NCBI RefSeq assembly: GCF_001194135.2
Contig: NC_069003.1
Location: 33,473,372-33,507,547 of the forward strand
DNA from: Octopus bimaculoides
Lineage: Eukaryota
Reading direction: 5' to 3'
DNA length: 34,176 bases
In this document: one piece after another, positions 1 through 34,176 of the stretch
Layout of the letters: every line of letters begins with the position of its first letter
Position numbering within the stretch: position 1 is the first letter of the stretch
The notes under the pieces: model-generated
What the model was told of the DNA's origin: nothing
Database searches by the model: none
The model's input: the letters and a program-made list of their open reading frames with translations, nothing else
Position numbers and translations under genes: made by a program

Positions 1-37
<37 letters not shown>

Positions 38-1523
38 CACACACACATATAAGAAAAGAGAAAGAGAAGCTATTTAAAAGCAGCCAACTTCACCCCCACC
101 TCATCCGATTGCTCTTCTTCTTTTCTCATTTTCCACTGAGTCTTGTAGAATGGTGTGTCTTGGGGAGTTTGGTACATTCCTGAAGTAACTTAGATATTGT
201 TTTTATAAGTTAGTGTAGACAGCAGCAGTGGCGGTGGTGGTGGTGGGTGTTAGTGGTGGTGGTACTTCATGCTGTTGTAGTTCCATCGGTAAAAGTATGT
301 CTGTGTAATTAGTAAGACATGTCTGAAATTATAATTGGAAAACATAGTGTGTGTGTATGTGTGTGTAGTTCTGTGTGAGAAAGAGAGTCTAAATTTGTGT
401 ATCTATGTGTGTTTATTGTATTGTGTGTGTGTGTGTGTGTGTGTGTGTGCATGTGTGGGAAAGAAAGTGAGAGGGAGAGAGAGATGTGGGGGTGTCTGTA
501 TTATGTACATGTATATATTACCATTCTGTGTGTGTGTGTGTGTGTATACATATTTCCTAGACAGACTAGGTGGTGGTGGTCGTGGTTGTAGTGGTGGTGG
601 AGGCAATGAAAGTCTGGTCTGGTTTGGCAGTGATTCTGTGTAATATTGGTGGGAGTGTTGTTGTTTAACCCTAGGTTAGCCCTGATCAGGCCAGCATATG
701 ATCAAAAAACATATTCTGACCATGACCATCCCATTATTTTCCTATGTAGAAGAAATCCAGGAGCACATCTAATGTGTCCTTTTCTAAGATGATAAGGGGT
801 CTGTCTAGCTGCTATTTCTAGGGGGTTGGCATAGCCATGTGGAAGCTCTTGTATTGACCAAAATGATAATGGTGTATGCAGCCGTGTAATGTGTGTAGTT
901 GTTATTTTTGTGGTAATTCTCTGTGTGTGTGTGTGTGTGTATTTCATAGTGTGTGTGTGTGTGTGGTTGTGTGTTTCATAGTGTATGTGTATGGTTGTGC
1001 ATGTGTAATTCATAGTGTGTGTTTATGTGGTTGTGTGTGTATGCTCCATAGTGTATGTGTGTATGGTAGTGTATATTTATATGGTTGTGTGTGTGTGTGT
1101 TTCATAATGTATATGTTTATGATAGTGTGTTTGTGTGGTAGTGTGTGTGTTTTATAGTGTATGTGTGTATGATNNNNNNNNNNTAGTGTGTGTTTATGTG
1201 GTTGTGTGTGTATGCTCCATAGTGTATGTGTGTATGGTAGTGTATATTTATATGGTTGTGTGTGTGTGTGTTTCATAATGTATATGTTTATGATAGTGTG
1301 TTTGTGTGGTAGTGTGTGTGTTTTATAGTGTATGTGTGTATGATAGTGTGTGTATGTTAGAACATATATGTATGGTAGTGTGTGTACATGTGGTTGTAGT
1401 ATATACAAGTATATTATTTATGCGTGTGTGTGTGTTAGAGTTCCTTTAATAGTGTTTACGAAGGTAGTGTGTGTTTGCTTCCAACCATTTGTGTTTAGTA
1501 AAGAATTTTTTCTTTTGTTTCAG

Positions 1524-2141
1524 AGACAAGATTTTGGTTCCTGAAACCAATCATTTGGTGTCTTCTGACTTTGAAGGTTGGATCTTAATGAATGTTACCA
1601 ATGCTGCCGACTCTTGGACCATCATGCCAGCTTCCAATATGGGTCTTTACCTCAAAATCACTGACATGAGCACAGGTGGGTCTTTTTCGCTCTTTGTTAT
1701 TTACTTACATCTAAATACTCATCTAGTAATACATACATACACACACACATATACTATATAATACACATACATGTAGTTCGTAAGCAAGCTACTTACCACT
1801 CCGTCCAGATATGTTCAAGGAACACATACACACATGCAGCTGAATATATTTATCCGCTTTCATAAATGCTCACATAAACACACACGTATGTTAGCATACA
1901 TACAAGTACACACACACACAGTGTATTTATTGTGTCAGGCTGTCAAAATACAAAATTAGGGTCAGCGTAAGGAGGGTCAAGTTGGCCATTAGTCTATGGG
2001 GAATTTCATGTAGGGGGTCCCTTTTAAGTGTCCCCACCTACCCTGATCTGATGCACTAACCCTCCATTGACTGGTGGCACTCGTAAATCATAATGTCTAT
2101 TTACCTACATACTGTATGTGTGTAGGTAAGGCAGATGAGTT

Positions 2142-2184
<43 letters not shown>

Positions 2185-2222
2185 GTGTGTGTGTGTGTAT
2201 GTGTTGTGTGTGNNNNNNNNNN

Positions 2223-2262
<40 letters not shown>

Positions 2263-3042
2263 GTGTGTGTGTGTGTATGTGTTGTGTGTGTATGTGTGAG
2301 TGTGTGTATGTTGTGTGAGTGTGTGTGTATTTGATCTTCCGTCCCCCAACTGGCAAAGTTGACTTGGCAACAAAATTCCAACTCACCCCACTCCTCTCAC
2401 CCCACCTCATTACTACTGTTTCATCATCCACCCTCTGTTTTTGTGTTTTTTTTTTTTNNNNNNNNNNCCCCCCCCCAGATACATAAACTTCTCTACTTGC
2501 CTCAGTGAGGTTTCCCTTAACATGCAGAGTACCATCACCATCATTGTTTAACATCCGTTTTCCATGCTGGTATGGGTTGGACAGTTTTGAGTGAAGCTGG
2601 CTAACCGGGGAACCATCCAGACTCCAAATTGGCATGGTTTCTACAGATGGATGCCCTTCCTAACGCCAACCACTTCACAGAGTGTGCTGGGTACTTCTTA
2701 CATGTCACCAACACGAGTGTGCTTATGCAGCGTCAGCACAAGTGCATTTTATGTGGCACCAGCACCCGTAAGGGACAAGCCTGTATGTATGGATGACAGC
2801 GATTTCTTCTTGGCTTCACGTGTCTTCTCAAGTACAGCAAATTGCCACAACTCCTGGTCCCAGGGATGATATGCCGGTGCCCCATTAAAAGGACTCTGTG
2901 CACTTTGTAAAGTGGTTGGCATTAGGAAGGGCATCCAGCCATAGAAACCATGCCAAACACAGACAGTTGAAGTCTGGTGCAGCAGTACTGGCTTGCCATG
3001 TCCTGTCAAAATGTCCAACCCATGCCAGCATGCAAAACGGAC

Positions 3043-3076
<34 letters not shown>

Positions 3077-5490
3077 CAACTGCAACAACTACAATAACAA
3101 TAACATGCCAAGAACTGGGGCAGCATGTACACTGGATAATGTAGTGTCCCACTGAGATTACAAGGGACTGAAATTAAGACAGGGTCGTCATGGGTGGAAC
3201 ACTTTGATCACCTGTCTGCTTGATTAACCTGGGGCTAATCAACAATAGCAACAACAACAACACCTCCCACTTTTCTTCAAAACAACCAAACTGCAACAGA
3301 AAGTGTAAGGATTTTTTCGGAGCTATTTTTTTTAGACCTTTTATTTAAAAAAAGAAATTGTCTTTTCCCTTTTTGATTTACATTTATTGACCCATATTTA
3401 CTTTCTTTTCTTTTCTTTCCATTGTTGTAGGTCAAGAATTAAGACCCAACCATATCGGTATTGTAGGACATAGAGGAGACCCCGATAAACAGGCCTTTTT
3501 GGTCTGCTTTTTCAAGATGAGTCAACAGCTTCATGTACGACGAACACGTTCTGCACGCCGGNNNNNNNNNNAGTCAACAGCTTCATGTACGACGAACACG
3601 TTCTGCACGCCGGCAAATGGATACTCGTACAGCAGTCTCACATCGGGATGATTCTCACTGGACGTGGAGACGAACACGTTAGTTATTTATTTTCTATGCC
3701 ATGTTTTTCATTGAGGTTACAGTCATGTGACAAAAGTCATATGGTGGCCCATTATTTAGACCAGAGGTTCCCAACCTTATCTTGGGTTTTGTAATCTTGT
3801 GAGCTACATGGCACTCTCAATAGTGCCAGAGCACCAAAAAGCATCCAGTACATGGTGTAAAATGGTTGGTATTAGGAAGGGCATCAAGCCATAGAAACCA
3901 TATCAAAGCAGACACTGGAGTGCGATGCAGTCCTAGAACCCAGCAGATCTTTGTCAAACTGTCCAACTCACGTCAGTACAGAACATGGATATTAAATGAC
4001 AATGATGATGGTCTATTGAAATATTGGCAGTGGACAACAGAAGTGGATTGGTCAGTTGGTCATGTGAGCCTACCATCCTATGATAATAATAATAATATTG
4101 GTGATTATCAATGTCTTGTTCTACACGTTTCACTCTCTCTCTCTCTCTTCTCTTCTCTTCTAGGACGTTATGTACGACCAGTCTGTCGAAGAAAGACGAT
4201 GTATGTTGACTTTGAAGATTTAGGCTGGCAGGTGAGATTAAAGATTTGTGTGTGTCTGTCATTAACCATTAGTCTTCTCTTTCAATATATCCAACCTTCT
4301 AGATAATTTGGTGCCTAGAGGAGTGATACCAATCCATTTTAGCTTGGCATCATGATCTTTTAGGTTTTATGGTTAAGACGTTTGCTTCCAAACCATTTGG
4401 TTTCTGGTTCAGTCCTGCTGTGCATCACCTTGGACATGTAGAAGTCAAGGCCATGGCTTCATCAGATATATCAAGGCTCGGGACTTAAGTACATGGTCAA
4501 ATTGTCCTCCATAATTTAATGTACTGGGTGAGAATAATAATTTAAATGGTATGATAAATGAAATAATTGATATAACAAATAAAATGTAATAGAAACCATG
4601 CCACATGTGAATAACCACGCTGCATGTTAGTAACTGCGCCACATGTGAGTAACCAATCCATGTATGAGTAACCACGCCACGTGAGTAATCATGTTACATG
4701 TTAGTAACTATGCAGCTCTTCTTCAAAACCCTGCTCTGACTCCCTTCTTGTGTACTTTAATCTCTCATCCCCTAGCATAATGCTGACCCCCACCTCCCAA
4801 TCTCCCCTGGGATTTGTAGATTTGTGAGATGCATGGTGATCTCAGTAGTGCTGGTGGCACAAAAAAAAACCCCCGATTCAATGCATGTTTCAAAGTGGTT
4901 GGTGTTAAGAAGGGTTTCCAACCGTAGAAACCCTGCCAGTGTTGACACCAGAGCATGATGCTGTCCTTGGACTCATGGGATTTGGTCAAACCATCCAACC
5001 CATTCCAGCATGGAATATGGACATAAAATAATGATGATGATGATGATGATGATAAAGAGATACACCTGTTATCAATATTGGAGATTGATTTTGTCAAGTA
5101 TTTCTTTCCTTTCTTTCTCTGTCCACTACAAATTTCTGGCCCCTTTCCTATGTAAGGAATCAATTAAAAGACATAATTATTTCTTCATTTGCCTTTTTCT
5201 TTATTTTCTCCTTTTTTTTTCCCCCACAGAGTTGGATCATTGCACCTGAGGGTTACTCTGCATTCTACTGCGACGGCGACTGCATATTTCCACTCGGTCT
5301 GAATATGAACGCCACAAATCATGCCATTGTACAACTGTTGCTTCACACAGTGAAATCTCAGACAATGCCTAAGCCATGCTGTTCCCCTACCAAACTGAGT
5401 GCCATCTCTGTGCTCTACTTTGATGATAATTCCAATGTCATTCTCAAGAAATATCGAAGTATGAAGGTGAAGGCTTGTGGCTGTCACTAG
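1524..5490 (+). CDS. BMP5-8: BMP5-8 (gbb/60A, BMP5/6/7/8 subfamily) ligand, copy A; 5'-partial. Exons 1524-1675, 3431-3677 (contains a 52-nt assembly artefact), 4164-4231, 5230-5490 (stop)
   Basis: All exons have AG/GT boundaries and compatible phases (2/1/1/0). Translation gives prodomain ...[10 protein letters not shown]...SNMGLYL..., [10 protein letters not shown], furin site RRTR-S, and a 7-cysteine TGF-beta domain ([37 protein letters not shown]...NATNHAIVQ...[40 protein letters not shown]). NATNHAIVQ and [15 protein letters not shown] are BMP5-8 hallmarks. The introns fall at positions matching those I recall for vertebrate BMP7. Confidence 0.93.
2530..3075. mobile_element. Two oppositely oriented copies of SINE-like family C with (ATG)n tail (2530-2760 -, 2900-3075 +). 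Others: 3865-4020, 4885-5055, 10005-10150 (+)
   Basis: Shared GGTTGGCATTAGGAAGGGCATCCAGCC.TAGAAACCATGCCA...TCCAACCCATGCCAGCATG...GATGATGAT. Confidence 0.7.
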
Positions 5491-5960
5491 TGTTCACCCC
5501 ATACCTCTACGTCTTGTAACACTGTATTGCACACACACACACACATTCATTGGANNNNNNNNNNCATTGATGCATGTGTGCATGGGACGGCTGAGTGCAC
5601 TTGCAATGCCACTGTCCTGCTTTTTCTTTTTCTTTTGTGTTTTCAATTTGAGTGTGCAACAAATGTTGCACATTTGCAGGTATCAGGATTTAGTATTTTT
5701 TTATGTACAGTCTCTATGGACATATGATGAATGAATGTGTATGGCTGTGTGTGTGTGTGTGTGTGTGTATGGCTGTATGTGTGTGTGTGAGTATGGCTGT
5801 GTGTGTATGCTTGTATATATCTGTATACCCCTTTCAATTCATGTTACAGTTGGTAAGGTCTTCAAGAATACTGCTGAAAACAACTAAACAAGAACAAATT
5901 AGAAAATATACAGTGTGTGTTTGTAGCACAACATACACACGCATACATATACATACATAC

Positions 5961-5993
<33 letters not shown>

Positions 5994-5999
5994 CACACA

Positions 6000-6767
6000 C
6001 AGGGTAATGCATAATAAAGTAGCCCAGGTTTTGTAGCACAGTGTAAATACAGAAATAAATTTACACAGACACAAAAAAGTACCCAGCTTTTTCTTTGTGT
6101 CAACGAATTATTTCAAGCTCTTGCAACTGCTGTTCAGAAGCCATGTGCAGTAATTTACTTGTTTGCTTTTGTCATCCACTTTTAATTGCGGTACGCACGT
6201 GAAATGATATGGCTTCAATGTTAGACTTTCCAATACCTGTTGGCTCGACCTCCTGCGTCAATGTATGCATCAACGTTTTCTGGACTTCTAATAATCCTTT
6301 TGCGAATGTCCCAAATAACTTCCGATGTTTAAACTGGAGGATATCGTTGTTTTGGGGGCATTGTACAATAACCCCATAGCGTGCCACTTCTTAACCAACA
6401 TCCGTATCGTTCTATTTGTAGGTAAGCCTTTCCTTGGAAACTTGACTTCAAAATTTTCACACGTTTGCTTAACAGAACCCATTCTCACCTATGCTTCCAT
6501 CATCTCCATCCTTTCCATTATTGAGTACATCATCTTACAGAAAAGACTAGAGATATTCACTCGATGCAATCTTATAATCAACTAATGTGGTGAGGACAAT
6601 GTAGCCAACGATCGACTAGTGCACCACCTCCGTTCAGCAGTTACAAGAGGTCAAAATAACTCAATGATGCTTGCAAACGAAAGGCCGGGTACTTTTCTGT
6701 GTGTGTAAATTCATTTCTGTATTTACCCTATGCTACAGAAACCAGGCTACTTTTCCATGTACCACTG
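6000..6767 (-). mobile_element. Internally deleted Tc1/mariner-superfamily element with ~100-bp TIRs and a decayed N-terminal transposase HTH
   Basis: 6000-6100 is the reverse complement of ~6675-6767 (roughly 80% identical by eye), and TA follows the right end. The minus strand reads MMYSIMERMEMMEA*VRMGSVKQTCENFEVKFPRKGLPTNRTIRMLVKKWHAMG, typical of a mariner-type DNA-binding N-terminus. Confidence 0.75.
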
Positions 6768-6821
6768 TATATATTACGTGTATGCATCACATCACACATT
6801 GTATACACAAACATGTATGTA

Positions 6822-6823
6822 TG

Positions 6824-6902
<79 letters not shown>
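6822..6902. repeat. (TA)n microsatellite, representative of many (TA)n/(CA)n/(GA)n/(ATG)n/(AAT)n tracts (e.g. 1-50, 423-448, 2143-2330, 32041-32087)
   Basis: Seen directly. These tracts explain most ORFs in the supplied track. Confidence 0.95.
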
Positions 6903-6904
<2 letters not shown>

Positions 6905-7740
6905 TTGGACAAGAAATAGAAAGTCCTTGGTACAGTATTATATATTTGAAAAAATGAATAGAAAAGGCTTTTCTGGCAATGTTTCCATTTTCGTAATTAG
7001 GTGTTTATATCTAATTATTAAAATGGAAAAATTATCAGGAAAACCATTTTCATTAATTTTTTCAAATATACATACATACATATATACATACACACACATA
7101 TATGCACATACATACACACACATATACATACATATATGTGTATGTGTGTACATAACACAGACAGACAATCTTCCCACTGAAAGCTATTTCTTCTTTCTCT
7201 TTACTAATCCAGAATTCTTCAAATGCTCACACACACATACCTTCATTTACACTCATACCTTCCCTCACACTCACACATACCTGTAATTCCCTCGTACAGT
7301 AACATAAGAACTTTGACACATTATCACACACATGAAGGTGTGTTTAGTTTGCTGTACAGAACAATCTCAGTAGTGTGAATTAACAACTGCAACATGAACT
7401 ACAACAGTTACAACAACAATAATACTAGTAGTAGTAGTAATAGTAGTAGCAATAGTAGTAGTAGTAACAACAATAGCAACGCTGAACAGCAGCAGCAACA
7501 GCAGCAGCAAGAACATTAACAACAGAATTTGATATTAAGGAGAATGCGTGTAAGATTGTTAATAATGTGTGGGTTGTCTGAGAGATTTCTAACATTGTGG
7601 GAATGTGTGGGAAATTGCTGATTCTGTGGGAAATGTGTTGGTGAGAACATCTGGAAGATTGCTAACACTATGAAGATAGTTTAGAAGTTTGTTAAAGCTG
7701 TGGAAATGTTTGGTAGTCAGTTATGCTCTATGGGAAAATA

Positions 7741-8008
7741 TCTGGAAGGTTGCTAATGTCGCAGAGAATGTTTGAAAGGTTGCTAATGTTGCAGAGAATA
7801 TTTGAAAGGTTGCTAATGTCGCAGAGAATGTTTGAAAGGTTGCTAATGTCACAGAGAATGTTTGTAAGGTTGCTAATTTTGCAGAGAATGTTTGAAAGGT
7901 TGCTAATGCTACGACAAAAGTTTGGTAGGTTTTTAATGCCACAGAGAATATCTTGACAGTTGCTAATGCTGCAGAGAATGTTTGGAAGGTTGCTAACATT
8001 GGAGAATG
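7741..8008. repeat. 30-bp minisatellite, 9 units (consensus TTTGAAAGGTTGCTAATGTCGCAGAGAATG); degenerate units upstream to ~7575
   Basis: Exact 30-nt periodicity is visible directly. Confidence 0.9.
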
Positions 8009-9451
8009 AGTGCAAATGGAATATAAAAGGACTAGAGAGAAAAAAAAATCATTTAAAAATAAATAGTAAAGCTCACCCTACCAAAAAAACCCCCTCAAAC
8101 AAATGACAATATTGTAATAGCAATACCAAAACATATTGATTTGTATATAATTATGACTCCTCTCTCTCTCTCTCTCTCTCTCTTATTTCCTCATCTTAAC
8201 TGTTTCATATATTTTGTAACTTTTATGGTATAATATTAACAATAAAACAAACAACACCAATCAAAGACGATGATGTTTTATAATGATTATAAATACATTT
8301 ACATCTATACAGCCACTGATAGTGCTATATCTGCGTTGTTATTATCACATCTTTGGATCTACTGTACAAATGGTAGCTTCAGTAGTGCGAAATGATATCA
8401 CATTTTCTGNNNNNNNNNNNNNNNNNNNNNNNNNNNNNNNNNNNNNNNNNNNNNNNNNNNNNNNNNNNNNNNNNNNNNNNNNNNNNNNNNNNNNNNNNNN
8501 NNNNNNNNNNNNNNNNNNNNNNNNNNNNNNNNNNNNNNNNNNNNNNNNNNNNNNNNNNNNNNNNNNNNNNNNNNNNNNNNNNNNNNNNNNNNNNNNNNNN
8601 NNNNNNNNNNNNNNNNNNNNNNNNNNNNNNNNNNNNNNNNNNNNNNNNNNNNNNNNNNNNNNNNNNNNNNNNNNNNNNNNNNNNNNNNNNNNNNNNNNNN
8701 NNNNNNNNNNNNNNNNNNNNNNNNNNNNNNNNNNNNNNNNNNNNNNNNNNNNNNNNNNNNNNNNNNNNNNNNNNNNNNNNNNNNNNNNNNNNNNNNNNNN
8801 NNNNNNNNNNNNNNNNNNNNNNNNNNNNNNNNNNNNNNNNNNNNNNNNNNNNNNNNNNNNNNNNNNNNNNNNNNNNNNNNNNNNNNNNNNNNNNNNNNNN
8901 NNNNNNNNNNNNNNNNNNNNNNNNNNNNNNNNNNNNNNNNNNNNNNNNNNNNNNNNNNNNNNNNNNNNNNNNNNNNNNNNNNNNNNNNNNNNNNNNNNNN
9001 NNNNNNNNNNNNNNNNNNNNNNNNNNNNNNNNNNNNNNNNNNNNNNNNNNNNNNNNNNNNNNNNNNNNNNNNNNNNNNNNNNNNNNNNNNNNNNNNNNNN
9101 NNNNNNNNNNNNNNNNNNNNNNNNNNNNNNNNNNNNNNNNNNNNNNNNNNNNNNNNNNNNNNNNNNNNNNNNNATGTGTGTATATGTATGTATGTATGTA
9201 TATATGAGTGTGTATGTATGTATGTATATATGTGTGTATATGTATGTATGTATGTATATATATGTATGTATGTATGTGTGTATATATTTGTGTGTATGTG
9301 TATATATGTGTGTACAAAGTATGGAGGTTTAGTTCACAGGTGATCTAAACGATTAGGTACGCTAGGTAAGCAAAATAACACTGACATCTCATTTTAACAG
9401 ATATATTTACCAAAATTACATAAGAATATCTGGAAATACTAAAAAGTAAAT

Positions 9452-9871
9452 TTATTCAATAAAATCACCATTGGCTTCAACCACAGCCTCCAGACAACTT
9501 TCGAATCTCCGGCAACTCTTCTGGACAGTCTCCTTGTTTAAGTTGGTGAATGTTGCCAAAATCTTTGCCTTCAATTCATCTTTGGTATTACAAGGAGTTT
9601 TATTGGTCTCTCACTCAACTGCATCCCACACACAATAATCAAGGGGGTTGCAGTCTGGAGAGTTAGGTGGCCAAATGTTAGGGGTGATGTGCCAATGGTT
9701 GTTCTGTGTGTTCATCTGATCCTGGCTAAAATTTTTCTTGTCTGAGAAAAACCAATGCATGTTTGGTTGGAGGGGATGCTTGAGTTTGTTCAAATTCTTC
9801 ATAGTGTGGTCTTTCTTGTTCTTGGTGGCTTGGGATAAAAAATGGCCCTTTAACCTCTCATCACCTAGCAT
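9452..9871 (-). pseudogene. Tc1/mariner (DD37D/maT-like) transposase remnant
   Basis: WFFSDKKNF (first catalytic D region) is fused by deletion to WPPNSPDCNPLDYCVWDAVE*ETNK...CRRFESCLEAVVEANGDFIE*, with an in-frame stop. Confidence 0.85.
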
Positions 9872-11420
9872 AAAGCTACTTCTCTCAATACTACCCTCCC
9901 TCAGTTAAGGAGGTCAAGTTTTGCAAGTTACTTGATGATCTCACTAGTGCCAGTGTCTTGTTAAAAAAAAAACAACAAAAAAACCCACCTAGTGCACTCT
10001 GGGAAATGGTTGGCATTCGGAAAGACAGCCAACCATCCATAGAAATCAAGTCAAAGTAGACAGAAGAGTTGGGCATAGTCCACTGGCATGTCAGATCCTA
10101 TCAAGCTGCCCAGCCCACACTCACATGGAAAACAGATGTTGAACAACGAAGATGCGGATGGAGGAAAGACGGATGGTGGAGAGTAGGATGTCAGTGTAAG
10201 ATATTTTTATGGAATTAACTTTGCTTTATCATCATTTTCGAAGGTAGGTTTTGAAGAATTCTGCAAATAAGGTGCAGGTATGGCAGGTATGGTAAAAAGC
10301 TTGCTTCCCAACCACATAGTCCCGGGTTCAGTTCCACTGCATGGCACCTTGGGCAGGTGTTTTCTACTATAGCCTTGGGCTGACCAAAGTCTTGTGAGTG
10401 GATTTGGTAGAGGGAAACTGAAAGAAGCCTGTCGTATATATATATGTGTGTGTGTGTGTGTGTATTTGTCCACCTGTCCGATGTGCTCATGTCCCCCATA
10501 ACTTAGCAGTTCGGCAAAAGATACCGATAGAATAAGCCCTGGGGTCGATTTGTTCGACTAAAAACCCTTCAAAGCGATGCTCCAGCATGGCTGCAGTCAA
10601 ATGATTGAAACAAATGAAAGACTAAAAGAATTGGGCAAATGAAGCAGAAAAGCGAAGGAGTAACAGAATATAACAAAGATATAGAATAGCTGTTCTTGTT
10701 TAACCCCATGTCGGGCTTGGTCTATATAAGTAAAGGTATCGAAACCATGATCATTCTGACTTTCATTTAGCCCCCTTGGCTGTCGTTAGTGAAATTAGCT
10801 TTGTTGCAAACATTCATGGTTCCAGTCTGAGACATTCTTCCTGTAATCTCTGGGGCAGTGACAGGAGGACTGCTCTTCTTTGCCGAGGTAAGTCATAAAA
10901 TATCAAAAGAAAAGAAAGACTACGTTATTCTATGTATCTTTTTTTTCTTTAAAGACGACAAAGTGTGATTTGGGGAAAATTTGGCTGCTATTTTTAGGTG
11001 GTGAAGGGACCGTATAGAGAGGTATAATTATTCGGCGCTGGAATAGAAGACATTGGGAGAGATGAGAGGGGAGAGAACTAGATCGATAGATAGAGACATG
11101 TAGATAAAGAGAGGGGGAGGTAGGTAAAGAGAAACATAAAGAGAGAGGGAGGTAGGTAAAGAGAAACACAGATATAGACACAAAAAGAAAGAGAGAGAAG
11201 AAATAGAAGTAAAGAAAAACAAAGCGAGAGAGAAATTGAGAAATGCAAGGGAGTGAACTGTTGCCTGACTAATTCTCCCGCCAACAACTACTTCACCTGG
11301 TCAGGTGTCACATTTGTGTTTACCTTTACACGTCTTGACACTCTTCCTGTTTACCTTTACGTATCTCGACACTGGTCCCGTTTCAAGGTTGACGGTCACC
11401 TCCACGAGTCTCCAGACAAA

Positions 11421-14400
11421 ATGGTTGTCTCATTTACTGTGTTGTTACTATGTTTAGTCTGGTCACATGCAGTCGAAGGTTCGAAAACAGACAACGGCAA
11501 AAGACCACAAGAGGTTACCACGTCTCTCGGCTCTGTAGTGGTGGTCGGGGCTGGAGTTGCCGGATTAGCAGCGGCCAGGTCCCTCACCAACTCTGGCCAG
11601 TGGGATGTTACTGTGTTAGAAGCACGAAAGGAGCGCTATGGGGGTCGTGTGTGGACCGACCGCATCAACTTTGACCGTGCAAAAGGTAAGAAGAAATTGC
11701 TTCCGCTTCATGTTTGTTGGTCATTTGGTATTTTAATAGATTTAATTAAAGACAGTGAACTAATTATAACAACGGGCAAACAAATCTATACAACCTTCTT
11801 ATGTAAAGCAGATATCGCTATTAAGGAAAACTACCATTCCAGTATCTTCCTATTTTAGCGGCGTAAAATCGTGTTACCTTTTAAGTGTTTTTCTTCTGTC
11901 ACGGCCAGAAAATTACCTTTTTTTAAAAAAGTTTGTTACTGTGTACTTTTTTCTAAAAAGTAAATTAGTCAATAAAATAAAATTGTACAAACAGTTCTTG
12001 TTTTCCATTTAATTTGTCTTTCATCCCGTAAGTTTCTGAAAAATGGGTATTTTTAGATGAAATTTTCTACTGATACCTTTCCGATGGTTTGAATTAGGAT
12101 TATATCGGAATTTAATGTGGTGGGGGAAAATAAAATTACTTTCTCTCCAGCTAGTAATCTAATAACTACTTAGTGCTGAACTTGCTAGAAATAACAGCCA
12201 AATTCTCACATCATATTCTACTAGCTTTAAAAAAAAGTAAGGTTTCTTTTAATAACCTAATCCTGGTGATCTTTGNNNNNNNNNNNNNNNNNNNNNNNNN
12301 NNNNNNNNNNNNNNNNNNNNNNNNNNNNNNNNNNNNNNNNNNNNNNNNNNNNNNNNNNNNNNNNNNNNNNNNNNNNNNNNNNNNNNNNNNNNNNNNNNNN
12401 NNNNNNNNNNNNNNNNNNNNNNNNNNNNNNNNNNNNNNNNNNNNNNNNNNNNNNNNNNNNNNNNNNNNNNNNNNNNNNNNNNNNNNNNNNNNNNNNNNNN
12501 NNNNNNNNNNNNNNNNNNNNNNNNNNNNNNNNNNNNNNNNNNNNNNNNNNNNNNNNNNNNNNNNNNNNNNNNNNNNNNNNNNNNNNNNNNNNNNNNNNNN
12601 NNNNNNNNNNNNNNNNNNNNNNNNNNNNNNNNNNNNNNNNNNNNNNNNNNNNNNNNNNNNNNNNNNNNNNTTCATAGAGTAAAAACCTGTTTCTTTCTTC
12701 TCCACAGAAAATCTGAAGAACTCACTGTAAGAAATATTAACCATCAACTAACTTCACTTAAAGTAAAATATATTCCATTTTAAATTCAAATTACGACAAA
12801 CGTAAATAAACAAACGAAGTTTGCTTTTAGAAGCTTTGAGATGTCTTAGAAAGTTAAAGAAGTGATTTTAAATTCTCAATCGCAGAATAATGCTAATAAT
12901 ATAGCCTGAACAGGATAAAATACCCCTATTTTGCAGAGAAAAGTGTAGGGGGCTAGCTGTGGCCACCTACACTTTTCTCTGCAAAATTAGGGGTAGTTTA
13001 TCCTGTTCAGGCTATAATATTCCATTTTCTTTTTTTTTTTGGTTAATAGGTCTTGAAGCTGATCTGGGAATTGTTATGTTTGATGATGATGACCCTGAGA
13101 ACATGCTGAGTGAATTTTTGGGTCCATTTGAAGTGAGTCCAAAGCGTATTGAATTGAAGCAGTTGATTGATGGTAACACAAACAAAGTCTACCGTGATCT
13201 GGAGTTTGAAAATCTGGCTCAGATCCATCAACAGGTGAGTTATTTGTTACCCATCGCAATCTCCTATACACTAACTACCGAGACATTCAGCTTTGATAAC
13301 CCAAGTAGACATAGACCAACAAAGTGATTATTTCACAGGTTACACTCAACCTAAATATTTTCCTGCATACTTCGTATCTCCCCTCTGCTGTCGTATACCC
13401 ACTCTACACAACAAGGTCAAGCTAACATACCTTGTCACATATTAACATGACATACCAACGACAGGGCTTCTCTATGGTTGCTCGACCTGCTAGAAATAGC
13501 AGTCAAGTCTCCTTGATCGCACCCTACCATTTTTAGAATAACAAGTATGGTCATTGCTGGAATGCCTGGTCAGTTACAGTTAGTTGTATGTCTGTCTGGT
13601 CAGAGTTGACTTGATTTAAACCACAACATACAGTATGGCATAGCTGCCGTATTCCATCACTTCTATACTCTATAACAATGGTTCTCAGCCATTTTCCCCC
13701 TCCGAATCCCTTTCATTCCTATTTCACTAACTTGGACCCTGATAGCCATTCAATGTTTAAAAAATCTTAAATTTTTACAATACTTTTTACAAACAGGGAG
13801 TCAGTCAGTCAGACAGCACTGGCAACAGCCATGCTCTCAAATAGTGTCTTTTATGTTCCAGTGACACGGGAGACAGTCAGGTGGCACTAGCAGTGGCCAT
13901 GCTTGAATAGTGCTTTTTATGTGCCACCGGGCCAGGACCAGTCAGGTGGCACTGACAGCAGCCATGCCCTCAAATGGTGTTTTTTATGTGCCAGTGACAC
14001 GGGAGACAGTCAGGTGGCACTGGCACCAGAAGTATATTATTATATTATGAACTACTATTAAAGACATGTAGTGGTCTGTAAATAATTCTTCCAAATTTTG
14101 GTTCAAGGGCAGCAGTTTTGAGGGGAGGGGAAGTCAATTACATCGACCCTCCCCCCCAATGCTCAATGAAAGACTTTATGATGTTAATTACATAATCACT
14201 GTGTAATCCATTTCCTATAATTGTTTCTCTTTTTCCCCCTTCGACAGCTTTTAATGGCTGCCGTGCAGACTTCCAGTTCACCAACCAAGGACGTTTCATT
14301 GCAAGAAGCCATTGACAATTTATATCGACTGCAACCAGTTTTCAAAGAGACCCTTCCACCAAACGTCTTCACTACTTTGACTTTAGCCAGATACAATCTG

Positions 14401-17400
14401 GCCCCAAAGTTAATCTCTTGCAGGTCCTTGAAATCTCGCTTTAACTTGCTCCCTAATACAGTTATTGAAGAAGGGTTCCAAGAAGTCCTCGACAGGTAAC
14501 ATCTTCCTTTTTTGATTCGTTAATTATTGACAGGGCCATTTGTATATTTGTAGCAGAGATGTCTGACTGATTCAATCACCCAGTACATTACTGGTATGTT
14601 CCTCTCTCATTCCCATGTAGCCCTTTCTCTGCTCTTTTAAATAAATCAGATGAATCCCTTTTCTTCTTTTACTTTTCATGAAAAACATTGTTTAAACATT
14701 TTAGGTTGGTCAGTGGTGTTGAGCTGGAAGAAGCACCGTTAAATCTGGAGATGAATAAGGTAGTTTCTCAGATCAAGATAGCCCAAGTGGACAATACCAG
14801 TAAGGTTTTGGTCCGAACCAAGGATCGGCGCCAGAAGAAAGCAGATGCAGTCATTGTTGCTGTGCCATTAGGGGTTCTCAAAGCCTCCCGAATAGCGTTT
14901 GATCCTGTACTACCTGTTGAAAAACGTGTGGCTTTGAATTCCTTAGGTAAGGTGAAATTTATGACACAAAACAGCTCATTCATAAAAGCAAACCTTTTAA
15001 TAATAATAATAATAATAATAATCCTTTCTACTGGAGATATAAGGCCTCAGATTTGTGGGGAGGGGACTAATTGATTACATTGACCCCAGTGTTTCACTGG
15101 TACTTAATTTATTGACCCCGAAAGGATGAAAGGCAAAGTCGACCATGGCGGAATTTGAACTCAGAAGAGATTGGCCCCCCCCCCCGTACTTGTTTTTTAA
15201 AGTCTGGTACCTATTATCATCTGTCTTGCTGAACTACTAAGTTACAGGGATGTAAACAAACCACCATCGGTTGCAATGTGGGACAAACACAACACTAAGA
15301 CACACACATAGATACATACATTAACACATACACACTCTTATGAGTGGTTTCTTTCTGTTTCTGTCCACGAAATTCTCTCAGGGGCTATAATAGGAAACAA
15401 TTACCCAAGATGCCACACAGTGAGACTGAACCTGGGACCATGTGGTTGGGAAGTAAATGTCTTACCACATGCCACACCAGTGTAATTATGATTTGTGTAC
15501 ATGTGAATCTGTATTTGTCATCTAGTTTCCATTCATGATGTATTAAGTATAATCTTTCTTTCTTTTTTTTCTTCCATTTCTTCACCCAACGTACAGAGGT
15601 TAGCAGTGTGAATAGTGTTGTCTTTAAATTTGCTTCAATATTTTGGCCGAGGGACACAGAACTCTTCCATTTTGCTGTATCCGATATGAGTGAAATTGGA
15701 TTGATGACCACTTGGTTAAACACTGGCTGGTTGTCTCGTCGTAAGGATCCATATTTGACCACCTTTATCCAAGGCAATACTGCTACCAAGTTTGGAAATT
15801 ACTCTGACACCCAACTTAAAACTATCGGTTTGTATCTTAAAACTATTTATTCATATCAAATATCAAAGAACATGGGATCTTCTGTGTTTTGTCTCCGTCT
15901 TACGAATGAGTAACTAGTAACTCTGTTACTTCAAACCTTATTTCCTTGAGGAAATCTTAAAGAAATTTATTCCAGTTTTAACTATTTTATAAAGAGAATA
16001 TTAGTTCTTGTTTAACCCCAGGTCAGCCTCAATTGAGTAAATTCATGATTCATGATCAGAGGTCTTCTGTTTGTGACACTTCATCCTGTTTTTTTCTTTT
16101 GTTATTGGTGGGAGTGTGATTAAGGAAGATTTGGCTGCTATTTCTAGCAGGTTGAGTGATTACATAAAGGCTTTTTTGTTTGCTTCAAGGTGTTGGTCAA
16201 ACAGTAATGTTGTTTGTGTGTCTGACTGTCTGAAAGACAATAACTTCCATACAAAACTCCAATAACTAACAATTCTCTTGACTGTTTCTTCTAGCACTGG
16301 AACGGTTGACAGCAATGTTTCATTTGAAGAATTTGTCCAAAGATGCCATCTTGAGTGTGACATCAAGTAACTGGGCATCTGATCCTTTCAGTCAGGGACT
16401 TCTCTCTTACCCCACCATTGGTGAGTATTCTCATGTCAATTTTAGTTATCTAGATGTGTGCGTGTGTGGGACATGATAGCCTCATCTTGTCATATGATGG
16501 CCATTTCACATTCAACCTGATTAGTTTAATTTACTTTCATCATTACATGTGCATGAATAGTCACTATGCAGCCATCACCATAGAATTTTATAAAATACAA
16601 ATCAGATCAAGAAATGAATAGTGAGACATCAGTATGTCTTTGGATTTAACCCTTGCGTTAATGTATTTATTTTGAGATGCTCTGTGTTTCTTTCAATTAT
16701 TTTAAATATAAATAAGAACTTAGTAAAATAACTTAGTTAACATTAAGCTGGTGTTAGGAACATAAATTGTGACTAAGGTTTGGTGGAAGATTTTAATTCA
16801 AAACTTATGAAAACAAAACATTTGTGCTACAGAGCCAGAGACAGTTTCAGCTGGGTTGGTATCAAAAGGGTTAAGTGATAAATGCTTGCACAACTCTTTT
16901 GCCACTCTCTCAGTCACCAATGACAAGCTTTGCAAGATATCAGGTCCTATTTTAACTATAAGACTAGAAGTCTTGCTGCCTCCATTGAAATGGCGCCAAT
17001 CTGTAAAAATGTTTGTTTGCTTTAGTGAAGAAACATCACTAAGTTTTGTCTCCAAAGATTTAACATATACACCACCCATTACCCCACCTCGCTCTTCTCC
17101 ATGTGTTAATGGTGTTGACTCATTTCACAGACCTTTGATGGCAGAGTTTTTTTTTTATATTTATGTTCTATCTTTTACTTGTCTCAATCATTGAAAAGCG
17201 GCCAGTCTGGGGCACCAGATTCAAAGGTTTAGTCTAGTGGTTCTCAACCGGGATCCATATGACCGTTTTGGGGCTGTTGTAGAAGACACTCGCTCAAAGT
17301 GCCACACCATGGGACTGAACTTGGAACCATGTCGTTGAGAAGCAAACTTCTTACCACACTGCCATGCCTGTACCTATTTCTTTTATTATTTAAGAATAAT

Positions 17401-17797
17401 TTTTGTTATAACGTTGTTGATGCAGGGTTTTTTTTGTTTTTTTTAATCCTTTTCACTCAGCATTCTATATCAGAAATATTGTTTCTCATTTTCATCCTTT
17501 TCTCTCTGACCGAAAGGTATGTCCCAAACCCAGTGGGACGCTGTCTCCAAGCCTATCTGTCCTCACATCTACTTCGCCAATGACTATACTGACTCCACCA
17601 GATTCGGGACCATCCAGGGGGCGTTTAGATCTGGACTCCGAGCAGCTGAACACCTCATGCAAGGGTGCCGTGGCAATGTCCCAGACCCCAAAATGAGATA
17701 TTTAAAAGAACCGAAGGGATCTAGAAAAAGAGGTCACGGAAAAAAGCAGGTCAGAGCAAGCGTAACGGTCAACAGAACCAAGAAAGAAGAACTATGA
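11421..17797 (+). CDS. Flavin-containing amine oxidase family protein (polyamine oxidase/LSD1-like fold), 525 aa, signal peptide, C-terminal KEEL. Exons 11421-11685, 13050-13234, 14248-14495, 14705-14946, 15597-15827, 16295-16420, 17517-17797
   Basis: Seven AG/GT exons join in frame (1578 nt including stop). Motifs appear in family order: VVVVGAGVAGLAAA (GxGxxG), VLEA...GGRVWT, DLG, ADAVIVAVPLGVLK...F.P.LP, F...FW, W.SDPFSQG..SY, FANDYT...GTIQGAFRSGLRAA. The N-terminus MVVSFTVLLLCLVWSHAVEG is hydrophobic. No orthologue name can be assigned from the sequence alone. Confidence 0.88.
12780..13016. mobile_element. Foldback MITE-like element with terminal hairpin (arms 12900-12949 / 12966-13016); related copy at ~31845-32040
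   Basis: Arms are near-perfect reverse complements. The same arm sequence (AAACAAACGAAGTTTGCTTTTAGAAG...GTGATTTTAAATTCTCAA; TATAGCCTGAACAGGATAAA) recurs at 31.85-32.04 kb. Confidence 0.75.
13795..14028. repeat. ~70-bp tandem repeat (about 3.3 units, CAGTCAGGTGGCACT...GCCATGC...TTTTATGTGCCA)
   Basis: Direct repetition is visible. A related motif occurs inside the family C SINE copy at ~2745-2765. Confidence 0.7.
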
Positions 17798-18042
17798 GCT
17801 ATTGTTGATGTTTTAGTATGAGGTGATGGCCAGAATTGGAACTTACTAGTTCTGTGTTATCTTTGTGAATTATGTTACTGATTATTTGATATGTAAATAT
17901 CACCAATGTGTGTATATACATATATAGTGAATTTGTGTGTGTGTATATATGTATATATACTAACTTTGTCTCTCTCTCTCTCTCAATATATAATCCTTTT
18001 TTTTTTTTTTGGATGGTGAAATTCAAAGCACATAATGCTATA

Positions 18043-18048
18043 AATAAA
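18043..18048 (+). promoter_or_regulatory. Candidate polyadenylation signal of the amine oxidase-like gene
   Basis: AATAAA ~245 nt after the stop codon. No transcript evidence. Confidence 0.4.
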
Positions 18049-18129
18049 AGCATATAAGTATTGGGTGGGAAAATCCTCTTGGATAGAAAAAGTCTAAAGC
18101 TGTCTCAAGGATGATTTTTTTTACACTTG

Positions 18130-18590
18130 TTGAACATGGAGGAAGGAGCAGTACCCATAGCTTTTGCAGACCCTGCTTGACCAATAAGACAAATGCCATT
18201 AACGTTCTTTTTTGAACCTTTCTAACTCTAACAGTTGCAAGGAGGAAATTTGAGAGGGTTGGTACTCTGGGAAAGAAGGTTAGGGGTGTTGTGATTAGCG
18301 TAGGGCCTGGGAATTTAGACCCAACAAGGGTGATAAGAAAAGAAAAGTAGAACGGGAGTACCTGAATGGAGATGGCATAGCCCCAGTTAGCTCTGAGGAG
18401 CAGAGGCCATTAGAGAGTAGCAGTAGGAAAAAGCAGAAAGAAGAGGTAGTGTGTCTGTGAGCCAGAAACGAGGGCATATTATCTGTGAGTGATTTTTATG
18501 CCAACCACTTGGATGACTCTTTTTCTGGTTGCAGTTGAAGATGTTTGAGCGCACTGTGGCCTCAACACAGTCTATTACATAAGTTTGCCA
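18130..18590 (-). mobile_element. Decayed non-LTR retrotransposon (CR1/L2-like) ORF2 3' end
   Basis: Frameshifted fragments QKRVIQVVG, LAHRH..SSFC, NGLCSSEL, HP.WV*IPRP and FFPRV..L resemble the C-terminus of CR1/L2-group ORF2. Confidence 0.55.
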
Positions 18591-18594
18591 TTAC

Positions 18595-18947
18595 TCTTTT
18601 TACTCATTTCAGTCATTTGACTGTGGCCATGCTAGAGCACCGCCTTTAGTCGAGCCAATCGACCCCAGGACTTATTCTTTGTAAGCCTAGTACTTGTTCT
18701 ATCGGTGTCTTTTGCCAAACAGCTAAGTTACAGGGACGTACACACACCAGCATCGGTTGTCAAGCGATGTTGGTGGTGGTGGTGGGGGGGGGGAACAAAC
18801 ACAAACATNNNNNNNNNNCATACACATATCTATATATATACATACATACATACATACGATGGGCTTCTTTCAGTTTCCGTCTACCAAATCCACTCACAAG
18901 GCTTTAGTCGGCCTGAGGCTATAGTAGAAGACACTTGCCCAAGGATA
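18595..18947 (-). mobile_element. SINE-like family A copy. Other copies: 10290-10630 (+), 15190-15470 (-), 17140-17365 (-), 23830-24150 (-); fragments at ~24175-24280, 25090-25190, 32200-32260, 4370-4440
   Basis: Recurring blocks GGTTCAGTCCCACTG..GGCACCTTGGGCAAGTGTCTTCTACTATAGCC / GTGGATTTGGTAGACGGAAACTGAAAGAAGCC / central (GT)n / GGGGTCGATT..TCGACTAAAGGCGGTGCT..AGCATGGC...AAAAGA tail. tRNA-like B-box head. Family name not assigned. Confidence 0.75.
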
Positions 18948-19064
18948 TAAATAAATAAATATTCCAGTATTAAGAATGAAGACTTGTTTACATTCCTTTG
19001 TTTACTCCATTTACTAAAATGTATCAGGATGTTTTACATGATTTATTTATGTATAAAAACAGCA

Positions 19065-19275
19065 AGCTGGCAGAATAGTTAGCATGCTGGACGAAATGTT
19101 TATTGGTATTTCATCTGTCTCTATATTCTGAGTTCAAACTTCGTTGAGGTCGACTTTGCCTTTCATCCTTTCGGGGATTTGATAAATTAAGTACCAGTGA
19201 AACACTGGGGTTGATGTAATCAACTTACCCCTCCCCCAAAATTCCAGGCACAAGGCCTTCAGTAGAAAGGATTAT
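19065..19275 (+). mobile_element. SINE-like family B copy. Others: 24415-24590 (+), 31395-31570 (+), 15040-15165 (-), 27100-27190 (-), 27640-27825 (-), 31235-31365 (-), 32125-32200 (-)
   Basis: Repeated GCTGGCAGAAT.GTTAGCA...TTCTGAGTTCAAAT..CG..GAGGTCGACTTTGCCTTTCATCCTTT.GGGG..GATAAATTAAGTACCAGT core with a tRNA-like GAGTTCAAAT box. Confidence 0.75.
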
Positions 19276-19729
19276 GTATATACCAGTAGCCCTTAAACAT
19301 GTATTGGTATCCGTGTTACATTCCTGAAGTATGCATCAAAATGTGTGTTGCATTCCTTAAATATGAATCACCATCTGTGTTACATTCTTTAAATATGTAT
19401 CGATACCTGTGTCACATTAATATGTATCAGAATCTGTGTTACATTCATTTACTTGTCTCATACAACAATGTATCATTTATATTTTTCTAGAAATAAAGAA
19501 ATCATCGTTTTTAATAAAGCTTCTACTCTTATCTCTTGCTATTTTTCTCTTTATACGACATTAACCTATTAGCTTTTAAACCAACCATATCCGACCAAAG
19601 TGTTCTGCCTGTTTTGTGTCCGAAGCAGTCAGATCCAGCCTCTCACCCCTACCTTAAAAATAAACTATCACATCATTGAAATTTCAAAGCTATGAGATAA
19701 TACATTAATATATACGATGTGTGTGAGGG

Positions 19730-20635
19730 CATACCTACACAAGTGTGCCCCTGCTGACTTGCGGCGGGGGTTCCTCGTAACTCCCACTAAAATGAACATT
19801 CTTTAATGAAATATTCTACAGATATGTTCCTGATTATTTCGGAATTTCTTTGTGAAAATGTTTTTCTGTGGGTGGAGAGAAGAGTTTCGAAAATTTACAT
19901 GAGTCAGTTTGTTTCCTCATAACTTTACGGAAAATGGATATTTTTTAATGAAATTTTCTACAAATACCCTTCAGGCAGTGTAGACTCCGATTATATTGGA
20001 ATTTAATATGAAAAACAAAAAATGGTGAGTTCTCACATACATACTAACAAACATCACAAAATGAAGCTTGAAATTACGAAAAAAATATTGATTTGTGTCA
20101 GTATGTTGTGTGCATTCTCAACAATTTTATTTTTCATATTAAATTTCGATATAATTCTAATCTAAACCGCCTGAATGGTATTTGTAGGAAATTTTTATAG
20201 CAAATAAAAAAATACCCATTTTTCTGAAAGTTATGAGGCAACAAAGCCGACTTGTGTGAATTTTCAGAAACCTCCCTCGGAAAATTGTTTTCCGCAACAA
20301 ATTTCGGTATAAACGGAATTTCCACCATCTAAATCATATTTGTAAAAAGTTTTATTTGAAAATCACAATTTTCCTGGAAGTTATAGGGGAACAAAGTCCG
20401 GGGGTGAAGTGGGGACATTTGTACAGGTTTGCCCTTTGTCAGTATGTATGTGTGCAACCATCAATTTTTTCTCTTTTTCCTTTTTATTTTTACATTAAAT
20501 TCCGATATATTTTTTAATCTACACAATCTGAAAGATATTTGTAGAAAAGTTCATTAAAGAAAGCATTCAATTTTTCTGAAAGTTACGAGGAAACAAAGTG
20601 TAGATGGAGAGACACTTGTGTGCCATTTATTTCAT
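19730..20635. mobile_element. Foldback-like element built from ~110-150-bp subrepeats in opposing orientation; solo subrepeat at ~12020-12120
   Basis: The block TTCCTC(G/A)TAACT...AAAATG...TTTAATGAA...TTCTACA.ATA...GGAATTT occurs forward at ~19770-19860 and 19905-20010, and inverted at ~20090-20260 and 20480-20625. Confidence 0.6.
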
Positions 20636-20872
20636 TCAACCTCAGGTGTGTTTTTTGGGGTTGAACAAACCGACTACACTGTATTTCGAACCCTCAATGT
20701 AGATGGACGAAACTAAACATTGTAAAGTGGTTTTACTTTGACTTACCTTCGTTTCTTTCATTCTGTCATCGACTTGTGATAAAAGCCTCCTAATTCTGAA
20801 TCATTAATGTCGTTAACTCCTTTGGAAAGTTGGTACGAGTCCTAAATATCGGCCTTTTCCGTATAAAGTGTC

Positions 20873-21123
20873 TTCGGCGATCTTTACCAAAGATCGGCCT
20901 TTTCCGTAACACCTGCACGATCTTCGTTACGGTGTTAGTGTTTAGGGTTACGGTTAGGGACGAAATTCCCAAACCGAAACCCTAAAACCCAAACCGTTAC
21001 CCTTACCCTAACAGTAAACCCTTGAAAACAAATCGCGCTCTCTGTATCTCTTTCGGTGTTATGACGTTGTTTCTCTCCAACACTTATTACGGTAAAGGCC
21101 GACCTTTGGTAAAGATCGCCGAA
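20873..21123. mobile_element. MITE-like element with 37-bp inverted repeats and an internal telomere-like (TTAGGG/CCCTAA-type) hairpin
   Basis: 20873-20909 vs 21087-21123 match at 35/37 as reverse complements. Internal TTTAGGGTTACGGTTAGGGA pairs with TCCCAAACCGAAACCCTAAA (18/20). Confidence 0.65.
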
Positions 21124-22078
21124 NNNNNNNNNNNNNNNNNNNNNNNNNNNNNNNNNNNNNNNNNNNNNNNNNNNNNNNNNNNNNNNNNNNNNNNNNNNNN
21201 NNNNNNNNNNNNNNNNNNNNNNNNNNNNNNNNNNNNNNNNNNNNNNNNNNNNNNNNNNNNNNNNNNNNNNNNNNNNNNNNNNNNNNNNNNNNNNNNNNNN
21301 NNNNNNNNNNNNNNNNNNNNNNNNNNNNNNNNNNNNNNNNNNNNNNNNNNNNNNNNNNNNNNNNNNNNNNNNNNNNNNNNNNNNNNNNNNNNNNNNNNNN
21401 NNNNNNNNNNNNNNNNNNNNNNNNNNNNNNNNNNNNNNNNNNNNNNNNNNNNNNNNNNNNNNNNNNNNNNNNNNNNNNNNNNNNNNNNNNNNNNNNNNNN
21501 NNNNNNNNNNNNNNNNNNNNNNNNNNNNNNNNAAAGAAATTTGTGGGGAAAATCTTTTCCAATAAAATTTTATGAAATTTCAATGAAATACCTTTCAAAC
21601 GGCATAGAAATTTGTGGAGAGAGTCTTTTCCAAGAGGGTGGGGAGAGGACTTCGGGAAATTCATAAGATCCGAGCTTTTCCGTCGTAACTCAATAGAGAG
21701 TGCGCTAAATGTAAAAAAAAACCTCTTTCCATCAGGAAGGGTACATTTACAGAATTTATTTTAATAACATGAACTGTCTGTATAAAGAATCAAATGAAAA
21801 AGAGTGGAAAGTTTTGTAAATAGGGGCAGGGTAAGGTTGAATATTTAAGAGAATTTGCAGCGTGTGAGATGTTTGTAAGCAATTCCAGAACAACAAAAGC
21901 CGTTACTTTCACTGCAAAGTTTAAATTTCGTTTGTGTCTAAATATTTTCGTTCTTTGAGACAGCAAAACCCTGATGATTCCGACAATCTGATGGTCTACA
22001 TCGGTTAAGAATTAAATTGGAAACAAAATACTGAAGTGTTACCTCCCTTGCAGTTGCTAAGAAACTATCTTACTGATG

Positions 22079-22097
22079 CTACCACCAGGTGGCGTTA
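22079..22097 (+). promoter_or_regulatory. Candidate CTCF-binding site 27 bp upstream of the HYLS1 ATG
   Basis: CTACCACCAGGTGGCGTTA matches the bilaterian CTCF core CCACCAG(G/A)(T/G)GGCG. Motif match only. Confidence 0.45.
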
Positions 22098-22123
22098 GTA
22101 ACTAACAACAAAAATATTTGAAA

Positions 22124-23496
22124 ATGGATTCGTTTGAATTTTCAGAAGAAGAAATAAGAAACGAACTTGCGCGGTTTGGGATTAAGGATATCGACCAGAG
22201 TACTTTACGTGAATTTCGAGAAGACCTTCTAAATTTGATGAAAGAAAGTAGTTACAATTCTCTTCAGAATGTTGCTAAATCCACTACAATTTCCCCTTCT
22301 TCCAGCAACTCACCTGTCACTTGTCCAAACTTGTCTCCGTCGTCTCCTCCGGAACCCTTTTCTATAACTTCTCCAACGTTCACATCACCAGCTGCCAAGA
22401 ACGTTGAAGATGCTAAGTCATGTCTAACTCACACAGGTAATTATTGTTCTGTTAATTCCATGGACCCGTCGTCTGTTACCGTTTCTCACAATCGGCCCCA
22501 GAATACAGCTGAAAGTTCCGAACACGTTGCTTATAGAAGCTCTCAGTTGTTCAACAGTGCCAATAAGGTAGATGGTCACTCGGAAATGACACTTAGCCAT
22601 CAATACACACACACTCAACAGCCACTGACTAATCGATCGGAAACAGAACATGAAAAACAGGAGAATCTCCTTCGAACTTTCACCAGAAAAAACATTCCGC
22701 AGGTAAATAGTTTTGATAATCCCAAGAACAAAGAAAACGCTTGGTCTCGTCATATTGCACCTTCGTCATCTTCCTCCTCCCTCTCATCACAAGAATCGGT
22801 CCCCAAACCATCACAAATCGCTTCCATCGACACCGAAAAACCTCCACTGCTAAACACTTATGTTACCAAGAGGAAGGTCTCCCGCAAAGGCCCCGATGGT
22901 AAACGTTATATCGACGAAAGTGAATCTGTGTGTAGTACCAGTACCGCAAGTAGTATCTGTGGCAGTTGCTGTAGCAGTATCGTTGACCCTGCTGAGTACC
23001 AGAATCGTCTGAGAGAGATAACAAACAGAGACGGCTATTTCTATCCGAGATCCCTAAGTTCCTGTGATAGCCGGCCCNNNNNNNNNNNNNNNNNNNNNNN
23101 NNNNNNNNNNNNNNNNNNNNNNNNNNNNNNNNNNNNNNNNNNNNNNNNNNNNNNNNNNNNNNNNNNNNNNNNNNNNNNNNNNNNNNNNNNNNAGTTACTC
23201 CAACACCGCCGAGGTTGAAGAAAAACAGAAAGACAGACCCCGTGAGCAGGTTCCGTGAATTTCAGAACTACTGGAACTTGCACAAGCCTCCCGGTGAAAA
23301 TAATCACAACGCCCTTCGGTGGAGCATTAAAGAGAAAATTGCCAAACACGATGTCATTGGAAGCCGTCCACGGAAAACTTTCGTGCCCAATAATTATGTG
23401 ATACCCTCACAAAACCCGAGACATTCTCTTCGATGGCAGATACGGACTGATCTTGCCTATGGTGTCATGCCAACCGTTGCCAGTTACGACTACTGA
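22124..23496 (+). CDS. HYLS1: Centriolar/ciliogenesis protein HYLS1 (hydrolethalus syndrome protein 1), apparently single-exon CDS interrupted by assembly gap 23078-23192
   Basis: C-terminal HYLS-1 box RKTDPVSRFREFQNYWNLHKPPGENNHNALRWSIKEK...FVPNNYVIPSQNPRHSLRWQIRTDLAYGVMP resembles human KTDRVARYFEYKRDW...PGEDHRKELRWGVRE...[31 protein letters not shown] (recalled). The central KRKVSRKGPDGKRYIDES resembles KRKVLRRKPDGEVLVTDES. ATG at 22124. The frame offset across the gap reflects the estimated N count. Confidence 0.9.
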
Positions 23497-24606
23497 GGAC
23501 GTTCTCTGTGTGTGTAGTTTTGCTTTTAATCAGTTCATTATTTTGTATGATTAGTTGTACAAATTAAGTTGTTGTATATATGCTGATGTATGTATAAGTT
23601 AACTTATATATGTTGATGTATGTACAAATCTTGTAAATGTCTCTAGATGTAGAAATATCTTCACTAGAATGAACATACCTCTTCTCGCTCTTATTTCAAC
23701 CTGGTATTTATTGTTCTATATTTATCAAATGAAATTATGCGTTAGCATACTGCAACACAACACCATTTTAAACTGACACGCACAAATGTGTATATGTCTC
23801 TCTCTATGTATATATACACACATTCTTTTGTTCTTTTACTTGTTTCAGTCATCTGACCGCGGCCTTGCTGGGGCATCGCCTTGAAGGGTTGTAGTTGAAC
23901 AAATCGACCCCAGGACTATTGGTCTTCTTTACTGAACCACTAAGTTACGGGGACGTAAATACACCAACACTGGTTGTCAAGTAGTGATGGGAGGACAAAC
24001 ACAGACACACATATATATTTACAAAGAGCCTTTTTCAATTTCTGTCTACCAAATCCATTCATGAGGCTTTGGTTGGCCTGAGACTGTAGTAGAAGACACT
24101 TGCCCAAGGTACCACGCAATGGGATTGAACCCAGACCCATGTGGTTGGGAAGCGCCTATTCACATACATACATGGCAGACTTCAACAGTTTCAGTCTACC
24201 AGATTCTACTCACAAAGCATCGGCCAACATGAGGTTATTGTAATCAACACATGCCTCAAGTACCATGCAGTGGGATTGAATCTGTCGTGAACGAAGAACG
24301 AAGAAGAATTACATGCGCAATCAGTATATATGTGCAAGCAAACTTGTTGGGTACTCATCCAAGCCTGCACTCATGTATATATTTCTTCATATATATAAAC
24401 TTTTACTTTCTATCTCATTGGCAGAATCGTTAGCACACCAGGCGAAATGCTTAGTGGTATTTTGTCTGTCGCTATGTTCTGAGTTCAAATTCCGCTGAGG
24501 TCGACTTTGCCTTTCATCCTTTTGGGGTCTATCTAATCAACTAGCCCCCTCCTCCAAAATTTCAGGCCTTGTACTGAGAGTAGAAAAGATATATATATAT
24601 ATATGT

Positions 24607-24640
<34 letters not shown>

Positions 24641-25907
24641 AAAGTTGTTTGTATGCTGTAAATATGCATATATATATATATAAACATCTATCTATAGTCT
24701 GAATAATATATAGTCTATTGACTAATTTTTTTCTTCTCACTAGACCACTGGTAGCAAATAGAATTTCTAAAATTATTTGCTACCCTGAGATATATATATA
24801 TATATGTATGTATGTAGTAACAGAAAAATGAGAAAAAATAAGCTTGCTGTTTCCATCCGGAGAACATATTTTAGTAACACTTGGATACCAGTTATAAAAG
24901 ACATCTAATGACCTGAACACTTCCTTGAGAATGGCTTAACTACTCTACTCTTTTCTTATTTATACTCTTGATTGACTTGGTTTAATAAATTATTGTTGAT
25001 TGTGGGCTTGTTTAATTTTTGCTTTTCATTTGATTACTAATTTCTTGTCAATCGCAGTGCCAGTCAAATTGATGGCTGTCCCACACCAAGATTCAGTTTC
25101 TGTCTACCAAATCCACTCGCAAGGCTTTGGTCAGCCTGAGGCTGTAATCGAGGACACTTGCTCAAAATCCCTACACAGTGGGACTGAACCCATCAAAAAA
25201 TACCTTAGGAATGAGAACCCAGGTTCGAAATTTCCCTGATGAAGGCTGGAGGGTATATCAACCGAAACGTTGTGTTAACAACAAACAAGATGAGGACAAA
25301 TATCCGTCAAATGTAAATAATATGTAGTAGGATGTTTGCTTCCCAACCACCTGCTAATATCTGTCAAATGTAAATAATATAAATAATGTACATAATTCCT
25401 CATCTCTTAAATATAGAACTGTATTCCTACTACACAGCCACATTGTGTAGTTTTCCTAGAATTTCCACAACCTGTCTAGAAAGACCAGGTGATCAAAAAT
25501 TCATCTATCGTGTATGGGATTATCTTTACCTAATACTTGAATATTGGAGGCTGATTTAATCAGCCATGTCTGTCCTTCATGTCTAAGGTCTTCTGTTTGT
25601 TAAAGATTTTAATATCACAAATTTTGTTAGCAATTAAGCAATTAAGATGATGCAGAAATAAAAACAAAGGCAAAAACAGAGAGGTTGAGGTGGTGAAGTG
25701 GCAGGGAAGGTAATTAATTATTTAATTATTTACAAATAAAAAAAGGTTTGTTTTTCTTATTTTGAGGCAGACTTGTTTTTGTTTTTGATGTTCTTTACAG
25801 CAGCTAAACCCTGTTTCTGTGACCAGAAGATGTGAGTCCATATGGTATGTGTATACTTGTGTGTATGAAGGTGTGAGAGTGTATATGTGTAGTGTGAATG
25901 TGTATAG

Positions 25908-25928
25908 TTTATTTTTTTGCATTTTATT
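25908..25928 (-). promoter_or_regulatory. Two candidate AATAAA polyadenylation signals of BMP-B
   Basis: TTTATT at 25923-25928 and 25908-25913, ~380-400 nt downstream of the BMP-B stop. Confidence 0.4.
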
Positions 25929-26308
25929 GTTTTCAGCAGTATTCTTGAGGACCTTACCAACTGTAACAATGAATTGAAGGACGCATACAGATATATATAC
26001 ATGCATACATACACTCACACACAGACAGCCATACACACACACACAGCCATACACATTCATTCATCATATGTCCATAGAGACTGTACATAAAAAAATACTA
26101 AATCCTGATACCTGCAAATGTGCAACATTTGTTGCACACTCAAATTGAAAACACAAAAGAAAAAGAAAAAGCAGGACAGTGGCATTGCAAGTGCACTCAG
26201 CCGTCCCATGCACACATGCATCAATGTCTTTCGGCTAGCAGGAGTCCAATGAATGTGTGTGTGTGTGTGCAATACAGTGTTACAAGACGTAGAGGTATGG
26301 GGTGAACA

Positions 26309-29300
26309 CTAGTGACAGCCACAAGCCTTCACCTTCATACTTCGATATTTCTTGAGAATGACATTGGAATTATCATCAAAGTAGAGCACAGAGATGGCAC
26401 TCAGTTTGGTAGGGGAACAGCATGGCTTAGGCATTGTCTGAGATTTCACTGTGTGAAGCAACAGTTGTACAATGGCATGATTTGTGGCGTTCATATTCAG
26501 ACCGAGTGGAAATATGCAGTCGCCGTCGCAGTAGAATGCAGAGTAACCCTCAGGTGCAATGATCCAACTCTGTGGGGGAGAAAAAAAGGAGAAAATAAAG
26601 AAAAAGGCAAATGAAGATATAATTATGTCTTTTAATTGATTCCTTACACAGGAAAGGGGCCAGAAATTTGTGACACACACAAATACACACATGCAGATTC
26701 ATGTACACTCAGATATACACATGGATACATAAATGCACACAGATACATATGCAGACACAAATAGAGACATGCATAGATGCACACACACAAATACATAGAT
26801 ACACGCATATAGATATATACATGTACAAACACAGATACATACATACACCATACACACACACACACACACAGTTACGCACATGTACACATGATGGACTCCT
26901 TCAGTTACTGTCGACCACTTTCACTCACCAAAAATGCAGAGAGAAACAAAAGCCTTACCTGCCAACCTAAAGCTTCAAAGTCAACATACATTGTATTTCT
27001 TTGGCAGACTGGTCGTACATAACGTCCTAGAAGAAGAGAACAGAGAGAGAGTGAAACATGTAGAACAAAACATTAATATTCTTTGCTACTCTAAGCACAA
27101 GGCCTGAAATTTTGGGGGAGGGGTGTCAGTCGATCAAATTGACCCCAGTATGCAACTGGTACGAAAGGCAAAGTCGACCTCAGGAGAGGGGAAGGCGTTG
27201 AACTAGCAGAATCATTACTGTGCTGAGCAAAATACTTAGAGGCATGAGTGTATTTGAAATGGAATAATTTAAGAAGAGAGTGGAGTGAACAGTGTGATTG
27301 CAGAATCCCAAAAGCACAAGTTCTGCTGGGGCTGGACATCCTACGAGATTTACAGACAACAGGTGGACCTGCACAATTGCTGAATGGTAACCAAGAGATC
27401 AGAAAAGGCCACTTTGAAGGCCTCCATGATGGTCATTTGAAAGGCCGACTGAATGGGCAACAGTAGTTATGTAATCCCTGTTGTGTGTGTGTATACACTT
27501 AAACCAAACATTACATGAAATGCAGAGCTAGCTCCTTTAGTTTCATATTTAAGACAAAAATTGCCCATTACCCAATGAGATTAAATCTGTGATATTTGAG
27601 GTGCCTCTAAATTACATATTCTTTTCTACTCTAGGCACAAGGCCTGAAATATTTTTGGGGAGGTGGCCAATCGATTAGATTGACCCCAGTACACAACTGG
27701 TACTTAATTTATTGACCCCAAAAGGATGAAAGTCAACCCCGGCAGAATTTGAACTCAGAATATAAAGACGGATGAAATACCGCTAAGCATTTTGCCCGGT
27801 GTGCAAATGTTTCTGCCAGCTCACATTAGTATTATTAGTATTATTATCATTATTACTATTATCATTATATATTGCAATCAATCTTTGAATGAAATCTTTA
27901 GTACATAATGATTAATAGTGACTGCAGAATATTTTAAATTTCAGTGTAGTACATGTTATCATTGGGCCACTATATGACTTTTGTGACATGATTGTAACCG
28001 CAAAGTAGAACAGCAAAAGAAAATGATGACTAACGTGTCCGTCTCCACGTTGACTGAGAATCATCCCGACGTGAGACTGCTGTACGAGTATCCATTTGCC
28101 GGCGTGCAGAACGTGTTCGTCGTACATGAAGCTGTCGACTCATCTTGAAAAAGCAGACCAAAAACGCCTGTTTATCAGGGTCTCCTCTATGTCCTACGAT
28201 ACCGATATGGTTGGGTCTTAATTCCTGACCTACAACAGTGGAAAGAAAAGAAAAGAAAGTAAATATGGGTCAATAAATGGAACAGTAAATCAGAATGGGA
28301 AATAAAGGGTAAGAGAAAAAGACTAAAACATGAGCAGTTAAGGACTTTTAAAGCTCAACACTTTAGCATTTAAACTGGCCATATCCGGCCCAAATATTCT
28401 GTTGTGTGTGTCTGTGTATTTGTTTGTTTCCCACTCACCCATCACTTGACAACTGGTGTTAATTTGTTTTTGTTTATGACCCTGTGACTTGGTGGTTCAA
28501 CAAAAAGAGAATGATAGAGTAAGTACCAGACTTAAAAAATCATAAGTACTGGGGTTGATTCGCTTGGCTAAAACCCTTCAAGGTGGTGCCCCACCTGAGC
28601 TGCAGTTGAAAGACTGAAACATATAAAAAAATAAAAAGATGATTAAATAAAAGAACCAAAAAAAAAAATGTATGAAAATCCCACCTGTGCTCATGTCAGT
28701 GATTCTGAGGTAAAGACCCATATTGGAAGCTGGCATGATGGTCCAAGAGTCGGCAGCATTGGTAACATTCATTAAGATCCAACCTTCAAAGTCAGAAGAC
28801 ACCAAATGATTGGTTTCAGGAACCAAAATCTTGTCTCTGAAACAAAAGAAAAAATTCTTTATTAAAACACAAATGGTTGGAAGCAACATTTTAAAGGAAG
28901 AACAAACGAGAAGCTGTGATGTACATGCCTTTCTTCTTCCAATGAACAGTATTAGTAACATGAGAGAACTAATATAAGCTAGTCAGGTAACTTTGTAATT
29001 AGTCAACCAGTGAAGTACCCCCCACAATGAACTCAACCCTTTTACTTTAACATTGTAGGGGCGGGGTTTTGATTTCCCAATCTCAAGATGGTAAAAAAAG
29101 TTCCCAACTCAAGTGTGTTTAGTAGCTCTGGCTGGATATGTGGTTCTGAATTATACAAAAGCCAAAAGACAGAGACAGGTGAGGGAACAATAGACAGGTG
29201 GATCTGTTTGATGCTCAGCAAAAATGCAAGAAGAAGTCTTTGATGTTTCAAGCCTACACTTTTCTGGATATCTCTACTGATGAAATCCTGAAGTTCAGCC

Positions 29301-32037
29301 TAAACTAACAGGCTGACTGGCACACATACATACACATGCATGCACACACACACACACAAGAGATACACCAGCAACAAACCACAAATATACAGACACTATG
29401 AAAGGAGCACTAAAATATACACATACCAACACATGGACACTATCAAAAGGGCACCAACCACACACAGAAAAACATTATTAACCCTTTTGTTACCAATCTG
29501 ACTGAAACCACCTCTGGCTCTGTAGTACAAATGTCTTGTTTTCACAAGTTCTAAATTAAAATCTTCCACCAAACCTTAGTCACAATTTATGTTCCTAACA
29601 CTAGCCTAATGATAACGAAGTTATTTTACTAAATTCTTTGTTATNNNNNNNNNNTCACAATTTATGTTCCTAACACTAGCCTAATGATAACGAAGTTATT
29701 TTACTAAATTCTTTGTTATATTCAAAATTAATTGAAAGAAACATAGAGCATCTCAAAATAAATATGGTAATGAAAGAGTTAAAGGAGAACCAACATATGC
29801 ACTCACACACTGTTATCATACAGACCTATCACATTATCCCAAATGCACACAGCCACACACACATACTAATACCCCCCCCCCCCCNNNNNNNNNNNNNNNN
29901 NNNNNNNNNNNNNNNNNNNCCCCCATCAGATGATAAGGCTCCACTGCACCCATCCCATTCCTTGTCTTCTAAGGAATCACAGAAGCCACAGACCATGATA
30001 TAGAAACTCTTTCAGCCTCTCTCTTTCACACAGTTACACACAAACATAAACATATGTAGCTGCACACCCACACAGATACACAAAGCTACACACACATACA
30101 TACAGCCCCCACACACATACAAACAAAACTACACACTCACACAGACACACAAAGCTACACACACACACACATACACACACACTATGTTTTCCAATTATAA
30201 TTTCAGACATGTCTTATTAATTAACACAGACATACTTTTACAGATGGAACTACAACAGCATGAAGTGCTGTCGCCAACACCACTGTATACACTAACTTAT
30301 AAAAACAATATCCAAGTTACTCCTGGAATGTACCAAACTTCCCAAGAAACACCATTCTACAAGACTCAGTGGAAAATGAGAAAAGAAGAGCGAGGGTGAG
30401 ACAGAGGATGGGTGGCAGTTGTCTGTCTTCCAAAGCCATATTTCTAATATTCTGTCTATACGTTTTGGTTGTTGGAAAATAATTATGAATTTGAGGAGGT
30501 TTGATAAAATAACATTATTATTATTACCCTTGGTGTTCAGGGAGATCTTCGACAGTGGGGTTCTTTGATTATCCCTAGAAGTCATTTTGTATCAGGAGAA
30601 CTACATCTCTATCTTTACCCCACTTCTTTTTTGTTAACCTTTGTATAATGGGTGTATTTCCCTTCCTTTTCATTGTATACCGGGTATACTTACTCTTTTT
30701 TATTTGCTTATTTATTTATTTTATCATTTCATTATAAGTAAACCCCAACACTTAGGAGTAAAGATTATTTGCCAACATAACATGACAGTCCTGGTTTAGG
30801 ATGAATGTTGCTGTAATTTAGCCCCAGGAGACATCGTCTCCAGCTGGCTATACAACAGGATCTGTGTCCTTATATTTTCAAACAAGGGAATCTAGCACCC
30901 CCACTCAGCTCAAAACAATATCTGTGTATAGTGATTTCCGGGTGCTAGATTCCCTTGTTCGAAAATATAAGGACACAGATCCTGTTGTATAGCCAGCTGG
31001 AGATGATGTCTGCTGGGGCTAAATTACAGCAGCATTTGTCCTAAACCAGGACTGCCATGTTATGTTGGCAAATAATCTTTACTCCAAAGTACTGTTGCTG
31101 AATATCTCTTGTTGTGAGATCTAAAAATATTAATTTCCCCCACACTTTGTTCTGTATTGTCCCCCTCCCCCTCCGTCCTGGTGGCAAATAAATGAAGTCA
31201 TTATTATTATTATTATCATTGGTTTCAAATCTTGGCACCAGGCCAGCAATTTTAGGGGAGGGGATGAGTGAATTACATTAACCTCAGAGTTTAACAGGTA
31301 CTTATTTTATCGACCCTGAAAGGATGAAAGGCAAAGTCGACCTCAGCGGAATTTGAACTCAGAATCTGAAACCAATATCAAAAATTTTAAGGCAGTGAGC
31401 TAGCAGAATCAGTAGAGCATCGGATAGAATCTTTAGTGTTCTGTCTTTTTATGTTTAGAGTTCAAATTTTGCTAAGGCTTGATAAAATAAGTACAAGTCA
31501 AGCATTGGGGGTCAATGTATTCGACTAATCCCTCCTCTAAAAATTGCTGGCTTTGTGTCAAAATTAGAGAGAAATATTACAAATTTTAATCACATTAACA
31601 TGTGTGAACGTGTATTTTAAAACGGTTTTCTTTTAAGTTAGCAATCAAAAACTTTGAAGTCATAAATAATTGGAGAGGATTTATTTCTGGTTACTGCAGG
31701 GAAGGAAGAGATATTTTTAGACACAAGAAAGGAAAACTTGCATGTTGTGGAGTCCATTCTTAATCCCAGCAATATTAAAAAGGAAATGGTACTAATTAAG
31801 AATTCAAAACTGCGTCATAAAATTATTAATAATAGTAAATTCAAATTATGATAAATGTAAACAAACAAACGAAGTTTGCTTTTAGAAGTGTTGAGATGTC
31901 TTAGAAAGTTAAAGAAGTGATTTTAAATTCTCAAACGGCCGCCTACACTTTTTTTCTGCAAAATAGGGGTAGTTTATCCTGTTCAGGCTATATTATTAGC
32001 ATTATTCTGCGTTTGAGAATTTAAAATCACTTCTTTA

Positions 32038-32087
<50 letters not shown>

Positions 32088-32700
32088 CATGATGATGTTG
32101 ATAATAATAAGAATAATTTTTGTCACAAGGGCAGCTTGGGGGAGGTGGGGCAAGTCGATTACATTGACCCCAGTGTTCAATTGGTACTTAATTTATGGAC
32201 TCACAAGGCTTTTGGTTGGCCTGAATCTATAATAGAAGACATTTGCCCCAAAGTGACATGTGGTGAAGAAATTACTAAAACAGAAAAAAACAGAAAGCCT
32301 GAAAATGCCAAGCAAAAAAAAAAGGGGGAAAAAAATTAAGAGCAAAAACAAAACCAAAGAAAAAAAAANNNNNNNNNNGGGGGGGGGCATGGGCTCAGGG
32401 AAGAGTTCAGAATCTTGAAAATGTTCATTGCTGACATCATGTGAAGTTAGTTAATGAATTGTGACAGATCAAAGAGTAAAAGATGGGTGCTGCAAGAAGA
32501 GGAGAGGGAAGAGAAGGAAGGGAGGGTATGTATGTGTGTATGTGTGTGTTTGTGTGTAGGTGTGTGAGTGTGTGTAGCCTGCTGGGGTTGGGTCTTTATG
32601 TAGGGGTGATCATGAGTGTGGAGTTGTAGAGGTTTATCTATATAAGTGTGCCTACATATGTGTGGAAGTGAGGTGATAACAGGAGGAAATGATGATGGGA

Positions 32701-32734
<34 letters not shown>

Positions 32735-32987
32735 CTGTCTTAATCTATGTATGACAGCTTCAAACAACCAAACTAAAAGTATATACAGACATATGTAAGG
32801 AAAATGGTGGTGGTGGTTGTGGTGGTGGCTCCAATAGAAATCAATTAAATCCACAAAAAGAGGCATAGAGGGGGGGGGGCAAAACTGGTGNNNNNNNNNN
32901 NNNNNNNNNNNNNNNNNNNGTGGTGGGGATGGTGGAGGATGTGAGAGAAGGAAACCAATGAAAAGTGCTGAGTATGCAAGTGTGTGC

Positions 32988-33021
<34 letters not shown>

Positions 33022-34168
33022 CTGTCAAAGTTGCTGAATAAGAACAATTTGTTATCAACAAGTCTTGAATCAATAAATCAAATGTTGTTGTTATTCTTTA
33101 GCCCTGGGTTGATACTGGTTGAGCAAACCAATGATCATAGGCTTTCCAGCTGTGACCATCCTGTTTTAAGGTAAGATGGTCACAACTGGAATGCCTATGA
33201 AGGAGTTTCTCTGTGGTTTCTAGATCTGCCAAAAACAGCAACCAAATTTCTTGACACCTATATGAACAACATTAGCATCTTCCCAACCTTTCAAGTTATC
33301 ACCAACCTCTCATGATTCTAGCATCAACAAGTGGAGATATCCAATGGGTTTATTTCCTCCATTTTCTCCCCACACTTCTGCAGGTATTTTGTCCCCTCCT
33401 GGGACCTTTCTACCTGTGACTTGCATGGTTGCAATCAATATACTTTCTCCACATTTGATGGCTCATTCTTCGATACATCAACCGTGTGGTATATCGCATT
33501 TTCCAAAGTTTACCAATTGATGTGTCTTGGTTCACTGATTAATTGCTGGAAGGGATCTGCGAAACAGTTTGGTACTTGTCCCCTATTCTCAAAACATTGT
33601 TGATTCACCAGCTGAGCCACAACCCTCTTATGTACAACCTACAGTGCAACACAGAAGCTACACACATGACTGAAATTAGCAACTTGATCTCTTTGTTTTC
33701 TCACCTTCTTTCATCTTTTATCTGTTGCCTGTTTTGGTCATTAGGCAGTGGCCATGCTGGGATACCACCATAAAGAATTAGTAGGAAAAGTCATATTTTT
33801 CACACCACATTGTGAAAGTCTTGACACCACCCACTACTATTTGTAGGGGGTGGTATCAAATTTTAATGACCTTCCCTCCTGATGTAAGTTAGAGGATTGC
33901 CTCCACACGAGTGAGTGTATATAAAAGTTGTGACACGAATCCAGTTCAAGTGATGATGGGTGTAGAACCGATGTCAATACTTACTGTTCATCAACTCCCT
34001 GTTGGATGGTAAACACCTCAATACGATAAGTTGTATGGCGACCACGTCTGTCCTTGCTTTTATACAACCTCAGTTCGGCCCCTGTCACTGTCTCTTGTGG
34101 GGACACTTCTCCAAAGTCAAAGAAGAAAGTTCGATCCCTTTCATGGCGAAGGAAATGGATTTTGTGCA
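26309..34168 (-). CDS. BMP5-8: BMP5-8 ligand, copy B; 5'-partial. Exons 34168-33985, 28836-28685, 28229-28035, 27026-26959, 26569-26309 (stop)
   Basis: Reverse-complement paralogue of copy A with the same exon lengths (152, 195, 68, 261 nt). It has an extra upstream prodomain exon ([36 protein letters not shown]...), which resembles BMP7 [24 protein letters not shown]. Splice sites are canonical and there are no stops or frameshifts. Confidence 0.94.
27260..27470 (+). mobile_element. Decayed RTE-clade LINE 3' fragment in a BMP-B intron
   Basis: [27 protein letters not shown] resembles the RTE C-terminal WAGH...DNRW...W.PR..KRP.GRP motif. Confidence 0.55.
30750..31090. mobile_element. Palindromic MITE-like element: 151-bp arms (30750-30900 / 30940-31090), 39-bp loop
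   Basis: About 8 mismatches over 151 bp when the arms are compared by hand. Confidence 0.85.
33190..33620 (-). mobile_element. Decayed RTE-clade LINE reverse-transcriptase N-terminal fragment
   Basis: [14 protein letters not shown] and [10 protein letters not shown]...NHR resemble the K(A/S)PG.D.IPAE.W / W..A.IVPI.KK / NYR RT motifs; multiple frameshifts. Confidence 0.55.
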
Positions 34169-34176
34169 CTGCAAAT

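What the first reader, a model, noticed from the sequence alone, without database searches (positions are those of the whole stretch)
5128..5745. Mosaic identity between the BMP copies: terminal exon plus ~250 nt of 3'UTR identical, central exons 6% diverged
Seen: differences per exon are 1/152, 10/195, 6/68 and 0/261. No synonymous change occurs in the 152- and 261-nt exons, versus 8 in the 263 nt between them. The tract A ~5128-5745 / B ~26055-26670 is ~95% identical in the intron end and identical through exon and proximal UTR, then decays at a (GT)n tract. Purifying selection does not explain absent synonymous and UTR divergence. Inference: recent arm-to-arm gene conversion between inverted paralogues, keeping most of the cystine knot identical while the N-terminal part of the ligand diverges. 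Caveat: copy A has a 10-N gap (5555-5564) inside this tract, so collapse or gap-filling of a near-identical repeat could give the same picture.
Basis: partly seen in the sequence, partly recalled or inferred. Interest (0 to 1): 0.7.

Follow-up and report, generated by a model that had tools for sequence, protein, structure and literature searches.

The report
Gene conversion between inverted octopus BMP paralogues
Two inverted copies of a BMP5-8-type growth-factor gene in Octopus bimaculoides keep their last exon and nearby 3'UTR identical by copying sequence from one copy to the other, while the middle exons stay copy-specific; this is a real but well-known kind of process, seen before in mammalian BMP8A/BMP8B.

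Summary
The per-exon differences are 1/152, 10/195, 6/68 and 0/261, with 8 synonymous changes, all in the two central exons. A 5220-5745 is identical to B 26579-26046 over 516 read bases. No permutation out of 20,000 produces a run that long.

The N10 gap at 5555-5564 lies 64 nt after the stop codon, in the 3'UTR. It stands for 18 nt that are invariant in the three comparison sequences, and both flanks are colinear with them.

The window is Octopus bimaculoides chromosome CM046623.1. Gene order is BMP-A(+), amine oxidase, HYLS1, BMP-B(-). The independent long-read O. vulgaris assembly has the same order, so the duplication predates the species split.

In a four-way comparison, the last-exon block (5128-5883) has 13 sites where A equals B within each species but the species differ, and no copy-specific sites. 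The 68-nt exon block and the 3' half of the 195-nt exon block have 20 copy-specific sites and 2 of the other kind (Fisher p = 7e-8).

Whether the identity in O. bimaculoides is truly perfect cannot be checked without reads. The closest precedent is the inverted, mosaically converting mammalian pair BMP8A/BMP8B.

The parts
5128..5883 (+). Copy A homogenised block: last 102 nt of the intron, the terminal exon and 393 nt after the stop codon. It is homologous to copy B at 26671-25928.
   Evidence: Four-way site classes are 13 species-type and 0 paralogue-type.
5220..5745 (+). Core of perfect A/B identity (516 read bases plus N10). It is bounded by a T-run on the left and a (GT)n tract on the right.
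5555..5564 (.). Assembly gap (N10) in the 3'UTR of copy A. It stands for 18 nt that are invariant in copy B and in both O. vulgaris copies.
5230..5490 (+). Copy A terminal coding exon (261 nt including the stop codon). It encodes 86 residues of the ligand domain and 6 of its 7 cysteines.
4164..4231 (+). Copy A 68-nt exon (first cysteine and start of finger 1). It has 6 differences from B and is 68/68 identical to O. vulgaris copy A.
3431..3677 (+). Copy A 195-nt exon (end of the prodomain, the RSARR cleavage site, start of the ligand). It contains an artefactual 42-nt duplicate plus an N10 gap at 3562-3613.
1524..1675 (+). Copy A 152-nt prodomain exon. It has 1 difference from B. The homologous block is 1475-1680.
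25928..26671 (-). Copy B partner of the homogenised block. The identical core is 26046-26579 and the terminal exon is 26309-26569.
26959..28836 (-). Copy B exons 28836-28685, 28229-28035 and 27026-26959 with their introns. The introns are colinear with O. vulgaris copy B.
33984..34169 (-). Copy B coding exon 2 (prodomain). Exon 1 lies outside the window.
11421..17797 (+). Amine-oxidase gene in the ~20-kb spacer between the two BMP copies.
22124..23496 (+). HYLS1-like gene in the spacer, interrupted by the 115-N gap at 23078-23192.

Best explanation
The window holds two paralogous BMP5-8-type genes in tail-to-tail inverted orientation, about 20 kb apart on one O. bimaculoides chromosome. The duplication is older than the split between O. 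bimaculoides and O. vulgaris.

Since that split, non-reciprocal copying between the two loci has repeatedly overwritten one copy with the other. This is interlocus gene conversion: repair of a break in one copy using the paralogue as template. It has acted across the block made of the last 100 nt of the intron, the terminal exon and the proximal 3'UTR. In O. bimaculoides the latest event left at least 526 nt identical.

The segment from the 3' half of the 195-nt exon through the 68-nt exon has not been converted since before the split and keeps fixed copy-specific differences. It encodes the region around the furin cleavage site, the ligand N-terminus and the start of finger 1. Both copies remain intact and conserved.

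Shown: the mosaic, the conserved synteny, and the opposite site patterns in the two kinds of block.

Inferred: the break-repair mechanism, the number and timing of events, and the reason the central segment escapes. That reason could be selection for distinct ligands or too little identity for pairing.
For: - The window is 100% identical to O. bimaculoides CM046623.1.
- Order and orientation (BMP-A, amine oxidase, HYLS1, BMP-B) are the same in O. vulgaris.
- Copy A introns and downstream sequence are orthologous between species at 86-92% identity. Copy B introns are likewise orthologous at about 88-92%.
- Last-exon block: 13 sites with A=B within species and the species differing, and 0 copy-specific sites. 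The 3' half of the 195-nt exon block plus the 68-nt exon block: 2 and 20. Fisher p = 7e-8.
- Distances: core bimA-bimB 0 and vulA-vulB 6 against 11-15 between species. 68-nt exon block: A-A 5 and B-B 3 against 12-16.
- All five species-type sites in the exon are synonymous.
- Two species-type sites lie in the left flank 5128-5219. There copy A differs from copy B at three sites, so that stretch cannot simply be pasted copy B sequence.
- Rate-scaled expectation for the core is 12 differences (P of zero = 5e-6) using the flank ratio, or 31 using the central-block ratio.
- O. vulgaris copy A carries a relic acceptor plus 17 nt of the last exon. This is followed by about 245 nt of B-type intron and then the complete block. 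That is the footprint of a B-to-A templated transfer specific to that lineage.
- The O. vulgaris assembly is ONT-based (PMC10700109).
Against: - The perfect core in O. bimaculoides comes from a short-read assembly and contains a gap exactly inside copy A's tract. Three of the window's other 10-N gaps have unmerged duplicated flanks, so local assembly quality is poor. Some true A/B differences could have been lost.
- Only two species were compared. There is no outgroup, so direction and lineage of most events are not polarised.
- O. vulgaris copy A was not obtained for the 152-nt exon.
- No signal of GC-biased conversion could be assessed.
- Short-read polishing of the O. vulgaris assembly could in principle blur paralogues. 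However, 6 substitutions and structural differences between its copies survive in the core.
Confidence: 0.85

Rival explanations
1. The perfect identity of the 526-nt core in O. bimaculoides is an assembly artefact. On this view a collapsed near-identical repeat was placed twice, or copy A's gap was filled with reads from copy B. The true divergence would then be like the flanks (about 3-8%).
For: - The gap at 5555-5564 sits inside copy A's tract, while copy B is gap-free from 23193 to 29644.
- The 10-N gaps at 2213, 3562 and 29645 have exact 68-, 42- and 65-nt duplicated flanks, which shows imperfect gap handling.
- In O. vulgaris the same core has 6 differences, not 0.
Against: - Both halves of the core sit in un-gapped runs that continue into A-specific sequence (3572-5554 and 5565-8409).
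- Concerted evolution of this block is seen independently in O. vulgaris, and also in the O. bimaculoides left flank, where A and B are distinguishable.
- This rival would change only the age of the last event, not the process.
Confidence: 0.12
2. Copy A's 3' end was replaced by a fresh partial re-duplication of copy B's 3' end, inserted by non-homologous joining. On this view it was not homology-driven conversion.
For: O. vulgaris copy A has a non-homologous left junction: a relic acceptor plus 17 nt of exon, followed by B-type intron.
Against: - O. bimaculoides copy A has no such relic. A-type intron runs straight into the shared 102 nt.
- The nested pattern, with diverged flanks around a perfect core, fits repeated homologous events.
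- The right boundary is shared by both species.
Confidence: 0.08
3. Strong purifying selection on the cystine-knot exon and on a conserved UTR element alone keeps the two copies alike.
For: The core evolves at about 0.4 times the flank rate between species.
Against: Between species the same exon has 5-6 synonymous differences and the UTR core has 5-8. Within species the copies share them. Selection does not make paralogues co-vary at silent sites.
Confidence: 0.01
4. The two copies are alleles (haplotigs) of one locus, wrongly scaffolded as an inverted duplication.
For: The assembly is gap-rich and the species is heterozygous.
Against: - The same two-copy arrangement, with two genes between the copies, is present in the O. 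vulgaris long-read assembly.
- 20 copy-specific sites are shared across species.
- Each copy's introns have their own orthologues.
Confidence: 0.01

Closest known systems
Mammalian BMP8A/BMP8B gene pair (PMC2720389)
   Same: Both are BMP5-8 subfamily ligands. Both are two-copy inverted pairs on one chromosome with the duplication older than the species compared. Both show mosaic evolution, with some exons concerted by gene conversion and others divergent (divergent in rodents in the mammalian case).
   Different: The octopus duplication is independent and in a mollusc. The copies are about 20 kb apart rather than 235 kb. In octopus, homology is confined to exon-centred patches. In non-rodent mammals nearly the whole gene is concerted. 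Here the concerted parts are the terminal exon with its UTR and probably the prodomain exons, while the divergent part is the ligand N-terminus and finger 1.
Exon-limited interlocus gene conversion in small gene families, e.g. primate gamma-globin HBG1/HBG2 and Drosophila Hsp70 inverted pairs (from general knowledge, not tested here)
   Same: Short tracts of hundreds of bp, boundaries often at simple repeats, silent sites homogenised, repeated events over time.
   Different: Those pairs are mostly homogenised over the whole coding region. Here a fixed copy-specific segment persists between converted blocks.
Arm-to-arm conversion in sex-chromosome palindromes (PMC3723533, PMC8981503; listed, abstracts only)
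   Same: Inverted orientation and intrachromosomal non-reciprocal exchange.
   Different: Palindrome arms are more than 99% identical over many kb. Here only about 1.6 kb of roughly 5.8 kb per arm is alignable, at 89-100% identity, and the spacer holds two genes. It is not a palindrome in that sense.

Membership tests
Interlocus gene conversion / concerted evolution of paralogues | The duplication predates the speciation used for comparison, with both copies at conserved positions in both species. | tested here: met
   Same order and orientation in O. bimaculoides and O. vulgaris. Each copy's introns are orthologous between species.
Interlocus gene conversion / concerted evolution of paralogues | Within the tract, paralogues are more alike within a species than orthologues are between species. 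| tested here: met
   Core: 0 and 6 within species against 11-15 between species. 13 species-type and 0 paralogue-type sites.
Interlocus gene conversion / concerted evolution of paralogues | Outside the tract, orthologues cluster, giving a phylogenetic conflict along the gene. | tested here: met
   The 68-nt exon block and the 3' half of the 195-nt exon block have 20 paralogue-type and 2 species-type sites. Fisher p = 7e-8.
Interlocus gene conversion / concerted evolution of paralogues | The identical fragment is longer than expected from the distribution of differences (GENECONV-type permutation), including at silent sites. | tested here: met
   Run of 516 against a permutation maximum of 250. 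Silent sites only: 342 against 197. 0 of 20,000 permutations in each case.
Interlocus gene conversion / concerted evolution of paralogues | GC-biased substitution pattern in the converted tract. | not tested
   There is no outgroup to polarise the 13 species-type sites.
Interlocus gene conversion / concerted evolution of paralogues | Read-level or copy-anchored confirmation that both copies really carry the identical tract. | not testable with these tools
   No reads were available. An exact-ORF look-up in other assemblies found nothing.
BMP5-8 (60A/Gbb-type) TGF-beta ligands | TGF-beta propeptide plus C-terminal TGF_beta cystine-knot domain with seven cysteines and an RXXR cleavage site. | tested here: met
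   Pfam PF00688 (E = 5e-15) and PF00019 (E = 1e-36). RSARR site and seven cysteines in the translation.
BMP5-8 (60A/Gbb-type) TGF-beta ligands | Closest to BMP5/6/7/8 rather than to BMP2/4, GDF or activin. | tested here: met
   Best solved-structure matches are BMP6 and BMP7 (E = 4e-52 to 4e-51), against BMP2 at 6e-41. Best database hits are BMP6/7/60A proteins. No tree was built.
Large inverted-repeat palindrome with arm-wide conversion | Continuous arm-to-arm identity of about 99% or more over the whole arms. | tested here: not met
   Only exon-centred patches align, at 84-100% identity. The introns are unrelated between the arms.

The most novel reading that the evidence does not exclude
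The partition may be maintained by selection. Conversion would keep the receptor-binding C-terminal 86 residues and a proximal 3'UTR regulatory element of the two ligands identical, for example so that they stay interchangeable or can heterodimerise. Converted alleles would be selected against in the furin-site, N-terminus and finger-1 segment that gives each ligand its own properties. Together with mammalian BMP8A/B, this would point to a recurrent, convergent mode of evolution for inverted BMP5-8 duplicates.
Probability: 0.15. Interest if true: 0.5.

Novelty: new member of a known kind. Interest (0 to 1): 0.35.

Why it matters
This is a clean, cross-species-supported case of mosaic concerted evolution in a cephalopod developmental signalling gene. 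It arose independently of the mammalian BMP8A/BMP8B case.

Practical consequences:
- Trees or dS-based dating of these octopus BMP paralogues will be wrong unless the blocks are separated.
- Probes or primers in the last exon or proximal UTR cannot distinguish the two genes. Only the 68-nt exon and the 3' half of the 195-nt exon can.
- The O. bimaculoides gene model for copy A is disturbed by an artefactual duplicate and gap inside an exon.

It does not reveal a new mechanism.

Tried and rejected
- An exact-ORF look-up of the copy-B intron-to-exon ORF in other assemblies, to get independent O. bimaculoides contigs, found nothing on record.
- Argonauta hians was tried as an outgroup. Its amine-oxidase locus plus or minus 10 kb has no BMP hit by tblastn, and its upstream neighbour is an enoyl-CoA hydratase gene. 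It gave no polarisation and does not date the duplication.
- The O. sinensis amine-oxidase locus ends about 2 kb short of copy A.
- The first protein search returned only one octopus BMP, the O. vulgaris isoform X2, and no full-length A or B proteins. I therefore could not fetch O. vulgaris copy A's 152-nt exon. I ran no further search on it because that exon is secondary to the finding.
- Haplotig and selection-only explanations were considered and rejected (see the rival explanations).
- An RNA-mediated (cDNA) origin of the tract was rejected, because the tract includes 102 nt of intron.
Full report
**What the window is.** The window is 100% identical to Octopus bimaculoides chromosome CM046623.1 of assembly GCA_001194135.2 (window position = locus L002 position + 1420). 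It contains 14 runs of N.

The two "BMP copies" carry a TGF-beta propeptide and a TGF_beta cystine-knot domain (Pfam). Their best matches among solved structures are BMP6 and BMP7 (E = 4e-52 to 4e-51), ahead of BMP2 at 6e-41. They are therefore BMP5-8 (60A/Gbb-type) ligands.

Mapping the O. vulgaris protein P0005 shows that the gene has six coding exons. Copy A (+ strand) has only these four in the window. Copy B (- strand) also has exon 2, at 34169-33984.

Between the copies, which lie tail to tail, are an amine-oxidase gene (11421-17797) and a HYLS1-like gene (22124-23496).

**Checking the observation.**

| Exon | Copy A (+) | Copy B (-) | Differences | Synonymous |
|---|---|---|---|---|
| 152 nt | 1524-1675 | 28836-28685 | 1 | 0 |
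| 195 nt | 3431-3677 | 28229-28035 | 10 | 5 |
| 68 nt | 4164-4231 | 27026-26959 | 6 | 3 |
| 261 nt | 5230-5490 | 26569-26309 | 0 | 0 |

All splice sites are canonical and the frame is continuous.

The 195-nt count depends on recognising an artefact. The N10 gap at 3562-3571 inside that exon is flanked by an exact 42-nt duplicate (3520-3561 = 3572-3613). Once duplicate and gap are removed, the exon is colinear and in frame with copy B.

The tract A 5128-5883 aligns with B 26671-25928. There are three differences in the 102-nt intron end. There are none from 5220 to 5745 (B 26579-26046). After the (GT)n tract at 5746 there are indels and about 10 substitutions, and homology is lost abruptly at 5883/5884.

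**The flagged gap.** The gap at 5555-5564 begins 64 nt after the stop codon, so it is in the 3'UTR and reading frame is not at stake. Both flanks align colinearly with copy B and with both O. vulgaris copies. Each of those has the same 18 nt (CTCCTGCTAGCCGAAAGA) at that place. The gap is real and small, about 18 nt rather than 10. The sequence on its two sides is continuous as far as comparison can show.

**Is it more than chance?** Over all alignable A/B blocks there are 1608 columns and 84 differences. The longest identical run is 516, and none of 20,000 permutations exceeds 250. With only non-coding and third-codon positions, the run is 342 against a maximum of 197.

**Architecture of the two arms.** A and B align only in exon-centred patches:

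| Copy A patch | Identity to B |
|---|---|
| 116-366 (intronic) | 84% |
| 1475-1680 | 98.6% |
| 3381-3751 | 97% falling to 89% |
| 4106-4236 | 87% |
| 5128-5888 | 93%, including the perfect core |

The remaining intron sequence is unrelated between the arms and is rich in repeats.

**The cross-species test.** The O. vulgaris chromosome-scale assembly GCA_951406725.2 is ONT-based, assembled with NextDenovo, then polished (PMC10700109). The loci fetched from it contain no N. It holds both copies in the same order and orientation:
- L001 carries copy B and HYLS1.
- L004 carries the 3' part of copy A, the amine oxidase and HYLS1.

Copy B of the window is colinear with L001 through its introns at about 88-92% identity. 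Copy A's introns and downstream sequence are colinear with L004 at 86-92%. The duplication therefore predates the split of the two species, and the haplotig explanation is excluded.

I aligned four sequences (bimA, bimB, vulA, vulB) and classed each variable site. "S" means A=B within each species and the species differ. "P" means A=A and B=B.

| Block | S sites | P sites |
|---|---|---|
| Last-exon block 5128-5883 (715 ungapped columns) | 13 | 0 |
| 68-nt exon block | 0 | 9 |
| 3' part of the 195-nt exon block (from exon nt 94 on) | 2 | 11 |
| 5' part of the 195-nt exon block (3381-3520) | 0 | 0 |

In the 5' part of the 195-nt exon block, four of the five A/B differences are singletons of bimB.

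Fisher's test of the last-exon block against the central divergent part gives p = 7e-8. P sites begin at exactly 5884 in both species.

Distances tell the same story:

| Region | Within species (A-B) | Orthologues | Other comparisons |
|---|---|---|---|
| Core (512 columns) | bim 0, vul 6 | - | 11-15 between species |
| Terminal exon alone | 0 and 1 | - | 5-6 between species |
| 68-nt exon block | 12-16 | A-A 5, B-B 3 | - |

Within the 68-nt exon itself, bimA and vulA are identical at 68/68. The five exonic S sites are all synonymous.

**Why this is gene conversion rather than selection or artefact.** Silent and UTR sites co-vary between paralogues within each species. Selection cannot do that.

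The pattern is also present in an independent long-read assembly. There the two copies still differ by six substitutions, by a CA-repeat length and by a structural scar, so they were not merged.

In the O. bimaculoides left flank (5128-5219), A differs from B at three sites and so is certainly A-derived. That flank still has two S sites and no P site.

O. vulgaris copy A also preserves a footprint:
- an A-type intron end plus 17 nt of the last exon (L004 4764-4880);
- then about 245 nt of B-type intron;
- then the full block.

This is a B-to-A templated transfer with a non-homologous left junction. It is absent from O. bimaculoides, so the two lineages had separate events.

**What remains uncertain.** In O. 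bimaculoides the flanks of the block are 3-9% diverged between A and B, while the core has no differences. Scaling by the between-species rate predicts about 12 differences in the core (P of zero = 5e-6). So either a very recent second conversion covered 5220-5745, or the short-read assembly lost real differences there.

The gap inside copy A's core, and the unmerged duplicate flanks at three other 10-N gaps, are reasons for caution. Against collapse, both halves of the core sit in un-gapped runs that continue into A-specific sequence.

I put about 0.12 on the perfect identity being overstated. That would change the age of the last event, not the process.

The limits of the perfect core are a T-run and a (GT)n tract. 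Both are mutation-prone, so the last tract may extend a little further: to the next substitutions at 5181 and 5775.

**The other blocks.** In the 152-nt exon block (1475-1680), bimA and bimB differ by 3 events, while bimB differs from vulB by about 9. With a pre-speciation duplication this also implies homogenisation after the split. O. vulgaris copy A was not available for that exon.

The overall picture has three homogenised blocks of different ages around one resistant segment, roughly 3576-4236. That segment encodes the region just before and after the RSARR cleavage site, the ligand N-terminus, the first cysteine and the start of finger 1. About seven copy-specific replacements there are fixed in both species.

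Whether the segment is protected by selection or simply by too little identity for pairing is an inference I cannot test.

**Comparison with what is known.** The nearest precedent is in the same subfamily. Mammalian BMP8A and BMP8B form an inverted pair 235 kb apart, with concerted evolution by gene conversion lasting over 100 million years and a mosaic of concerted and divergent exons in rodents (PMC2720389).

The octopus pair is an independent duplication with a shorter spacer and patchy, exon-centred homology. It is not a palindrome of the sex-chromosome type, because arm-wide identity is absent.

I found no paper describing this octopus pair in two literature searches. That is weak evidence of absence.

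**Verdict.** This is a new example of a well-known process, with a neat parallel to BMP8A/B and practical consequences for annotation, phylogeny and probe design. It is not a new kind of system.

Noticed in passing
window 2145-2290, 3520-3613, 29580-29719: Three 10-N gaps are flanked by exact duplicates of 68, 42 and 65 nt. These are unmerged overlapping contig ends, not missing sequence. The one at 3562-3571 lies inside a coding exon of BMP copy A and would disturb a gene model. The annotated product of copy A is 380 aa, against 424 aa in O. vulgaris.
   Followed up: partly
L004 4764-5125 (O. vulgaris copy A): There is a relic copy of the intron end plus 17 nt of the last exon, followed by about 245 nt of copy-B-type TG-rich intron, upstream of the functional last exon. 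At one 4-nt site the relic and vulB share ATAA, while vulA-functional, bimA and bimB share CTGG. This suggests further small exchanges.
   Followed up: partly
window 116-376 and 30163-30389; L001 24963-25197: An intronic block about 1.2 kb upstream of the 152-nt exon is retained in both paralogues (84% A/B) and is about 95% conserved between copy B orthologues, above the roughly 90% intron background. It could be a regulatory element or an unannotated small exon.
   Followed up: no
P0005; L001 30163/32134 junction; window 5230-5252 in the +1 frame: The annotated O. vulgaris isoform X2 of copy B skips the 68-nt exon. This shifts the frame in the last exon and ends the protein at ...WRRTQLDHCT, giving a prodomain-only product with no ligand domain.
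   Followed up: no
window 22118-23496: The single-exon HYLS1-like ORF is broken by the 115-N gap at 23078-23192. The annotated product is 365 aa here, against 427 aa in O. vulgaris and O. sinensis.
   Followed up: no
window 3558 and 3637: Two species-type sites sit between copy-specific sites inside the otherwise divergent 3' half of the 195-nt exon. This could be a very short conversion patch (under about 65 nt) or parallel changes.
   Followed up: no
window 16645-16874 vs 29478-29783; 12781-13030 vs 31836-32039: There are further 88-95% repeats, both inverted and direct, shared between introns of the amine-oxidase gene and intron 2 of BMP copy B. A copy is also found elsewhere in the O. vulgaris locus (L001 about 11890-12260). 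These are probably transposable-element copies.
   Followed up: no
window 28405-28438 vs L001 27159-29779: In O. vulgaris copy B, the intron between the 152-nt and 195-nt exons carries about 2.6 kb that is absent from O. bimaculoides. O. vulgaris copy A has about 1.2 kb extra after the 195-nt exon (L004 2063-3244). Intron content turns over quickly at this locus.
   Followed up: no
L003 (Argonauta hians): In Argonauta the amine-oxidase gene is preceded by an enoyl-CoA hydratase gene. No BMP sequence lies within 10 kb on either side, so the BMP-A / amine oxidase / HYLS1 / BMP-B arrangement may be specific to the Octopus lineage.
   Followed up: partly

What the first reader, a model, noticed from the sequence alone, without database searches (positions are those of the whole stretch)
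11421..17797. Amine-oxidase-fold flavoprotein with signal peptide and KEEL: a candidate ER-lumenal resident
Seen: a hydrophobic ~20-aa N-terminus before the Rossmann motif, four N-glycosylation sequons (NTS, NYS, NLS, NRT), a basic tail, and a terminal ...TKKEEL-stop (KEEL at 17783-17794). Established: KEEL is a functional KDEL-receptor retrieval variant (e.g. PDIA4/ERp72). Animal members of this fold that I know are peroxisomal or cytosolic (PAOX, SMOX), nuclear (LSD1/2), mitochondrial (MAO) or secreted (LAAO, IL4I1), not ER-retained. Inference: an undescribed ER-lumenal branch of the family, possibly acting in redox or secretory quality control by analogy to the unrelated ER flavoprotein FOXRED2/ERFAD.
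Basis: partly seen in the sequence, partly recalled or inferred. Interest (0 to 1): 0.75.

Follow-up and report, generated by a model that had tools for sequence, protein, structure and literature searches.

The report
Mollusc ER-retained flavin amine oxidase homologue
This octopus gene encodes an LSD/polyamine-oxidase-type flavoprotein with a secretory signal peptide and a C-terminal KEEL tag; every full-length mollusc orthologue recovered carries a KDEL-type tag, so it most likely belongs to an undescribed ER-lumen branch of this enzyme family.

Summary
Seven GT/AG exons (11421-17797, +) give a 525-aa protein ending TKKEEL-stop. It is identical to NCBI XP_014779148.1, which is misnamed "lysine-specific histone demethylase 1A". 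The N gap lies inside intron 1 and hides no exon. The gap-free Argonauta orthologue has the same seven-exon plan, and cuttlefish mRNA contigs run straight through the junction.

The protein is a PF01593 amine oxidase whose closest solved relatives are LSD2, LSD1, maize PAO, PAOX and SMOX. All 14 full-length orthologue lineages from cephalopods, gastropods and bivalves end in KDEL, RDEL, REEL or KEEL, and 14 of the 15 sequences checked have an N-terminal hydrophobic leader. None of about 260 other homologues ends this way. The clade is monophyletic (bootstrap 100%) and under purifying selection (dN/dS about 0.10).

New here: the family's flavin-N5 lysine is Ser in octopods and Asn in decapodiforms, one aromatic-cage Tyr is lost clade-wide, and two clade-specific invariant cysteines suggest a lumenal disulfide.

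ER residence is well supported by sequence but was not shown experimentally. Substrate and activity are unknown. The four N-glycosylation sequons are no more than chance. No literature on this clade was found. It is a new variant of a known kind, of moderate interest.

The parts
11421..11685 (+). Exon 1 (265 nt): start codon, signal-peptide-like leader, polar linker, Rossmann beta1, GxGxxG and the EAR..GGR motif
   Evidence: ATG context GACAAAATGG, and no in-frame ATG upstream back to a stop. The Argonauta exon 1 has the same length, 265 nt.
11421..11480 (+). Residues 1-20, MVVSFTVLLLCLVWSHAVEG: predicted cleavable signal peptide. The h-region spans residues 1-15, with a candidate VEG|SKT cleavage site after residue 20.
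   Evidence: Heuristic h-region and (-3,-1) rule scan. It is the top Kyte-Doolittle window. AF2 pLDDT is below 50 and the segment lies outside the fold. 14 of 15 orthologues have an equivalent leader.
11547..11564 (+). GAGVAG dinucleotide-binding (FAD) motif, residues 43-48
   Evidence: these columns are invariant in the 90-sequence family alignment.
11686..13049 (+). Intron 1. It contains the assembly gap 12276-12670 and a near-perfect hairpin repeat at 12895-13021.
   Evidence: No exon is hidden: orthologues align across the junction without an indel, and Argonauta intron 1 is fully sequenced.
13050..13234 (+). Exon 2 (185 nt): the ADLGIVMFDDDDPEN loop, the family's DLGASWIHG..NP motif in strongly diverged form
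   Evidence: same length in Argonauta. Departures A96I, W98M, I99F, G101D and P107M from positions at least 90% conserved in the family.
14248..14495 (+). Exon 3 (248 nt): helical substrate-domain segment
14705..14946 (+). Exon 4 (242 nt): includes the NTS263 sequon and the VAVPLGVLK strand
15597..15827 (+). Exon 5 (231 nt): includes Ser320 (15614-15616), which sits at the position of the flavin-N5 lysine (LSD1 K661), and NYS381 (15797-15805)
   Evidence: LSD1 alignment, position counted by hand. Feature table. The sequon is shared by 8 of 15 orthologues.
16295..16420 (+). Exon 6 (126 nt): includes NLS403 and Leu427 (16402-16404), which sits at the position of LSD1 Tyr761
17517..17797 (+). Exon 7 (281 nt): Cys447 (17558-17560), FANDYT (17573-17590, the family FAGE motif), Gln466, Cys483 (17666-17668), basic disordered tail (17675-17782), KEEL (17783-17794) and TGA stop
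   Evidence: C447 and C483 are invariant in all 15 mollusc sequences. Tail pLDDT is below 50. KEEL fits PROSITE [KRHQSA]-[DENQ]-E-L, as quoted in PMC2140024.
18043..18048 (+). AATAAA, a candidate polyadenylation signal about 250 nt after the stop
   Evidence: Pattern match only.

Best explanation
The gene encodes a soluble FAD-binding protein of the LSD/polyamine-oxidase branch of the flavin amine oxidase family. A short cleavable N-terminal signal peptide takes it into the ER. It folds there, probably with a Cys447-Cys483 disulfide and some N-glycans. KDEL-receptor retrieval of its C-terminal KEEL then keeps it in the ER lumen. It belongs to a mollusc-wide clade that descends from secretory or cell-surface eukaryotic amine oxidases and swapped the hydrophobic C-terminal tail seen in several outgroup homologues for a charged tail ending in KDEL. 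The ancestral activity was most likely oxidation of an amine C-N bond with O2, releasing H2O2 inside the ER. In cephalopods the flavin-N5 lysine and a neighbouring His are replaced, so the octopus protein probably has slowed or altered flavin chemistry, yet it is clearly still functional. Shown here: the gene model, fold, family, signals and their conservation, purifying selection, and the active-site substitutions. Inferred: signal-peptide cleavage, ER residence, the disulfide, FAD occupancy, substrate class and H2O2 output.
For: - **Gene model.** It is identical to XP_014779148.1. Argonauta has the same seven-exon plan, 265/185/248/242/219/126/284 nt, with no gap.
- **mRNA support.** Sepia pharaonis and other cephalopod RNA-seq contigs encode the whole orthologue uninterrupted, with an in-frame stop 9 codons upstream of the ATG (run identity from PMC5541922).
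- **Family.** Pfam Amino_oxidase E=4.8e-54, with no other domain.
- **Fold.** AF2 pLDDT 87.7 and pTM 0.86. Foldseek top hits are LSD2, LSD1, maize PAO, PAOX and SMOX. The mollusc profile hits LSD2 and LSD1 at 1e-59 and the PAOs at 1e-45 to 1e-49.
- **Targeting signals.** All 14 full-length orthologue lineages end in KDEL, RDEL, REEL or KEEL, against 0 of about 260 other homologues. 14 of 15 have h-regions of 10-20 residues. No other transmembrane-like segment is present.
- **Clade.** NJ bootstrap is 100%. Synteny with HYLS1 is shared with Argonauta.
- **Selection.** dN/dS is 0.10 overall and 0.09 in the core. The four KEEL codons have no amino-acid change but do have synonymous changes.
- **Cysteines.** C447 and C483 are invariant in the clade. 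C447 is absent from every outgroup and C483 from the bacterial homologues.
- **Motif function.** The PROSITE motif and ER localisation of KEEL-bearing FOXRED2 are reported in PMC2140024.
Against: - No localisation, glycosylation or activity data exist for any member.
- No trained signal-peptide predictor was available.
- The Bulinus model lacks a leader. That is probably an annotation error, but this was not shown.
- One predicted O. vulgaris isoform (P0282) starts inside the leader and would not be imported.
- Octopus lacks the N5 lysine (Ser320) and has FAND in place of FAGE and Gln in place of the HGA histidine. FAD binding or oxidase activity could therefore be impaired.
- The sequon count is at chance level.
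- PMC2140024 also notes that some proteins with KDEL-like ends stay in the ER without them. It notes too that some PROSITE-matching motifs retain poorly.
- dS is near saturation (1.7), so the omega value is approximate.
Confidence: 0.72

Rival explanations
1. In cephalopods the protein is a pseudo-oxidase. It still resides in the ER lumen, but as a flavin-binding or even flavin-free scaffold or chaperone-like factor without amine oxidase turnover. This rival concerns activity, not location.
For: The LSD1 K661 equivalent is Ser in 4 octopods and Asn in 2 decapodiform sequences, whereas it is Lys in all outgroups and most other molluscs. His466 is Gln in all cephalopods. The genus Octopus also has FAND for FAGE and a DDDD loop in place of the SWIHG motif. 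The Tyr761 equivalent is lost clade-wide.
Against: Strong purifying selection acts on the core (omega 0.09). 44 of 55 family-conserved positions are retained, similar to the Lys-retaining mollusc orthologues at 41-47. GxGxxG, the Glu67 region and GGR are intact. From my own knowledge, Lys mutants of mouse PAO and LSD1 K661A on nucleosomes retain partial activity, so loss of Lys is not proof of inactivity.
Confidence: 0.3
2. It is essentially a secreted or extracellular amine oxidase, like maize PAO or the outgroup surface enzymes. The xDEL end only delays export or allows regulated release.
For: The nearest eukaryotic relatives carry signal peptides, and several of them have hydrophobic GPI-like tails, which points to an extracellular ancestry. 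Some KDEL proteins reach the cell surface (for example PDIA1, title of PMC11342103).
Against: The tetrapeptide is kept in 14 orthologue lineages spanning cephalopods, gastropods and bivalves, and it always fits the PROSITE motif. There are no non-synonymous changes in KEEL between Octopus and Argonauta despite synonymous ones.
Confidence: 0.12
3. The leader is an uncleaved signal anchor, giving a type II ER membrane protein with a lumenal catalytic domain.
For: The n-region has no basic residue and cleavage was not tested. The (-3,-1) candidates are only heuristic.
Against: h-regions are 10-20 residues, mostly 12-17, which is short for a membrane span. A KDEL-type tag is the hallmark of soluble residents. 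The leader sequence itself evolves fast (omega about 0.8), as signal peptides typically do.
Confidence: 0.08
4. It is what the databases call it: an LSD1/KDM1-type nuclear histone demethylase.
For: The best sequence and structure matches are the amine oxidase domains of LSD1 and LSD2. NCBI names it so.
Against: There is no SWIRM domain, no Tower insertion and no zinc finger; Pfam finds only Amino_oxidase. It has a signal peptide plus KEEL. K661 and Y761 are replaced. The match to LSD1 covers only the oxidase domain, in two pieces.
Confidence: 0.01
5. It is a gene-model or assembly artefact. The gap hides an exon, or exon 1 or exon 7 belongs to another gene.
For: A 395-N gap lies between exons 1 and 2. 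The window has 14 gaps and a large inverted duplication.
Against: A gap-free Argonauta locus has the same exon lengths and phases. Independent O. vulgaris and O. sinensis models have the same ends. The Sepia mRNA is collinear. AF2 folds the spliced product with high confidence.
Confidence: 0.03

Closest known systems
LSD2/KDM1B and LSD1/KDM1A amine oxidase domains
   Same: Closest solved relatives by profile (E about 1e-59) and by fold (Foldseek E about 1e-36, TM 0.72). Same two-domain FAD/substrate architecture. Thr at the position of LSD1 T810.
   Different: No SWIRM, Tower or zinc-finger modules. Secretory leader and KEEL in place of nuclear targeting. K661 becomes Ser and Y761 becomes Leu. 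The database name is therefore misleading.
Polyamine oxidases (maize PAO, murine PAOX, human SMOX)
   Same: Same subfamily. Stand-alone oxidase of about 500 aa (TM 0.78-0.80 normalised to the target; E 1e-45 to 1e-49). From my own knowledge, maize PAO is also a signal-peptide-bearing glycoprotein.
   Different: Those enzymes are apoplastic, peroxisomal or cytosolic (own knowledge). None is KDEL-tagged. They keep the N5 lysine; the K300M mutant structures 3kpf, 3ku9 and 3l1r are listed. Substrate-tunnel residues were not compared here.
Eukaryotic secretory-pathway homologues (Syssomonas, Pterocystis, an ENA eukaryotic contig, Dimorphilus, Gordionus)
   Same: Nearest non-mollusc relatives in the exhaustive profile search (222-301 bits). 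N-terminal leaders are present. The extra residue in the R-x-x-R-Y-GGR motif is shared with Gordionus, the ENA sequence and Logan133.
   Different: Four of them end in a hydrophobic, GPI-anchor-like tail and Gordionus in a polar tail; none has a charged tail with xDEL. All keep the N5 lysine and most keep the aromatic residue at 427.
FOXRED2/ERFAD and PCYOX1 (animal ER flavoproteins with KDEL-like ends)
   Same: FAD proteins with a signal peptide and a C-terminal KEEL (FOXRED2) or KTEL (PCYOX1), shown in the ER by Raykhel et al. 2007 (PMC2140024). They are analogues for how the protein is kept in the ER.
   Different: Different families: neither appears among the Pfam matches of this protein, and only the Argonauta orthologue gave a weak sub-threshold Prenylcys_lyase hit. 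Neither is an amine oxidase. There is no evidence that this protein shares ERFAD's ERAD role.
Bacterial flavin monoamine/polyamine oxidase family proteins
   Same: 27-30% identity over about 85% of the length. They are the bulk of database neighbours and have the same motifs.
   Different: They have twin-arginine-like leaders (for example MWDRRAFLKF), no xDEL, and keep Lys, Tyr, the SWIHG motif and FAGEAT.

Membership tests
Flavin-containing amine oxidoreductase (Pfam PF01593) | Profile match above the curated threshold over the whole domain | tested here: met
   184.8 bits against a cut-off of 19.8, E=4.8e-54. Orthologues score 176-211 bits.
Flavin-containing amine oxidoreductase (Pfam PF01593) | N-terminal beta-alpha-beta FAD motif GxGxxG, an acidic residue at the end of beta2, and GGR | tested here: met
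   GAGVAG 43-48 and LEARKERYGGRV 66-77. These columns are invariant in the family.
Flavin-containing amine oxidoreductase (Pfam PF01593) | Two-domain amine-oxidase fold | tested here: met
   AF2 pLDDT 87.7. Foldseek probability 1.00 to LSD2, LSD1 and PAO.
Flavin-containing amine oxidoreductase (Pfam PF01593) | Conserved lysine bridging to flavin N5 (LSD1 K661, maize PAO K300) | tested here: not met
   Ser320 in the three Octopus species and Argonauta, and Asn in decapodiforms. It is Lys in 109 non-mollusc homologues at 90% or more.
Flavin-containing amine oxidoreductase (Pfam PF01593) | C-terminal FAD motif FAGE..T and T-V-H-G-A | tested here: inconclusive
   The octopus has FANDYT and TIQGA. 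Other molluscs have FAGE[HY]T and T[LV]HGA. The effect on FAD binding is unknown.
Flavin-containing amine oxidoreductase (Pfam PF01593) | Bound FAD and amine-dependent O2 reduction to H2O2 | not testable with these tools
   This needs recombinant protein.
Soluble ER residents retrieved by the KDEL receptor | Extreme C-terminal tetrapeptide fitting [KRHQSA]-[DENQ]-E-L | tested here: met
   KEEL is followed directly by TGA. The motif is as quoted in PMC2140024. The chance of a random fit is about 4e-4.
Soluble ER residents retrieved by the KDEL receptor | The motif is conserved in orthologues and absent from paralogues or outgroups | tested here: met
   14 orthologue lineages have it against 0 of about 260 others. 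dN=0 in the last four codons.
Soluble ER residents retrieved by the KDEL receptor | Cleavable N-terminal signal peptide and no other membrane span | tested here: inconclusive
   The heuristic h-region and (-3,-1) scan is positive in 14 of 15 sequences. No other transmembrane-like window is present. No trained predictor was available, and cleavage was not shown.
Soluble ER residents retrieved by the KDEL receptor | Observed ER-lumenal localisation that depends on the tag | not testable with these tools
   An experiment is required.
LSD1/KDM1 histone demethylases (the database name) | SWIRM domain N-terminal to the oxidase domain | tested here: not met
   There is no PF04433 hit in this protein or its orthologues, and only 36 residues precede the Rossmann strand.
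LSD1/KDM1 histone demethylases (the database name) | Tower insertion (LSD1) or zinc fingers (LSD2) | tested here: not met
   The 525-aa protein aligns to the oxidase domain only. LSD1 is matched in two pieces on either side of its Tower.
LSD1/KDM1 histone demethylases (the database name) | Catalytic K661 and substrate-positioning Y761 | tested here: not met
   Ser320 and Leu427 occupy these positions.
Polyamine oxidases (PAO/SMOX/PAOX) | Substrate-tunnel residues and activity on spermine, spermidine or their acetyl derivatives | not tested
The family-conserved W98, G101 and Y427 are all changed in the clade, which argues for a different substrate.

The most novel reading that the evidence does not exclude
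Molluscs possess a dedicated ER-lumenal amine oxidase of the LSD/PAO type. It could generate H2O2 inside the ER to feed peroxidase- or peroxiredoxin-driven oxidative folding of their heavy secretory load. Alternatively it could act, LSD-like, on lysine or methyl-lysine side chains of secretory proteins. Cephalopods would then have converted it, through loss of the N5 lysine, into an enzyme with different flavin chemistry, for example a dehydrogenase that reacts poorly with O2.
Probability: 0.15. Interest if true: 0.8.

Novelty: new variant of a known kind. Interest (0 to 1): 0.5.

Why it matters
The recognised ER flavoenzymes, from my own knowledge, are thiol oxidases (ERO1, QSOX) and ERFAD. 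A 2025 review of the ER redoxome mentions no amine oxidase or polyamine chemistry. A conserved KDEL-tagged LSD/PAO-type protein would add a new reaction class, and a possible new H2O2 source, to the ER lumen of a whole phylum.

It also gives a clean natural example of enzyme relocalisation. Related eukaryotic enzymes carry a leader and in several cases a GPI-like tail, whereas the mollusc clade carries KDEL. The subsequent active-site drift in cephalopods is a second step in that history.

Practically, the automated names "lysine-specific histone demethylase 1A" and "homolog 3" for these proteins are wrong. They would mislead epigenetic gene inventories in cephalopods.

Tried and rejected
- **Literature.** Four searches found nothing about this clade. 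They covered amine oxidase + KDEL + ER + flavin; polyamine oxidase + ER retention; the Pfam family name + mollusc; and the NCBI and UniProt accessions of six orthologues. A search for the database name + octopus also found nothing, and one search failed on syntax.
- **Sequon count as evidence.** Rejected, because it is at chance level.
- **Bacterial origin by horizontal transfer.** Considered because bacterial proteins dominate the first search. The exhaustive profile search instead puts eukaryotic secretory homologues closest, and the gene has seven conserved introns. The deeper branching is unresolved (bootstrap 0.125 for a eukaryote-only group).
- **Cys447-Cys483 distance.** Model coordinates are not exposed to the script environment, so the distance and the pocket could not be measured.
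- **Histone demethylase reading.** Rejected on domain content.
- **Hidden exon in the gap.** Rejected.
Full report
**What is in the sequence.** Reading 11000-18200 and splicing seven exons gives a 1578-nt ORF. The exons are 11421-11685, 13050-13234, 14248-14495, 14705-14946, 15597-15827, 16295-16420 and 17517-17797, and all have AG/GT borders. The 525-aa product starts MVVSFTVLLLCLVWSHAVEG, has GAGVAG at residues 43-48 and ends NRTKKEEL-stop.

The four sequons exist, but four is what shuffled sequences of this composition give (mean 3.55, P=0.49). Only NYS381 is widely shared, in 8 of 15 orthologues. The tail is basic (13 K/R against 4 D/E in the last 40 residues) and disordered in the model. 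The ATG at 11421 is the first in-frame ATG after a stop and has an A at -3 and a G at +4.

**The gap.** The N run 12276-12670 lies entirely inside intron 1 (11686-13049). Exons 1 and 2 join in phase 1 to make Gly89. Three results show that nothing is missing.
- The Argonauta hians orthologue (locus L005, no N in the gene) has exons of 265, 185, 248, 242, 219, 126 and 284 nt. That is the same plan and the same phases.
- Intron-free RNA-seq contigs of about 1.9 kb encode a complete cephalopod orthologue (P0003). It aligns across the junction without an indel. One of the runs, SRR3011300, is Sepia pharaonis according to PMC5541922.
- The spliced product is identical to NCBI XP_014779148.1 / UniProt A0A0L8GPJ5. 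Independent O. vulgaris and O. sinensis models have the same ends.

In the Sepia mRNA contigs an in-frame stop lies nine codons upstream of the ATG. The hydrophobic leader is therefore the true N-terminus of the ORF.

**What kind of protein.** Pfam finds Amino_oxidase (PF01593, E=4.8e-54) plus generic Rossmann models and nothing else. The AlphaFold2 model built on a 90-sequence alignment is confident (pLDDT 87.7, pTM 0.86). Only residues 1-22 and about 490-525 are disordered. Foldseek against the PDB ranks the LSD2 and LSD1 oxidase domains, maize polyamine oxidase, murine PAOX and human SMOX first. A profile of 15 mollusc sequences gives the same order (LSD2/LSD1 1e-59, PAOs 1e-45 to 1e-49, MAO 1e-31, LAAO 1e-27). 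So this is a stand-alone member of the LSD/PAO branch. It has no SWIRM, Tower or zinc-finger module. The database names "lysine-specific histone demethylase 1A" and "homolog 3" are therefore not justified.

**The targeting signals are conserved.** The word-indexed search found the Octopus, Argonauta, two cephalopod-transcript and Patella orthologues. An exhaustive HMMER profile search of 1.84 billion representatives added Bulinus, Haliotis, Sinanodonta, Ylistrum, Ostrea, Argopecten, Pinctada (a fragment) and one more transcript.

Every full-length member ends in a tetrapeptide that fits the PROSITE ER motif [KRHQSA]-[DENQ]-E-L, as quoted in PMC2140024.
- KEEL: three Octopus species and Argonauta.
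- RDEL: Sepia and Ostrea.
- REEL: the second cephalopod transcript.
- KDEL: two Patella species, Bulinus, Haliotis, Sinanodonta, Ylistrum, Argopecten and the extra transcript.

Among the 281 proteins held at that point, no sequence outside this clade ended in [DE]EL. Fourteen of 15 have an uncharged hydrophobic stretch of 10-20 residues at the N-terminus, followed by (-3,-1)-rule sites. Only the Bulinus draft model lacks one. The octopus protein has no other membrane-like segment.

**Phylogeny and ancestry.** The clade is monophyletic in a neighbour-joining tree (200 bootstraps, 100%), and so are the cephalopods. HYLS1 lies downstream on the same strand in both Octopus and Argonauta, which supports orthology.

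The nearest outgroups are eukaryotic proteins with leaders. Syssomonas, Pterocystis, an ENA eukaryotic contig and the annelid Dimorphilus end in a hydrophobic, GPI-anchor-like tail, and Gordionus does not. None has xDEL. The simplest history is a secretory or surface amine oxidase that became ER-retained before cephalopods, gastropods and bivalves diverged. The order of the deeper branches is not resolved.

**Selection.** Octopus against Argonauta gives dN=0.18, dS=1.71 and omega=0.10 over 515 codons, with 0.09 in the core. The leader (0.8) and the tail (0.23) are more relaxed. The four KEEL codons differ only synonymously. dS is close to saturation, so omega is approximate, but the protein is clearly maintained.

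**The active site is not ordinary.** I counted through the HMMER alignment to LSD1. LSD1 K661 is the lysine that, by established knowledge of this family, contacts flavin N5 through a water; it corresponds to K300 in maize PAO, whose K300M structures appear. It aligns with Ser320.
- A feature table shows Lys in every outgroup and in six mollusc lineages. It is Arg in Patella and one transcript, Asn in the two decapodiform sequences and Ser in all four octopods.
- The LSD1 Y761 position is non-aromatic in the whole clade except the decapodiforms, which have Phe.
- The family HGA histidine is Gln in cephalopods.
- The genus Octopus alone has FAND in place of FAGE and a DDDD loop in place of SWIHG.
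- Of 55 positions that are at least 90% conserved in 109 non-mollusc homologues, mollusc sequences keep 41-47. W98, G101 and Y427 are changed throughout the clade.
- Two cysteines, C447 and C483, are invariant in all 15 mollusc sequences. C447 is found in no outgroup, and C483 is absent from the bacterial homologues though some eukaryotic outgroups align a Cys there. I infer a lumenal disulfide.

**Most likely mechanism.** The protein is imported co-translationally through a cleaved signal peptide, folds and loads FAD in the lumen, and is retrieved from post-ER compartments by the KDEL receptor through KEEL. In most molluscs it probably oxidises an amine with O2 and releases H2O2 in the ER. 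The remodelled pocket suggests that the substrate differs from those of its relatives.

In octopus the loss of the N5 lysine and the neighbouring changes make slow, altered or absent oxidase chemistry a serious possibility (I put it at about 0.3). Purifying selection shows the protein still does something.

**Comparison with what is known.** Raykhel et al. 2007 (PMC2140024) showed ER localisation for KEEL-bearing FOXRED2 and for KTEL-bearing prenylcysteine oxidase PCYOX1. Animal FAD oxidases with KDEL-like ends therefore exist, but they belong to other families. I found no report of an ER-retained PF01593 amine oxidase. Five literature searches returned nothing relevant. A 2025 ER-redoxome review never mentions amine oxidases or polyamines.

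The sequences are already public as unnamed or misnamed predictions. What is new is the recognition of a conserved ER-tagged clade and its cephalopod active-site changes. This is a new variant of a known kind, of moderate interest.

**Limits.** There was no trained signal-peptide or GPI predictor, no expression data for O. bimaculoides itself, no coordinates for pocket or disulfide geometry, and no experiments. A predicted O. vulgaris isoform that starts inside the leader (P0282) hints at a possible non-imported form, or at an annotation artefact.

Noticed in passing
window 116-5794 (+) versus 25997-30389 (-): A large inverted duplication (arms 88-99% identical) flanks the amine oxidase and HYLS1 genes. 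Each arm carries a TGF-beta/BMP-family gene. The propeptide exon lies at about 1494-1702 and 28658-28866. An intact mature-domain exon ending ...KACGCH* is identical in amino acids in both copies (5101-5490 + and 26309-26692 -). Given the many assembly gaps, this could be a real inverted gene pair or an assembly artefact. The Argonauta locus has an enoyl-CoA hydratase gene upstream instead.
   Followed up: partly
window 22118-23496 (+): The downstream neighbour is a HYLS1 (hydrolethalus syndrome protein 1) gene. HYLS1_C scores E=1e-25 at 23215-23496, after a long Ser-rich ORF interrupted by the gap 23078-23192. The same gene order and strand occur in Argonauta.
   Followed up: partly
window 13816-14029 (intron 2): A 68-bp tandem repeat, 3.2 copies, 74% matches.
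   Followed up: no
window 12895-13021 (intron 1, just after the gap): A near-perfect hairpin. The outer arms are 38 nt (92% complementary) and the inner arms 31 nt, separated by 8 nt, which looks like a MITE. A related copy lies at 31950-32042.
   Followed up: no
window 10290-10470, 15383-15467 (intron 4), 18822-18944, 23995-24153; also 16708-16874 (intron 6) versus 29478-29644: Dispersed short repeats, 77-88% identical and in both orientations. They are probably SINE-like elements populating the introns and flanks.
   Followed up: no
P0282 (Octopus vulgaris CAI9739531.1), orthologue of window exon 1: A predicted 515-aa isoform starts MLVWSHAVEG, inside the leader. It would lack a functional signal peptide. 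This is either a possible cytosolic isoform or an annotation artefact.
   Followed up: no
P0127, P0267 and related proteins (Argopecten irradians); P0266 (Bulinus truncatus): Scallops carry many tandem or variant copies of the KDEL-tagged oxidase: 18 cluster members on a 1-Mb contig, some fused to unrelated N-terminal sequence. Bulinus has a 1323-aa fusion model ending in the same KDEL tail. These may reflect lineage-specific expansion or model fusions.
   Followed up: no
window 11060-11240 (just upstream of the start codon): A purine-rich AG/GA low-complexity tract that includes a 32-bp unit repeated twice (11104-11168).
   Followed up: no

What the first reader, a model, noticed from the sequence alone, without database searches (positions are those of the whole stretch)
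15597..17600. The oxidase-like protein has lost the catalytic lysine and an aromatic-cage tyrosine: probable pseudoenzyme or new chemistry
Seen, by ungapped manual alignment to recalled LSD1 sequence: MGFGNLNKVVLCFDRVFW vs LEVSSVNSVVFKFASIFW, so the flavin-N5/water lysine (LSD1 K661, maize PAO K300, MAO-A K305) is Ser (AGT, 15614-15616). WRADPWARGSYSY vs WASDPFSQGLLSY, so the cage Tyr (LSD1 Y761) is Leu (16402-16404). FAGEHT is FANDYT (17579-17584). DLGAxWIHG is DLGIVMFDD, lacking the polyamine-oxidase His. GxGxxG, GGR and SGLRAA are intact and the frame is open. Inference: FAD binding and fold are retained under selection, but classical amine oxidation with O2 is impaired. It may be a binding or chaperone-like protein or a dehydrogenase using another acceptor.
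Basis: partly seen in the sequence, partly recalled or inferred. Interest (0 to 1): 0.7.

Follow-up and report, generated by a model that had tools for sequence, protein, structure and literature searches.

The report
Cephalopod ER flavoprotein missing catalytic lysine
The region is the 3' half of an intact octopus gene for an amine-oxidase-fold flavoprotein that carries endoplasmic-reticulum targeting signals, has lost the lysine almost all such oxidases keep next to the flavin, and is still under clear purifying selection, so it is a working protein whose chemistry has probably changed.

Summary
The window is Octopus bimaculoides DNA. The finding covers exons 5-7 of a 7-exon gene (11421-17797, + strand) encoding a 525-aa PF01593 protein identical to XP_014779148. 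HMMER and MAFFT alignments place Ser320 opposite LSD1 K661, Leu427 opposite Y761 and Asn454-Asp455 opposite the G-E of FAGEHT. In the 115 nearest non-mollusc homologues these columns are K 111/115, Y 106/109 and G-E 109/109.

- The protein has a hydrophobic N-terminal signal-like segment and ends in KEEL.
- It belongs to an uncharacterised family found here only in molluscs. All 18 full-length members end in [KR][DE]EL, which points to the ER lumen.
- Non-cephalopod members keep Lys (or Arg). Only coleoid cephalopods have replaced it: Asn in decapodiforms, Ser in octopods.
- Cephalopods also changed the TVHGA His to Gln.
- The whole family lacks the cage Tyr and the WIHG His. LSD2 also lacks that His.

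dN/dS is 0.11-0.17, so the gene is not decaying. The FAD dinucleotide-binding motifs are invariant. The AlphaFold model is confident and matches LSD2, LSD1 and maize PAO.

Best reading: an ER-lumen flavoprotein retained for a function other than efficient O2-coupled amine oxidation. Whether it is a pseudoenzyme or performs new chemistry remains untested.

The parts
11421..11685 (+). Exon 1: start codon, hydrophobic signal-like N-terminus (residues 1-20, 11421-11480), GxGxxG (11547-11564), Glu67 (11619-11621), RYGGR (11634-11648)
   Evidence: Gene model built by hand. It is identical to NCBI protein XP_014779148. Hydrophobicity maximum 2.78 at residues 2-11. These motif columns are invariant in the family.
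13050..13234 (+). Exon 2: DLGIVMFDD (13061-13087) in place of the DLGAxWIHG consensus. Asp100 (13082-13084) is cephalopod-specific; other molluscs have Asn and most homologues have His.
   Evidence: The N gap at 12276-12670 lies inside intron 1 and hides no exon, because the exon 1/2 junction reproduces the annotated protein.
14248..14495 (+). Exon 3: helical substrate-domain segment
   Evidence: Same exon in O. sinensis and Argonauta. pLDDT above 90.
14705..14946 (+). Exon 4: DAVIVAVPLGVL segment of the FAD domain
   Evidence: D280, A285 and P287 are invariant in the family.
15597..15827 (+). Exon 5: strand carrying Ser320 (AGT 15614-15616) opposite LSD1 K661; conserved N-glycosylation sequon N381-Y-S (15797-15805)
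   Evidence: DSSP of the model places residues 318-325 in a beta strand with pLDDT about 97.
16295..16420 (+). Exon 6: WASDPFSQGLLSY with Leu427 (CTC 16402-16404) opposite LSD1 Y761
17517..17797 (+). Exon 7: Cys447 (17558-17560), FANDYT (17573-17590), Gln466 in place of the TVHGA His (17615-17617), SGLRAA (17630-17647), Cys483 (17666-17668), basic tail, KEEL (17783-17794) and stop (17795-17797)

Best explanation
Shown:
- The region is the 3' part of a functional, single-copy octopus gene.
- Its product is a 525-aa two-domain flavin-amine-oxidase-fold protein.
- It is the cephalopod orthologue of an uncharacterised family recovered here only from molluscs. Members carry a signal-like N-terminus, two family-specific cysteines and a C-terminal KDEL/KEEL/RDEL/REEL.
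- In gastropods and bivalves the family keeps the flavin-N5 lysine (or Arg).
- In coleoid cephalopods the lysine was replaced. The simplest path is AAR Lys to AAY Asn (still seen in cuttlefish-type sequences) to AGY Ser (octopods).
- The same lineage also changed the TVHGA His to Gln, the 'WIH' position Asn to Asp, and the NP Pro. Octopus itself added G454N. E455D is shared by Octopus and Argonauta.
- The gene evolves under purifying selection.

Inferred:
- The protein is a soluble resident of the ER lumen.
- It still binds FAD through the intact dinucleotide-binding motifs.
- Without the Lys-water-N5 device it reacts poorly with O2 and with classical amine substrates.
- It has therefore been kept for an altered role: either oxidation of a different substrate or use of a different acceptor, or a ligand-binding or scaffolding role in the ER that needs the fold but not turnover.
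For: Gene and protein:
- The gene model is clean and equals the annotated protein.
- PF01593 matches at E = 4.8e-54.
- AlphaFold2 gives pLDDT 87.9 and pTM 0.87. Foldseek's top hits are LSD2, LSD1 and maize PAO, with TM 0.7-0.8.
- Residue equivalences come from HMMER and MAFFT.

Family:
- An exhaustive profile search of 1.84 billion representatives returns a discrete set of gastropod, bivalve and cephalopod proteins at E of 1e-98 or better. A clear gap separates them from generic oxidases at about 1e-60.
- All 18 full-length members end in [KR][DE]EL, and 17 of 18 have a hydrophobic N-terminus.
- C447 and C483 are invariant in the family and absent outside it.
- The sequon at N381 is conserved in all cephalopods.
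- A neighbour-joining tree follows mollusc classes, which indicates orthology.

Lysine column and selection:
- The column reads S, S, S, S, N, N, N in cephalopods. Elsewhere it is K in nine full-length members plus two fragments, and R in three.
- Synonymous variation at the Ser and Asn codons (AGT/AGC, AAT/AAC) shows that these residues are themselves maintained.
- dN/dS is 0.11-0.17 in four pairs. The core values are 0.13 and 0.11, with Fisher p of 5e-11 and 9e-9.
- The 7-exon structure is conserved in O. sinensis and Argonauta.
- Transcripts of the decapodiform orthologue were assembled from many RNA-seq runs.

Literature:
[quoted passage not shown] The same family contains dehydrogenases such as NicA2 (PMC12272882).
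Against: - No biochemical data exist for any family member.
That check rests on alignments only.
- Mutagenesis results recalled from memory, not verified here, indicate the Lys is important but not always essential: a mouse PAO Lys-to-Met mutant mainly slows reoxidation, and LSD1 K661A is reported to keep some activity on nucleosomes. A Ser or Asn could still hold the water.
- FAD binding is inferred. Octopus G454N sits at a Gly that is invariant in 109/109 outgroups, so it might weaken FAD binding.
- ER residence is inferred from sequence signals only. No signal-peptide predictor was available.
Confidence: 0.55

Rival explanations
1. The protein is still an ordinary O2-dependent amine oxidase in the ER lumen. 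Ser or Asn holds the N5 water, or the Lys is dispensable for its particular substrate, and the other replacements only retune substrate specificity.
For: - Strong purifying selection.
- Intact FAD motifs.
- The active-site replacements are themselves conserved within cephalopods: D100, Q466, and S or N at position 320. This is what a tuned pocket would look like.
- Three non-cephalopod members have Arg rather than Lys, so the column tolerates change.
- From memory: some Lys mutants of family members keep partial activity.
Against: - The Lys is K in 111/115 close homologues. It is described as strictly conserved in PAOs and critical for O2 reactivity (PMC7576179, PMC12272882).
- Ser and Asn carry no positive charge to stabilise superoxide formation.
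- The loss coincides with loss of the TVHGA His (H in 102/109 outgroups). In Octopus it also coincides with change of the invariant Gly of FAGE.
Confidence: 0.28
2. The protein is a true pseudoenzyme that no longer binds or uses FAD. The fold is kept as an ER-lumen binding, scaffolding or chaperone-like protein.
For: - Hallmark residues were lost stepwise: Tyr and His in the family, then Lys, His466 and Pro107 in cephalopods, then E455D in octopods and G454N in Octopus.
- The cephalopod lineage is more divergent: 33-37% identity to other classes, against 38-43% between gastropods and bivalves.
- LSD1 has documented demethylase-independent scaffolding roles (PMC10444793).
Against: GxGxxG, E67, RYGGRVWT, DAVIVAVP, T464, G467 and S471-G472 are invariant or nearly so across all cephalopods. 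That is hard to explain if the cofactor were dispensable, although FAD could be kept as a purely structural ligand.
Confidence: 0.12
3. The gene is a decaying gene or an annotation or assembly artefact.
For: - The draft assembly has many N gaps.
- No octopus transcript was retrieved here.
Against: - The frame is open and all splice sites are canonical.
- The same 7-exon gene is present in O. sinensis and Argonauta, and an orthologous protein is annotated in O. vulgaris.
- dN/dS is 0.11-0.17, with p below 1e-8 against neutrality.
- The C-terminal KEEL is preserved.
Confidence: 0.02
4. The protein is a lysine-specific histone demethylase (LSD1/KDM1A), as the public annotation names it.
For: The best PDB sequence and structure matches are the LSD2 and LSD1 amine-oxidase domains.
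Against: - Pfam finds no SWIRM domain.
- At 525 aa there is no room for, and no alignment gap indicating, a Tower insertion.
- K661 and Y761 are absent.
- A signal-like N-terminus and KEEL point to the secretory pathway, not the nucleus.
Confidence: 0.01

Closest known systems
LSD2/KDM1B and LSD1/KDM1A amine-oxidase domains
   Same: - They are the best sequence matches (family profile E = 4e-61 and 1e-59) and the best structural matches (Foldseek E about 1e-36, TM about 0.72).
- They share the two-domain FAD/substrate fold, GxGxxG, GGR and SGLR.
- LSD2 also has Asn at the 'WIH' position, like the non-cephalopod mollusc members.
   Different: - The octopus protein has no SWIRM, zinc-finger or Tower modules.
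- It carries secretory and ER signals instead of nuclear ones.
- K661 is replaced by Ser or Asn, and Y761 by Leu or Phe.
- The public name 'lysine-specific histone demethylase 1A' is a similarity-derived misnomer.
Polyamine oxidases (maize PAO1, animal PAOX/SMOX)
   Same: - Same superfamily and fold.
- Maize PAO1 also enters the secretory pathway through a signal peptide (PMC7576179).
   Different: - Lys300 is reported as strictly conserved in all PAOs (PMC7576179) but is absent here.
- The Tyr aligned with LSD1 Y761 is Y in 106/109 close homologues but absent here.
- PAOs are apoplastic, peroxisomal or cytosolic, not KDEL-retained.
Engineered Lys mutants: maize PAO K300M (PDB 3kpf, 3ku9, 3l1r) and LSD1 K661A/Q
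   Same: The octopus protein is a natural equivalent of these mutants: same fold, with the N5-water lysine removed. The K300M structures appear among the Foldseek hits.
   Different: - Those are laboratory loss-of-function variants.
- The cephalopod replacement has been maintained by selection in both octopods and decapodiforms.
- It is accompanied by other active-site changes.
NicA2-type flavin amine oxidase-family dehydrogenases
   Same: They are precedent that this fold can lose O2 reactivity and pass electrons to another acceptor, a cytochrome c (PMC12272882).
   Different: - NicA2-type enzymes retain the lysine and are bacterial.
- No partner acceptor was identified for the mollusc proteins.
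Other ER-lumen flavoproteins (Ero1; FOXRED2/ERFAD, which ends in KEEL), cited from general knowledge
   Same: They share the compartment and the retrieval-signal logic for a soluble FAD protein.
   Different: The folds are unrelated and there is no homology. The resemblance is one of location only and was not tested here.

Membership tests
Flavin-containing amine oxidoreductase superfamily (Pfam PF01593) | Significant match to the family profile across both halves of the domain | tested here: met
   E = 4.8e-54, 184.8 bits against a cutoff of 19.8
Flavin-containing amine oxidoreductase superfamily (Pfam PF01593) | N-terminal dinucleotide-binding motif GxGxxG ... E plus R-x-GGR | tested here: met
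   VGAGVAG, E67 and RYGGR are invariant in all 18 family members
Flavin-containing amine oxidoreductase superfamily (Pfam PF01593) | Two-domain FAD/substrate fold | tested here: met
   AlphaFold2 pLDDT 87.9; Foldseek TM 0.7-0.8 to LSD2, LSD1 and maize PAO
Catalytically canonical flavin amine oxidases (MAO/PAO/LSD type) | Lys hydrogen-bonded through water to flavin N5 (LSD1 K661, maize PAO K300) | tested here: not met
   Ser320 occupies the column in Octopus and Argonauta, and Asn in decapodiforms. The column is K in 111/115 close homologues. The test is by alignment only, not by 3-D superposition.
Catalytically canonical flavin amine oxidases (MAO/PAO/LSD type) | Aromatic residue flanking the flavin (LSD1 Y761 column) | tested here: not met
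   Leu427; the column is Y in 106/109 homologues. The residue is also absent in every other mollusc family member.
Catalytically canonical flavin amine oxidases (MAO/PAO/LSD type) | FAD bound and reducible by an amine, with reoxidation by O2 giving H2O2 | not testable with these tools
   Requires recombinant protein
LSD1/KDM1 histone demethylases (the public annotation) | SWIRM domain N-terminal to the oxidase domain | tested here: not met
   The query has no PF04433 hit. The plant LSD1-like hit P0108 does carry PF04433.
LSD1/KDM1 histone demethylases (the public annotation) | Tower insertion (LSD1) or zinc-finger modules (LSD2) | tested here: not met
   The protein is 525 aa with only 36 residues before the Rossmann strand. 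The LSD alignments show no insertion.
Soluble ER-lumen resident proteins | C-terminal KDEL-type retrieval tetrapeptide ([KRHQSA][DENQ]EL pattern, from general knowledge) | tested here: met
   The octopus protein ends in KEEL. All 18 full-length family members end in KDEL, KEEL, RDEL or REEL.
Soluble ER-lumen resident proteins | Cleavable N-terminal signal peptide | tested here: inconclusive
   A hydrophobic stretch lies within the first 30 residues in 17/18 members. No signal-peptide predictor or experiment was available.
Mollusc [KR][DE]EL-tailed amine-oxidase-like family (defined here) | Profile E-value far below generic oxidases, the C447/C483 pair, Asn or Asp at the 'WIH' position, and a KDEL-type tail | tested here: met
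   The tree follows mollusc classes.

The most novel reading that the evidence does not exclude
Two linked claims:
1. Molluscs possess a previously undescribed family of amine-oxidase-fold flavoproteins resident in the ER lumen. This would be a new compartment for the enzyme class.
2. In coleoid cephalopods the family has been converted, under continued purifying selection, into a lysine-less form. That form is either a natural pseudo-oxidase or an enzyme with a new acceptor or substrate chemistry in the ER.
Probability: 0.35. Interest if true: 0.65.

Novelty: new variant of a known kind. Interest (0 to 1): 0.5.

Why it matters
- The Lys-water-N5 device is one of the most conserved features of flavin amine oxidases and is central to debates on how flavoenzymes control O2 reactivity. 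A lineage that removed it naturally and kept the protein under selection, with Lys-bearing orthologues in sister classes, offers a ready comparative system. Oyster or abalone protein could be compared with cuttlefish and octopus protein to see what the lysine does and what replaces it.
- A KDEL-tailed amine-oxidase family would add an H2O2-generating or flavin-dependent activity to the ER lumen of a major animal phylum.
- The public name 'lysine-specific histone demethylase 1A' for these genes is misleading. It could contaminate epigenetic gene inventories of cephalopods.

Tried and rejected
- Prokaryotic ORF listing was of no use because the window is eukaryotic. Exons were joined by hand instead.
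- Two of the three word-indexed homologue searches were meant to find Nautilus and more cephalopods. They returned mostly the same generic oxidases and only three new gastropod or bivalve-like members. No Nautilus orthologue was obtained, so the loss cannot be dated within cephalopods.
- Literature searches for the accession numbers, for KDEL plus amine oxidase, and for molluscs plus KDEL plus flavin found nothing relevant.
- A 3-D check of the flavin N5 surroundings was not possible because model coordinates are not exposed. Only summary statistics and Foldseek scores were available.
- RNA editing as a rescue was considered and rejected. A-to-I editing cannot turn AGT/AGC or AAT/AAC into a Lys codon. 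It could in principle recode Octopus Asn454 (AAT/AAC) to Gly, which remains untested.
- A lysine-bearing cephalopod paralogue was looked for among the exhaustive-search hits and not found.
- Gene decay was rejected by dN/dS.
- LSD1 identity was rejected by domain content.
Full report
**What the region is.** The window is eukaryotic: it has GT..AG introns, microsatellites, SINE-like repeats and N gaps. Joining open segments by hand gives a 7-exon gene on the + strand. The exons are 11421-11685, 13050-13234, 14248-14495, 14705-14946, 15597-15827, 16295-16420 and 17517-17797. All splice sites are canonical and the reading frame is 525 codons. The product is 100% identical over its full length to XP_014779148 of Octopus bimaculoides, which NCBI names 'lysine-specific histone demethylase 1A'. 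The finding's coordinates (15597-17600) therefore cover exons 5 to 7 only.

**Checking the observation.**
- Ser320 is AGT at 15614-15616.
- Leu427 is CTC at 16402-16404.
- Asn454-Asp455 are at 17579-17584.
- DLGIVMFDD is at 13061-13087.
- GxGxxG, GGR and SGLRAA are intact.

Pfam assigns PF01593 at E = 4.8e-54. After checking numbering against the 852-residue chains, S320 lies opposite LSD1 K661 and L427 opposite Y761. A MAFFT alignment with the 115 closest non-mollusc homologues shows how conserved these columns are: K in 111/115, Y in 106/109, W-I-H-G above 90%, and G and E of FAGE in 109/109 each. The deviations are real and lie at positions that almost never vary.

**Structure.** AlphaFold2 with this alignment gives a confident model: mean pLDDT 87.9 and pTM 0.87. 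The low-confidence regions are residues 1-17 and 19-22, the loop 83-88 and the C-terminal tail. S320 lies in a predicted beta strand (residues 318-325) with pLDDT about 97. Foldseek against the PDB returns LSD2, LSD1 and maize polyamine oxidase at E of 1e-34 to 1e-36 and TM 0.7-0.8. No Lys occupies any column aligned to the flavin-contacting segments (residues 96-98, 320, 427, 464-465).

The N-terminus (MVVSFTVLLLCLVWSHAVEG) is hydrophobic and signal-like, and the protein ends in KEEL. An exhaustive HMMER search with a profile of the five first orthologues against 1.84 billion representatives found a discrete group at E = 1e-98 to 1e-265. Generic oxidases followed at about 1e-60. Source names show that every identifiable member of this group is a mollusc:
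- Gastropods: Patella (two species), Haliotis, Bulinus, Littorina, Gigantopelta.
- Bivalves: Sinanodonta, Ylistrum, Ostrea, Argopecten, Pinctada.
- Cephalopods: Octopus (three species), Argonauta, and decapodiform transcripts.

Accession numbers cited in papers link the decapodiform transcripts to RNA-seq runs from Sepia pharaonis and Sepia esculenta.

Features shared across the family:
- All 18 full-length sequences end in KDEL, KEEL, RDEL or REEL.
- 17 of 18 have a hydrophobic N-terminus. The exception, Bulinus, looks like a truncated gene model.
- Two cysteines (C447, C483) are invariant in the family and absent from outgroups.
- A sequon at N381 is kept in all seven cephalopod sequences.

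A neighbour-joining tree recovers bivalves, gastropods and cephalopods as clades, as expected for orthologues. I infer a soluble ER-lumen flavoprotein family. None of its members is characterised, and no paper mentioning it was found.

**The losses are layered**.
- Whole family: it lacks the Tyr761-equivalent and the His of WIHG, with Asn in its place. LSD2 also has Asn there (IVNG), so that change is not evidence of inactivity.
- Lysine column outside cephalopods: the residue is retained. It is K in nine full-length members and in the Argopecten and Pinctada fragments, and R in the two Patella species and one unnamed gastropod-like transcript.
- Lysine column in coleoid cephalopods: only these have lost it. 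It is Asn (AAT/AAC) in three decapodiform sequences and Ser (AGT/AGC) in Octopus and Argonauta. This fits single-nucleotide steps from AAR to AAY to AGY.
- Other cephalopod changes at otherwise invariant positions: the TVHGA His is Gln (H in 102/109 outgroups), the Pro of the NP motif is replaced, Asn100 is Asp, and Gly335 and Gly369 are changed.
- Octopods: E455D.
- Octopus genus only: G454N, at a Gly that is invariant in 109/109 outgroups.

A-to-I RNA editing, which is frequent in coleoids, cannot regenerate a Lys codon at position 320. It could in principle recode Asn454 (AAT) to Gly, which is untested.

**Selection.** I recovered the orthologous coding sequences from the O. sinensis and Argonauta hians genomes. 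Both have the same seven exons, and their translations equal the annotated proteins. Decapodiform coding sequences came from transcript contigs. Nei-Gojobori dN/dS values:

| Pair | dN/dS | dS |
|---|---|---|
| O. bimaculoides - O. sinensis | 0.167 | 0.13 |
| Two Sepia-type sequences | 0.168 | 0.075 |
| Octopus - Argonauta | 0.114 | 1.68 (near saturation) |
| Two decapodiform lineages | 0.158 | 1.09 (near saturation) |

Restricted to the core (residues 37-482), the two unsaturated pairs give 0.13 and 0.11, with Fisher p of 5e-11 and 9e-9 against equal rates. Synonymous differences at the Ser and Asn codons show that those residues are themselves conserved. The gene is clearly not decaying. Cephalopod sequences are somewhat more divergent from other classes (33-37% identity) than gastropods are from bivalves (38-43%). 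This is compatible with a burst of change on the cephalopod stem, but that was not formally tested.

**Interpretation.** The literature read here says that Lys300 is strictly conserved in all polyamine oxidases, MAOs and putrescine oxidase surveyed (PMC7576179). [quoted passage not shown] The FAD dinucleotide-binding motifs are strictly conserved in cephalopods. The best-supported reading is therefore an FAD-binding ER-lumen protein whose classical O2-coupled amine oxidation is strongly attenuated and which is retained for an altered function. I put 0.55 on that. The remaining weight is:
- 0.28 that it is still a competent oxidase with a retuned pocket.
- 0.12 that it is a cofactor-independent pseudoenzyme.
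- About 0.03 in total for gene decay or a genuine LSD1.

**Comparison with known families.** The protein works like, and is a member of, the PF01593 superfamily. Its nearest solved relatives are the LSD2 and LSD1 oxidase domains, followed by PAOX, SMOX and maize PAO. It is not an LSD1. It has no SWIRM domain, no Tower insertion, no K661 and no Y761, and it carries secretory signals. It also fails the 'strictly conserved Lys' criterion for polyamine oxidases. It is best filed as a new variant: a cephalopod, lysine-less branch of an undescribed mollusc family of KDEL-tailed amine-oxidase-like flavoproteins.

**Limits.**
- No activity, cofactor or localisation data exist.
- No signal-peptide predictor was available.
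- No 3-D superposition was possible.
- No Nautilus sequence was obtained.
- dS is saturated for the deep pairs.

Noticed in passing
window 116-5888 (+) and 25923-30389 (-): The oxidase-like gene sits between two inverted copies of a TGF-beta/BMP-family gene. Copy A has a propeptide exon at about 1475-1680 and a mature-domain last exon ending ...KVKACGCH* at 5487. Copy B, on the minus strand, has its last exon at 26312-26698 and a propeptide exon at about 28680-28886. The arms are 84-98% identical in patches. Pfam confirms TGF_beta (E = 2e-37) and TGFb_propeptide. This is either a real inverted segmental duplication or an assembly artefact of a gap-rich draft.
   Followed up: partly
window 17579-17581 (codon 454, AAT): Octopus Asn454 replaces a Gly that is invariant in 109/109 outgroups. 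Its codon (AAT in O. bimaculoides, AAC in O. sinensis) could be recoded to Gly by A-to-I editing of both adenosines. The decapodiform Asn320 codon (AAT/AAC) differs from the octopod Ser codon (AGT/AGC) by exactly an A-to-G change. Both patterns are of the kind seen at cephalopod editing sites. No RNA data were examined.
   Followed up: no
window 17558-17560 and 17666-17668 (Cys447, Cys483): Two cysteines are invariant in all 18 mollusc family members and absent from 115 outgroup homologues. They may form a family-specific disulfide between the strand before FAGE and the end of the C-terminal helix, which would fit an oxidising compartment. Distances could not be measured.
   Followed up: partly
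window 15405-15480, 17290-17360; also 15015-15166 vs 19126-19279 (inverted) and 16714-16874 vs 29478-29638 (inverted): Short interspersed repeat copies (for example ...CCACACCATGGGACTGAAC..TGGAACCATGT.GTTG.GAAGCAAA...) recur in the introns and flanks in both orientations. They are probably octopus SINE-type elements.
   Followed up: no
window 12276-12670, 8410-9173, 21124-21532 and eleven shorter N runs: These are assembly gaps. The 395-base gap at 12276-12670 lies inside intron 1 of the oxidase-like gene. It does not hide an exon, because the exon 1/2 junction reproduces the annotated protein.
   Followed up: yes
public annotation of XP_014779148 and its orthologues (P0001, P0002, P0121-P0123): NCBI product names ('lysine-specific histone demethylase 1A', '... 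1 homolog 3') are similarity-derived and misleading. The proteins lack SWIRM and Tower modules and carry ER-targeting signals.
   Followed up: yes
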